Shown: in pieces, positions 1 through 64,000 of the stretch | How the letters are laid out: every line of letters starts with the position of its first letter | Position numbering within the stretch: position 1 is the stretch's first letter | Source: Vermamoeba vermiformis | Taxonomy: Eukaryota | Assembly: GCA_045837725.1 (NCBI GenBank) | Contig: JBEWZL010000265.1 | Span: 1-64,000, forward strand | Reading direction: 5' to 3' | Length of the DNA stretch: 64,000 nucleotides | Notes under the pieces: generated by a model | Database searches by the model: none | Told to the model about the DNA's origin: nothing | What the model saw: the letters and a program-made list of their open reading frames with translations, nothing else | Made by a program: the position numbers and the translations under genes

Positions 1-154
1 AGGAGTATTTGAGTCTATAGAACTCGTCAAGATCTTGATTACTCGTCAAGAAGTTTTCCTGATCTTCGTTTGCACTGCTCACGCGCGTTTCCGCCGCCAG
101 CTAAAAAAATTAACAATGCCCGTATGAGATCAGTTTAGTAACATGCTTGGTCAT
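1..154 (-). CDS. Possible 5' part of a gene running off the left edge (unknown product)
   Basis: Minus-strand acceptor TTTTTTAG near 101 followed by an open frame LAAETRVSSANEDQENFLTSNQDLDEFYRLKYS; possible ATG near 154. No recognisable motif. Confidence 0.3.
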
Positions 155-322
155 ATTAAAAAATATTTTTCGTCCCTAATGGGGCTCAGGGCGCACATTC
201 GCAACTCTCCAAGGTACTCATCTGACTTCAAAATCAAATTCGGCCCCCGTAATCCGTAAGACCGAATTTTTTAAGCAATATTTTAATCCAATAATAACTA
301 TTAACCCGATTCTAGATGTGCG

Positions 323-2152
323 ATGATTTTACACGGATTAGATTTGCGTCAAAGCTTCTTCCTCGCAAATCGAGCTTCAATACATTCAGGTATTTGTATA
401 AAATTGCAGAAATAAAGTAAATTTATTTATTTCGACCTGCAGAGGCGACAAAATCGAGGTTCGATGCATGCAAAGAGAAGTGTACGGCTCCCTTGAAGCT
501 AAAATCGCTCTTCAGTCGTATGAATATTACACGTAATAAGAAATGAAATAATTAACGTGCATGTTTAGCAACTGACTGGACTGGCAAAGACATCCACAAC
601 TGGTTTCGGAACATCGGAGTTAGCAGCGCTTCAATAGCGAAAATCCCATCAGAATTAATCGAAAATGAGAGCAAGCTATTCGATTGGAAAAAAGTTAAGG
701 CGGAACTGAAGCAACGTGACGTGGATGCGTTGGACATTTTGCGGATCGAAAGCAAATTGAAGGAGTTCCGAACTGTCCGAAGCCTAATTGCCCCGGCACG
801 TAAAGTTCATGCTATTCAAAGTACCAATGGACTTAAATATCGAACTTGCAAGCTAATGCGTGATAGAAATTGCATCACTTCGCAGCGATCCAACATTCTC
901 GACGTTGAAATCAAGTGATAGCATGCAACAGGCGCACCGAAAGTTTATCGCTGTCCCTCCTTTGGGAAATATTCTTAATATGAAAGGTTATGACAGCCCA
1001 AACCAGTTCTTTTTTGTCTCTGACACTCACCTGCAAATTTGGGAGATGTACTACAAGACTTCACAAAACCCTGCTGAACGGCTCAAGTTGGTTCCTTCTG
1101 GACCTCATGGTGTGGGTAAATCTGGAATTGGATTGTTACTTGCATCTACTGCATTCATGCTCAAGAAGCCATTACTCTATTATGTAAGTTTGTTTTTTTA
1201 CAATTTAGTTGTTTTACTGACAACCTATTGCAGCCTCACATTCCGATTTCACAATTTGACAAAAAAGAAGTCCTCAATTCCATATATATGCTCAATGCAG
1301 ACCTGTTGGATGAGATACCTGAGTTGGAATTGGTTTTCAGGCACTTCACAATGGATTCCTCCATGTATGCTCCTATCAAAGAGTTGTCTTTGTTGGATGG
1401 AGCTGTCTTCATAATGGATGAACACAACACTTTCTTTTCAGATGCAAAGTACATGAGGACATTTGCAGACTTTTTAGACTTTTTGCCTTTCCATGTAAGA
1501 CAATACATTATTCTAGGCATTCAACTGACTGCCATGTAGTCTTTCAATCTTTGCATGTTTATTGGCTCAGCTCAGTCTAAGTTTGAATCAACCATTAAAG
1601 ATGCATACAAGAGTACACTTTTCTACTTGGCTCCATTTTCCTGGGAAGAGTTTTTGGCTTACATATCAGAACCAAACTCTGTAAGCACTTCTATAACCTG
1701 TCCAAAATTCTTACTAATGACCTTCATAAGCCTGTTAGCAACTTTCCATTAGACACAGTTCCTGGAGCCACTGTGATTGAGAAGCAAAGACTTATTTATG
1801 AAACCTTCAAGCTGGACCACCTAATAGGCGAACTTCATAGGAGTTTGACTGACAAGAGGCAACCAAAGTCATTTTTAGAAGTAGCTGAGGCTCAAGCAGC
1901 TGCTTACAAGAATTGGTTAGCACATGCAATAGCAATTCATGGAACAGCTTTTGCTGCACTGATTTTGAGCCTATGTAAAAATGGATCTGCACAACATTAT
2001 CATTTCACAGATATCCTTTATGATGGTGGATTGATCTATAAGAAAGGCAATAGGATGTTTCCTGCAAATCTTTTGGTCCAGACTGCTTGCAACCACTTTG
2101 ATGTAGGTGGCCAAATCAAGTGCATGTTCAAGTCCTGAATCCCGCTAGCTTT
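323..2152 (+). CDS. Crinkler (CRN)-like protein: SAM-like header + P-loop NTPase, apparently lacking a C-terminal nuclease; start uncertain
   Basis: Exon near 570-800 reads TDWTGKDIHNWFRNIGVSSASIAKI (SAM-like); Walker A SGPHGVGKSG; Walker B VFIMDEHN; LAPFSWEEF; several GT-AG introns. Confidence 0.6.
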
Positions 2153-2245
2153 AATATTTAGCTGAAGAATGAGCAAAGTTCGGCATTAATTTTAATTAAT
2201 CCTTTGGATTTCCTTGTAGCAGCATTGGATTAAATTATTTACGTC

Positions 2246-4339
2246 TTATTTGTGTTCAACAAAGTTTGTGTGGCCAGTAGCCATGGCATGTTCTGTTGCT
2301 GCTTTTTCACCAATGAGTACTAGAGGGTAAGTGATTAGTACAAGTAAATGTGAAACTAACAACTATGTACCTTTCTGACATTGTGTGCACAAGATCTTGA
2401 AAGCATTTGTGTCAGTGTATTGACCCTTAGCATGCAGTTTCTTGACGAATTCAAGTGCCATTGATGTCACTACTTCATCGTGTGGCGAGAACAATGTAAT
2501 GTCCATGTCTTGTGGTCCATCGTCCATAAAGTTGAACGCTGTGAAAAAAGTTGGTTCAGATTGCATGGTCTTAAAGTTTTAACATAAAACCAATTCATCA
2601 AATAAGCTCTAGAGCTGCTTAATAAAACAGAAAAAAATATGGTCTAGATCTGGATCTAGTTTTTACGACAAAAAATTTTCCCAAGTTGCAAAAAAAGAGT
2701 TACGTTAGCATGCACATACCTAAGCTATCATAATGAATGCCATCGTACACCAAACAAGCTCTCTGCGTGTAATTCTGACCCTCACCAAAACAATTGCTGC
2801 GCACGTTGATCACGTCAAACGCGACAATCTCGGAGCGATAATACTGCGATAATATTGCCAGCTCAATAGCACCGCCCCAGTGGTCCTTGTGCATGATCCA
2901 TTGCGCGTATTTAGCGGGAGGTTGGCCTAATATTGCTTCGGAATAATTGATCGGATCTGACAGCACGACATTCGCGATAATTTTACGCAGATCTGCTGCT
3001 GACTTTGTTTTATCCAATACGTATCTGCATATAATATCGTTAGAATGTCTAATGAGTTAATTGCAAATTGAATTTTTTCACTAGAAGAGAATTCATCGGA
3101 CCGACGGATGTGCCAGTTTCAAATTCGGGTTTTGTGCTATAATTCAAATATATACTAGCTATACTTGTCCACTTTATATATTTATGACTTACGCCACGGC
3201 ATTGAACAAGCACGAGTTGTCGTCAGGAATGGTTCGTTTCAAGATGACGCCATCGCCGGGACTGATGCGTGCTGGCTCTGCTTTTAACGGACCTGCGAAT
3301 GTAACGCCTATTAGAACAGAACGTCATATTACTGAGTATTATTGATGCAATAGGCCAAGTAAAAATTTCAACTCCGCTAGGCCAAGTCGCACAAAAAAAA
3401 TATAAGCAAATAAAGTTGATAAATTTCGAGTCTGTCAGACAACTTTATCTGCCCAGAGCAGCGCGGCATGAGAAATTCGCAGAATTTTAAGGAAACCGTT
3501 TGACTCGTAATTAACGCTTGTGCCGTACTGCAAATCTTATTCTTACCAGCATTGGTTTGACTATTAATAGAAATCGTATTCGGCGCATTAGTATTGTCGC
3601 TGCTGTGCGTGGTCGGAACATTATGTTGCGTGGCTGTGTTGGTATTGACGACAGTATTCGATGGCGTAGTATTAGATGATGCTACACTAGCTATAGGACT
3701 AGCACTTTGTTCGACCGTTAATGTGTCACCGTTCGTAAATAATTTTGAGATCGGATCTGACTCGCTCGTTGGAACAATTTCTTTTGGTGGATAGCCTCCT
3801 AAGACTATATAATATATTAAAATACGCGCTAAATTATTTAATTTTGACAAGGTCATTTTATACGTATTAATAGTGGCATAAAAAATTTTGATCTACATCT
3901 ACGTAGAAATTTGCGAGAATAAATCGGAGCAAGTCCGTCAATTTGATAATGTATATTAAAGACTATATTTTTCGCTAACTCGTACTTACATTTCTGATAT
4001 TCTGGCTTAATCGCAGTTTTTTCAGCAACCAGAGCGCGAAATTGACTCAAAGTGGTATTGCTGTCTAAGCCGCGGAAATTCTCCACTCCTTTCTTTGAAG
4101 AATATTAATGCGTGACGAAGAATCAAATGGAAGAATAATTTAAATTGGACTCGGAGATCAAGAAAAATTTCAAATAAAACTTTAAATTGCTATTCTGCTC
4201 GATCAAATTGTGATGATTCTATTATAATAATTGTACTATTATTTTAAATAATATTTGAAATTTCTGTGCTCCATCTTAGCAAAATTTCGTCACAGGTAAT
4301 TTTAACAAGACCTACCGGACTTCTTAATCTCAAATTCAT
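2246..4339 (-). CDS. OTU1: OTU1/YOD1 deubiquitinase (UBX-like, OTU, C2H2 zinc finger)
   Basis: MNLRLRSP start, GGYPPK, IPDDNSCLFNAV catalytic Cys, WGGAIELAILS, YDGIHYD, C-terminal CTQC...H...GHTNFVE. Confidence 0.93.
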
Positions 4340-4499
4340 TTTGTAATATTATTGCTGTGTTACTTCTTGCTGGTTTTTATAAATTATTACTCGACGCGAC
4401 CGATTCTGCCAGATTTGTGAAAAGTCACGTGATCTCGCCAAAAAGTTCGCTTCCGTACTCCGTGTATGATTGTGTAATATTTTGAACAACGAGCACAAC

Positions 4500-7400
4500 A
4501 TGTCTGCAGTCAATCCTAGCTTAGTTAAGGAGCGCCAAGCGATCAAATTCCCCGTCGATCAGTTAACGAGCCTGATGTGGGGTCCGTCGCTTGCTCAAAA
4601 GGTAATTTGAAGTCTCCCATAGTAATTAGGTCGTATTAATATTGGTTAATATTATTTCAACTCTTATTTTTGATTTATTTGATACCTTTCGATAATAATC
4701 GGATCCTAATTATCTTAATTTGTACAGAGAAAAGTAGATCGCATTATTAAAGAGCATATTGATACTTCTGACTTGAAGCTCGAGGATGGTATCTTAATGT
4801 CGAGAAAAGACCGCTTTGTTCGCAACGTTAAGGTAAATCTAGATCGTAACGAAAGTTCTAACGGTTACAAATTGAATAATCATTTTTTACGTAATTATAG
4901 GCATCTAAGAGGTTACTAGAATTGAGAAAAAAGCTCAATTTGACTGCCGAAGAATTTGCCGGGGTTCTTTCCTTCTTGAACGAGGTAAACTTCGGATTAC
5001 GAAACCGACAGCACAATATATCATTAATATCCCGCTAACAATATGCTATAATTATAACTTGCTATTTTTTGATCACTAATCTTATTAAGAGCGCATTAAT
5101 GAATTTTTGGATCGAGATTCGCTAACTTTTTGCTCCTTTCTAACCTTTACGATTAAGAGCTTGCCATTGACCGTCAACAACAGCATCTTTTTAACTAGTC
5201 TCAAGAACCTTGCTGCCGATTGGCAATCCGATTACATTCGTCAAGCGGAGAATCATGAACTGTTTGGATCGTACTCGCAAACTGAACTTGCTCACGGTAG
5301 TGATGTTCAAGCATTGAAGGTATGCATATTAAATAATAGGATACGGTTAATTATATGGCGAAGTATATTCTTCCAAATCGATTTATTGAAGATAAGCCGA
5401 GATCCGATCCTTCCAGTACAAATCGCTATTTTTTCTTCTATTGCGGGTCTTATAGTCTAAATATTACACAATTGATTCAATATGCATATTTGAATATAAT
5501 ACAGGCTGATCTCTTTATTCGCTAGACCACTGCTACCTACATCCGCGAGACCGATGAATTCGAAATTCATACTCCTGATATTGAAGCAATTAAGGTACAC
5601 ATAAATACTATCCATATTATAGTACTATATTAATCCTTATATTTGCTGTTTAGTGGTGGCCTGGAGGTCTTGGTTGGATGTCGAGCCACACGATCGTGTT
5701 CGCACAATTGATTATTGACGGCAAACGTTACAGCCCTCAACCTTTCTTGGTGCAGATTCGTTCTCGCGAAGGTAATTCTATCTCTATAATATTAATAATA
5801 TTTTATCAATTCATACCTTTGTTGTGCGTCGCTACGAAAATACGAATCTACATCCACCAAAAGTTTGAAATTTACTAAGGCTAATATTGCAATAGATCAT
5901 AAGCCTCTGCGCGGTATTGAGGTCGGAGATATCGGCCCTAAGATTGGTTTCAACACTACTGACAACGGTTTCTTGCGTTTGGATCACGTGCGCATCCCGC
6001 GTACAAACATGTTGATGAAATTCGCTAGCGTCGATAAGTACGTTAAATACATAGTATATACTTAACAATATATATTATGCACAGATGATTAATAATATTT
6101 TGCTTATAGGAACGGAGTTTTCAAGACGTTAGGAGATCCTAAAGCAGTTTACGCGAGCATGTTGGCTATTCGCGTAAATATGGTCGGATGGACTGCATAT
6201 GCTTTAGCCAAGGCCTCTGTTATTGCTACGAGATATAGCATCGTGCGTCGTCAATTCAACAACGAGACTCAGATCTTGGATTACAAATCGCAACAAAATC
6301 GAGTTTTGCCTTCTTTAGTCGGTACGTCAAAATAATTCAATTTTATTTCCATATTTGGTAAATTAATATTTTATTAATTATATTTGCAGGTGGCTACGCT
6401 ACTTCTTTTGTCGGTGAATGGCTGCGAGAAGAGCATCGTTTGTTGACCGAAGACATCAACAAAAATTCAAATTTTGAACGATTGCCGCAATTGCACGCGT
6501 CAGCTGCTGCACTGAAGAGCGATGCTAGCTTCCAATGCGTTGCTGGGTAAGTCCTAAAAATCAGATCACATCCGGTTTTGCAAATCCAGGATCGGATCTT
6601 AGTGAAGTATTGATCGTGCAAATGTTAATACGCTATTTTTAGTATTGAAGAGTGCCGTCGTGCATGTGGTGGTCACGGCTACAGTCAATTCAGCGGTCTG
6701 CCTGAGCTTTTGAACCTCAATTTGCAAATGATCACCGCTGAGGGTGAGAACTTGATTCTGACGCAGCAAGTCACGAGATATTTGCTCAAAGTCTTCCAAG
6801 ACGTTCAAGCCGGCAAGCCGTAAGTACATCATCATTTGCGAGTTCGCAGAAACACTTGCCTAATTTGGAAATTTTATCGAAATAGTGCCACTCACACCGT
6901 GAGCTATTTCAACAACTGGAAACAATTGTTGAAGGACAACTGCAGCGCTAAGTCCATCGAGGACATGAAGGACTTGCGTGTCTTGTTGCGTGCCATGGAA
7001 CATCGCACTGTAAAACTCGTGCTCGAGACCGCCAAGTCCATTCAAACTCAAGTACGTAATACCCAAAAATAGTAACATTCATTCGTGATTTTTCCAACGA
7101 AATTTCTCGCGTAATAATTATCGTATCTACTAGATGGGTAAAGGCCTTTCTCCCGCTCAAGCATTCGCCGAGTCACTTTTGTTGGTCAATGCCGCGTCAC
7201 GTGCTCACGCAACCGTCCTCACTGCACGTGCGTTCTTGACTCGCCTTGAAAAATTGGGCCAATCACCGCTCAGTGGAGTGTTGACTCGTGTTGCTGGCTT
7301 GTGGGGCTTGTACCGCCTCAACAACGAGTTGGGTGACTTTGCCGGATCTGCGCACTTCTCATCCGAACAAATTAACTTCCGTAAGTATCACGATACATTT

Positions 7401-7711
7401 TCCAGCCTACCTTAAAAGGAAACCATAGTATTTGTTCAAGTAGCCTTGCAAGATCTAGATCTGACATTTTTGCAGTTCGTGAGGCTTACCGCGACATGCT
7501 TGGTGAAGTGCGTCAAGAAGCGATTGGCCTGGCCGATGCATGGGAATTCAGCGACCACACTTTGAACTCGTGCTTGGGTCAATACGATGGCAATGTCTAC
7601 GAGTCTTTGTACAAACGTGCCAAGCAAGATCCGCTCAACCAACAGGACACTGCAGAGTTCAGAGAGTTGTTTGAGAAGCACGTCAAGCCTATGATCCACT
7701 CAAAGCTTTAA
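4500..7711 (+). CDS. ACOX: Peroxisomal acyl-CoA oxidase
   Basis: [58 protein letters not shown]-terminal PTS1 SKL; multi-exon. Confidence 0.95.
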
Positions 7712-7788
7712 AGACAGGCAACAATTAAGAAATCAGAACCATTCAAAAAAACAAAATTTATTAAACAACTGGTCAATTGTAATTGCAG

Positions 7789-10087
7789 TTACACGTTCTC
7801 TGCAGAAAAGAATTGCAGCATGCTTTGCCATGGCCCAAAGAGAGCAGGATCATTAATGACAATTAAATTTGTTGATGAAGCATATCCTCTGATAGCAATC
7901 TTATCATCTTCTGAGATTGTGCGATTGGTGAAAATGACTGGCACAAGTTTTGGTTTCATTGCTCTGAGCAACTCAACATTGAGATCACCAACTAATTTCT
8001 TCTTGTGAGTAACTTTCACTTTTTTTGATCCTTCCTTTTTCAGCTTAACTCCTGTTAACCCAGCTTCAAACCACTTCAACTTTTCCACTTCTTGCTTCAC
8101 CTCTGCAAATGTCAGTGGAGGAGCTCCAGCAGCTGCATGCTTATTTTGATGGGCAAAAAGTAAAACTTGACCATCTGTTGTTTTGACAAACATAAATCCA
8201 TCACATGAGCTTCCAGCAGTATTTAAGAACACAAATGTGAAAATGTTTTCAAGAGTGACTTTAATTTGTGTGTGCACTCTCGGTTTGGGCCAGCTGAAGG
8301 AAGTATCAGGCCAGCGCTCTTCTAATTCAATGTATGTAAGACTTTCAAGTTTCAGCTCCAAGTTCAAAAGCAAATTGGAACATGCCAAGCAGTGTCTGAA
8401 GTATTCCTTGATTGCCACATTTCTGTTGCCAAGTGCTAGAAGTGATGAAACCTTCATCATTTCATGAATAAGGTTGACTTTCTCAAAGTCTGACCAGTTG
8501 AGGGAAGCCTCAGGAGCACCCAACTTGGTAATGTATTTGTCAATTTCTTTGTTGTGTACTTGAGCAGCAATGTTAAATAGACTATACTTGGTTGTTTCCT
8601 CTGAATAGACCATCCTAAAGTAAAGGAATGGAATAACCAAATTACCTGTGTGACTGCCAAGATAAAGCCCTCCATTTGCAATCAGCTGTTCAACTGTACT
8701 ATCAGGATAAGGAATACTATCAAGTTTGTAGTGTTTTCCAGACAATATCACTTGGCATGACTTCAGCAAATACCCTTGTTTGAAGTTATATCTTTCTTGG
8801 ACTGTAGATGTCATTTGATTGGCAATGTCATTAAGATTGAGTGTCTTTGCACCTAAATCAAGCAAAATTTCAAGAAGGCTTGGCACACCTCCAGTGTAGG
8901 CAAACAATTTGAGATACTCTTTACGTCTGTGCCAATCATTTGGCAGCCATGGTAAGTTCTTCTTAGCTTGCATTAGTTCCACTAAATGGAATACCTCAGC
9001 ATTATTAAGACACTCCATTGGCAAAGAAACCATTGGATAGTTAGCTGAATGGCCCCATCTATTATCACCAAAGAGCTTCTCAACGCCAGAAAACATTGTG
9101 CCTGAATACAGAAGCAGTGTTAAAAGACTCTCTGAGTTAAATTTGATGTATTGTGTTGAAAATTCTCGAAACACATCACCTGCAAATTCAGGGTTGCCAA
9201 GTAACTTCTGAAATTCATCCATAAAAAAATACAGAGCTGTAGGTTTCATGTCTTTAACCAAGCAGGCCACAAAAGCTCCAAATTGAAATTGTTCTGGCAA
9301 ATCATCACCAAGAAGTGCAGCTAGGTTGCTTGCCCAGTGTGGGTAAGTCTCTTGGATGTTGAAGAGATTATAGATTGCTCTGGAGGTTAAAATCCAGTTA
9401 GCCTTTTCCCATGCTGTTTGCCATTTGTGACAACAGAGCAAATTCCACTTCCATTCTGAAAACTGACCATCAAGGTTATTCTTTTTGTAGACAGACATTG
9501 TAAAATGAAGTGATTTTGCTCATTTGTTTCAATGGCATCCTGCACTTTCTTCATAAGTAGATCTGGCAGCTCTATACCAAAACGAGTCTTTCCAATTCCT
9601 GGGGGTCCTGCTGCAAATAAGAGTGGGTTCTTGAGTCGATTGTATTCAGACCAAGATTTGCCAGCACGTGCCTGAACAGTAGACCAAACCTGATCCAAGG
9701 CTGCTTGACGTCCAACAAATGGCATCTCTTTAAGGTTGTTAATTTGACCATCAGGTATCATAGTCTGGCAAAGTTCCACAGGGATCATTAACTCTGTGAA
9801 TTTTAGTATACACTACCAAGAGTATTGCAATTACTTACCAATGCGAAGTTTGAGAATTGCTTGCCAAGCATCACTATTTGCAGTTGGCACAGATCTTTGA
9901 AGAGCATCAACAGAAGAAATGTTGGGATTTAAGGCTGATAACCCACCAAAGTTGCCATCTTTGAATGCCCTAATTTGGGTCTCATTCAAGTTTGTGTTTA
10001 ATCTGAACCAGTCAGCAAGTTGATCTGGGCTCCAATTGCCAACTTCATCTAATTGACGTTGTTTATCAGAACCCCTACTGGACATAG
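7789..10087 (-). CDS. Crinkler-like protein: SAM header + P-loop NTPase + PD-(D/E)xK REase-like C-terminus; frame disruption near 9390-9450
   Basis: NWSPDQLADWF (SAM), FVGRQ, GPPGIGKT, SFQNG, FFMDEFQ, YTGGVPSLL, DFEK, CDGFMF...HQNKH. ORFs 9387..9788 and 7789..9498 overlap in different frames. Confidence 0.7.
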
Positions 10088-10631
10088 AACTGACTAATGT
10101 TGTAAGGCAACGTGTCTTCACTATGTTTGCAAAGCCAAGTTGTTTTAATCTTGAAAAATCCTGAGTTTGGTGTCTGATAATAGTATAATTGGCAAAAATT
10201 ATTATCATCATTAGTTAAAGTTTATAGTTTGTAATAACTTACTGAAGATTGGGAAAGATCGTCGCAGAGGGATTAATTTTAAATTTGCAGCTGGCGACTT
10301 GCGAAAAAGGAAGTGCTTATTATAATGCATTAGTCATAAGTTATATCGGGTGTGAGTATTCGAATCCTTACCACTACTGCGAAGATTCGCGATCTGCTCT
10401 TTCTTCGTCAAACAATCAAGAAGCAAGTTCGTGGAACGGGTGCTCATTAAATACCGAAACATTGCAACTGATTACCAAATAACAAGTTGAATTTCAAAGA
10501 AGGACCGCTCGGTGCTGTTGTGTGGTGTTTCAAACGTTGGAAAAGAAAAATTGAACTTTTTTTTGATTCGCTGATCGAGGACAATTTTTTGCGCCATTAC
10601 GTAACACAAAACGACTCTGATAAATACAACA

Positions 10632-11165
10632 ATGGTAAGAGTACCTCGTAAAATTAGGCGTAGTATTTACTGATGAGTTTGAAGGGTAACGACGCCTCAA
10701 AGAAATCCGTCTTGGAAGCTTTGAAAGACAAACAAAATGAAGAAAAATTGAAAAACGCATTCGATCAATACGACACTGATAAGAGCGGTCACTTGAGCCT
10801 GGACGAGTTTGAAAAATTTGCTTCCGATTTCCTGAAGATTTTAGTTTCGGTAAATAATTCAAAAAAATTAAATCGTATTATTTTCACGTGCAATATTACT
10901 AATATTAATTGACAAAATCAACCCGCTGAAATTTTCAACTGGAATTCACATCCAGTTTTTACTGATCGAGCTTTAGGTTACAAAAGTCAACGCCAAAGCA
11001 TTTGCTCCAAAAGATATGAAGGCCTATGCTAAGGCACTCTTTGATATGACTGATACCGATAAGAACGGAAGCGTGACGCTCGAAGAATTCAAACAGACAA
11101 TGCAGATCAGCTCTGCTTGGGAATTGTCCGAAAAAATGTTCGAAAGTATTGTTGGCTCTGTATAA
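10632..11165 (+). CDS. Small N-myristoylated EF-hand calcium-binding protein (copy 1)
   Basis: ATG-only first coding exon gives MGNDASKK; EF loops DTDKSGHLSLDE and DTDKNGSVTLEE. Confidence 0.88.
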
Positions 11166-11448
11166 GGAATACTGCACGTATTTTATTATTAATTCTACGA
11201 TTGTATTTTTATAAAAATCGAAGTTGAAATTTTACATGTAAGATTTCGCTTACTTACTAGTTTCGTTAAAAATAAACGGTAGCGAACAATATTTATAAAA
11301 CCTCGAAAATACGCAAGTGCCGGCACAGGACACGGACGAGACAAATCGAGATTTTTGTTGCACGTCAGCTTGTCATTTATGTTTTTATTCGTTCTCTTTG
11401 TTCAATTATCGCACTAAATTGTCAACAAATAACAATACAAGAATTAGA

Positions 11449-11979
11449 ATGGTAAGCTAGCCTTTTTTTTACGCACAGATCAAGGTAATAAACGCTGATG
11501 ACGACAGGGTAACTCGCAAATGCAGAAGAAATCAATCATGGAGGCTTTAGATAATCCTCAAAGACGAAAAACTAAGAAATGCGTTCGATCAATACGATAC
11601 TGATAAGAGTGGCACTTTGAGTCTGGGCGAATTCGAAAAATTTACCGATGATTTCTTCAAGATCTTACTGATGGTAAGCCACGTACTAATTATTCATCCT
11701 GGAAAACCATGCCATACTATGACATTTTTGATTCAATTCGCCCTACACTCAGCTCCGAAATACTAATTTTATTTTTCGATCCAGGTGTCGTTCGTCAACC
11801 CCAAAGACGTAGACTACGATAAAAAAACGTTTTCCAAGGCACTATTTGACATGACAGATACGGACAAGAGCGGTACCGTTTCATTTGAGGAGTTTAAACA
11901 GACGATGCAGATCGATTCTGCCGTAGACTTGATCGAAAAAATGTTCCAAAGCATTACTCGTGATATAGGCTCTATTTAA
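11449..11979 (+). pseudogene. EF-hand protein tandem paralog (copy 2), frameshifted as sequenced
   Basis: Same exon structure as copy 1. MGNSQMQKKSIMEALDNPQ runs to TGA at 11601, while DEKLRNAFDQYDTDKSG continues in another frame. May be a homopolymer sequencing error. Confidence 0.6.
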
Positions 11980-12158
11980 TGAATTAAACGGATATTTCAT
12001 AGAGTTTTGACCTCATTATTCAGTGCCACGTGCTGTCAAAAGTTTAGCTAAAATCTTTTTGCCCGTTGACCCAATACAACAATTTCTTTACTATTCAGTC
12101 AATAACTGCTTTACGTAACAAAATAAAATACAACTTTTTGGTTTGGAACCAACCAGAG

Positions 12159-13788
12159 CTATTCATCGTCATCAGACGAATCGTCCTTATTATTGTTTTT
12201 GCCTCCAAAAATCTTGGAGAAAAATGATTTCTTTTCTTTTTTATCCTCGACTGTGCGCTCATCTTCGTACGTCTTAATAATGGTCTTCATCTTATCGTTC
12301 GCGCGTTGCAACTCCAACTCCAACTGACGAACTTTTTCCTCCAAAGCAGTGACCTCGGGGCTCTTAGTCTCATTATTGTTATTATTAGCGTCATCTTTCT
12401 TCAAGAAATGTTGCTCCATTCGCATGATAACGACGTCGCGCATAAATTTCATGTCTTCGTCTGCGTATTTGTGTACAAGGCCAATAGCTACGATTCTCAT
12501 ATTAAGACCCTTTGGTATAAAATAGACAGAATCAATGACTTACCCGTGTCATTGAGCTCTAAAATGATATATTTGCCAGTCTTTCTGTCGTGCACGAAAT
12601 CTAAACCGAGAATATCGAGACCTCCGAATAACTTTGCGCACTGTACACGAGTCAGTAAATTATTCGTATTGCACGGTAATAACAAACGTTTAAAAGCACT
12701 TACTTCGTCAGCCCACATTTTGAATTCATCAGTCAACTCGTGATCTTCGATGATCGACTGATTGCCGACATTGCCTTTCCAGTTCGCACTCATACGCTTA
12801 AATACTCTATAGTGGGACCTATATACTACAGTTAATATAAGAACGCAATAGGAGAAGAAATAACGCGTACCCGATCTTCTGAACACGACCGTCCCAATCC
12901 CAATCAATGAACGGTTCGGCCGTGGAATAATCGCCGTGCAAGGCAATAATTGAACGCACGTCCATGAGTTCATTTTGATTGTTAACTTTCATCTTGCCGT
13001 AGCCCGCGTGACAATGGCCCACCTTGAAAGTTCAAGTCAGACGCGCTTATTACGGCCGTGCAAATAAGATTTAAAGCTTACCTTAACTACGACTGGAAAA
13101 TCAGGAGTGAACAACAAGTCTCTAAATGAAGAGTAATAGTTCTGTTCGATCAGCGGGAATTTATCTTTGCCGAGGCGCTTTTGAATTGACGCAAGTGCAC
13201 CATAAACAAGAGGCCTTTCGAGGCACATATAAGCTACGAATAAATTAGATTAAAATAAGCAAAATTAATAAATTTTAAATGAAATTAAATCTTACCCGAT
13301 AAAGTGGAATTGACACCGGGAATGTTCGCGTGCATCAGCGCGTAGAGTCTTTGATTAAGAATTAGATACGATGATATATTGCTTTCTTATAATTTTCTTA
13401 CAAGTTTTTGCTGTTTTGGCCGTGAATGGACCATGTCACACTTCGCAAAAGCAAGAAGTCAATCTGAAGCAAAATTTAAAATTGGTAAACGAACATAGTA
13501 TATTGATTCTAACATATATTTCGCGTTATTTAGATGTAATAGAAATTATAAAATTAACGTTTAGCTTACCTTGACCGTTCTATCGTTCATCTGGGAAGTA
13601 CCAGGGTGAGGTTTATCGGCCTTCTTTATAGAAACAATTACACCGTCCTTAGAATATGATACCAAGCTGCAATCAGGCCATTCGCACTGTTCTATGACGA
13701 TTTTCTCATCGCCAAGCATCGCGCCCTCGAAGATCGAGTACCAATTCAAATTACCTTGGCATTCGATTACTAAGACAGTTTTGACCAT
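12159..13788 (-). CDS. Synapsin-like ATP-grasp protein with C-terminal coiled coil
   Basis: FPLIEQNYY, FPVVVKVGHCHAGYGKMKV, STAEPFID...RVQKIG, NWKGNVG, FGGLDILGLD, YIILELND. Confidence 0.85.
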
Positions 13789-13997
13789 GGTAGTTATGTT
13801 GTGTTATTGAGTCACTTTGATCGCGAAATTAAGAAAGTCAGAACGCTCACCTTGGTTCGTTGAAACTAAATTGACCAATCGGTTGAAAGTTATTTTGGGC
13901 CACGACAGGAGATTTCTGCTGAATATTCGATCTATGTTTTGCGTGTTGGTCCAAGAGGAAAGCACACTAAAGCTATGCATTTATTTTGACGAATAGC

Positions 13998-15472
13998 ATG
14001 CTCAAACTGTGGATTTTGGTTGCCGTAGCGATCCAAACCGTGATCGGCACCGCTGTGGTAGAGATCTCGCATAATGCGACTGATATTGATAGAGAATGCA
14101 GTCCTGGATTTTTTAGATGCGGTGGATTTGGTGTGCAAGGTGTTTGTTGTCAGAACACGCAGCTGTGTTGTCCGGGAGCTGAATTCGCAAGTTGTTGCGC
14201 GGGAGATCAGCAATGCATGGGCCTTAATACGCCATATCAATTATGTTGCTTGCGAGGAAGCAGATTATGCGGTAATTTATTTTTAAATATTATTTTATTT
14301 ATTTAGATCTTTTTCGATTGTTTTGTAACCAGCAAATCAAAGCTGTTCGTAACATGATCATATTAAATATTGTATTACTACCGTGAATAGTTAATTACAT
14401 TATTATTCCGGCGAACAAAAAGTCGGTTTGCGCGGGCCGTGATCAACTTTTCCAATCCAGGCAAATAAATCCACTGGGTATCTAACCTCTTGTTTATAGG
14501 TGGCACATGCTGTCTCGAAAATCAAATTTGCGACCTGTCCTCGGAAGTGTGCTTGGACCACGATCCCGGGCTCCAATTCAACAAAAACCTCGCGCACAAG
14601 TTTGTAGTCTATTCCTTCATCTCTTATTGTCTGCCTGGGCTGAATTTGACATCGTGGGACTGTTTTTGGTGCAATGAAGTGCCCAAAGTCGACATAATCG
14701 CGACAGCAGCCGATGCAGATTCGGATACATACGCCTTCGTTGGTCTGAACAGTGCTGAGAAGCTCATCGTTGTATCGTTTAGAGGCACGTGCGACTATGA
14801 AAACATTATGACCGACACAAACTTCATCAAAACGCGTCCATACCCGAACAATCCTTCTCTTGAAGTACATCTCGGATTTTACAACGCGTACTCTTCGATC
14901 TCATCCACAATACTAAAAGGCGTTACGGAGGTATGCCATAATATACTAATACCTATATTAGCATAAGCACATGCTAACAAAGAGTTCTATAGAGTTTAAA
15001 TTATTGCCCGAAGTGTCGCATTGCGATCGTCGGCCACAGCCTCGGCGGTGCTTTAGCAACACTGGCTGCCTTTGACTTGTCTGAAATCGTCGATCAAAAG
15101 CAACTCTATGTGTTCACGTATGGATCACCTCGCGTTGGCAATCAATTCTTTGCTCAAGTGTATGGAGTACGCGTGGCTTCAACTTGGAGGTTTGTTCACG
15201 CAGCAGACCCTATTCCTCATTTGCCAGGAACTGACGTTAGTAAGTGCACACGAATCGCTCATAGTAGAGGCGATACTAACTGATTAATCGCAGATTTCTG
15301 GCACGTGTCCACCGAGATGTGGATTCGAAACGACACTTACATTGAACAGTGCGAAAGTGTCGGAGAGGATCCGAACTGTGCTGACAGCTTGTATATTTGG
15401 GACTATGACTACGGCTTGTCAGATCACAGGCACTACTTGGGCGAGTACACGAAGGATGCGTGCTCGTGTTGA
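13998..15472 (+). CDS. Secreted class 3 lipase with Cys-rich N-terminal region
   Basis: Signal peptide; VSFRGT, VHLGF, GHSLGGALA nucleophile motif, TYGSPRVGN, DPIPHLP, DHRHYLG. Confidence 0.92.
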
Positions 15473-15564
15473 TCTTATCCTCCAAAACTGTAAATATTTC
15501 GCAAAATGTATATAAACTTCGATTCATTTAATTTTAGTTTATTTTTGGTACGTACAAGTTGATT

Positions 15565-18500
15565 TTATGTGAACAAACGAACGGTCGAATCTGATCCTGA
15601 GCTGAAGATCCAAGGCTGAGTAGGATGGAACATAATGTTCAAAACACCCAAATCATCAACGATCTGATGGCCCTTTAAGATCTTCAAGGGCACAATCATC
15701 GGGTTCTGCAACAAATCGTTGTAGACCATGCCGTGGAAGACGTGAATGTTGCCGTCGTCAGAGCACGAGGCGAACAAGGGGAATTGATGGTGGTAGGCAA
15801 CGGATCTGACTGCCAACTGGTGATATCTCAACACCTTGTAGGGCTTGACACCAAAGTCGAGGTCAAACCAAACAACGCGCTTGTCGTATGATCCAATAAT
15901 AACGTTATCACCAGCAGGGTGGATGTCCATTGACGAGATCCACTGCACGTTCGAAACCAACTTCTTGAACAACTGTTGCTTAGCCAAGTTGTAGACACGA
16001 ATGTGCTTTTGAGTGGCAACGAAGAAGAAAGGCTTGGAAGGGTGGAACTTGACCGTCTCGACGCGACCCTTGTTCTTCTTGAAGGGGCTTTGAGTCTGTC
16101 GTTTGCTAATGCTGTGAATCAACACGGCACTGTTGTTCGCGTCCGGGCTAACAGTGGCCAAGTAGTCACCTTTGTGGTGCCACGTGAGCTTCTTGAGTGC
16201 GTTCTTGGACTTGTATCGGATGCGAAGTCTGTAGCCCTTGTCGTCCCAATCGTCAACGTTAGGCTTCCTCCATTCAACCAATGATTGAACTAAACGATTA
16301 TTAGCACGAGCCATTTCACGCAAAACGGTAATTATGAACTTACTAGCTTCAGTGTTGCTGCTTTCGTCGGACAAGAACAACTTGGTAGTGTTAGCGGTTT
16401 GAGTCTCGTTGCCGAAGCCAGGTTCCACGACGAAAAGCTCGTCTTCGCTGTTATTTAAAGTGTTACTATTTGGCACGTATCAAAAGGCTGCGCAAAAACA
16501 TAAAAAGAATTTCAATACAAGGTTGTTTTATCAGAGAAAGTTAGAATCATAATTTATCATTCTAAGAAAGGCAGTATACTTTGATCATCATTAAAAACAA
16601 CCAGTGTATCGATTTGGATAGAAGTTAATCAATAGCAGTCAAGGAACGCATCCGATCGAGTTTTGGATGTGCTCCTTCTTGACGAAAAAAAATATTGTGG
16701 GATAGCACCCTCGACTGTCACCATTCGTTAAATATCGATAATATAGTAAAATTGAGCGTCAAGGATGCCTCAGTGTTCAGATGTGCTTGGAAAGTTAAAA
16801 AAGAACGCTACTTACGTTGCGACGGCAAAGCAGTGTAAATTAACATTAGGATTCCATTCAACCACGAGAACAACGTCGGGGAAAGTCCATTGTCGCATGC
16901 AACGGCCAGTTGAGACCTCCCAAAGACGAACTGTTTTGTCGTCGGATCCTGTTCACCAATGGACATTAGTACGCATTCAAAAATGGAGCCACTAGAATGT
17001 GCTCGATCGATTAAATATAAAATTGACGTATTTCTACTTACCAGTGATCAACCACTGACCAGACGGATCGACCGAAATAGATCGAACACGATCAGTGTGA
17101 CCCAAGTATTGAACAGATTCTTGTGTAGGGAAGGGTTTCAACTCTTCAGGACGAGGCAACTTAGGCACAAGAGATTGAGGATCGATTTCGAGCTTCTTTC
17201 GCTTGCTTCGGGTCGCCAAGTAAAGATCCAACAAACGATTGAAACGCTCGACCTGCAAGCGTGAGTAAGCAGGAACGTGACGTAATCGGTCGTATCTATA
17301 ATAGTTATATCAAAATTAGTATATACCTAGGATGTGCTGGGGTGTGCTATCAATACTCACTTTTGTGGCACGAAGTCTTGGTGTCGCTCTTCGGGATCGC
17401 TGTTTTTCCATTGGTCGAGTTCATTATCGTCGAATAAGTATTCAGATGGAGGGTTATATGACTCAGCATGACCTATAATGCAAAAATAAGTAAAAGCACT
17501 GACGCACACTCGCCGCAGATCCGTGGATCATGCGTGATCCGTAAAAACTGTATTTCGCAGTAAATAATACCTGGAAGTTTTTGTTTAGGAGCCGGCAATA
17601 TTTCTCGTCGCTTTTGGTCGTTAATATTGTCGTCCCAAATAAGGAAGAGTTGTGGCTCTTTTTTCTCTTCTTTCTTGTCCTTGTCTACCTTGATAATACC
17701 CTTCTTAATAGCCCAAGACAAGTATCGAATCTACATAACATGTTAATAAGATTGCACGCGATGGATTCTATCGAGGTAAGGCATTGCGTTGAAATCTGGA
17801 CTTACTCTCTTGGCTTCCCATTTGGAGGGAATAAAGTTATCTTTTCGTGCAGGCTTGTTAGATACGGGGTGAATATGATCGTCGTGGTCGGTCAATCTGA
17901 TAAACCAGTTCTCAGGCTCGTAGCGATCCGGAGCTACACCTCGTCGGATTCGCTTGATCATTTCCATTTCACGGTCTGAAATAAATACACGTCGACCCAA
18001 ACGCTCGTCGTAAAGTGTTCTCCTGCAATATTGTAACCGTTAGTAATCGTTAAAAAAAGTCATAGTTTGATTAAATGAGTGCACGATCCAGGATGCACAC
18101 GAAATTGTTTGTGGCTACTTAGAGCTGTGTAAAAATATTTAACATACCAAGCAGTAGGATCTTCGTTGGTTTCAACGAATTGATCGATTTTGTCAATGCC
18201 AACGCGTGGCTTAGCGATCTTCTTGCCTTCTAGATCGTATCCGACGTGGTCGTATTCGTCGTACCACTCTAATGGAACGTTTCCGATAGTGCTCAACGTG
18301 CGCTACAAGAAAAATGGTGTTAGAATCCGAACGAAGGCTAGTCAGATCTGATGCGAAATCTTCGATCGCGATCTTGGATGTCAAAAATGGAGGAAATAAA
18401 TTGGCTGCACGCCCCAAAAATATGCAATATTTTTCTTGCGTCACTTACTTCATTTTCTGAATCCTCACTGTCATAATTCATTGAGCTGTGACTGGATGCG

Positions 18501-19001
18501 TCATTGAACTCGTTGTCGTTTTCATTGTCTGAGTCATCTCTAGTATCTTGCTTAATATAATCTTGAGTAACTACAAAGTCCTCAACGTCGCTGTGTTCAA
18601 CAGCTTCGTCTTCGGCATCTGCGTCGTTTTCATTGCCTGCAGATGGAACGTTTTGTGCTTCATCATCAGAGTCAGCTTGAAAAATAATTATTAGTATACC
18701 ACGTAACAATAATTCAACGCGTGTTTGTGACAATTAGCAAGTTGATAACGTTTTTGGATTTGCGATCAGGATTAGATCTGAAACTAGTAAATTTGTTTAA
18801 TTTATTCGAGCAAGTATAGCAATTATAGGCACTTTCGAAACATCAATGCACGAAGAAATTACAGCCAAAATAAATTTATAAGCTCGAATTATTATAGTTA
18901 CCTTCGTCAACGTTATTTAATTGAGGAAATGCATCTGCTTCTTCAATTTCTTCAGCTTCTCTTCGCTTTCGCTTTTGTGCGAATGTACCCTTCTTCTTCA
19001 T
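15565..19001 (-). CDS. BOP1: Ribosome biogenesis protein BOP1/Erb1
   Basis: [53 protein letters not shown]40 repeats, [26 protein letters not shown]. Confidence 0.96.
16521..16602 (-). ncRNA. Intronic box C/D snoRNA
   Basis: Minus strand GGTTGTTTTTA-ATGATGA (box C)...ATGA (D')...ATGATT (C')...CTGA (box D)-TAAAACAACC, with a 9-bp terminal stem, inside BOP1 intron 16448-16815. Confidence 0.85.
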
Positions 19002-19565
19002 CTTTGAATCCTGTTTCAAGGTTTGGATTAGCCAACTGCGATCCAAAACGAGATGCGAGGCCACTCGCGATGACGATAACTTACTATAATAATATATTAC
19101 GGACACCTGTTGTTATGAGTCGCAACAAGCACAAAAAATGCGGTTCTGGTGTCCGGCAAGTATTTTTTCAATTGACCGCCATTTTTTTCTGAAGCTCACT
19201 TTGCACCACCACAAATATAAGCATCAATTAATGGTACCGAGCGTTCATTAATAATATTATAGTGCCATAAAATTAAACAGGTAAGCAACACTCGTTTTCT
19301 GTGCGATCGGCCGAAATAAATTTATGTGTATCGAAATACTTCCTAGCCACAATTTATATCAATATAATGTACTATAATCCCAATAATTTATCGTAGAGCT
19401 TGTTTATCGGCCCAATCGAAATTTGTTAGCAAAGATCGAGGTTTGCATTTTCCATTAATTAATGTATGGATTAATTTAATTAAAACGCAAAATATATTAC
19501 TAATATCGAATATGCGTATTTTATAGTAGTCGCGTCGGTGCATCTACTAACAATTTTCTCTAGAG

Positions 19566-22500
19566 ATGAAGATACACGTGACTTCGTCTTCTCTGCAGAA
19601 GCTAGAGACTATTCTATTAGAAAAGTACAGCTACAAACGATTAGAAGAGAAAGTACATAAAATATTTCCCAAGAAGAAGGTAACGCGATCCACCGTAGAT
19701 CATGGCTGGTTTTACTAAGCTCTTCAGGTTGCTGCGATCCGAGACCTTGAAGGAAATAATGTACGTGACCTCCCTGAAGATGTAGTAAAGAAAAAGGAAG
19801 AGTGGTACGCCGTGGTCTTGTTGGAGAACGAGTCGTTAGGTACGGTTAACCATGCACATTTTTACGCGCTGAAAGTTGATTGTGCGGAGCGAATGAAACA
19901 CAATAACTTATCGTTCATTGCTAGATGCGGCTCCCGTTGTCAAGTTTAGCGAAGACTTCGTTCCTGATCCGAGTAAGTCGTGCTGTACGTCTTGTCATTC
20001 TCGTTGCTTACCTCGATCTCAGAAATGCTCGTCGACGGAGGCGTCACCGAGTACGACTTCGTGACGGCCCTGGCGGAGATTATCGATAACTCTATTGAAG
20101 CTATGCTCGAGACAGACGAGACACCAGCCTTGTCAATCAAGTACGAGGGCGACGCGCAAAAAAATTACATTATCATTCGCGACAACGGCAAAGGCATGCT
20201 TCGTGATGATGTTATTAAGTGGGGCACGCTAGGTTTGAATAGTAAACAGTAAGTTCGTTATCTTCATCGTGTCACGGCGCTAACTTTGATCAAAGGCGCG
20301 GTGTGAGCATGATCGGTTGTCCTTACCCTCTGTATTTGTGCGGGCAATTCTCTCGATTTGGTGTTGGCTCTAAGAACGCTGCTTTCTTCTTGGGCGATAA
20401 TGTTACAGTTGAGTCGAAGAGCAAGAACTCAAGAAGCATTCACAGCGTGTCTTTTCAGCGCGTAAGTAGCACAATTAGTTATTACGACGGTACTAAGTCC
20501 CAATAGGCCCTTCTAGAAACTAGACGAAAAAGTGCCAAAGAAGATTGGTGGAAGGACGACGTCACAACTACTCCAGCACCTGTCGATAAGCAGGATCTAC
20601 ATTATACCGAAACAACTATTACAACGTTGAAGCCACAATTCTTAAGTATTTTACCAGACACAATGGATCGTAAGTTGGTTGGACTTATTTTATTCAATTC
20701 CAATGTTGACTGTATCATTTCATTTCAGAATATCGTGCACGTCTCGAAGAAATCTATCACTATTATGTTTTTGGTCCAAATGGTGCTCACCCAGCGTCAC
20801 TTGAGAAACTTCATTTCACACGAGTTGATATTCGATTGTCAGAGCGCAATTCAAAGTTCATTCAAGAGCTCGCTAACTGTATGAAGTCAAACCCTGTAAA
20901 AGAGAACTATTTCTTCCTCACTCCAGCAAATGGTATGTTATCATATCTTATCTGTACGATCAACTGACTCTGGATTCAAGGAATGGAGGTGCTTGACAAC
21001 TTAAGCGACGAAGAGAAAGAAACTTTTATGCAACACCACATTGCTATTTTGCCAGGAGAGAAAAAACAAAAAATGACCAAGACATCATTTGCACCACTTA
21101 TGAAGGCACAGAAGACTTTCAAAACAATTGCTGGCTCCACCATCACAGTGGTTGTTGGTGAAGCAGTAGAGCTTGGAAAGCGATTTCACACTACAACAAA
21201 CAAAATCAATTTGTTTGCAGCCTTTGGAGAGCCTGCAAAATATGTTTCGCCAGCTACTCCTAAGAAAAATGACAAAAAGATTGAAGAAGAACTTTGGTAT
21301 ATTCCAATCTCTGAGCCACTCTATTGCCCTGCTTATCAACCTGTTGAAATGCACTTAATGCAAGTTAACATAACACGCTCTCCTAGTCCCTGGGATCGCT
21401 TTGGAATGTACCAGCTGAAAAGTCAAGCGTAAGTCTCCGTTCTTTGGTAAAATTTTACTAATAGCCACTAGTGAGCTTCGCTTTGAAGTGCCTATTGAAG
21501 CTGATGTCCCAGTGAACTACACTCAAGCTGATGTTAGAGAAAATGACAAAGTTCGTTGCACGTTCCGCTTTCACATCATGTACTTCCCACTACAAGAGAG
21601 CGAAGGAAGTGATGTACGCCTTGAAACAAATCCTGATTACTATGATGATCAAGGTGCCCTGCTCAATCCTCCTACAACATACTGGTTTTGGAATGGTCGG
21701 TTGATTCCAAGAGCAGCACTTGATTTTTGGGCCATATTCAAACAAAAGAAAGACCAGAAAAACATTCCAAAGGAGTGCTTCTCAGTTAGAACGCGCATCT
21801 TTGCATTCATTGACTCTTCTATTGGTGTTGCTAAGAACAAGGTCTATTTGGACTTGGAGTCACCTCTCCTTAAAGAGCTTATTGCCAGCAATAATAAGAG
21901 GAGGAATGTCGAAGACGTGCAGAAGTTTATGGAGTACTGTCACATGCGTTATGACCTGGAAGCTGAATGGAGTGGGCCTGGAGTTCTCAATGAAAACAAA
22001 ATCTACTACTCAAAAGTGATGATGCAAGGCAAGGCAATTGAGGTAATTGTTATCCATAAACATAAATTTGTTCTAATTGGTTTCTAGAAAGGAACAAAGG
22101 TCAAAGTAATGAATCCCAAAAAATTTGGCTGGGTTGAAGCATTGTTTGAAGATGCAGAAAGCAACAGAAGACCAAAGATGGCAAGAATAATTCCATGGGC
22201 TGAAAACCGTGATGAAAACTCAAAACTTGCTCGTACTGAATATTTGGAAGTTCTGCTGTCAAAAATCAGCATTCTCACTCAAGAACAGTGGGAGGTCGAG
22301 GTTGAAAAGGGCCGTGAACAATTTGGAAAGGAGCTTGTGTTTTCTGATATTGTCAAAGGCAGTCAAGCAGAGCATCCTGTTTGCTTAGTCTGTCTATGCC
22401 ATGTGAAAAAACGTGAGCTCAAGTGCAAATCTTGTAAGGCTCACTTTCACCGCTCTTGCTACACAAAACCACAAAAAGAAACAGAAGCTTACAAAGAGAG

Positions 22501-25500
22501 CTTGGATGATATTGAGAATGCTAAGTAAGGATATTAATCAATAACAAAAGTTTGTGTTAACTTTTTACAGGTTGTGGTGCTGTGATGACTGCATTGAGAA
22601 GGAAGACATACAAGAATATTTCAAAACAGCCCGTTGTGGACACACTTTCAAGGAGATGGCAGTTACTTTGCTTGACGATAAATCCAAGCCAAAAGCAAGT
22701 CAGAATGAGGTTGTTTGGCAAATTTTGGATCCTGCTGGCCATGAACACCGTTCATACCAGGATGTCAAGCAGTACAAAAATACGCAAGAGTATCGTGGCA
22801 AATATTATATCCGAACAATAATGTTCCCAACTCCAGGTACAAATTCCCTCTGGCGCCCACATGATTAGTAACCTTCAATCTTTAGGCATTTGGACAATGA
22901 AGGCCTACCTAAAGAACTGCCCATCCATTCAAGGAATTGCTTCTATCAAGGTGGTTTCAGGATACCCTGTTAAGTTCCATGAATCCAAAATCACAAACAG
23001 TGCATGCAGAATTGGAGAAGAGATTCATAATATAAGCCTTGTTTGTGTTGACAAAGCTGTAAGTTCTTGACATGAGTTTGGTTCAGCTCTAACAAATTTC
23101 CAGGATCATCCTGTCAGATTCCTACCAAATCACCCTCCTACCAATTACACTCTCAAAGTGTTGAATTCCCCTCATATCAGTGTGGAGCCTGGCCACTCAT
23201 TGACAGTGAATGAAGAAGGAGAGCTGATTCTTAGTGGTGTTATTTTAGAGGGCAGCATTGAGGACTCTCAATCAGTCATTCTCTCATGTTCATTAGCAGA
23301 GGAAAATGAGGCCATGACTTGCTTAATTCGTCTCACATTGCAAGCTGGCCCACCTTCAACAATGGAAACAGACTTTAAGCAAGGATTAGTAATTGATAAT
23401 TACTCATTTTTGCCCAAGTTCACTGTCCATGTCTATGATGAATATGGCAATCACATCAACAATGAAGAAGAATATCATGTGCAAATTGGACTTCCAAACC
23501 CTGTGGAGTTTTTGGTGCAAGATGGCATAGCTGAAATTGACTTAGAGCAGAAGGATGTGCGCATAGAATGTTCTTTCAAGGGTAAATATGATTATGTTAG
23601 CTCAAACAATTTCTCACACATGTGTAGACATGGATGCCAGTGAGGAAATGAAGATTGAAGTCAAACTTTTAAAGACAAAGAAACCACGTGGACTCCTTGA
23701 AGTTGAAGAGGTTGAGCCAATTGAATGCCTGTTCAGTGTGAGGCCTTCAAAGAAACCTCATGCCCTCAAGCTTTTCACTCAAGATGGAGAGCAATTGGTT
23801 GCAAAAGGTGCTGTCATAGCTGGCTCTGGACTGAAGCTTGTTGGACAAGCAGAGGAGCTTGTGCAACTTTTTGGCCAGTTTGTCAACGAAAGCCAAATGA
23901 TCATTGCTTTAGATGAAGTTCCAGCAGCTACTTTCAACTTCTCCAAGCACTTTGCCTTCACACATATGACCTTTGATCAGCTGCAAAAGCAATGCAAAAC
24001 TCCTAGTGAATGGAAGCAAAAGAACATGTTTTTGTTGCCTACTCTTGCTTTGCCATCAAGTACCTTTGATAAAACCAAAGGTGAAATTCAAGTCATGTGT
24101 GGCAAGAAGTTGACTGTGCAACTTGAATTCAAAGTTCTTGCAGGCAAGTCCAAGATGCTTCACTTGTAAATTACTGACACATTTCTCAGCTCCTCCCAGT
24201 CAATTTGAAGTCAAACTTCCTCCTCACCTACAGTGCAGCAAACAATTTACAGTGGCATTAATTTTGAAGGATAAGTTTGCAAACATAGTTGCTCCCAATG
24301 ACCTCTCTGGGTATGTAAAGTAATGGAGATGGGGAATTTCTGGCTAACATATATTAGTGAATTCAAAGATGAGCTGAAAAGCAGCTTGAGCTTTGTTTTT
24401 GGAGAGGGATTCCAATATGAACTTACTCCCACCATTGACTTTAACCCTGACCATGTTGTACTTGCAAACATGCAAATTGATGTTGTTGGCAGACACCAAG
24501 GTTTGATTAAACTCAATCTTGGTGAATTGCAAATGCAACAAGCTGTGATGTTAGATGTTGGGCATGGTATGACTACACGTCATTTTTGATTTCCTTACTA
24601 ATCATATTTGTAGGTGCACCTGCAAGTTTACAAATCAATGATGATAGACCCCTTAGTGGAAGGCCAGATGGGGTTTGTCAGATTAAAGCAACTCTAGTTG
24701 ATGACCAAGGCAATGTTTGTGATAAGTTCCAAGACATTGACCTTGAAATTTCTTCAGTTTGCTTTGTCACCAAAAAATTTAAAACCAAACTGATCAAAGG
24801 AGTGGCGCACATTGATGTGCCAATTAAGAAGATTAAATATGGCAACTACCAAGTAATTTTTGAGGCACAGATTGGCTCTAGTGAAAAGATCTCCACCCAA
24901 GTTGATCTTGAACTAGAGAAGTCTAATGCTGTCCAAAAGCTTGAGTTAGTGAGACCTATTGAAGTTATTCCTGCTGGATCAACTTGGAGATTCCATGTAA
25001 GCTTGAAGCTATACACATCACTATCTTCTAACGTATTCTAGATTGGAGTTGTAACTGAAGATGAGCAAGCACTTCAAAGAGACACTTACAGCTTTAAAGT
25101 TGTAATTTCAAATCCAGCTTTGGTGGGATCTGATATTGAGAACATTCTGAACATCACTCGAGAAGAAGATAACAAATTTGTTATTGATGTAAGTTAATCC
25201 CTACCTGCACCTTGAGCTGATTGTACTTCAGATGGACAAACTTGAACGTGCTGGCCAATACACTATGCATGTTATTTGGGATGAGCAAAGACTTGAACTG
25301 TAAGAATTGACCAAATCATTGCCCATCTAACATTGAACGACAGACAAACCAACATTCCTCCAAAGATGACAATTCCAATTGTTGTTAAACCCTTGGCAGC
25401 AACAGCCCTCAGACTTAGTTGCCATTGTGCCACTCCTTCGTTGCACCAAGACAACATATTGTATGCTTTTGTGCAATCATTCTAGGCTAATTTTTTGTTA

Positions 25501-27546
25501 TGCAGCTTCCGACCAGTCAGCAACAAGTCTGATTTCAGAGAACGCTCATTGTGCAAAAACCTGGAATTGGCACCTGTAGATATTTATGGAAACTTGAGTG
25601 AGGAGGTGCTTGACAATATTGTTGGTACGAACTGATTGCAAATTTCATTTTCAACCAGATTCGTTAATATTTTGTTTACAGCATTACTGCAGCCAATCTC
25701 TGAATTGAGCTCTGATGCAGTTAAACCAGAAGTGATGTATCAAACAATAGTGCCGAAGAGGGGCTCTTATTTTGTGCACAATTTGAGCATTAAAGCCGAT
25801 TCTGGAAGCGGAACTGTAAGAATAACCTTCAAACAATTTTATTTTACAACATTCTAACCTGACTAAATTTAGGCCGAATATCAAATTCATTTTGAGGCCA
25901 GAACAGCGGCAGGCAAAGTAATTCGCAGCATTTTCCGTCAATTTAAATTTTCAGATGGTAAGAAATATTTTCATTTTTATTCAGCTGCCATTGCTAATCA
26001 ATTAAATTAGATGCTGGCAAAACGAAGAATGAACGAGCATTATCAGAAATTTTGCAAAAAGTGCAGCGTATTTCAAATGAGCGAGCTGAAATTGAACGAC
26101 GCATTAGTGCCAGCCGCGAAGAGTTAACTCTGTTAGAAGGAAGTATTAGTGGCACACTGAATATTTTTGGTGTTTCGTTGAACGAATACACTCCCGATTG
26201 GGTCGATCAAACGCGACAGAGATTGCACCTTGAAAAGTACGTAAATTTTTAATTTCTAATTACAATTATTAATATTAATTTTATTTTATTTCTAGACGAG
26301 ATCTTGCACGCGAATTACGCATTGCAGAGCCATCGTTCCCTTCAAACGAAGATTCTTACGTTAACAAAGTACGAGCCCTCGTCATTGAACATCAGCCTAA
26401 GAACCCACACGAAAAGCCATTAATTTTTGGCCTTGGTTTGGACATTATTTGTTTGCCGAAAGACGAGCGAATTGCACGAGGAGTATTGGCTGCAATCTCG
26501 CCGGGAGATTTGAAGCTGATTATATTGCGATCAAAAGAAGCCGAGCCAATTATTGAAAAGTCGTTCAATTGGTACAGATCCATTACCGTAGATCAAGCGG
26601 AGACTTATCATTATGGCAACCCTAATCCTAATGATAATCGAATTCCTGGTACGTTCTACAACTTTATTAAATTATCCTGGTTATTTCTTAATTTAATTAT
26701 TTCTTAGATAATCAAATCTTGCCGAAGTGCTGCAGAAACGGTACCGTTAATCCAAAGAATTACGGATTTATTGGATTTTTGGTCAATTTAATCGAGGTAA
26801 TTTTTTAATGTAAATTAAAATTAGACGACATTGAAATTAATTTTTACTTTTATTAGCTACGTCCTCAACATATTCATTTGCGAACTTCCGTATTTTGGAG
26901 TGTTTTCAAGACGAAAATGATCTTCGAATCGTACGCTCAAGCGAGAGAATTCCGCTCGCAAGTGTTACAAAACGTATGTAATGCATTATTATTGTTGTAT
27001 ATACTCTGACATTGTTTATAGCGAGACTCGTGCCCGTACATTCAATGCTTGGATGGCATTCATATTGAAGCTTCTGGCGTGAAATCAACGTCGAATCAAA
27101 ATCGTGCTTGGAGACTCGGAGATTTGCCGATTGAATTTAGCAGCCATCCGTTGGCTTTGGCACTGGGACGAAAATTCAAAGGTAATTACGAATTATAATG
27201 GCCTTATTGATCGAAAACTAATTCCAACGGTTTTGTTATTTGTAGCGTTGAAAGAATTGCCAGCTCAAATGGAACGCTTTACGGTTATTAAAGACAATTA
27301 TCACGCGAGTGAAGCTACGCTGCAAGAATTTGATGCCACTAACGGTCCTAAAATCAACGAACTCCAAAAGGTAATAGTACTATTAAAAACGATTTCATTA
27401 ACGGCTCGTCGCTGACTATTTATTTGTAGCAAAAAGAAGAAATTGAGAGTCGTATGAATCAAACCTCGAGAAAAAGAACGCGTGATAGCACCGGAAATAA
27501 CGAACGCGATGATGAACACGATAGACCGCGAAAGAAAGTTCGTTAA
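19566..27546 (+). CDS. SMCHD1/GMI1-like protein: GHKL ATPase, transducer, PHD finger, long beta-rich linker, coiled coil and SMC hinge; start may lie further upstream (~19231)
   Basis: ALAEIIDNS, DNGKGM, SRFGVGSKNAAFFLG, IYHYYVFGPNG, FWNGRLIP; hinge motifs GFIGFLVNLIE, LRTSVFWSVF, CLDG; basic C-terminal NLS-like tail; many short introns. Confidence 0.85.
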
Positions 27547-27712
27547 TCCCGATCCGATTCGCAACAGAGATCAACTACTTTTACCACCCTTGTTTATATG
27601 CGAAATTATTAATAAACTACATATATTTTACGAGAAGTTGGTTTTAAAGGTTCAAAACTAATTTTACCTCCTTTTTACAACTACATTTGTTTTTGTTTTT
27701 GAAATTAACTAT

Positions 27713-30700
27713 TTACAATTCATCGCCTTCGTAATATCCATCAACGATGACCTTCCGCTCAATTTTCTTGCCAGATTTGGGTGTGTTATTACTCGCATTG
27801 CTATTATAAGTAATGTTGCCGTGCGGTGATACCAGCGAGGCTTCTTGAACGGATCCAAAATTCAAATTCAGTGCCGGGACTGTAAAGCTGATGCTGTCGC
27901 TATTTTTAGCTTCATTCGCTGGGCTATGTTGAGCTGAAGATAGCGAGAGATATTTAATCTTGGCCATCAGTTCGTTAACGTCGGTGGATGTGGGCTTCGG
28001 CAGACCAGCGTGCTGATGATACTGCGCTAGTAGCGATGGCACGATTTCATTGACCATATTAGTGTCTTTAAGGCCTTCATTGCCCAGTGCATCGCGGACA
28101 AAGTCTAACACTGGATCTGGTTTCTTGGCTGCGTTGGATGGTGGATGCGCGAATCCGACGTTTGCACTCGATTGCTTCATCTTATTTACAGGGGAATCAG
28201 TTTCGAAACCTTGATACGAATGTTCAGGCATAGTAACACCTAGGCAAAAAATTGTTATTATCAACAAAAAAAAAGAAAAAATGTTCGCCTTGGATCGAAT
28301 CCGTTACAAAAAGAATTTCAGCAACTGATGTAATAGAAATATGCGCTCGTTGTTGGAACTTAAAAAGCAAAAAAAGAAAAGAGCACAACACCTCCGATTC
28401 CCAGGTAGTCTCCTACCCCAGTACTAAGAAGGCCTGAACAAGCTTAACTTCGCTGATCGGACGGGAAGCGGTGCATTCTTGTTAGTGTGGTCGTGCCCGA
28501 GACCAAAAGCAATTTGGTACGCAGGTCACTCCTTACTAAGCCAAGAATAGAAGCCACCAAGATCCCGATCGACCAGTACAAAATAAAATTTTAAATTTGT
28601 GTAAGGCCTTACCTCCAACTCTAGGCGAGTCAAAATTGAGCATAGATGATGCACTTGAGCCTACAGATCTGCGCAGCTCTTGTGCCACTGGCGGACTGTT
28701 GTGGATCTGCCTCGGTGAGGTCATAACAACCGGCAGCCATTGCTTAGTTGTACGAATGGGCTCTTTGAACTCAGAGAACGCTTTGATGCACTCGCTGATC
28801 GTAGAGAATTTTTTGACCTTGGTGTTCTTTTCTTCAGGAATAAAATACAAGTTCGCTGAAGATCGCCAAATCTGACAAAATTATTAGCGACTTAATTTCT
28901 GCTAATATTGTATGACATACCTTAGCATGTTCTAATTGTCCTTGCGATGTATTGAAGCTAGCAGTTAAAATGTTGCCGTCTGAAGTTGGATCGCGCAACA
29001 AATACGAGCCCGGCGGTTTGTTACGCAGAATATTCCAAACTTCTTTTACGCTAATCTTACCGAAGTAAGCGTGACTTACTCCAGTAGTACTATCGAATAG
29101 CGACTCGATCTAAGCATGGAATAATTAAAATCGAAATTTTTCCTTTTATGGAAATCGAACTTTAAGCACTTACCACCGAGAGCAGCATATTCCAAGAACC
29201 AAATTGATTTAAGAACCGTAGAAACTCCGTCAAGGTAAGTTCACCATTGACGGTATAACTCTCTAATATGAGCGAGATGTTGTACCAACACGCCAAAATG
29301 TTAGGGGTCTGCGGCGCTGCTTGTTTTTGGTATTCGATGAAATTCTTCAGTTTAATCTTACGGCCGCTAGTAAATATCTAAAATAATTATATTAGTACGG
29401 CAATCTTGCGAAAATGATCGAAAAAAAACATTGGAGCGGATGTAAGATGCGTACCTTTGCTTCGTCTTGCCTCAATTCATCCGAGCTTAATAACTTCATT
29501 AACATCTCTTTGATTTGTTCCTTGCCATCAACACTCTTCAACACATTGTTCAACCACGCTTCATTAACTTCCTTCAAGGTCATCTTGACGAGCATGGACT
29601 TTGGCAGCACCATCGAACTGTTTCGTCGCACATTCGCAACTTCGTTGACATTGCCGACCTCTAACCAGTATTTTCGCGTACGCTATAATTAGAGAAAGTG
29701 TTAGTCCGTGTAAAGGTTCGAAAGATCTCGGATCGCACGTGCTTACCTTTATCGGATCCACGGTCTCGTTAAAGAATCCATAGCTTTCAAATTCATTATG
29801 AACTTCGCCTTCGCCTTTTCCCCACGATTTTTCGGCTTCGGGAATTGAAACAAGGACTAAAAATAATACAGCACGTCAATAACTCAAATTAATTTCAATT
29901 AATTTCGGCTGACGTCATTATATTCAAATTTTAACTCCGATGCAATATTAAATAATTAGCTAGCTAGCTATAGCTAGAAATTGATATAAAAGTATTCCTA
30001 CAGGATCCGAATAATTTTCAGAGAAAGAATCTTCACTAGAATTCCATTAGGTGATACTTACTAGCATTGACCGTGTTGCCTTGACTATTCTTATGCTCAC
30101 TCCACTTAAATCCGTTGAGCTTCATATCGCCGCTGAACTTCTCCGTGTCGCTGCTGAACTTGTAAACTGCATCCACAAAATGACTGAACTTAATATGCCC
30201 GCTGCTGCTCATAGGTGGTGGTACGGCATTGCTATATCCGCTAGTGTTGCTATATCCTGAGCTTCTTAAGCTGTCTGATGTCATCGTAAGCGATACTGTA
30301 CTAACGTTAATTGGATTTGCAAAGGAATCAGGAGGACTATTACGACTATTATGGTATCCGCTTGCAGCTGGAGCTGTATTAATGTTCGATGTGCGCTTAG
30401 GATCGGTTATATATCGCGTAGGGCTCGCTGGATAATCTTGCGGCTCTTCCGCATCCGAGTTGTACATGTAACTCGCTGAATCTCCTTCAGAAGCTAGACT
30501 TGAGACCGATGCATTGAGCGGCTGTTGCGCTGAATCGTTGGCATATTTCATTGTATTGATTGGAGGCGAGCTCTGCATATTATTTGAATTTTCATTGTTG
30601 TTGACAGGGACAAAAGTGGATTCGGCAAAATAAGCTGGTCTAACATTAGTGTTGAGCGGAAATAATTGCGGGAGTGGCCCGGTACTTGGTTGAATAACTG

Positions 30701-31160
30701 GGGTCGTTGGTCGAAGCGATGCAAATGGTGGATGCGCTGGTTGAACTGTTGGACTAAGTTGGCTGGATGTGGTTTGGTAAGTGACTATTGGTGAAGAACT
30801 TCTTAGACTCGCTGCTCGTGATTTTAAATCGGTGATATATTGTTGGAATAATGACACTGGCGTGATCTTCAACCGTGATTCTATTAAATCTAAGTGATTC
30901 AGATTCAGAGACTTGATCGAGTCCTTAATTTGAGTATAATTCGTTTTGTCGCTTTGATAATCGATTAACTGTTGCAATATAGACATTTGCAAGGGTAATT
31001 TGTCATCAGGAATGAAGAAGATCCAGGAAAATATTTCTCGGATTTGCTTCGGCATTGCTGATAATTCTGCGGTGAATTGATCCCTTGTTAACTTTTGTAA
31101 TATTATCAATATGCTATTGACTTCTTTTAATTGCTCTTCGCCTTCTTCTGTCGGCTGCAT
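27713..31160 (-). CDS. EF-hand-linker + SH2 domain protein with low-complexity regions
   Basis: LTLTEFLRFLNQFGSW followed by AYFGKISVKEVWNILRNKPPGSYLLRDPTS (SH2 FLVRES-equivalent); multi-exon. Confidence 0.75.
28367..28380 (-). terminator. Pol III oligo-T terminator of the 5S gene
   Basis: T4-C-T-run immediately 3' of the 5S sequence on the minus strand. Confidence 0.75.
28381..28498 (-). rRNA. 5S rRNA: 5S rRNA gene (intronic, single copy here)
   Basis: GGGCACGACCAC...CCCGTCCGATCAGCGAAGTTAAGC...TTAGTACTGGGGTAGGAGACTACCTGGGAATC...GTTGTGCTC; 118 nt, paired ends, followed by oligo-T. Confidence 0.96.
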
Positions 31161-31851
31161 CTTCAGTCTGATCTTCCACGCTTAATAAGTTATTAAGTTT
31201 CAGCAACGTATGCTAGCGACAGACCATATGCTAAAATAAATTTAATTAAATATTTGATTAATATTTGATTTTAACCGCCGAACGCCACTTTGAACTCAGA
31301 TTTCTACCAGAATCAAAATCGACTTACTTTGAGTACTATTTAACGAACCAATATATACAAGCAATAGCGACTTGTGGTCCTCGTAAAATTAAGGGCTGAC
31401 AAAAAAGGCTGGAAAAGTTGGCTTCCGTTTTGCAAGACAGCGAAATTCCCTCCTGATCTTTGTTTTTGTTTTCAACGCTTGCCAACCACTGCCGATAACA
31501 CAAAAGGTAAAGTTGTAATACACAGACATTTTTTTTGTGCCTACTTGCGGAATTTATAACTTGTCTTTACTTCGTAACGGATTTTGGCGGTAGAGTTGGA
31601 TGCAGTGACAGTTGTACCTTTAAATGCTTTATCTATTTTTTTTTAGTATTATATGACTCTTATTTATAATAATTGTTAATCGGGATTGTCCCCCGCAAAT
31701 TAAAAAATTTGGTTAAAATTCTAAAACCTGTCGTGCTCTACATACGACAACAACAAGCTTGTCAATACTTTATCTATATATTGTATATTAATTTTTCTCT
31801 TGAACGAACAAACGCCAAGTATCAAACAGCTTACCAAATCTCTTTTCGAAA

Positions 31852-34134
31852 ATGCTCGGTAGTTTGATTTTAATAGCAATCGTGTTATATATCGCCCGAT
31901 GGATTCAATTATCGAGGCATATTCCGACCGTGCCTGGCGAATTGAACCCACCATTCATCGGCATGTTTAGATCTTTCAGTTTCTTAACAAATCCGCCCAA
32001 ATTTACAGCAGAACAAATTCAAAAGTATGGAAGAATATTCAAGATTAATAGCATCATCAATTTCATGGTCATGGCGACCGAACCAAATGCCATCTCTCAA
32101 ATATTTAAGGTAAGTCGAAAATTCATCAATAATATTCGTCTATATTATTTTCATATACGACTCGTTAATATTATTTTCGTAGAATCAATTTTAATTCCTA
32201 TTTTTCAGATTGATAACAAGTCAGTCGTTATCGCGTGGCCTGACAACATTACCACTTTGCTTGGACCGAAGAGCATAGGCGTATTATCGAAAGATATTCA
32301 TGCTCGTAAGAGAAAGCTGCTTAGTCAAGCCTTCACACCGAGGTAAGACGCAAGATCCCGCATCTTGTAAATTTCCTTTTTTAGTTAAATTTTTGTTGTA
32401 TTTCATTGCTGAGCCATATTTGCTCGTGATAATAATATTCAATTCTCTAATATTACTAAAATATTTTAATATAGCGCTATGGAATCTTATTGCCCTAGAG
32501 TTTTTTCAATCATGAATTCATTTATCGACAACTGGATTCGACAAGGAGAAGTCCCGAATATGTTCGAACAAGTCAAGCTATTGACATTCGATATGGCCAT
32601 TCAATTACTACTCGGAGTTAATGTATCAGACGACACTAAACAAAAGATCTGCAACGGTAAGAAATACGCAGCAGGATCCACCTTAATTCTCGAGCATTAT
32701 TCCACTTAGACTAATGCAGCAATTAATATTAACCTTTGTTTTTATTTAATCGCAATATTAACCTCCTACTTACTCTATAGAATTTATCGAATGGCTGAAA
32801 GGTTTTCGCGTAATCATTATGAAGCCTTATCCAGGCACTCAAATGGCCAAATCAATGAAAGCCAGAGAACGAATTCAAGAGGTACGTTAATATATACTTA
32901 TTATTCTATACATATATTATTTGTACGAACAAGTTCGAACCAAAAACAAAAAAAAAAATTCGGATCTTTTAAGTAGCGGTCAAATTTTCAGACTTACTAT
33001 AATTATGGTTATAAATATGTATATATGCCGTGGTTCTATGAACTGATGGACCGTTGTATTTATTAGGAAGCAGAGAAGATTATTCTCAAGTATCAGAAAG
33101 AACAACCAGAAATTAAATCTACTCTCGGCATATTAATGGACTCGACTGACGATGAGGGCAATAAATTGACGATGGATGAATTGAAAGATCAAATACTCAT
33201 CATTTTATTTGCTGGTACGTCAGATCCAAAAAAATCAAATTTTTTATCTTACATTCTCTCGAATATTTGATCGCAATCGAATTATATACGAACATAATTA
33301 TAATATATTATTATTATTATATGAATTTAAATATCTAAATAAGGCTTTGAAGTACTAATTTGAGTTATTTGTTTGTCAGGCCACGATACGACTAGCGCAT
33401 CCATTGGTTGGATCATGTTAACGTTGCATGAATTCCCAGAAATTAGAAAGAAATTAGAAGACGAGCTAGAAGCGACATTGAAGCAAAAATCTATCGAACA
33501 GATAACTGCTGCGGATCTAAAGTCGCTGAACTATCTCAATGCGTTCTTCAAAGAGATTATGCGCCGTTATTCGCCGATATCATTTGGATTTAGAAAGGCC
33601 GTAGAACCAGTGCAATTAAACGTAAGAAATAGCTCTTTTTCTAGAAATATATCGAATACTGAGTACTTATTCCTTTTTAGGAAACAATGGAGATTCCAGT
33701 CGGAGCAGGATTAACGTACAATATTCTCGGAGTGCATAGAGACGATAAGATCTATCCTGATGCGATGAAGTTTTCGCCAGAACGATTTTTAGATCCGAAC
33801 AACAGTCCTTCTGCCAGCGAGTGGATCCCGTTTGGCGGTGGTCCTCATATCTGCTTAGGTGCGAAAATAACATTATTATACTTTAATTTAACATATAATT
33901 ACCTGTTGTTGCTTCTTAACTCTATCGCCTAAATTTTTCAGTGCTACATCCGCTGAGTATTTCGATTTTAATTAATTAATTTTAATAGGCATGGAGCTCG
34001 CCAAGCTCGAGTTAAAAGCATTTACTACGGCTATGCTGAAGAGACGAGTCTATATTGAGCCAGGTCAAGTCGATATTTCGCTTTCACCTATTTACCGACC
34101 TCAAGCTTTCACTGCTAAAGTCTCTGTTAAATAA
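31852..34134 (+). CDS. Cytochrome P450
   Basis: N-terminal TM, I-helix FAGHDTT, KEIMR (ExxR), FSPERF, PFGGGPHICLG heme-binding motif. Confidence 0.95.
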
Positions 34135-34323
34135 TTCATTAAAATTAATTAATTCGCTCTTGATTGGCTGCAATCTACCTTTATAGGAATCTTAAACTCA
34201 ATGCGAGTTCAAAATTGGATCCGGTACGTTACAAAAACATTTTTAAAACGATAGTTGTTAATCTAATTTATTATTATTCGCCAGAAATATTATTTAGCTA
34301 TATACATCAACGATAAGCATGGC

Positions 34324-35439
34324 TTAACAGAACAATGATTCATCACGCGTTAATTTACAGAGTTCCAATGACGAGATCCACAAGTCACGTGCTTTGTCCT
34401 CATCGTAAGACTCGTCGGATGATTTGATTTGTTTCTGACCTTCAAAATATTTGCCAGTCATGCCGTCGTATTTATCAGCAATCGCGATTGAGCCCAAATT
34501 TTCTCCGGATGTGCTCGTTGAGTTGGTGTTGGGAATCAAGTACCGCAGGACAGGGAACAGTGCGGATCCAAGATATTTCCATATTTGGCGAAAAATGAAG
34601 TTATGGTCACGTGCCAAGCCTGTGCCAGGCATGAGACCTGGATCAAAAGCATTGACAGCCACGTGACTGATTCCTAATAAGGCAAGTTGTCTATTCATCT
34701 CATAGGCGCACAAAACATTGCAAAGCTTGGAAGTGGTGTACCTAACACGACCGTCATACGGCTCTACACTCGCTGGCTCTGGAAACCAAACGGATCAGGA
34801 ACTGAACTTTTTTTATATTAATAATTAGTGGCTTACTTGGATAAGCAAAGTCTTTGGCAGAAGTATATTTAGGATAAGGCATGCCGGTCTTTTGTTTCGA
34901 ATCGTGCGTGCCACTCGCGACGAAAACTACGCGCAATGGAGTTTTATCCAGCACTCGTTTCTGAAAGTTTTGGTAAGTAATGATATTGCAATGCTAATTA
35001 TAGACTATTATAGTACCTTTAGTAATAGATTGGTCAATAGGAAGTGTCCCAAGTGATTGACGCCGAATGTTGTTTCAAATCCATCTTCCGTCGAAGTCGG
35101 GTTGATAACTTGAAGACCTGCATTGCATATGAGTGCCTTCAATACTGGCAAACTCTTGTCGTTGTTGAATTCTTCGCTGAATTGACGAATAGACTTCATT
35201 GAACCAAGATCCAGCAATCGAACAAAGATCTGTTTCATGACGTCAGAAATTTAGCCAAGTAATTATTAATATTCTACCTTATTGTTTCTTGTTTCCGATT
35301 TAATCCTTTGCGCAGCCTCTTCACCTCGTTCGAGACTTCTACAAGCAAGAACGACAGTCCAGTCTAAATTCTTCGCGATCCACTTCGCTGTTTCAAAACC
35401 GAGACCCAAGTTTCCACCTGTGATAATAGCAGTCGACAT
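34324..35439 (-). CDS. Short-chain dehydrogenase/reductase (retinol-DH/protochlorophyllide-reductase-like)
   Basis: ITGGNLGLG, LICNAG, FGVNHLGHFLL, YTTSK catalytic motif, FDPGLMPGTGLAR. Confidence 0.92.
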
Positions 35440-35851
35440 TGGTATGTATCTTTCGTTTGTGTTGATCGAATGAAATGCTTAACATAGAAAATATCCTTAA
35501 ATATTACCTCTTCTCGGCCAAAAGGAGACGGAGAAACGGATAATAACGGAGTGGCAATTTGACCGAAGTCCGGCCAAAATTGCAACCTGTTCGATCTAAC
35601 AGAATAGCCTTATTAGGCAAATAGAATCTTTTCAAGAATAGTCTGTTTACTGGATGAATGAGAACAATCCGAATCAATGACGTGCCATCAGCAAGTACGT
35701 AATAAGCTTTATTATGATTACATATCCCAACGAAGTATACAATAGGTCAATTTAAGAGTTACCCAATGCCACCAATCATACAATCGTCGACCTGCTTGAT
35801 CTTCATTTTTGGCAATTCAATTATGTTATCCTTGCCAATACTGAATCAACA

Positions 35852-36690
35852 ATGCGCGCGATTGTCTCGTTAATATTTTTCTTACTTTTCCTGACAACCG
35901 CTCAATGCGGCGTCAACTTTATTCGAACAACGTTCGCGGATGCTCAGTGCACCGAGCCGATCGGTTATGTTTACACCTATAACGTAAGTAGATAGTTTGA
36001 ATATTATTCAAAGTAATATTTATTAGAGCCCATCTTGCGTCGAAGTAACTTGCACTCAATGGGGAAGCACATCTCAATACTGGACCATAAAATGCGACTT
36101 GCCGCTTCCAGTCAATGAAACATGGAATACCGCCGTTATTACTTCAACGCAGGATTGCAATTCTCCTTCAACAGTTTATTCGGGTAAGAAGATACCGAGC
36201 AGATTCGTTAAACTGAAACAAAATCTTCTTAAATTTTAAATATTAATGGAAATCGTCGATAGGCCCACCTGGAACCTGCTTCATATATCAAGATGCATCA
36301 TCTCTTAGTGCGCTGATCCTCAGTGAATGCAGTGGTGGTCAAATGTCAGTTGATTATTACACTTATTCCGACGGATGTGGCGTTTCTTCCGGCTCAACTA
36401 ACTTGACTACAATATGCTCTAATCTAAACTTGATATATGGTCAAGCTATATGCGCTGGCGCCTATCCTGCTCCTCCCTCTGCTACTCCAATCGCGACTCC
36501 CGTTGCCGAAACTCCAGTTGAACCCGTTAGCAATACACCCGTTAGCACTCCAGTTAGTAATGCTCCTGTCAGCGCTCCCGTAAGCAATACTCCTCCTGTA
36601 TCCTCGCCAGTAGCAAAGAAAAGTGATGCCAGAAATAACTGCGTTGGATTTGCTATTATGACTGGGTTTGTTTCCATTGCGTGGTTTTAA
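35852..36690 (+). CDS. Secreted, probably GPI-anchored Cys-rich surface protein with Pro/Ser/Thr stalk
   Basis: Signal peptide MRAIVSLIFFLLFL, Cys-rich domain, PVSNTPVS repeats, hydrophobic C-terminus after KKSDA. Confidence 0.75.
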
Positions 36691-36925
36691 CAATCATGTC
36701 TAGCGCTATTGTCCTATTATCATTACATAAAGCGTTCGATCAATGCTACTATTTTTACGCAAATCTTGCTATTTTTAGCTTTGATTCTACGGCATCGGAA
36801 TCTGTTCCGAATGTTCTGCGCGCACCGAAAAAAACAGTAAAGACTGCAAAGAATGTTTTTCTCTGTGTATCCAAACCGCCTGGCAATTACGTTCACTGAA
36901 AAAGCGAAATTTGGCAATTTTATTT

Positions 36926-38711
36926 TTAACCACTAATAGGCGGGAAAGTGTTCTTCAAACTGACGACTAAATAGCTGTGTGCATGTGCGAGGTAGCCCTT
37001 GATCATGCCCTGGTAGATCAGATTCGCTGTGATGCACTCCAACTCGTCCACATCCATTTCAACACCGAGGTTATTCAGCATTGTCGTAGTCATCTTCAGC
37101 GAGATTTTATCGGCTTTGCCTTGCAACAAAAATCTGAAAGACAAGTATTGTTAATATTAAATAGCCTAATTAGGAATAAATGACTTGCATTCTCTTGAAT
37201 AAATTACGATAGGCGATCAATCGCAGTTTTTCAACGACTAAAAACACGCCCTTTGTGCGCAAGAAATCGGCTTGTTCTTCAATGGCCTCTTCGAACAATT
37301 TGATATTGCCTAATATGGAAAGTGTTAGTACCAGCGTTTGGTTTCACAATTCCATCATTCTTACCGTAGCGAACAGCCTCGATAATTTTAGCGAATTCCA
37401 GCAACTTGTATTTCTTGAGCAATGACATTTTAGGCACTCGGCCCATGTGTAATCGAACGGGAATAAGATAGATCAAGATCAATCTGTTAATTAAAATCGT
37501 TAGATTATTGGTGATAATTGGATGAATAATTAATTTTCTTGCCGTTTGTTTTTGAGGCTCGTTCTATTGCACCGACGGAAGGCTAATGACAAGCACTCGG
37601 CTGCCTAAACAAAAATTAATATGTTTATTCATAAATGAGAGCCTCAGTACCTTCTTATAGGATCCGTTGAACACATCCAACTTTCCAACGTAAAATTTGT
37701 ACGTGACCAACTGTGAGACAGGAAACTCGGTCAGAGCGGGAAAACCAGGACTCTCGACGGAGCGAATCAAATTCTTGCAAAGATTGACCGTGTTCAACTA
37801 AGCCATCCGCGTTAGTACCGTTGAATAGATCTCGCTTGATGGTACGTACCTGGAAGTAAATTTTGAAAATATTGTTGACTACATATAGAGTACCCCACTG
37901 CTTAGAAGTATTGTCGGATGAGCGGTCGCTGTGCGTAATTCTGAAAATATTCAACATGATGCGAGTGGCCTCTTCGAGCTTGCCTCCTTCTTTGCCTTTT
38001 TGTTTCAACTCGTACTCAGCCTGCAATATAATACGTAAGTATCGGGCATGATAGTAAAATTACATAATTATGATACATCGAATCAATGGTAGTGTTAGGG
38101 AACTTACGAGATTGGCTAGTACTCGCAGATCCAAAACAATGGCATTAAGTGCGGGTAGTGCCCAGTTAGTATCATTTTGAAATGCTGATTGGAAGAAATT
38201 CGCTGCTGTCATTTGATATTTGAATGCTTCTTCGTATTGTTTGTCTTTGAAGTTTGAGTAGGCGATCAGATGCATGGGAACGACGTCTCGATATTCTGAA
38301 TCAATCTTTCCATTGCAATAATTGCTAATATCGTTTATCTGATTGCATGATTCGAAAGCGGTAATTAGTCGACGAGAAATAACAAAAAAAAATATTTAAA
38401 TAATTAAAATATTTCTTCAGCGATTGCAAAAAATCGGTACTCGTTGAATCTATACCACAATATGAATATATGGTCGAATATACATATTGGCAATTTTTTA
38501 CTAATTATTAGACCAAATTAAATCGAACATGAAAATTTTAGCGCCTAATCTGTGGCTACAAGAAATTATCGCGACTTACCCTTTTAATATCATTTTGTAC
38601 TTTATCTGTTAATGTATTTTTGCCAGTTACTCTTATTAATTTGCCCAGACTATCGCCATCCTGACTCGCAATAGCTTGATTAACTTGTTTTAAATACTGA
38701 AGCAGCGCCAT
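36926..38711 (-). CDS. PCID2: PCI domain protein PCID2/Thp1/Csn12
   Basis: SKQWG...FKIYF, VTYKFYVG, NKRLILIYLIPV, DELECITANLIYQGMIKGYLAH. Confidence 0.9.
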
Positions 38712-38835
38712 TACGTAGCGACTCGTGGATAACAATAATATTAGCTAATAATTTTGTTCGGTGTTGAACAAACAAGAATTTTCATGACACGGAGTAAGTA
38801 ATTTTGTTTATAAACAATAAAATGATTATAGTAAA

Positions 38836-41355
38836 CTAGTTTACAGCTCCAACGGACTGCATTTCTTTTTCGAGCATTCGCTTTCTAATCAAAACTCCCG
38901 CCGTAATCGCAGCTCCTGCCGCAACAACACACGCGACTATAATTACTGCTAATTGCCAGTCTAACAGTTGTCCAGTATTATCTCCTATTAAATCGGCCGT
39001 TGGGGTCTCGGTATTGCATGTTTGTTTCAACGAAAATAAAATTGAAAGCAAACCAGGACCGTTCTTCTGATCAGTTTGTACGATGGCGCATGGAACTACA
39101 AAATAATCCAATTAATACAGGAAATGGATGTGAAAACTAATTACATACATTGGCCGGGATTAGAGATGGAAATAATTCCGAAGTCGTTTGCGGTGTCGCA
39201 GAGAGGACTGTACGTAACAACAGTTCGATTCAATACGCCATTGTTCTCCAGCTCTTCTATCTCTTCGGGAGTTAGCGTGACTACCAACGACGATTGATTT
39301 TTGATATCCACACATCCGTATACACTGATAGTAGTTCCGTTGACGACTAACAGGCCACTATCGGTCACTTGCAAGTCTCCGTAAATGATCACTGGATTGT
39401 TAACAGTCGTGGTTGAATTGACGGTCAAGCTGCCGTTCACAACCCACACAGAGTTGCCATCAATAACCGTGCATTCGGCAAGCTCAGCGGGCTTTGGAAA
39501 CGTGCAATCTAGCGATGATATTAGTACGACTGTTAGCACGAGACAGAACGCTACGCGTGGACTTACAGCTATCACACGTGTCTCCAGAATAGCCCGCGTT
39601 ACATGTGCATTCGTTCGGGCCAGTACAACTTCCACCTTGACTGTTGCACGCAGATGAGCAATAGAACGTATCGCACAAATCGCCTTGCCAGCCTGCCAAA
39701 CAATTGCATTCACCGGCGACTTGGCAAGTGCCGTATTGACATCCCTGCTTGCAAATTGCTTTTGAAACGTTAGCAAGTCAGAGAGGCACAATTCCGAGTA
39801 CTTACTCTCATTGCAATCCTTTCCAGACCACCCTGCATTGCAATTACATTCTCCGGGCAAGTTGCACGTAGCTCCTGCCGTATTGCACGTGGGAGAACAT
39901 ACAGCTGGAAGAGACGTCAGTCAAGCTCGAGCTTCGAGTTCAACTTCATACCTGCATCACACAAAGAGCCTTGCCATCCTGTGTTACAATCGCAGCCTCC
40001 AGGGTTCGAACAGCCTCCATTCGTGCATCCAGTAGCGCATATCGGTACATCGCAAAGTGTGCCAGACCAACCAGGAGAGCATACGCACTCGCCAGGGTTC
40101 GAACAGCCTCCATTCTTGCATCCAGTAGCGCATATCGGTACATCGCAAAGTGCGCCAGACCATCCAGAATTGCATATGCATTGGCCCGGGCTCGAACAGC
40201 CTCCGTTTTTGCATCCAGCAGCGCATATTGGCACAGTGCAAAGTGTGCCAGACCAGCCAGAAGAGCATACGCAGTCACCAGGCTGCGAACAGCCTCCATT
40301 CACGCATCCGGTGGCACAAATCGCTAATGTATTCTTTTTGTTAAACACTAGTGTATTATGACTAATCTTAAAGATACGTACCTGAGCCACAATTGGCGCC
40401 TGTCCAGCCGTCAGAACAGCTGCAAAACATGCTGGTGCCAATATCGCGGCAAGCGCCTGATGAAGTGGCGCAAGCAGGTCCGCAAGAGGCTGTAAAGTAT
40501 TGTTAGAAACGCTAAAGTAGGTGAAGATTGTCTCCTTCTTGCCTCCAGTGCAGGTCACGCCGATCGAACTGCGAATTGTGGTTCCATCGGTTTCGAGTAT
40601 GCTGAAAAAAAGGAATAAGTACTGTGTCATAGTTATTATGCATGCTTACCTAACATCGCGCACGAAAAACGTTCTAGGTCCGATATTTCCTGGTGCGACG
40701 ATGCACGAGAAAGCCAGAACAAGTTGCCTTGCAAAGACGAATTAGCACCTCTATTATTACTCCACTAATGGTTACTCACCTTCCCGCATATTGGTAGGGG
40801 ATAGAGAATTTTCTTGTGTACCATTTCTTATACGTGTAGAAGGGAATAAGCTGAAATTCAGATCAGTTACGTATTTTTTTTGTACCAAAATATTGTAGCT
40901 TGCAAAAATGGTAATTATATTATATTATATATTGGACACTGTCTTACGGATGTTGGATCATTCGCGAGACCGTTCTGGTCTAGAACACCTGCATCTTGCA
41001 AGAAAACATAAGTACCGCCTCCACTACTATCATAGCCAATGTCAACAGTGCATTTAACATCAGTCTCCTCGTGCCACATTGAATATTGAAAATAATTGCT
41101 AGAGCCCGCAGTTGCTGAGATTGTAAATCCCTTTCTAATTGTAGAGAGCGCTTGCCCGCAATATACAGTATTAATGTCGACCTGCGTCCTTATGGGGTCA
41201 CCTCCAATAATCATAGTATTTGATGGGCAACTTTGAGTCGTTGAGATTGGAGAATTGAAATAAAACGGGTCGCATCCGAATCCGCTTGCAAATCCGGTAA
41301 ACAGTACTACCAAGACCGCATATAATAGTACGGTGCTGTATTGTTCTTCCTTCAT
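38836..41355 (-). CDS. EGF-repeat type I membrane protein
   Basis: Signal peptide, multiple CxxGCxNGxCxxPxxCxCxxGWxGxxC repeats, TM segment IIVACVVAAGAAITAGVLI followed by RKR. Confidence 0.85.
39955..40322. repeat. About four coding tandem repeats of 93 bp (31-aa EGF units)
   Basis: GAACAGCCTCC and GCGCATAT recur with a 93-bp period. Confidence 0.85.
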
Positions 41356-41614
41356 TGTGCGAAATGAATGACAGACAAGTCCCGAAAATAATTTGTCCCA
41401 GTGCGGAGGGCGAGTGCGGAGAAGAGCTGGAACAATTTTCTAATTGAGTAATAGTACATTTTTTATGTGCACCACGCTACAGATGGATCTTTACCTCTAT
41501 TAATGCATGACGCCAACGTAGAGGATTGAACTTCAGTCTCTGCACCTTAATCTAACGAGAACCAGAATCCGTTGCGGCGAATGATCTCGGTCAATTTAAG
41601 GAGCGAAATGAGCT

Positions 41615-42595
41615 TCACTTCGATACCTCATACACCACTGTATAATGATACGGTGTTGGCAGGTCAGGTTGATCTACCAACTTGAATCCGGCTTGTTTGA
41701 GCTCATCTGTAACTTGATCTGGAGACAGCTTGGTTGCCTCTGGAGGACCCACTATATCATATTATTAGTATCAATAGCAATAGGTACTATTATCGAAGGT
41801 ATGTCCGCGTACTCGGCAGTTGGCCAGGCTTCCAATCGATATTCACGATTCGTCCGTTCGGTTTTAACTTGCTTTGCAGTTTTTTAAAGTAACTGCACGT
41901 GCAAGTGTTAGTATATATTAATAGATATAAGAACGGTCCTCCTACTTGACGCGATCTTCGATGTGATGGTACGTATTAACCAAGAAAATAAAATCCACCG
42001 GCTCGGGTATCATAGGATCGTCGGCGTGGGCCTAATACATAATATGAGAATAATAGATTAAGGTGAGACGTGCATAATTACCAAAACAGGAATAATGTTC
42101 GCAAAATTGTTTTCAGAAACTCGTTTTTTCAAGTGCTCAGTCATCTCAGGCGTAGTGTCGCAGCTATAACATGTTTTAGAAATGTAAGTGTCGATATTAG
42201 GTGTGGCTTACCTATACACACGGCCTTGAGGAGAAGCTCTGGCGATCTTAATCGGGAAATAACCTGAAAAAATGCAATTTAATTTCTAAAATGTAAAAAT
42301 ATTATCAAATTACCATACCTGTACCTCCACCGATGTCAGCGGAAATACTATCATTTTTAATTCCCACTCTTTGTAAAACTAATTCGGGTTGTTGATACGA
42401 GTCTCGATCTGGACTGTCAAAAAACTGCGTCCACCTCTCTACGTCAGAAAAATCATGCTTGTGTCCATGATGATGGTGTCCATGGTCATGATGCTCGTGA
42501 TGATGCTCTTTGTGGTGACCGTGATGTCCGTGATCTGATCGGTGTTCCTCGTGTCCATCCTTATGCTCATGTTTGTTACTATGACCACCCTCCAT
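41615..42595 (-). CDS. Class I SAM-dependent methyltransferase with His-rich N-terminus
   Basis: HHGHHKEHHHEHHDHGHHHHGHKH, DRDSYQQPELVL, ADIGGGTGYF, NTYHHIED, GPP. Confidence 0.85.
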
Positions 42596-42802
42596 GGTAT
42601 TGATATTGCGACGCGCTTTTATTGACTGCGCGAAAAAATACTCTCGCCAAATCCTGGCCAGCACGTGACGGCGACTTATTCCCGCCCACACAAAAATTTG
42701 ACCGTTATTTATGGATTTAAATTTTCTCGCTGCCAGCCATTTACTATTATTTTATTCCGAAGCACAACACCAAACCGATTAATATTGTATCGAGTGTTAA
42801 CA

Positions 42803-43252
42803 ATGGGCAACCTCACCGCAGCTCCAAAGACAGTCACTCTCTCGACCGAGAACAAATCTGCTCAACAAGTCGATGTTGAAAACATGCCCATCAATTCTCA
42901 GGCACCAAACACGCCCGTAGCAACAGGCAAAATTCTTCTGGTAGACCCTCGATCTCCTAGCGCAAAGAGAACGCCCTTGAGCGAACGTGAAGCACGAGAA
43001 CGAAATACTCCCTCATCGCAGAAGAAAGGACGACGCAATTCAGCTCAAGTCCCTCGCAAATTGCAATTCACTAATGGTACTCCTACTCGTCCTCGCTACG
43101 CATCGATGAGCGGCGTTCCTGCTTCAGCTGATCCTGAAAACTACGCGATCTACTACGACAGCCCTCAAAAGAGCTTAGGCAAGGGAGACTTCGGTACTGC
43201 TGATTATATGATCGAAACTCACTCGAGCACGAAAATGCTTGCTCAAATCTAA
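42803..43252 (+). CDS. Small disordered protein with MG start and CDCA3/Tome-1-like DPRSP...RTP motif
   Basis: Single exon; MGNLTAAP, VDPRSPSAKRTPL, several S/T-P sites. Confidence 0.6.
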   Translation: MGNLTAAPKTVTLSTENKSAQQVDVENMPINSQAPNTPVATGKILLVDPRSPSAKRTPLSEREARERNTPSSQKKGRRNSAQVPRKLQFTNGTPTRPRYASMSGVPASADPENYAIYYDSPQKSLGKGDFGTADYMIETHSSTKMLAQI

Positions 43253-43543
43253 GGTAATTGGCATTAGATTTGGCCAGTTTGGATTAAATTACGAACTAGC
43301 CGTTAGCCGTCAATTACCCGAATAATTTTGAAAATCCCTTTGTAATATAGAACGGTAATTGACTCGCGTATTTAAGTAACGCGAGCCAATTGCTAATGTT
43401 AATAAATTCCAATTATCCAAATGACTACGTCTAATTTTTGTTCTTGATCTTATCAAAATCTTTTTGGGTTTATTTACACTACTTACATTTATTGTGCCAC
43501 GTTTACTATGGCACTATCATAGAGAGTATCGACGTGTGATGCT

Positions 43544-45991
43544 CTACTGTTGTTGACAGCTCACTTGGCCTCCACCGTCCTCCTCATCAGATCCGTACAT
43601 GGCTTGGTTTCGGTAAGCTTCGATGTTGATCTGTCTAATTCTATCTCGTCTATGCTTTTTCTTTGCAAGGAGTTCCTCCGTCGGATAGTCACCCATAGGT
43701 CCCCAAAGCTTGATCTAGTAAGGCAGGTAAGCCACAGAAAATCTAATGAATCCGGATTTGCTTTCGACTTACCTCTGTGTCGATACCACTCGAAGCTATC
43801 ATCGGGATATTAGGATGTCCGACGACACAATTGACTATGCTCTTATGTCCCTCGAGCACTTGAACGAGCTCGCCAGTGGCTTTGTCCCAAATGAAAACTT
43901 TGGCGTCATCCGATCCCGACATGACGTACTCAGAGTTTGGGCCATAGAAATTGACTCCTTTAATAGTAGATGCGCTGAAGTGACCTTGGAACATCCTCTT
44001 GTAGGTATTGAGAGCTGGTAAGACCTTAGGAGCCGAGTGGAAGTCTTGATTTTGATTCGCTGTTCCACCCGATGCCGTCGGACTGTTAGGTGAATGGACG
44101 TTTAAATTGACTGCTTCTTGGACACTGGATGACAGTAGACATTAGCTGATGTCGTTTTAAATGCTCGGGAAGTTTACCTTAAGTAGTTGTGCGAGACGAG
44201 GTACGCGGCAAGAGACGCCATTTGAATCTCGCTTTGAGACAGGCCGGCACTGATGACAACGGTTAAATATTGTTAAAATAACTATATGATAATGGTTACC
44301 TTAGTGTCTTTTCAATCTTCGGAATGGGTTCTGGATTAGTGCTCTCGGTATCCATCAAATTGCTCGTGGCTTGTTGAAGCATTTTTTTGCGCTCTTCGAG
44401 ACTAGCGGAGTAATCCAAATCATATCTAACTCGAATTAGTCATGTGCATATATGTAGACAATTTGCTTACAGCTCTTCGTAGTTTTTGTTCGTGTCGAAT
44501 GTGTAGATCTGCTCGCTCAACGCTGTTGATACAATCTCAGATCCGTCTTTGCTAAACACACAGCCGGTGACTTCTCGACTAGTTTCAGATTAGTAAGTAT
44601 GAATGGATCATTGGAGTTGATTATGCTTACTGTGACGGTTCATCAACTTCAAAGTTGCGATAGATATTGATGTAAGATTTCGACGGTGAACAGTCATCAA
44701 TCTTTCTCAAATCAAACAGCTGAACATTGCCTTGGGAACTGCCGACGATAAATTGTTGGCCTTGACTCGGATTGAAGTCGACGCTGTACAGCACAACACC
44801 GACATTTCTGTTGTGCCTACGATATTGGATTATTATGCTAGCGGCAGAGGCGAGAAGTCTACCACATAAACTTACCGAGTAAATGAAGAGTCGCGCCTCC
44901 AATCTAACACTAACGAAGCAGTATTACGCGGGTGACCTTCCCATCGCGATGCACGACCACCGCCAAAAGCCTACGGGAACGTTGTTAGACAACTTTACTT
45001 GCATTCACGGGTTTAACGTATCCTTACCTGCGGCAACACCATCTCTTCAAGTGCACTATCATCGTCGCTACTGAATGAGTGGGTCTTTGTGTCAGAATAC
45101 TTTTGTCGCACGTCAAACAGGCGAACGGTTCCTGTTGTTATTAGCACGAGATTGTCATACGGAGCATATTTCTTACCATCCGCCGAGGCAGTCAAAAAGC
45201 AATCGGGCATTGACGGACACACGCTCAGTCGTAGAATTTTCTTCGCGTGGTGCTGATAGATCGTACATTCGCTGCGCTCCAAGTTATAATGGCGAACATC
45301 TGCGTCATTGCCGCCAGATATAATATCGCTACGGTGCCGAGTATTAGCGAGATTCGCTACGAGTAATTATTGCACTGCTTACCGATCAGCTTTGTGAGGC
45401 AAAAAGTCGCCAGCAAACACGTTGGAAATGTGACCACTAAATTATGTTAGAAATTCGACTGCCAAATATCTTTCACGTACGATAGCGTCTGTAAGCATTT
45501 TCTAGTTTGTACATTCCATATTTTTAAAGTTCCGTCGTCTGATCCGGAAACTAATAGACTTCCCGCAGAATTAAAGCTGATCACGTTTACGCATCCCTTA
45601 ATAATGGCAAGAAATTAATTTTGATATTTAATGAAATAATTTTTGTGGTACGTACCCTATGTCCTACTAAATCTCCGACATTTCCTAAGGTTTGAATATT
45701 TCTGTCTGACTTGTTGACTTTAGATCGAAAGGAGAAGGGCGACTGCAATAATTTCATTAATTTTTGTTAAATAATAACGATGAGTCTCGCATATTATTGA
45801 GGGGAAAGCAAGTTCTGAAATTGAAAATTTTGTGAATAATGAACTAATAAAATGATGGGCTACCAACATGCAGTGCTAATAGCATTTACGCAATTTAACA
45901 AAATAACAATATTTAATACCTCGTCAATTGAATTATATTCTCGTGTTGCAATTTGGTTGTAGATGTTTCGTGGCTTCCTCGGAACAAACAT
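43544..45991 (-). CDS. DCAF8/WDR42A-like WD40 protein
   Basis: GHRGCVNVISF, SGSDDGTLKIW, FQGH...IKGVNFYGPNSEYVMSGSDD, ASSGID, C-terminal CQQQ. Confidence 0.85.
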
Positions 45992-46226
45992 TCTTAACAG
46001 GTGCTTAAGTGGTTATAATAATTAAACGAATGGTCGATTTCATGGTCACATCGGACGCGTGATGTTGGTGCTAGTTTCACCAAAATTTCAGACAAATTGC
46101 CGAGATCGAACAAAAATGCAACTTTATTGTCGATTTCAAGCGAGCTCTTATATCTCGCTGTGAAGACCTTAAAGCTACTAGCTACTACTATATTACAAAT
46201 TGGTTGGAAGGGTGGCTCACTGCGAG

Positions 46227-49200
46227 TTATCTAACTTTGCTCTTCAAAAGATTTGCACGTGTGGTTCCGTGGATTGCATAATAAGAAACGGGTTTTCTTT
46301 TCAATAAAGCGGGACTCTTGGTGGCTAGGTTGGTCGGTACTCGGGTTGGGTTTACTTTGGTCACTGATACTGCTGGTTTAACTGGCGTCGGGATCTTGCC
46401 GGTAATGGGTGCCTAAGTGCAAGTTAGCATTCAATTCTCGAATACAAATGAGTGAAAACATACTCTCGCAGCCTTGGCAAAACGCAAACCAGTCTTCAGT
46501 GACAGAGGTGCAGCAGGATTAGCGCTGTTAGTAGATTCGGCGTGATCTGCAGGTTTTGTGACTCGAACACGCGGTGGAGGAAGTCTCGATTCGAAGGTGA
46601 CTTGCTTAACTGCCTTGGGTGCGTTCTCTGTGCGAGGCATGGCAGCAAGTGTCATTCTGCGACCAGGAGATTTGCCGATCGACTGAGGAGTTTGAGGCAC
46701 GTTGTTCGTGATGTCTCTGATCGGTGAATTGAACTCCTTGTTATTGTTTCTACCGCTGTGTTGAGGGCTGTTTCTTGGAGAACGACCTCGTCCCTGGCGA
46801 TTAGGACTCGGCTTTTTGTGTCCATGATGCGGTGATCTCTTGCGCTGTGGTGTGCTCTCTTGTTGAGGTTCGACAGCTTGTCTAAGCATCGATTGGAAAC
46901 TGTAAGCAGGAGTAATCGGTTGGCCGAGTTGAATAGTGCGGGTGGGAGACTTGACGGTAGTTTGTGGGGACATAGTGCGAGGCTTGAGTTCTGCTGTTTT
47001 GTTTCTGCTTGGTGACTCGAACATGTGTCCAAACTTGGCCAGCATCTCAACGGGAACTGCATCGCGTTCTGAATTTGAAGTTAGAAGAGTAACTTAAGGA
47101 ATGGCGAGGCTAATTACCTTGCAAAGCGCGCATTTGATAACTAACGAGTTCGAGCAAGTCTTTGTTTTGTTGCTCAAGTTGCTTAATGGATTGGTCCTTG
47201 GCCTTCAATTCGATGTCTTTGTTGAGCTTTTCGAGTTCGAGCCAGTGCACGGTGACATCGTGCGTAATTTGATCGCGATTAGATTGGTTCTTAACACGTC
47301 GGGGCATTTCATCAAAGATCTGTTTTGTTCGGTCGGCTAGAGGTATCATTACATTAGTACCAGGCAAATAAAGGCGATATCGTGCTTACCGTTCGTTTGA
47401 AGACGCTTAATAAGTGAGTTCTTCTCGTTTTCAATCTCTAACGGATCAAAAGAGGCGATCTCGTTTTTGAGTTGCTTAATACGAGTTGGAGTGGAATTGA
47501 TTGTTCTGGAGCTAATGCTATTATGGGCATTGAATTGATGTAACGCAGCTGCTTCGAGCCTTGTCTCTCTTTCCCAACTGTTGAAGCGTTAATAATGTTA
47601 TTTATGCGCGTGAAGGACTTACTTAGCAACCTCAGCGATCTTCGCTTGGTGCTGTGCCACTTTGCGCTCCTCTTTTTGAGCCAACTCTTCAAGAGCTTTT
47701 TGTACTGACGTGCGTTCGTTGACGTAATTCTGGATCTCTTCGCGCAATTGATCAGCAGCATTCTTCTCCTTTTCTTTGTCAACAGCAGAAACAGGAGCGA
47801 CTCCTGTGAATATTTAGTGAGTTGTACTCGAGTACAGTTATATCGTTACACGTACCTTGAGCTTCGTAAATTTGGATCTTATTCTTCAGTTCACGAATCT
47901 CATTACGAAGTTCGTTGATGATATCACGGTATTGTCCAACGTGGAACTTAACGTTCAAAACATTGCGTGTGACCTTAGTCTTAATATTTTTGGCCCGGTT
48001 TGAATACGTGAGTGTGTTGAAGGTGTCCTCGTAGGTTAAGCTAGAAGGACTGATGGCAGCAATCATAACAGTCTTGCTGTTACCACTTAAAGAGTCCTAT
48101 TGAATTATTAGACAAGTGCTGCTTAACAAAACAACAGTTGTGCTGACCTTCAACAGACGAGTGAGCTTGGAGTTTCTGTAAGGCACATATTTGCCCTCTT
48201 TGTAGCCTTGGCCCAAAGCGTTGATACAGTTGCCGAGAGCCAGTAGAGATTTGTTGATGTTAGCACCTTCTACGAGACGAATGCCTTGATTCTTCGTACG
48301 AGCAGCACGCTCGGATCCGGCCAAATCGATCAACGACAACTTGCCAACCTTGACATCGGCAGCAATATTAGCAGTTCGATCTGTTTGACGGATGGTAATC
48401 TAATACGCGACGTGGTTAGAATTGAAAGATTTCGTCAAGTCTAGGAGGGGTCATACTTGAAACACTGCGTGGGATCTAGATGATTCTTTGTTCGCATCGG
48501 TAGGATGTTGGCTACGACGAGCATTGCCGATAGCGAGCAACTCCATGACTTCTTCTACACTCGTAGGGACTTGAGATGACAGTCCGGCAATGGTGCACGT
48601 GCCTTAAACTCATTAATCGACCGAACAATTTCGAATTCAATTAAAATTGTAAGCATACCTTTATCACCATCCTCGCGAAGAGCTAACGGCTTAGAATTCT
48701 CGACCAATAAATCTCTAATTGTTTCGTTGTAAATTTCCATGTAAGACACGCTGAGGTGGTATTGTCTTTCTGATTTGTTGTCCGCAATAGCGTGAAATAG
48801 GTCTCGCATAGTTAGAACCATAATACCAGGATGTTGGGGGTTGCCGATCATAGTAAATGTTTTACCAGCACCTTAAACGACAAAGCCGATCAGAATGTGA
48901 GACTTGAAACCGAAAATCAAACTTGCTTACCAGTAGCTCCGTAAGCAAAGCATGTGCAATTGTAACCCGCGAGAACGTCTTGAATGAGGCGCTTTGTTGT
49001 GTGTTCATAGATTTCGTGTTGAGGAGCATACTGATCGAAAACTCGATCGAAAGCGAACTTGCAATCTTTTCGTCTATTAGAGTGGTTGGGAACACCACGA
49101 GGTACAATCTTTAAATTAGGTATTAGAAATACTCTGCGATATTTTCGTCCAACTGGTAGGTACCTGATTCATATCTACTGGATCAAAAATAACGACGTTC

Positions 49201-49386
49201 TCATCCAAAATTTTGATAATAGGCCTGTACATAGCCTTTTCTTCGTCTGTTTCCGGACGGCACCTTTAATTATTGTTAGACACAAGCCAGATTAGGAATT
49301 AATATCAAATTATAAAATTACCTAACAGCCACGATAATATTTGGATTATCGTTTCCTTTATCAATCTGAATCGTCGAGTCTTCCAT
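46227..49386 (-). CDS. Kinesin-8 family motor (KIF18/KIF19-like)
   Basis: [79 protein letters not shown]. Confidence 0.92.
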
Positions 49387-49659
49387 TATAGTTCTTATTC
49401 ACAAATATATATTACAGTGGCGCCGATCGACAAAAGGACCTCGGCCAATAAACAAGTAAATTATACTGCAGGTGGTGTATATGATAACACCTGAACAGTT
49501 GTGTCTCGTTGATAAGTATCGATAACTGACGCGAGATAGAGTGAAAAAAATTTAAGTTACCGTTAATATTCAAATCTCGCTTAACCGATTTTTGGCGGGC
49601 TAATGATTTTTTTTTGTTCGTCGCGAAAATTCAGCTCGTGTCATCAGGATAGTTTGACG

Positions 49660-52600
49660 ATGACGAGCACACGTCTATTAAGCTACATCATAGGCATACT
49701 ATGCATTGCCGCTACGGTGATTTGTACCGGTGAAGCTGGTAAGTTTCTGAAACTGATCCGGATTTAATACTAGTAGAATATCTCAACAATCACTTCTTTG
49801 ATCAAAACATTAATTAATACCTTGTAATCTTTTAGGACAAGATTCGCTATTAAATGTTTTCGTTGTTCCTCATTCGCACGATGATGTTGGCTGGGTCAAA
49901 ACTATAGAAGTATTTATAATTAAATTATGCCCCATAAATTATAATTTTAATCATGTTATTATTGAGGATTATTACGAAAGTGAAGTGCGCTTCATTTTAT
50001 CCACAACTGTTGACACTTTAATGCAAGCTCCCAATCGCAGGTTTATCCAAGTAGAACAGTACGTTGATACTTTATGAAATCTTGTTTAATTGCGTACAAA
50101 GGGGCTTCTTCACGCTGTGGTGGAACGACGAAAGAACGACTGACCAGCAGCGCCAGAATCTCAAGTTCCTCGTAAAAAACAAACAATGGGAATTTGTTAT
50201 TGGTACGATTGAAAGGCAGGTGTATCAGCAAACTCTTTTGACACGTGCATTTAAGGTGGCTGGGCGATGCAAGACGAGGCGTGCTCGACTTACAGTGCTG
50301 ATATTGATCAGGTGAGCTCGTCCATCGACGTTTTAATAACACGGCACTAAACTGACACCCGAATAGATGACTGAAGGGCACCAGTTCTTGCTAGACACCT
50401 TTGGCGTGACACCAAGATTAGGCTGGCAAATCGATCCATTCGGAGCTTCAAGCGTAACACCAACATTGTTCGCAATGATGGGCTTTGATGGTCACGTAAT
50501 CCAAAGAATTAACTGGCAAACAAAGGTATGGTAATTAATCGTCTGAACGACTGTGTTTCATTTTTTGCTGTGCGACGGACAACACAAGGCGCTGTAGTTA
50601 AGTGGTAAAATTCTTGCTTAGGGTGCAAGAGGCCCCGGTTCGATTCCGGGCAGCGCCCCACTAATTTTTTGCCTTTTGTCCTCCGATGCAAGTTCTTTGA
50701 TGGCTTTGCCTAGAGTGCCCTCTGTAGTGTGATTTTTACGTTCAATATTAATTTACCCGTACCCAGAAAGCGATGATGCAAAACAAGACTATGGAATTCG
50801 TTTGGCAAGGTTCGCCGAGTTTAAAGCAAAAGACTCAGATTTGGACGCACTTGTTGGACTACAACTACTGCGCGCCAATGTTACAGTAAGTATTTCTTTG
50901 GTCAATGACAATTTGGACTAATCTGATCCGCTCCGTAGAGGCTTCAATTGGGAAGGCAACCCTTTGAGCAATCCGTGGATAACCAACAATAACGTACACA
51001 ACCGTAGCATGGAGTTTGCTCGCCTTATTAAGGTATTGGTACATTCTACTTGGTCAGATCTGACCGTCTTAAAATCGCAGGAAAAAACCAACTGGTACAA
51101 GTCAAAGAACATTCTGATTCCTTGGGGCTGCGACTTTGCTTTCCAGGACTCGCTCGTTCAATTCATGAATATGGACAAGATCATCGACTACATTCATTCA
51201 AACCCGAACATCTTTGGCATGAACATCAAGTACGCCTTGTTGAGCGAGTTCTTTGACGCTGTAGCAAATGACACTACGACCACTTGGCCCGTGCTTGGTG
51301 CCGTTGATTTCTTCCCTTACGACGACAACGATAACAGTTGGTGGACTGTAAGTTCGTTCATGAATAACTGACTGGTATCTAATGACGTAAAAGGGCTACT
51401 ACACTTCTCGCAATCAATTGAAGGGTCTTGTGCGACACAGTGAACATCTTTTGCGCACATCAGACACGTTGTTCACAGTGACCCAAGCCAAGGCACCCAT
51501 GGACAGTGCCGCTGCCTACAAACAAATTGATGTGTTGCGACAAGCTGAAGCTGCAGTGCAACATCACGATGGTGTCTCGGGCACGGAGAAGGACTTTGTC
51601 GTCGACGACTATTCAGCTCGTTTGTTCAACGGTGGAAATCAAGCTATGAACGTGAGTCACCAGATCCGCACGGCTTCGTTATTCATCACTAACACGTACT
51701 AAAGGTTACGTTGACTGCTCTTGGTTTATTAGTTAACTCCACGAACCCCGCTAAGTTCACCAACAACACTGACTTGCTCTTGAACCTCAGAGTTGGCAGG
51801 GTAAGTCAGTTTATCCTCCTAATATTCCGCAACTAACCTTCACAGACTGTCTCTTTTGTCGCCTACAACAATCTTGCTTGGAGTCGCACGGCTGTCATTC
51901 GATTGCCGTTGAACAGAGTTGACATCACTGTTCTTGACAGCAACAACAACGTTGTTAATTTCCAAGTATGTAGTTGAAGGAGTCGTATTAGTCCATACTA
52001 ATGTACTGCAGATCAACAACGCCTCGTCTGACACACCTAATGGCAAGTACGCATTATTCGTGCAAGTTCAACTGCCTGCTCTCGGCTACAACACGTACTT
52101 TATCAAGGTGACTGGCACTGTGCCCAACAACAACATTGCCGTCATCACAACCCCAACCAACGGTGTCATCATTGAGAATCCGTTCTTGCGTGTCAGCTTC
52201 GACTCCAACACGAACCTGATCACCCAAATTATCAACAAGAAGTCCTCGATTAACATTGAGGCTCAACAACAGGTACGCAGCCAATAGACTTACGACAAAA
52301 TCTAATTAACATTGCAGACTCTTGCCTACACGAGCTATTCAAGCGGTGGTCAGAACTCGGGCGCGTACATCTTCCGTCCAACAGGCCCTGCTTCGCCCAT
52401 CAACGGCAACGTTGCGCCTCGCCTCACAGTTCAAACTGGACCTTTACTCAGTGAAGTGGTGCAAGTGTTCAGCGATGTCATTAATCAGGGCCCTTCATAC
52501 TTTACTCTGATCACAAGGTCCGCAAATTAATTCTTAAAGTAACCGTCTAACAATCGTGTCTTCAGATTATACAACGTTGATGAAATCTCCGTCGGCAACT

Positions 52601-53707
52601 TCATCGAAGCCACCCACGTGATCTCTCCAGTTCCTGAGAGCACTGAGCTCGTTACACGGTTCTCCACCTATATGCACACCAACAATCGATTCTACACTGA
52701 CGACAACGGCTTCGAGATGTTGGAGCGTATTTACGATCCGACCATCAAGTTGGCGATCCCTGGCAACTACTACCCGACCATTTACCAATCGTACATCACT
52801 GACGGAAGCAACTCTTTCTCCGTACGTTCTCATGCCTACCTCGTGTATCTTATTAACATCGGTTTAGGTTATATCCGAACGCACTCATGGTGTATCTAGT
52901 CAACAGAACGGTGAAATCGAGGTCATGTTGCAACGCAAGACACCAATGGACGACGGTAGAGGTAAGAACTCGGGCAGTGATGGACCACACGGTGATATTT
53001 CTAATTTTGGATTAAGGTGTTGATGAGCCACTTGACGAAGACGACACAATCATGCCCGTGCTGCGATACATTCTCGACACAGCTAGATGTAAGCAGCATT
53101 CTGTTCTACACGCGACGGGTAGCTAATATCTACAGACTCCGTGATGTTGCGATACAAGAACTCGTACGAGCTCAACTTCCCTCCTAGCATCTTCTACGCC
53201 CCTACTGCCTCGGTGGACTCGTGGAAGAACACGCACCGAGTGAAATACTCTGCCTTGTCAGGTAAGTTTTTTCTCCCGTATAATACGAACCCCATCTGAC
53301 GTGATATTCAGCATCGCTGCCTGCTAATGTTCACTTGTTGTCTTTGAAACTTGTCAACGGCACCAGCAACAATTACATTGTCAGGTAAGCAACGTTAATT
53401 GACGGTGAAGTTAGGGGATATTAATAGTTCAATTAGATTGCACCACTTGGTTGGTGTAGATGAGGATGACAAGTGGTCGCGTCCTGTTCACGTCAATCTC
53501 TCCAATCTGTTCGCAGATTTCACCCTCAATTCAGTCACCGAGACCACTTTGACAGCCAACAAAGGTATTGTTTAAAGTCATAGTAGGTCTGACTAACTAT
53601 AATTATGTATTATAGTCCTCTCTCAACACGATGTGTCCCGTGATGTTCTCGTCACTTTGAACGCCAAAGACATTCGTACTTTTGTAGTGCAATTAGTACC
53701 CAAGTAG
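49660..53707 (+). CDS. Lysosomal-type alpha-mannosidase (GH38)
   Basis: Signal peptide, VPHSHDDVGW, GWQIDPFG, PWGCDF, QHHDGVSGT, SGAYIFRP, FYTDDNG, GNYYP, DDGRGV. Confidence 0.95.
50588..50658 (+). tRNA. tRNA-Pro (anticodon AGG), intronic
   Basis: Cloverleaf with GGCGCTG/CAGCGCC acceptor, CTTGC-TTAGGGT-GCAAG anticodon arm and CCCGG-TTCGATT-CCGGG T arm; T6 run downstream. Confidence 0.95.
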
Positions 53708-53798
53708 CTAGTTAGATTCGTAGTAAAATCGTGAGTGCGATTTGACGATTTTGAATCTTTACGTAAGAGTAAATCTTATCTTGATGACTCACTGCCCT

Positions 53799-54083
53799 TC
53801 AGTATACTATATTTATCATATTACTAACATCGAATACTACTTCGTACAAAAAAGCCACTTGAGCGCTTTGAAATTTCGCTCGTACTTGCTTTGACTTTCT
53901 GTAACGCAATCCATTATACTTCTTCCATCGCTTACAAACACTGATAAGGTGAAATATCCAATATTGAAACCAAAAGTAGCCAAAAATATGATTTTCTATA
54001 ATCTCGTCGGGGACACAATTGAACGAAAATAGCTGAACTTGATCAGATCCGCTATCCTCCGTCAAATCGATGATAGGCTCCAT
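53799..54083 (-). CDS. Short F-box-containing ORF (possibly a fragment)
   Basis: FNCVPDEIIENHIFGYF...LISVCKRWK F-box pattern; acceptor-like AG just before the ATG; little room for downstream domains. Confidence 0.5.
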   Translation of the reverse strand: MEPIIDLTEDSGSDQVQLFSFNCVPDEIIENHIFGYFWFQYWIFHLISVCKRWKKYNGLRYRKSKQVRAKFQSAQVAFLYEVVFDVSNMINIVY

Positions 54084-54604
54084 CTGGTAGATTTAACTTA
54101 TATTAGAATCGGATACTATGCGGGAATACGGTTCATTATTATACCTCGTTAGCGTTTGTATTGAGTTGTGCTGCACTGTGAGTGGCAAGATCTGCAATGA
54201 CTCTTTTGCGTTCGAGCTAGCTTGAAGTTATCGTATCGATAGCAACCACTCAGAGCAGGAAAGTACAACTAATCGTTAATATTTCCTATTGGGCGATGTG
54301 AGTGCACTATAAATAAAAGATCGCTTAATTCGTCAGAAACAAAAGCGAAGTCAGTGGCACGTACTTTAACAGATCGAATAAAAGCATTCTAATATTATTT
54401 AAGGTGTCACCGTGTGTCTGTTTGTGAGGTTGAACTAGAGTGGCAGTGCGAGCACAATTCTACGTCAAAAACGGGGTTTCCGTTTGTGCACACTAAAAAA
54501 TGAAAATAATATATTGAAGTGCTGCACGAGAATATTGATCAGGCTGCCTGCGTCGAGTGGTTGTTACGATGAACTGAATGGATTGCAGTCAAGCAAATTG
54601 TTTA

Positions 54605-56759
54605 TTATGGAGCGTAGTTTGTCGCATCAAGAGGTGTACCTGCAGCCACCGAAGTAGAAGCAGTTTGATTCTGCTCGGCCACGTTCACGCTTCTAATATT
54701 CTCTTCAAGCATCTTTTCACTCGTGTTTTCAATGACCATTTGACTTGGGTTCGCTGCGTTCTCTAAAGCACGCAATCCACTCGTGTCCATCCGGTCACTA
54801 TCAGCCTCAGACAAAGGTATTTTGACCGCTTGAACGTACTGCAATCGAACAGCCTTTTCTTTCAGTACGAGCGAAGCATACGCTGATAAGAATTATTAGC
54901 AGGGTTGTACTAATAAGAGAGTGGTTTCGTACCTGAAAAGTGGATCGGACAATAGTAGCCGAAACAAACTGGGTCAAAGTATCGAAGCAAATTCAAAGAG
55001 GCAAGTTTCTTGGCCACATTTGCAACTATAGTCAGAGGCACGCCGAGTTGTTCACTAATGTCCGCAATATTGATTTTTTGTTCGTGATTGGAAATTGTAT
55101 CGTGGCCCTTTTTGACTTCAGCACGAGACAAAGCGATGAAAATGCCATGCACAGTCTGAATGAGGTGTTAGTGCCTCTTATCCAATAGAACGATGTCCTT
55201 ACCTTAAGCCACGTAGAGAGCTCGACTTCGCCACGGTAGTCGCCCAACAGTACTTGCAACAGTTTGTCATCTGATTTGGCAACGACTTGTTCAACACCCT
55301 CTGTTGCAACAGTTACGCATTAGCAACGCAAAAGTATCGCGGTATGGATATCAGTGACTAACCTCGCACGAGAAGTTTTCCGTTAGCGATCTTCATTGTC
55401 TGCAAGAAATCTTGCACGTGACCCAAGTGACCTCCGATGAACTTGACAATGTGTGCTGCTTCACGCTCCGAGAAGTTCAGGTGGACAAGTTGTTTTTGCA
55501 TGTCTTTAGTGTACACGTATGAGAATGGAACTATATCGCATCGTTGAGAGAAACCAGACACTGATACAAGCGTTAGAAATTAGGAAACAATAGTTGGTTG
55601 AGCTTACTGTTCTCGAGCACTGAAACGATGCGTCGATCACTCGTCAATAGCATGAGTTTAATCAAGCTGTGATTGGCCATTTCGAGGAACCAGAACAGCA
55701 GTGCTTTGATTCGTGCGTTGAAATCATCGCCTTGAATTTGTGATTGAATGTCGTCGATAACGCACAATGGAACTAATGAATGCATTAGAATGGCTGAGAT
55801 CTAAATGCTAGGTAATTACCTGGGATTTCGTGCTTTCGTTCAGGTTCAAGATATTCGCGCTTTTCGTAGATGTTCATGAGGGCTGCTTTGACGAGACCAG
55901 TGACGGTTCCCAAAGCCAAGTCTTTAAGATTTTCTTTCTTCTCGCCTATGGCTCCAAAGGCCTCGGCAACTAATATAGGAATTTCTTCTGTTTTCTCTCT
56001 GATATTAATATACACGGTGTTGGTACGGCCATTGATCAGCTGTTGAACAGTGGTCGATTTTCCTGATTTGGAAGGACCTTCAATGACTGTAATACTGTAC
56101 ACTTCGTCCATCTTCAGACGTGCTCGAAGTTCGTCCACTATATTCGGTTAGTAAGCACTGAGAAAACGACAGATCCCGCTCGAGACTTACATCCAGGACG
56201 AGGCAAAAATGGCATGTTTAAACCCATCGGAGGAGCTTTATAAGGTTGCTCTAAGTGTTTAATTATAGTTGCTATCGCAGTCGCACGGGATTGTTGCCGT
56301 TCTATCCGCCTGTCTTTATACTATCGGAGGTGACAAGTAAGATCGAGATTTTGGCAGATCTTGGAGTACCTACCCATCCATATGCAAAATTTATAACACC
56401 AACAAGACCGGCACCACCAATAGCGGCTCTGATAGACGCTTCATCGAGTTTTGTGCGCACTGATAATCGCTAATAAAAGCAAATTAATTTTCCATCAAAA
56501 AATTCATGTTTGCGCTATTAATGCCATCAATATGTTATTAAAATATAGGAGATATTTTAGGCGTAATTAATTATAATTTCCGAATTTTCTAAGACCGAAA
56601 TAAAGATATTACCACTAGCGGCTCTTTAGGCACAACAACGGATTTTCTTAATATTTTTCCTTGGTTGAATAAATGAGCGGTCACTATTGGTTGCTTCATA
56701 AGGGCAGATGCCGTCCTTCTGGCAGATACGCCAACAACGTGCTTTGTTGTTGCCCACAT
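54605..56759 (-). CDS. P-loop ATPase with putative mitochondrial presequence, one TM segment and a C-terminal HTH-like region
   Basis: MWATTKHVVGVSARRTASAL, IGGAGLVGVINFAYGW, IEGPSKSGKS (Walker A), CVIDD (Walker B), IGGHLGH. Confidence 0.75.
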
Positions 56760-57038
56760 TTAGCGACTGGTCGAATACACGCTCGTACAAGGGCAGTATT
56801 GTGGTTGTGGTAAATAAATAGATAAATAAATAAATGCACACTGAATTCAGGTGTTGAAAATTCAACTTCGCTCGTATTAAACGTAGATCGCCGTAGCTGT
56901 TGATCTATCTCACAATAAACTACGGCAATTTTAATTGGGGTAATCCTTGTGATATCTCGTCTGATTTGATTCTCTGATTTTGCTTTCGACCGATCGCAAA
57001 AAATCAAATAGTGTATTCGTTCGTCAGATTAACAACAA

Positions 57039-59740
57039 ATGGAGCATCTTAATAGTCAGCCTAGTCAAGATCCATTTAACGAGTTTGGTGCAAATGGAGA
57101 GTTGTGGCGCGACATCCCCGATGAGGTTTTGAACGATATGTATAATCAGCTAGAGTATGTTAAATCGATAATTTTATTGCACGTTATCAGCTTATTTTCT
57201 TAATTTCATTAATCGGTCAAAACTTTTCGATCATCCTTACAAAAATACTTTTTAGAATCAAATCTCGTATTAAATAATTAAAATAATTATTTCTCGGACC
57301 TACTATTCAAATGAATAATCTATAAACACATTTGCGAATATTATTTATTGTATTTAAAGCTATTGACATAATATTGAATTATATTATTTAAAAAATACTT
57401 CTGTTGGTCCGTTATTCTTGTAAATCATCAGCTGTATTTTTCCAGTAATATTTTTCGATTATAATTCCAATAAATTAATTTGTGCACGTTTTTTCAGGAA
57501 TAGCAATAAGCGGATGGGCGGTGGCGTTTTCGACCTCAATACATCACAAGGCGTAGCTGTGCCTTCATTATCTCAATCTGGCTTGCACGGAACGCCATTC
57601 GGTGGCCCTCCTCCCCAACCTACTTCCAATTCGCAGAATTTTTTGGGCTCGAGCACTGTGCTTACTTTCAGCTACGGTGGAATTAACAACGCGAACCTTC
57701 GTCGTGGCGACAGTCTACTAGACGGCCTTGGCGGTGCGGTGCAGCCTGTATCGACCCCAAGCGAGGCGATGGACAGCGACGCGACCGGCCAATACTCGGA
57801 TGAAATGGACGCTGACGAAGAAGCACCTGGTACGTTACATGATAAGATGTGGCGTGAGAGTGTGATTTAATCGAGTGTTGCAGAGGAAATTCACCAAGAA
57901 ATCGAACAGTTGAGTCCTCAAGAACGCGAACAAGTCGACAAAGCTAAACACGTAAGACTCTTACTTTGTGATTTAAAATTCAAGCGCGCTAACACGGCAC
58001 AGGGCATGAACCAACTCGGTGATATGTTGGAAAAGCTTAAAATACAAATCGAGGAATACAAAGTAATTCAATCGAAGATGTTGCAGTCGCGAGATTTGAA
58101 CGTGATCAAGACACTCGTCGAACAACAACAGAAGCTCATGACAACGATTCAAATCGCATTGCAACACTTATTTGCGATCGTTATGAATATCGTATTGGAC
58201 GCAGAGAGCTTGCATAAAGTGAGTCAATCAATCGTTACCCTACTACATCCTTTGCTCACCTTAGTCTATTTTAGCTACGCATGCTTGTGTCGAATTACCA
58301 GCTTCAAATGCAACGATTGGATTTGTTCCGTCAAGAGTGCAAGCACTACGCAGAGAACCAACAAACGACAGGCGTGTGTGCCTTGCGTATAATGGAGCAG
58401 CCGCTGCCGCAAATCTTGTTCAAGGGCAAACAAATCGAAGAACAGTACACGCTCTGCTTGCTGACGGGCACTACACAGAATTTTGATGGCGTAAGTAATG
58501 ATGTAAGCTTCGTACGTGCTCAGGCATTAAGTGCTTCAATGTACAGTTCTCTGAAGTACGTGCCGTGTTGGTTGGTCCCGAGCAGAAGGAAGGCAAAGAA
58601 TCCAAGAAGAAGAAAGAAGTCGCTACTCTCGAAGTAAGTGCACTAAAAATTCGGTCCTTGTTTATTACCGTGCTCACAATATGCAGAATGCCAGCGCAGC
58701 TTTTGATTCTTACGAGCACCAAGCACTGTTTGCCTCCATCAAAGTTAATATCTCTACACGTATGACTCCCGTGCACTTCAAGTTTGGTCTTCAAGTGCGC
58801 AATGGCGAATTTAGCATGCAAGTGGAGAGTGGTCCGAGCTACCCATTCATTGTAATCACCAACGAGAGTCAGTGGTGCGAGGCTGCTGGTAAATTGTTGC
58901 ACGCCGACGCATTTGCCGACAATGCCGTAAGTGTTGTCAAATACTCATTATCAGCATTTTTCAATTCTAAACTTCATCCCGCGACAGCACGAGATTACAT
59001 GGGCTCAATACGCCAATACCCTGCAGAGTCACTTCTTGCGATCAACGTGGCAGAACTCCGCAGCACCTGTTCGACCAATTCAATTCTACGAGTTCCGTTA
59101 TTTCCACCAGAAGTTCTTTAGTAAGTAGCGTCTAATGCACGATGAATTCAGTTCCTAACGGTTCACGAATAGACGGTCAAGCGCGTGTCACACAGACCCA
59201 AGCCAATAAGTTCTGGGAGTGGTTCGGACAGATTTTACAAACTATCAGATTCAAGCGCCACATTGCTCAGTTGTGGGAGAACGGGTACGTGCCATGGAAT
59301 ACAAGTTGATGGCTACTAATATTAAACAGCATTATCTACGGGTTTATGACGAAGGAGGAATGCAACAAGGCTTTGGCCACTCAAAGTTTGGGCACGTTCT
59401 TGATTCGATTCAGCGAAAGCAACCCGGGCATGTTCGCCATTGCCTACGTGTACGAGAAACAAACTGACGGCGTGGAGAAGATAAAGCACTTCTTGGTCAA
59501 GTCGGAGGACATTGGTTCAAACAAATCACTGCCAGACTTTTTGCGCGAGAAAGAATTGTTCCAGTATTTACTTAAGTAAGTCCTTGCAAGCTAACATTTG
59601 AGTCGGAGATTAATATGGTATTTTATAGAATCGAACCCGAGACTGGTAAATTGACGAGAATGAGCAAAGAAACGGGCTTCAAGGAGTTCTATTCAAAGAG
59701 AAAGATGACACAACCACCGAAAGGTTACTACATTTTGTAA
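57039..59740 (+). CDS. STAT: Dictyostelium-type STAT transcription factor
   Basis: Coiled coil, EQPLPQILFKGK, SYPFIVITNESQW, FWEWFG...IRFKRHI..LWENG.IYGF, GTFLIRFSES (SH2), C-terminal PKGYYIL. Confidence 0.92.
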
Positions 59741-59835
59741 AAATATTGCATTGTTTGTTTATTAAATATAAGATATTGTTCGATTTGGGGTGCAAAGTAA
59801 GTTGGAAAAATTCTGGATTGTAATTAATTTACGCC

Positions 59836-62324
59836 ATGCAAGAACATCACGACGTATATAACGCCGCTAGTCGTAGCGTTAAGCTTCCCGAGCTTCCATA
59901 TTCGCTACATGAGCTAGAAGCAACGAGGATCGTGCGAGAGGATCTGCCTGTTGAAGGAGCGCGAGTCTTTGTTTTGCACAATTTTTTTACTGACGAGGAA
60001 TGCAGTTTCTTCATCAACTCTACCGAAGGTATCAAAAGGACTTAAAATAGAATTCCAACATCCGATCAATTTTTTAATTTCCATGGCGGTCTTTATATTT
60101 ACATTCCTATTAGCGCCCATAATATAGTACCAATTATTCTTTCTTTAAATTTACCATTTAACAAATTAAATCAGAAATTGGCTTTGATAACCATTCGGAT
60201 TTGGCGAGTGAATACCCACCCGAATACAGAAACAACCAGCGCTTGATCGTGATATCCAAAGAACTGGGAGAGAGTGTTTGGACCAGATTACAACCGCAGC
60301 TGCATTTTAAAGACGTTAACAATATCACTCCGATCGGTTACGCTACTGAAGGACTTTGGTTGCCTTCAAGCGTTAACCCAGGCTTTTTATTTGGTCGTTA
60401 CAAACCTGGCCAATATTTTAAGCCTCATTATGATGGAATGTACAAGAATTTCAAGCAAGAAGTTTCGATCTACACGATCACCGTCTACTTGAATGACGAT
60501 TATAATGGAGGAGCCGTGAATTTTATGCGCAGCAGAGAAGACCCGACTTTGCTATATACTTATGTGCCGAAACGAGGAGACGCATTAATTTTCAATCACG
60601 ACGTTTACCACGAAGGCGCAACTTTGTTGTCAAGCACCAAGTATTTGGCGAGAACTTGCTTGATGTTTCAGTAAGTTATTTTATGAATAGGACGATGCGC
60701 GGTGTAGAAAAGTTGCTTACTCTTCTCAGGCGGATGTCAGATTTGTCAGATCCAAATAAGCCGTGGGAAAAAGACCCCGTGTGGCTTCAAATGCGCGAAG
60801 AATTTGCCAAGTTTGACGATATTCTGGACGAAAAAGATCCCAAGAAATTTGCCGAGACCTACATGCGCCTTCAGTCTGTGCAGTTGAAACACGCTCGATC
60901 CATCAAACCGGAATTGCATTCAGTTCTTCCACTTGAAATAATGGTGGACAGTAAGTACAACTTTATTATATGGAGCATCGACTAACGATCATTCGAAGTA
61001 TTTATGCTCCTGGACTTGCAAACGTTGGGCAGATCCATTCGTGTTTGCAAGGCGTGGCACTCGCTTAGCATTCACGGTGGAATTTGGCGCGAATTATACG
61101 CCCGAAAGTGGGGACGCACCACCGTCAATATGCTCGAGGGAATTAACGCTATTGCCGATCCTGCTGTCATTAATTGGTACGCGTAATAGTTTGCACGCAC
61201 GATTGTTGACCTCCTGATTTAGGCAAGAGAAGTACAGGCTCGAAGAGTCGATCACAAATATGCATGCAGAGAAACTTATTTGCTTCGCTGGCGAATATTT
61301 TTACGCGAAGAAAGGTGCTAAAACGACCCAGTTTCTGGCCGCCGTAGTGCCAGATGCTCATCCGTGGGACAATTCCTTTTCACACTACAATTTGAGCAGC
61401 GACGGGGGAATACGCTATTTTGTTAGGCGCGGCATCGTAGGAACCTATCACTGCCCATTTTCAATAATGGTTTATGAAGCACGCGAATTGACACACGAGG
61501 GCGTTGATTTCAGCGCCGAAAAAGCTATTATAGTGACAAATAGGTTAGCTTGGGGACCTCTCCGAGACCCTGATTTCGTTATTGGCACCGGAATAGTATG
61601 TCACTTCGTTAAAATTCACCTCTGACCTCGTTCATAGGCTGCACCCAAAAGGTTGTTCTCACTGGAAGCATTCGGCTTGTCTGATGAATCACGCGAGCTA
61701 AATTTAAAACCCCTCCACAGGCCAGTTGATCCGTCAATTACGTGTGTTACCGATTTCAATGCGAGTGCTGTGGCTGATGCTGTACAAGTAAGATCATTGA
61801 CCATTTGTCCACTTTTGTAATTATACTAATGTATACAGTGGCAGGGAGCATCGCACATTAGCTACGTTGACCGATCGTTGTGCCTTGCGTACAGCCAGGG
61901 CTGCAAAAGTGCACTCATCATTTGCGAGGAGCATGAATTCAATTGCATGCCTGCGCAGTTGACAATCACACCTGTGATCAATTGTAAAGTAGCGCGAGAG
62001 TACGAGAGGCTTGTTGAGATTTACTATGGTGATCGTGATGAAGACAACTTAAATCAGCTCGTGGCGATCATTAGAGATATCGTGAAAGAGATCGGTGGAG
62101 ACGAAGTGATAGACTCAAGGATTTTATTTAATCGAGAAGACGAGGTTGCACAAGAGAGTTTCTTATTCATGAAGGGTGAAAAGTTGGAATCAAAATTGAA
62201 AGCGTGTGGATTCGGCATCACTTCAACTTCGAGTAAGGATGTGTTAGAAGGGGCTGATATTTTTGGTCACTCTGCTCTTTATCTTGATAGCGTAGTGTAT
62301 GAAAAAACAAAAAAGTACTTTTAA
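59836..62324 (+). CDS. 2OG-Fe(II) oxygenase (P4H-like) + F-box + degenerate actin-like domain fusion
   Basis: FKPHYD, VYLNDDYNGG, NHDVYHEG, KYLAR; LPLEIMVDIFMLL..VCKAW; YFVRRGIV and SLCLAYSQGCKSALII..ITPV. Confidence 0.8.
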
Positions 62325-62633
62325 ACCGAAACTTGTTGGATCTTGCTTGACGATCTCAAATGACGAGACTGTTTCGGCAATCAGCTAAATAGATAAACAA
62401 TTGTTACACTTTTATAACAGTCTATGTTTCGATACATCTAGATTTCGGTCACCGCATCCAAAATTTAAAATCAATTGGCAGAAGTTGATCGTGCAGTATT
62501 TACATTAACATATCGGGCAACGTTTACGAGATCATTTTAGGTATATAAGAAATTTTTAGGAACGAAACGGTGGCGGCGTTTTTGAAACTTGAAATTAATT
62601 TTCTTGTCAACCGCTAAAATACCACAGCTCGTA

Positions 62634-64000
62634 ATGGAGGCAACAAAGCGTATCACTTTATTAATCGTGGATTTCGCTGTTAATTGGTACGGTAGGTAAT
62701 AATGACATTTTTTTTCGGCTCATCCAGTCGTTTTTAGAAATATTCAAGGGAGCGACACTATCAGACGGCACGAAAATTGTGGTAGAACAGACTCGATGGA
62801 AGAACATGAATTTAGAAAGCTGGTAATAAAATACGATAATTATTCAATTAAATGGTTAATTAAATGAAAATAATTAGTACCGAGGAAGGAGTTTCAGTAT
62901 TTTGCAAAGCTGAGTCCGAGCCATTTCCTTTCACCAGTCAAAAGCACGACAGAATCGTCAAGCCCGATTTTATTCTCATTCGCAATTTTCCAACTAACTT
63001 GCACGCTCCTGACTACGGCAAATTAGTAATGGGTAATTTTTGTTTCACGATTGCGCACCGTTGTTACTAAATACTTTGTAGGGTTAATGTTTGCTTCGGT
63101 TCCTAGCATAAACTCATTGCACAGCGTGTTCATGTGTTTGCATCGACCTCTTGTTCACGGTGAAATGGTGCGCGTACGAAACGAACAGATTCGTGACAAG
63201 TTAAAGCAGTGCAATATAACTCACAGTGGTCTCGTCAATGCGAGTACTGTTAATCTCTTGCCCGAACGTAAGCGGTCTATCTGTATTTTAATTAACCCTA
63301 AAACGAGCTAGTAATTAATGGTGTATAGACGAGAGGAAGTTTATTCTGCCACCAATTAAAATGCGCTACCATCCAAACCAAACTGACGAAAAAACCCCTC
63401 CCGGCATGTTCAAGCAGGCGAGTAATCTTCCGAAAAAAAGAAGAAGGGACTAACGAACTTGTCTTCAATCAGGATGTTGAGTATCCTCTGGTTATTAAAG
63501 TTGGCACAGCGCATGTGGGTTACGGGAAAACATTTGTTAAGTCCAAACAAGAGATGGATGATCTCGCCTCAATCCTTGTCATGAATCATGACTTTTATAC
63601 GTACGCAACATTCAATTAAGATTGTAATTAATTATTATGCAGCACCGAGCCAATGATTGAATTTGACTACGAATTCCGAGTTCAAAAGATTGGTCCACAT
63701 TATCGTGCATTCAAACGTGAATCTCACACAAGTTGGAAGCAGAATTGGGGTAATGTGGTGCAGACTGATTATCCCTTGGAGGATCATCATATTGCATGGG
63801 TTGAGGCTTGCTCCAAGGTAACAGTTACATTTGATGTAAACAATTGGTTGTAACTCCATCAACTATAATAGATTTTTGGTGGGCTGGACATGCTAGCAAT
63901 TGATGTTTTGCATACAAAAGATGGTCAGGACTACATCATTGAAATTAATGATACTGCTTTTGGATTAATGTATGAGCATGAGAAAGAAGATGCAAATTAC
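62634..64000 (+). CDS. Second synapsin-like ATP-grasp protein (runs off the right edge)
   Basis: KPDFILIRN, VPSINSL, YPLVIKVGTAHVGYGK, RVQKIGPHYRAFKR, WKQNWG, FGGLDMLAID, IIEIND. Confidence 0.87.

Follow-up and report, generated by a model that had tools for sequence, protein, structure and literature searches.

A probable full-length SMCHD1/GMI1-family protein with a candidate PHD-type finger and an ATPase insert, encoded by an intron-rich protist gene

The gene and its transcripts

The window, i.e. the complete 64,000-nucleotide stretch of Vermamoeba vermiformis contig JBEWZL010000265.1 analysed here, contains a real, intact and intron-rich gene on the forward strand at 19566-27546. Exon chaining yields one gene of 30 exons and 29 introns encoding 2163 residues (hereafter the window protein), with about 6.5 kb of coding sequence free of frameshifts and in-frame stops, and with nothing inside the 30-exon frame that would plausibly serve as a start or terminator region. 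The introns measure 43-85 nt and are of the GT-AG type in 28 cases; the remaining one, 24144-24189, is an inferred GC-AG intron. Independent exon-chaining models arrive at the gene ends of the original prediction (ATG at 19566, stop at 27546), and the motifs quoted there all lie on the forward strand, in frame with the single spliced gene and on alignment columns conserved in the family. In the 22 flanking ORF pieces scanned, the matches were limited to WD40, lipase, synapsin-like ATP-grasp, P450 and EGF repeats.

Spliced contigs of run X8, 97-99% identical to the window, back 12 of the 29 introns (ten joints and two loose ends), and RNA-type contigs of X8 are present in 22 of 30 bins, reaching from exon 2 through exon 30. 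The other 17 introns, including the GC-AG one, rest on frame, consensus and typical length. X8 depth is absent in five of the 12 bins of 23844-27251, including 24128-25263 as one continuous stretch, and one X8 loose end, at 22086, disagrees with where exon 9 should stop. Three RNA-seq runs sharing the species label with the best DNA match contributed only 11, 16 and 19 reads, most of them 90-95% alike and mostly located between 26684 and 27535. That RNA would confirm a single transcript, as originally anticipated, is thus borne out in part: the open frame and the spliced contigs from exon 2 to 30 agree with it, but no single read or X8 contig was found to span the whole gene. Separate ATPase and hinge transcripts, named at the outset as the contrary outcome, left no sign, and P0002, the closest homologue, is represented by one Trinity transcript that runs from S5 to hinge. 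It is very likely that the ATPase and the hinge reside on a single transcript.

Table 1. Features of the gene and the predicted protein, all on the forward strand.
Feature	Position	Residues and basis
Exons 1-10	19566-19679, 19728-19839, 19925-19972, 20023-20248, 20296-20461, 20507-20669, 20729-20932, 20981-21428, 21472-22042, 22088-22524	
Exons 11-20	22571-22836, 22886-23058, 23104-23581, 23628-24143, 24190-24310, 24358-24566, 24614-24996, 25042-25188, 25232-25299, 25344-25460	
Exons 21-30	25506-25624, 25682-25815, 25873-25957, 26011-26236, 26296-26648, 26708-26796, 26857-26973, 27022-27181, 27246-27370, 27430-27546	
N-terminal ubiquitin-like (UBL) region	19566-19968	1-90; assigned by position
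GHKL (Bergerat-fold) ATPase	19972-20889	92-330; Pfam HATPase_c_3
Motif I ALAEIIDNSIEA, catalytic Glu and Mg-binding Asn	20067-20102	
Motif II DNGKGM	20175-20198	
Motif III FGVGSKN	within 20348-20395	
Family motif IYHYYVFGPNG	20752-20784	
Subclade-specific insert, GHKL-transducer junction	20785-21428	about 296-495; includes intron 20933-20980
SMCHD1-type S5 transducer	21472-22042	494-684; Pfam PF22899 SMCHD1_S5
WFWNGRLIP in S5 (holds FWNGRLIP)	21683-21709	
Conserved lysine region GVAKNKVYL in S5	21824-21850	
BAH-like region	22088-22375	685-780; by position, counterpart of human SMCHD1 BAH 571-688
Candidate PHD-type zinc finger, C4HC3	22382-22592	783-837; split by intron 22525-22570
Long middle region	22599-25947	about 840-1765; probable Ig-like array
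Pre-hinge arm, helical, heptad-like	26013-26404	about 1770-1880; read from sequence by eye
SMC-hinge domain	26417-27156	about 1885-2075; four exons; homologue-built HMMs
Hinge motif GFIGFLVNLIE	26764-26796	
Hinge motif LRTSVFWSVF	26878-26907	
Hinge motif CLDG	27046-27057	
Post-hinge helical arm and basic C-terminal tail	27181-27543	read from sequence
Basic tail RKRTRD	27469-27486	
Basic tail RPRKKVR	27523-27543	

Domain organization of the predicted protein

The predicted domain order is UBL-like region, GHKL, S5 transducer, BAH-like region, PHD finger, probable Ig-like array, arm, SMC hinge, arm and basic tail (Table 1). In alignments, residues 1-90 correspond to the stretch ahead of GHKL in vertebrate and protist homologues, with local blastp alignments starting at residues 43-56; a ubiquitin-like domain at the N-terminus is required for SMCHD1 head dimerization according to the available text of PMC6620310 and PMC8286825. 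HATPase_c_3 is detected on two exons (E 9.1e-10, 39.1 bits with a cut-off of 25; E 2.9e-05, 24.6 bits), and GHKL motifs I-III are all intact, as expected of the SMCHD1/GMI1 family. In a 10-row alignment of the window protein and nine homologues, the Glu and Asn of motif I, DNGxGM, FGVGxK, IYHYY..G.NG, FWNGRL and the NK lysine region occupy columns conserved with vertebrate SMCHD1. The GHKL exon alone retrieves only generic GHKL proteins from the PDB (Topo VI-B, GRP94 and HtpG, E 0.03-1).

The transducer directly follows the GHKL domain, and SMCHD1_S5 is the only Pfam family at E <= 0.1 for its ORF (E 1.3e-12, 48.3 bits against a cut-off of 27, raw ORF piece). Human SMCHD1 is the sole PDB match of the S5 exon (6mw7, E 0.0021). 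This exon has 18 matches in a representative protein library; Pfam scans of 14 of these found SMCHD1_S5 in 13, HATPase_c_3 in 11 and SMC_hinge in three. The insert of about 200 residues is gapped in eight of the nine aligned homologues and filled only by P0012. When residues 296-495 were compared by blastp with 28 proteins, only P0002 (E 1.4e-06) and P0012 (E 0.096) matched below E 0.3, and no Pfam family was found in the insert. It could alter or disable the ATPase cycle.

Local alignments with P0008, P0013 and P0015 continue through the BAH-like region, and Pfam BAH was not found in the ORF pieces. The candidate PHD finger displays a C4HC3 pattern with W-x-C before Cys7, i.e. Trp two residues ahead, and aligns position for position with the PHD of P0002, which passes the Pfam cut-offs (PHD, 36.1 bits, cut-off 24; PHD_2, 36.5 bits, cut-off 28). 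The exon 10 piece alone, holding Cys1-Cys6, is sub-threshold (PHD_2, 20.1 bits, cut-off 28, E 0.00043; PHD, 16.1 bits, cut-off 24), and the intron that splits the finger is backed by an X8 loose end. The C4HC3 pattern recurs in P0001, and a similar one was seen by eye in P0012. The middle region is probably an array of Ig-like domains: its nearest ESM-Atlas clusters are NUP210 Ig, Invasin_D3/Big_1 and Ig_SMCHD1_6th, which are weak leads with scores of 0.84-0.90, and it gave no Pfam match in a Pfam copy that lacks the Ig_SMCHD1 models. Single-sequence AlphaFold2 models of the middle and BAH-like regions have pLDDT values of 32.8 and 44.5.

The hinge is flanked by helical arms, as read by eye, and the preceding arm aligns collinearly with what lies ahead of the hinge in P0013, P0016 and P0017. 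No exon scanned singly yielded a Pfam SMC_hinge match, even with the limit relaxed to E <= 5, so the hinge assignment rests on homologue-built profiles. An HMM from four homologue hinges positive for Pfam SMC_hinge scores the window protein at 56.8 bits (i-E 1.9e-16), compared with 7.3 bits for the best of 2000 shuffles, and a seven-seed HMM gives 88.1 bits with an alignment spanning the full hinge. In local blastp, the hinge is 40% identical to that of Naegleria lovaniensis P0015 over 90 residues (E 2.4e-15). The four introns within or adjoining the hinge are all confirmed by X8 contigs. A PDB search with the largest hinge exon gave nothing at E <= 10, and Pfam likewise misses the hinge of P0002 at 1e-3. 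The basic C-terminal tail looks like a putative nuclear localization signal.

Family membership and alternative explanations

Together, the Pfam GHKL and SMCHD1_S5 matches, the homologue-built hinge HMMs and one open frame placing ATPase and hinge on the same polypeptide uphold the original assignment to an SMCHD1/GMI1-like layout, with an N-terminal GHKL domain and a C-terminal SMC hinge. We estimate a probability of roughly 85% that the locus encodes one full-length non-canonical SMC protein of the SMCHD1/GMI1 family. The spliced product is collinear with the 1879-residue P0002 over residues 253-2059 (E 7e-90, small local database), and both halves align with full-length proteins from Naegleria, Willaertia and vertebrates.

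In a tree of the window protein and its homologues, the window protein groups with P0002 and P0012 (support 99/97), and does so with either one alone when the other is omitted (SH-aLRT 96). No other branch in this tree is as long as that of the window protein (2.57 changes per column), and the software cautions of long branches coming together. These three proteins form a divergent protist subclade. P0002 is devoid of the GHKL part, P0012 does not extend past the PHD and P0001 amounts to an unspliced fragment, so that the window holds the only complete subclade sequence among those examined. The SMCHD1-like family is already known outside animals and plants, and its antiquity is in print in the available text of Iyer et al. 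(PMC2292703). New is the divergent subclade with a predicted PHD finger at the junction of the BAH-like region and the first Ig-like domain and an ATPase insert of about 200 residues, the two features that make this copy unusual and that the original prediction did not mention.

A MORC- or MutL-type GHKL ATPase with a spurious C-terminal hinge likeness is hardly credible. It would accord with the generic PDB matches of the isolated GHKL exon and with the lack of a Pfam hinge call, but the S5 exon exceeds the SMCHD1_S5 cut-off with SMCHD1 as sole PDB match, so that the grouping with MORC/MutL once named as a refutation does not apply, and the hinge profiles reach 57-88 bits as compared to 7 for shuffles. 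MORC S5 and zf-CW are absent at E <= 0.1 in 15 ORF pieces and at E <= 5 in 17 further exon pieces, and neither the DNA_mis_repair S5 nor a MutL C-terminal domain was found by Pfam in the same pieces. The MORC family was rejected given the hinge and the missing MORC S5 and CW finger, and the MutL family given no Pfam match and no MutL among the S5-exon PDB matches. That exon chaining falsely fused neighbouring genes, one for a GHKL ATPase and one for a DMS3-like hinge protein, is very improbable as well: the unspanned locus, the gaps in X8 depth and the inferred GC-AG intron would permit it, yet the frame is open across all 30 exons without a credible internal start or terminator region, the collinear P0002 derives from one Trinity transcript whose ORF is flagged complete, and each half matches the same full-length homologues.

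Equally, there is very little to suggest that the copy is decaying or non-functional, be it as a pseudogene or as a scaffold without catalysis. The long branch, the large insert in the ATPase module and the scarcity of reads from the three RNA-seq runs with the shared label point in that direction, but the undisrupted coding sequence, the intact catalytic motifs and the existence of properly spliced contigs do not, and the relative P0001 retains the S5-to-PHD stretch at 70% identity with the window. A role in DNA repair rather than silencing has more to commend it, while still being unlikely. Arabidopsis GMI1, the only non-animal member with functional data, is linked to double-strand-break repair in the available text of PMC5651269, human SMCHD1 is recruited to damage sites according to that of PMC4004971, and the 22 flanking ORF pieces scanned show no link to silencing machinery. 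Against this, neighbouring genes carry little meaning in a eukaryote, and sequence cannot tell silencing from repair. Readers of chromatin state typically have a PHD finger beside a BAH-like domain.

Proposed mechanism and comparison with known systems

By analogy to human and mouse SMCHD1, for the SMCHD1/GMI1-family protein proposed here, two chains would be permanently joined via the hinge, which would also bind nucleic acids. The N-terminal GHKL heads would dimerize upon ATP binding and part after hydrolysis, allowing the homodimer to clamp or compact chromatin. In the human protein, E147 is essential and dimerization is driven by ATP (available text of PMC7458401), and BAH 571-688 and IGL-1 688-819 bind DNA and stimulate the ATPase (available text of bioRxiv 10.64898/2026.02.05.704097). 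The subclade would have added its PHD finger exactly between BAH and IGL-1, this second, ATPase-stimulating DNA site. The finger may read the histone H3 tail, providing built-in chromatin targeting as opposed to the partner proteins of mammals. We infer ATPase activity, dimerization and DNA binding of the window protein from this analogy; likewise, it is presumed to read histones, to reside in the nucleus and to act in silencing or repair.

A further, tentative proposal, which we regard as possible rather than likely, is an old, separate and self-targeting protist lineage, in which the PHD finger reads the H3-tail state and gates the ATPase, and the insert is a regulator. If true, the protist enzyme would be stimulated only on nucleosomes in the right state, the insert of about 200 residues would add another layer of control to the ATPase gate, and one chain would do what mammals do with partner proteins and MORC3/4 with a CW finger.

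Vertebrate SMCHD1, represented by the structures 6MW7 (ATPase module) and 6N64 (hinge), matches the predicted order of the window protein, UBL-like, GHKL, S5, BAH-like, long middle, arm, hinge and arm, and resembles it in length (about 2000 versus 2163 residues). The catalytic Glu and Asn, DNGxGM, FGVGxK, IYHYY and FWNGRLIP are common to both, with 22-26% identity in local alignments. In contrast, the PHD finger and the insert are absent from the vertebrate rows, and the hinge of the window protein has diverged so far that Pfam SMC_hinge misses it on single exons. P0016 is of the vertebrate type (6mw7, E 1.3e-193; 6n64, E 2.4e-57). The best local matches of the window protein's GHKL domain and hinge are the heterolobosean homologues from public databases, i.e. 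Naegleria lovaniensis P0015, N. gruberi P0023 and Willaertia magna P0017 (2227-2368 residues), with 30-36% identity in GHKL and the hinge similarity given above. These are full-length, with HATPase_c_3, SMCHD1_S5 and SMC_hinge, but possess neither PHD finger nor ATPase insert and sit in a different, shorter-branched clade.

Within the subclade, identity to the window protein is 23-25%, except for P0001 (437 residues, 70% identical), which has the C4HC3 pattern in the same place. P0002, a EukProt Trinity transcript, also has the PHD there, shares the insert and is collinear from insert to hinge, and P0012 (909 residues) shares the insert and the PHD-like pattern. As described in the available text of PMC5651269, Arabidopsis GMI1 combines an N-terminal GHKL domain with a C-terminal SMC hinge, as does the window protein, whereas DMS3 is a hinge alone. 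MORC3 and MORC4 are analogues from another family, being GHKL-S5 chromatin ATPases with their own H3-tail zinc-finger reader in the available text of PMC5651269 and PMC2292703; unlike the window protein, MORCs carry an S5 of the MORC type and C-terminal coiled coils, use a CW finger instead of a PHD and lack an SMC hinge.

Gene structure and transcript evidence

The SMCHD1/GMI1-like locus holds an intact gene with a homologous hinge, matched by spliced RNA-type contigs. On the + strand between 19566 and 27546, short open frames alternate across the three phases, a mosaic typical of an intron-rich eukaryotic gene. Exons were chained by dynamic programming that weighed log-odds of codon usage, scores for GT/GC-AG splice sites and a prior on intron length, and junctions were then corrected by hand. 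The final model comprises 30 exons separated by 29 introns, each 43-85 nt long, encodes a product of 2163 residues, and has ends identical to the start (19566) and stop (27546) assigned in the original prediction. Consensus GTAAGT donors are present in its introns and CTAAC-like branch sites are frequent. Between exons 14 and 15, the intron is read as GC-AG, as this is the sole frame-keeping option of normal length; a nearby GT donor was rejected, as its intron would be 24 nt long and of the wrong phase. None of the runs compared with the gene provides RNA covering this putative GC-AG intron.

The run index lists no RNA run for the gene. Contigs of the sequencing run X8 match the gene at 97-99% identity with the introns absent, i.e. 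they are spliced. Nine of their ten joints equal model introns exactly once the cut shift is applied and, together with the tenth joint and two loose ends, 12 of the 29 introns are supported in total. Depth is detected in 22 of 30 bins, beginning in exon 2 and reaching the last exon, with none in bins 24128-25263. The automatic junction 19882-19924 was contradicted by these contigs and replaced by 19840-19924, while the hand corrections of the automatic junctions 25621-25692 and 27104-27143 were both later confirmed by them. At a further X8 loose end, 22086 (+), in a low-depth contig (record 2), the 16 letters before exon 10 do not agree with how exon 9 ends in the window; an error at the contig end, divergence in the relative or an alternative upstream exon could account for this.

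Three RNA-seq runs sharing the species label of the best-matching DNA run (X19-X21) supplied only 11, 16 and 19 raw reads on the gene, most of them 90-95% alike and mainly in the hinge exons at 26684-27535 (+). They resemble reads from a strain or relative that has diverged, and are too few and too divergent to argue expression in the source strain either way. The spliced 26973|27022 junction is present among them in a diverged form, suggesting that a diverged strain or a sister species, with an expressed orthologue, falls under the species label. Water and aquifer metagenome runs, with shares of 0.40, 0.34 and 0.21, are uninformative on habitat.

Features of the window and of the SMCHD1-like gene (nucleotide positions unless marked aa)
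Feature	Position	Strand	Evidence or detail
Synapsin-type ATP-grasp piece	12500-12988	-	E 1.8e-08
WD40 propeller fragment	15568-16479	-	E 7.8e-23
Introns exact in X8	19840-19924, 19973-20022, 20670-20728, 25461-25505, 25625-25681	+	contig joints
Introns exact in X8, continued	26237-26295, 26649-26707, 26797-26856, 27182-27245	+	contig joints
Tenth X8 joint	20462-20506	+	equal to model intron apart from one odd letter
X8 loose ends (n=2)	introns 22525-22570, 26974-27021	+	carry exon sequence following each intron
HATPase_c_3	19977-20252	+	Pfam E 9.1e-10, 39.1 bits, cut-off 25
HATPase_c_3	20246-20506	+	Pfam E 2.9e-05, 24.6 bits, cut-off 25
Insert, ~200 residues	aa about 296-495	+	between GHKL domain and transducer
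SMCHD1_S5 (PF22899)	21419-22087	+	Pfam E 1.3e-12, 48.3 bits, cut-off 27
Putative C4HC3 PHD-type zinc finger	22382-22592, aa 783-837	+	pattern, Trp two residues before Cys7
Putative GC-AG intron	24144-24189	+	46 nt, donor GCAAGT, between exons 14 and 15
5S rRNA gene, complete	28380-28498	-	Rfam RF00001, 104.7 bits, full model (1-120 of 120)
Cytochrome P450 piece	33364-33711	+	E 4.3e-16
ORFs with EGF repeats	39144-40645	-	EGF_DL_JAG E 3.5e-25
tRNA-Pro, anticodon AGG	50588-50659	+	ARAGORN and Rfam alike

The 5S rRNA gene follows the SMCHD1-like gene downstream at a distance of ~830 bp and is solitary, with no other rRNA genes adjoining in the window. The EGF-repeat ORFs, which carry many Delta/Jagged- and teneurin-type repeats, look atypical for a microbial eukaryote.

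The ATPase and hinge halves

Two alternatives bear on the family assignment, namely that the ATPase belongs with MORC or MutL, and that ATPase and hinge are separate transcripts. Regarding the former, the Pfam scan of the N-terminal half, for which raw ORF pieces served as input, returned SMCHD1_S5 at 48.3 bits and no MORC or MutL family at E <= 0.1 in the ORF pieces scanned. The GHKL exon by itself has only weak PDB matches to generic GHKL proteins; for the S5 exon, human SMCHD1 (6mw7, E 0.0021, over the FWNGRLIP motif) is the sole match among 177,635 distinct PDB sequences. On these searches, the ATPase is of SMCHD1 type, as originally proposed. Regarding the latter, the spliced product is collinear with the 1879-residue homologue P0002 (its aa 253-2059 aligned to residues 5-1779 of P0002; E 7e-90, small local database), whose source is a single Trinity transcript in EukProt, and the X8 contigs reach from exon 2 to exon 30, with no piece among them spanning the whole gene. 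This argues against separate transcripts, in line with the single gene initially suggested. Both halves of the product also align with hypothetical proteins of Naegleria lovaniensis, N. gruberi and Willaertia magna, and with vertebrate SMCHD1.

A phmmer search with the S5 exon recovered 18 proteins at E <= 0.001 among 1.84 billion representatives. The 14 library proteins scanned with Pfam, all of at least 590 aa (four fragments of 107-270 aa were left out), yielded SMCHD1_S5 in 13, HATPase_c_3 in 11, SMC_hinge in 3 and PHD in 1; the fourteenth, P0006, is a false hit of low complexity. In a 10-row alignment including the vertebrate-type P0016 (6mw7 E 1.3e-193, 6n64 E 2.4e-57), the motif I Glu and Asn, DNGKGM, FGVGSKN, IYHYYVFGPNG, WFWNGRLIP and the NK lysine region occupy conserved columns common to vertebrate SMCHD1, and the first 90 residues align with the stretch that precedes the GHKL domain (UBL region) in homologues. 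At the level of sequence, the catalytic apparatus is conserved.

The coding region of the hinge is split over four exons. Single hinge exons give no Pfam SMC_hinge match at E <= 0.1, nor at E <= 5, and the 117-aa hinge exon has 0 PDB matches at E <= 10. A profile seeded with the hinge regions of P0015 (N. lovaniensis), P0016, P0017 (W. magna) and P0020, all passing Pfam SMC_hinge, scores the gene model at 56.8 bits (i-E 1.9e-16), against a maximum of 7.3 bits when the C-terminal 463 residues were shuffled 2000 times; a 7-seed profile reaches 88.1 bits. The 8-row hinge alignment spans both hinge halves, and the motifs previously picked out, GFIGFLVNLIE, LRTSVFWSVF and CLDG, fall on its best-conserved columns. 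As read from the sequence, heptad-like helical stretches flank the hinge on both sides, and the C-terminal end is basic (RKRTRD ... RPRKKVR), resembling a nuclear localisation signal.

Three metagenome contigs, L002 (9-5012), L003 (1-6081) and L004 (3-6398), also carry ORFs that run uninterrupted for 1668-2027 aa and match the ATPase profile, with E ~1e-142 in L002 and L003, and 3e-96 and 2e-44 for the pair of ORFs in L004. The hinge profile matches L003 and L004 as well (E ~1e-46), and all three contigs, at GC 0.39-0.40, are without introns and without the PHD pattern. They are members of the SMCHD1-like family with intron-poor genes. A first metagenome scan had produced 77 pattern matches, 0 of them confirmed.

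Putative PHD finger, insert and subclade

The fusion of GHKL and hinge domains stands as originally outlined; the putative PHD finger and the ~200-residue insert had been missed. The finger is interrupted by the RNA-supported intron 22525-22570, and exon 10 by itself scores below the Pfam PHD_2 threshold (20.1 bits against 28). It aligns position by position with the finger of P0002, which is above the Pfam cut-off (36.1 and 36.5 bits). P0001, a 70% identical relative of 437 aa, also bears the C4HC3 pattern, and the pattern in the 909-residue homologue P0012 is similar by eye. The insert is common to P0002 (E 1.4e-06) and, weakly, P0012 (E 0.096), and occurs in none of the other 26 of 28 proteins.

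In a maximum-likelihood tree of 26 ATPase modules, unrooted within the family, the window protein, P0002 and P0012 form a clade (support 99/97), separate from the vertebrate and heterolobosean clades. When either partner is dropped, the window protein joins the remaining one with SH-aLRT 96. The tree tool flags long branches meeting, and the insert and PHD finger, two rare architectural changes in common, are therefore the better argument for the clade. None of the 4 loci from the second metagenome scan belongs to this PHD subclade.

Human SMCHD1 has BAH (571-688) and IGL-1 (688-819) after the transducer, and these two jointly bind DNA and enhance ATPase activity (bioRxiv 10.64898/2026.02.05.704097). 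By alignment, aa 685-780 of the window protein correspond to the BAH region, and an Ig-like-looking stretch starts at about aa 845, placing the putative PHD finger between them. Single-sequence AlphaFold2 models of exons 22088-22522 (pLDDT 44.5) and 23630-24142 (pLDDT 32.8) were unusable. ESM Atlas leads to Ig-like families, only below or at 0.90, combined with the precomputed Ig_SMCHD1 Pfam families of homologues, suggest that the middle region is Ig-like.

Proposed mechanism and relation to known systems

By analogy with published work on SMCHD1 (PMC7458401, PMC6620310 and PMC8286825), the protein would operate as a homodimer held via the hinge, with ATP driving head dimerisation in a manner requiring the UBL domain. 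The motif-I Glu would carry out hydrolysis, DNA may be bound at the hinge and at BAH/IGL-1, and the outcome would be chromatin compaction or silencing. Based on the position of the putative PHD finger between the BAH-like and probable Ig-like regions, we propose that histone-tail reading may be coupled to DNA-stimulated ATP hydrolysis. A repair role resembling that of plant GMI1 (PMC5651269) would be a possible alternative to silencing. No chromatin or RNAi genes are found in the 22 flanking ORF pieces, and the flanking WD40, cytochrome P450 and ATP-grasp fragments are not chromatin-related.

SMCHD1 is medically relevant through FSHD2, arhinia, X-inactivation and imprinting, and its targeting, as well as what the ATPase cycle does on chromatin, are still unsettled in the field. 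If, in this natural variant, a histone-reader finger sits in the DNA-sensing BAH/IGL-1 module, this would offer a simple, testable model coupling chromatin state to the ATPase. No published work on what SMCHD1 does in protists, or on a form with a PHD finger, was found in the literature covered, subscription journals being outside it; in PMC11478834, mention of SMCHD1 is limited to citing mouse Smchd1.

An SMCHD1 member in a protist is neither new nor surprising, since the GHKL, S5 and hinge fusion was described in 2008 as a 'distinct ancient eukaryotic lineage' (PMC2292703) and homologues from Naegleria and Willaertia are present in public databases. Next to these, the gene would extend the history of the SMCHD1 family by a second protist lineage, a divergent one.

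Follow-up and report, generated by a model that had tools for sequence, protein, structure and literature searches.

A PHD-type finger nested in the first Ig-like domain of an SMCHD1-like ATPase from Vermamoeba vermiformis

The amoeba Vermamoeba vermiformis encodes an SMCHD1-like ATPase with a zinc finger inside its first Ig-like domain (IGL-1), and to judge from the sequence this finger is of the PHD type by its ligand pattern and descent. The gene lies in the window, the whole 64,000-nucleotide stretch of DNA analysed here (GCA_045837725.1, contig JBEWZL010000265.1, positions 1 to 64,000). The protein with PHD in IGL-1 is a lineage-limited form and is new relative to the known SMCHD1. Our leading reading, held tentatively at a little under even chances, is that a single insertion brought in an ancestral reader of unmethylated H3K4, whose pocket may have been remodelled in the window's lineage to bind DNA or another acidic surface through basic residues.

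The gene runs from 19566 to 27546 on the forward strand, as do all features below, with 30 exons, 29 introns and a product of 2163 aa. The introns are 43–85 nt long, one of them GC-AG (24144–24189), and 11 of the 29 are seen as joints; besides the intron in the finger, contigs of run X1 skip 10 modelled introns and reads of runs X9–X11 show an 11th. Over 2128 aligned residues the model shares 76.9% identity with the spliced full-length relative P0002. The domain order is N-terminal domain, GHKL, S5 transducer, BAH, IGL-1 with the PHD insert, Ig-like array, coiled coil, hinge region and basic C-terminal tail, the first of them being probably a UBL. This gene gives the only SMCHD1_S5 match in its own genome and is a single-copy SMCHD1 orthologue.

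The SMCHD1 family features are found, namely the GHKL with catalytic Glu/Asn and G-boxes, the S5 transducer and the BAH followed by Ig-like domains. The GHKL ATPase core occupies exons 4–5 (20023..20461). The first of these exons reaches 39.1 bits for Pfam HATPase_c_3 (cut-off 25), and the catalytic E-x3-N motif and G-boxes are intact (motifs at aa 107, 145 and 189). The S5 transducer (Pfam SMCHD1_S5, PF22899; 48.3 bits, cut-off 27) and the BAH start follow at 21472..22042, and the structure model of P0002 matches 6mw7 (Z 12.6, rmsd 2.5, 142 residues). The SMCHD1-like identity given in the first-pass annotation is supported. The SMC-hinge-like region (26296..27181) is 87% identical to P0002 and aligns with the relatives P0014 and P0016, which score above the SMC_hinge cut-off; this Pfam profile has no match in the single window exon scanned, nor in P0002.

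The BAH domain (aa ~656–762) begins in exon 9, and its C-terminal part lies at 22088..22321. Residues 207–314 of the P0002 model match the BAH1 of DNMT1 (Z 10.0) and the BAH of ORC1 (Z 9.6), and in the alignment K743 of the BAH falls on the counterpart of human K668, a lysine that is kept. The first β-strand of IGL-1 is at 22322..22360 (aa 763–775), upstream of the finger, and the remainder is approximately at 22620..22970 (aa ~850–945), crossing the intron 22837–22885 and agreeing with P0002 at 82 of 96 residues. Once the insert is trimmed from the P0002 model, the Ig fold closes around it as one sandwich over residues 314–498 (Z 11.6, rmsd 2.4, 101 residues); the modelling covered IGL-1 alone of the Ig-like array. 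By alignment, the insertion site would be about residues 700–706 of human SMCHD1. The finger had been placed just after the ATPase/transducer and a BAH-like segment. The BAH does precede it, but the finger is nested in IGL-1, one strand past the BAH, and is not interdomain.

The first part of the finger (22382..22524, in exon 10 of 22088–22524) holds the ligands C783, C786, C797, C800, H805 and C808, with their codons at 22382–22459, and a conserved, acidic long loop. A GT-AG intron of 46 nt (22525..22570) splits the finger, and exon 11 continues the reading frame of exon 10 with the last part, W832-x-C834-x2-C837 (22571..22592; codons 22575–22592). The full spacing is C-x2-C-x10-C-x2-C-x4-H-x2-C-x23-W-x-C-x2-C, a pattern that none of 20000 shuffled versions of the 2163-aa model contains. 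W832 stands two before C834, and all five finger-bearing proteins have this Trp. Hence the C4-H-C3 series first noticed, CLVC...WCCDDC split by an intron, is present with every quoted residue at 22382–22592.

The insert occurs in 5 of the 26 SMCHD1-like proteins examined, which come from three distant lineages and form one clade. Among the 26, it is absent from the Dictyostelium, Discoba and animal SMCHD1 copies. The initial remark that no PHD is known in animal SMCHD1 agrees with the absence in 11 of 11 animal copies examined, 7 of them aligned. When the finger is excluded from tree building, the proteins that bear it are monophyletic with an SH-aLRT of 100, or 96–99 if any one of three is removed, in quick-search trees with long branches meeting and a sample biased towards the query's relatives. 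A metagenome scan gave one locus, L002, which was rejected as spurious, the gene there being bacterial and dehydrogenase-like, and the ESM Atlas searches gave no usable match.

The window finger shares 47 of 55 residues with that of P0002, compared with 57 of 105 in the BAH. Its last part is identical at 7/7 residues and its 22-residue loop at 18/22, this loop being short in Flabellula and P0007. Judged by these residues, the zinc scaffold in the window's lineage appears to be under strong constraint.

PHD fingers are defined by Cys4-His-Cys3 (PMC9640981) and read H3K4me3 by an aromatic cage or H3K4me0 by acidic residues (PMC3241642). The orthologue P0003, from Flabellula baltica (Tubulinea), has its finger at the same aligned site, with 36.1 bits for Pfam PHD (cut-off 24) and 36.5 for PHD_2. 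Its best matches among solved fingers are BRD1/BRPF2 PHD1, ORC1b, BAZ2A, Jade-1/3 and AF10. Acidic residues precede its Cys1, an Asp follows Cys3 and the cage Trp is missing. In sequence it resembles the readers of unmethylated H3K4, and histone reading by the ancestral finger is plausible on the same grounds.

The aromatic cage has its Trp two before the ligand His. The window finger and P0002 have His at that position, P0003 has Pro and P0007 has Cys, and the H3K4me3-reader feature, a cage with the invariant Trp, is absent from the window finger. The unmethylated-H3K4-reader features, the acidic cluster before Cys1 and the acidic Arg2 pocket, are absent as well, whereas Flabellula has them. 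The window finger has a single Glu before Cys1 and Lys instead of Asp after Cys3, the latter criterion being taken from the alignments of Flabellula to solved fingers. The first-pass annotation had proposed a built-in histone reader targeting the ATPase, but histone reading by this finger appears doubtful, with its cage, acidic cluster and Asp missing and its first half basic.

From six residues before Cys1 through Cys6, the net charge is +5 in the window finger and −2 in Flabellula. This +5 is the highest in comparison with the 11 complete PHDs of the own genome (−6 to +4) and four orthologues. The overall charge of the finger is only +2, the long loop and the C-terminal end being acidic, which leaves a DNA-binding surface putative.

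In the reading we prefer, a single insertion would have placed a PHD finger in the loop behind the first IGL-1 strand, in an ancestral protein of the SMCHD1 clade to which the tubulinean amoeba's copy belongs. The insertion position and the ligand pattern are seen directly. Originally the finger may have read the unmethylated H3K4 tail as BRPF/Jade-type fingers do, and its residues in Flabellula still look that way. Such a finger would link the SMCHD1 dimer to nucleosomes from within, beside the BAH–IGL-1 DNA site, a job that mammals partly do via LRIF1–HP1. In the window's lineage the zinc scaffold would have been kept and the H3 pocket remodelled into a basic surface, most likely now binding DNA or another acidic chromatin surface.

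The finger so remodelled may extend the BAH–IGL-1 site, through which DNA binding is coupled with ATP turnover. In human SMCHD1, the BAH and IGL-1 make up the DNA site that stimulates the ATPase (10.64898/2026.02.05.704097). Precedents for basic or degenerate fingers are the VEL PHD, which binds polyanions and not H3 (PMC9640981), and the MORC4 CW, which binds DNA (PMC7596504).

Alternatively, the window finger may still read the H3 tail with unmethylated K4, with help from acidic side chains nearby or, as in the ORC1b BAH-PHD cassette, from the BAH, and target the ATPase directly to nucleosomes. We regard this as unlikely, if a serious contender. It draws on the descent from a finger that is textbook K4me0-type in Flabellula, on the retention of all eight ligands, the Trp and the Leu two before Cys3, and on a Glu four positions ahead of Cys1 and an acidic loop close to the Ala1 pocket. 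The own-genome H3 also has a canonical N-terminal tail, and the own genome gives no LRIF1 match, in a search whose control likewise matched nowhere. However, the acidic cluster and the cage Trp are lacking, Lys replaces Asp, the first half is basic and the same features are gone in P0007, independently or by descent.

The finger could also be a protein-contact or allosteric module, its pocket or long loop docking on the ATPase/transducer, the partner protomer or a cofactor to regulate the ATPase cycle like the MORC2 CW. The loop's identity to P0002 exceeds the needs of a spacer, the MORC2 CW, a degenerate finger, does not bind histones but arginines in the protein's own ATPase module (PMC5811534), and the long loop of the Pygo PHD binds BCL9 (PMC3241642). 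Yet this idea is improbable in our estimate, the loop being short in Flabellula and P0007, the predicted models having no confident packing and no partner or contact having been found.

We take the window finger as a PHD because of its ligand pattern and descent. A Pfam PHD scan of the spliced peptide, the check first suggested, falls below the cut-off in the spliced relative, whose finger scores 14.6 bits for PHD (cut-off 24) and 14.2 for PHD_2 (cut-off 28). The window half finger is likewise below the cut-offs with PHD_2 (E 4e-4, 20.1 bits) and PHD (E 0.012, 16.1 bits). Such a score marks divergence, and the cut-off is no defining structural feature. The PHD profile is matched over positions 1–47 of 47 in the spliced relative. 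In profile-profile comparison, the insert profile from four members reaches 89% for PHD and 18% for RING, or a tie at about 8% each without Flabellula. Among the seven zinc-finger ligand patterns compared, PHD alone fits the window, P0002 and P0003, and P0007 with its last pair C-x-C strictly fits none.

A RING-like (ubiquitin E3) or C1-like finger in place of PHD is very improbable. Its best points are the locally built profiles, with RING 10.8 versus PHD 8.4 bits for the window finger alone, weak Pfam matches of the half finger to zf-RING_2 (E 0.037) and C1_1 (E 0.13), and a phmmer search of P0001 against solved structures with weak RNF38 RING matches (E 0.3–0.5) and no PHD. But zf-RING_2 is absent from the spliced relative at E up to 1, and the RING-HC, RING-H2 and RINGv patterns fail on all four fingers tested. 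The C1 pattern, with its His 12–13 residues ahead of the first Cys and one Cys ~8 past the sixth ligand, fails too. In place of H803, needed for the RING-H2 reading, P0003 has Pro and P0007 has Cys, whereas C797 is conserved. Thus the early worry about RING or C1 has some footing in the profile scores, which tie with RING, but none in the ligand patterns or the Flabellula orthologue, a clear PHD.

AlphaFold leaves the insert unfolded with pLDDT under 50, and six PHD seeds bring only the first half to ~70. No zinc finger is among the structural matches listed, larger domains filling the lists. A complex prediction for the relative's BAH-IGL1(PHD), two Zn and the own-genome H3 tail has a score of 0.00 with the alignment unused and is evidence neither way.

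One contig of run X1 departs from the genome at 22526 and resumes with 12 letters identical to 22573–22584 of the window, which is the predicted junction of the finger intron. P0001 has an intron at the same position, read through. The finger is complete in the relatives P0002, P0023 and P0025 (2131 aa), and the latter two are seen as intron-less because their contigs have only 6597 and 6537 bases. Hence it is retained, not spliced out as had been considered at first. A gene-model artefact, or a finger removed from the mature mRNA, is hardly credible: direct junction evidence is that single low-depth contig, and X9–X11 reads, 90–95% alike, cover almost exclusively the hinge region at the 92% cut-off with the finger region too divergent, but the junction is seen, the finger shares one long open exon with the BAH, three full-length relative proteins carry it, two on intron-less contigs, and it is conserved beyond the protein average.

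Compared with vertebrate SMCHD1 (6mw7; 10.64898/2026.02.05.704097), the window protein has the same order of GHKL, S5, BAH and Ig-like array, probably followed likewise by coiled coil and hinge, and keeps the K668 equivalent. It differs by the ~55-residue finger with linkers in IGL-1 and by a shorter loop where the human protein holds K591/K592. The mammalian protein has no histone reader of its own shown and reaches H3K9me3 through LRIF1–HP1 (PMC4628070).

The MORC1-4 proteins are likewise GHKL-S5 chromatin ATPases followed by a small zinc finger, the CW. The CW finger binds one zinc. It follows the transducer, whereas the window finger has a two-zinc C4-H-C3 pattern in the Ig domain after the BAH of a protein with a hinge-like region. 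The CW reads H3K4me3 in MORC3/4 and is degenerate and regulatory in MORC1/2 (PMC5811534, PMC5651269), and SMCHD1 is stated to be without it (PMC5811534). As far as the likeness goes, the PHD insert is the SMCHD1 analogue of the CW finger of MORC ATPases.

Among solved structures, the Flabellula insert is most like the PHD1 fingers of BRPF/BRD1, Jade and AF10 (Pfam PHD_2; 2l43, 2ku3, 8ge0 and 5dag). PHD_2 is also the best Pfam match of the window half finger. In those proteins a zinc knuckle and a second PHD come next, unlike the single finger here, and the window copy is without the acidic residues for H3 K4 and R2. The BAH-PHD cassette of plant ORC1 (5hh7), solved with unmodified H3, similarly nests a PHD in another domain near BAH surfaces, but in the BAH itself and with an AAA+ motor, not in the IGL-1 of a GHKL protein. 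The PHD superdomain of plant VEL/VIN3, with a PHD signature, a positive surface, polyanion binding and no H3 binding (PMC9640981), is a precedent for what the window finger may have become. The likeness is by description, and the host protein and flanking fold differ.

The architecture was first thought possibly undescribed. It is uncommon, it is not unique to this genome, and we found no description of it in the literature covered, that on SMCHD1 with PHD or in amoebae, Amoebozoa, Dictyostelium, protists and LECA. A table in a supplement may have escaped this search. 'PHD' is absent from the text of PMC7458401 and 10.1101/2025.07.08.663435.

The insert bears on how SMCHD1, important in FSHD2, BAMS and X inactivation, finds chromatin and couples binding to its ATPase. 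It points to a loop in the DNA-binding module that can take up an entire domain and probably looks towards chromatin, and it suggests that the H3K4 methylation state steers some unicellular SMCHD1s. Its weight is limited, as reader-domain gain is common among chromatin proteins, the MORC CW is already the same idea and the function is putative. It does supply test proteins with a canonical (Flabellula) and a remodelled (window) finger.

A more far-reaching idea, which we think quite unlikely, is that an amoebozoan SMCHD1 branch has its own histone reader in the BAH–IGL-1, and that the unmethylated H3K4 tail, or DNA in the remodelled copies, directly gates the GHKL cycle. If true, this gating by a PHD would be convergent with the CW switch of MORC3/4. 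Chromatin targeting and ATPase coupling would become testable in an adaptor-free SMCHD1 of a single polypeptide. The finger-bearing proteins would also make a natural series from reader to non-reader inside one protein family.

The window encodes a genuine, lineage-limited variant of SMCHD1, a family member in which a PHD-derived finger occupies a loop important for function. The gene (19566–27546, plus strand; 30 exons and 2163 aa in the corrected model) is colinear with P0002, a spliced full-length close relative, with 76.9% protein identity, and lies in compact eukaryotic DNA with short introns. Pfam finds HATPase_c_3 and SMCHD1_S5 above their cut-offs, the latter nowhere else in the window's own genome, and an SMC hinge region is assigned by alignment only. 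The finger (22382–22592, plus strand; aa 783–837) reads C-x2-C-x10-C-x2-C-x4-H-x2-C-x23-W-x-C-x2-C after splicing. The residues quoted in the first-pass annotation are indeed present, in plus-strand exons at 22088–22524 and from 22571, joined across a 46-nt GT-AG intron (22525–22570).

In an AlphaFold model of P0002 from S5 to the first Ig-like domain (IGL-1), we found matches to the SMCHD1 transducer 6mw7 (Z 12.6), the BAH domains of DNMT1 (Z 10.0) and ORC1 (Z 9.6), and Ig sandwiches (Z up to 11.6, rmsd 2.0–2.4 over ~100 residues). The Ig match spans model residues 314–498 and leaves out a low-confidence insert, 327–398, so the first Ig strand precedes the finger and the remainder follows it. 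The sequence alignment gives the same placement. The finger is thus inserted within IGL-1; the site first proposed, just after the ATPase/transducer and a BAH-like segment, was right about the upstream BAH but missed the nesting after strand 1. Plant ORC1 differs in having its PHD embedded in BAH (PMC9992703).

Word-based searches and a full HMMER search yielded 26 distinct SMCHD1-like proteins spanning the insertion site, the window's included and plant GMI1 not. Before counting, 2 near-copies of P0002, 7 cluster fragments and 2 cluster mates were removed, and 4 more fragments were too short. The finger is present in five of the 26, namely the window's protein, its close relatives P0001 and P0002, P0003 from Flabellula baltica (Amoebozoa, Tubulinea) and P0007, a frequency probably overstated because the window's protein served as the query. 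It is absent from two Dictyostelium (Evosea), two Naegleria lovaniensis, three diplonemid and three protist-like proteins, and from all 11 animal proteins (nine by source name, two placed with animals by the tree), as the first-pass annotation had supposed for animals.

In trees of GHKL, S5 and BAH with the finger excluded, the bearers form one clade (SH-aLRT 100; 96–99 with any one of three omitted), although long branches meet there and these are quick trees; the architecture is not a common one. The simplest reading is a single insertion in their common ancestor, and the grouping suggests that the window's organism is an amoebozoan. The protist SMCHD1 genes are in themselves ordinary. SMCHD1-like proteins also occur in Dictyostelium, Naegleria and diplonemids (P0029, P0030, P0014, P0028, P0026, P0027, P0004), although a preprint of 2026 describes the gene as 'conserved across vertebrates'; this occurrence fits the ancient eukaryotic lineage outlined in PMC2292703. 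P0017, a 336-aa family fragment in the P0002 cluster, carries the source name 'ribosomal protein L37AE/L43A', apparently a mis-annotation.

Human SMCHD1 binds DNA through BAH and IGL-1 with low micromolar affinity, K668 and K591/K592 being most important, and this binding stimulates its ATPase (bioRxiv 10.64898/2026.02.05.704097). An invariant Asp at the transducer end aligns with human D571, and a motif lysine corresponding to K668 follows it by 97 residues in 5 of 11 animal proteins and by 95–99 in the others. The window's K743 aligns with this lysine, and thus the finger sits in the DNA-sensing module, ~35 residues downstream of it in human numbering. Our best reading, held tentatively, is that an ancestral reader of unmethylated H3K4 would have been remodelled, in the lineage of the window, to contact DNA or chromatin through a basic surface; the finger's position, ligands, splicing and conservation are observed, whereas every binding and coupling step here is one that we infer. 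VEL PHD offers a likeness, having turned basic and lost H3 binding (PMC9640981).

That the finger still reads H3, as first proposed for a built-in histone reader, is doubtful. H3K4me3-reading PHDs share an aromatic cage in which a Trp is invariant, whereas unmethylated-K4 readers have an acidic cluster preceding the first Cys instead, and acidic residues often hold Arg2 (PMC3241642); the acidic-wall rules in PMC5415848 add nothing decisive. The cage Trp is absent from every finger-bearing member compared. The orthologous Flabellula finger has the acidic cluster and a BRPF2-like Asp after Cys3, but the window's has a single Glu before Cys1, a Lys after Cys3 and a first half of net +5, above all 11 complete PHDs of its own genome (−6 to +4). 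The P0002 and P0007 first halves are +4; the entire window finger is just +2 because its loop and end are acidic. From these residues, its job is probably other than canonical H3 reading.

The finger is constrained, with 47/55 residues identical to P0002 against 57/105 for BAH (22088–22321 and the end of exon 9), the least conserved domain between the two proteins, and therefore does something; IGL-1 and the finger, next to BAH, show 85% identity. Mammalian SMCHD1 reaches H3K9me3 indirectly via LRIF1–HP1, and its BAH bound none of the H3 marks tested (PMC4628070). The window's genome has three chromo-shadow matches and no LRIF1 match, in a search uninformative on its presence. Separately, its several H3 types at L063, L065, L066, L071 and L074 have a common N-terminal tail but differ from one another near K27; in one of them residue 6 is His, and this type is found in several copies at contig ends.

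The closest system is MORC, where the CW of MORC3/4 reads H3K4me3 and the degenerate one of MORC2 docks on its own ATPase (PMC5811534; PMC5651269). A comparable intramolecular or partner-binding regulatory role for the finger is improbable. MORC4 CW also binds DNA (PMC7596504), and SMCHD1 is described as devoid of CW (PMC5811534). The accessible text of PMC2292703 links MORC to Bromo, BAM, PHDX/ZfCW and TAM/MBD, and describes a hinge-bearing lineage with no mention of PHD. We found no description of a PHD-bearing SMCHD1 in a literature with subscription journals poorly covered, in keeping with the suggestion of a possibly undescribed architecture; with an analogue in MORC and an inferred role, it is of interest to specialists.

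That the finger is instead a RING or C1 is very unlikely. Judged by profiles, the window's finger alone is too diverged to settle PHD versus RING. Own-genome profiles score it 8.4 bits for PHD (11 PHDs) and 10.8 for RING (20 RINGs), solved structures give weak RNF38 matches, and without Flabellula the profile–profile comparison ties at ~8%. Pfam PHD on the spliced relative stays below the cut-off of 24 at 14.6 bits, yet covers 47/47 positions, and zf-RING_2 drops out. However, PHD (definition in PMC9640981) is the sole fit among seven zinc-finger ligand patterns, with the diagnostic Trp; the His required by RING-H2 is not conserved, while the third Cys is; and the Flabellula insert is a clear PHD at 36.1 bits, its best solved matches being BRD1/BRPF2 PHD1, ORC1b, BAZ2A, Jade and AF10. 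We therefore take the finger as PHD, an identity that Pfam on the spliced relative did not itself give above its cut-off. With Flabellula, the insert profile reaches 89% for PHD against 18% for RING. AlphaFold leaves the insert unfolded when unseeded, and with six PHDs as seeds gives pLDDT ~70 for the first half only.

An artefact is scarcely credible. The pattern arose in 0/20000 shuffles of the protein, and an X1 contig leaves the genome at 22526 to continue for 12 letters as 22573–22584, the predicted junction. The finger is thereby retained, not spliced out, in this one low-depth contig, whose RNA status was guessed automatically; contigs of X1 skip 10 other modelled introns, which argues for RNA. 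The raw reads X9–X11 come from a diverged source and do not usefully cover the finger. At 22086, another X1 contig carries an unexplained loose end of 16 letters, without a match in the upstream exon. The sole GC-AG intron of 29 (24144–24189, plus strand) was picked as the best-scoring candidate against P0002 and does not show up in the reads.

Around the gene, a class 3 lipase (14469–15280, plus), an SH2-domain protein (28837–29109, minus), a cytochrome P450 (33681–33929, plus) and tRNA-Pro (50588–50659, plus) show no functional connection to the finger. A 5S rRNA gene (28380–28498, minus; RF00001, 104.7 bits), single in the window, lies just downstream between protein-coding genes. The SMCHD1-like gene and a BOP1/ERB1-type WD40 gene for ribosome biogenesis (minus; BOP1NT 17746–18039, WD40 15565–16476) are arranged head to head and have a short upstream region in common at ~19200–19566.
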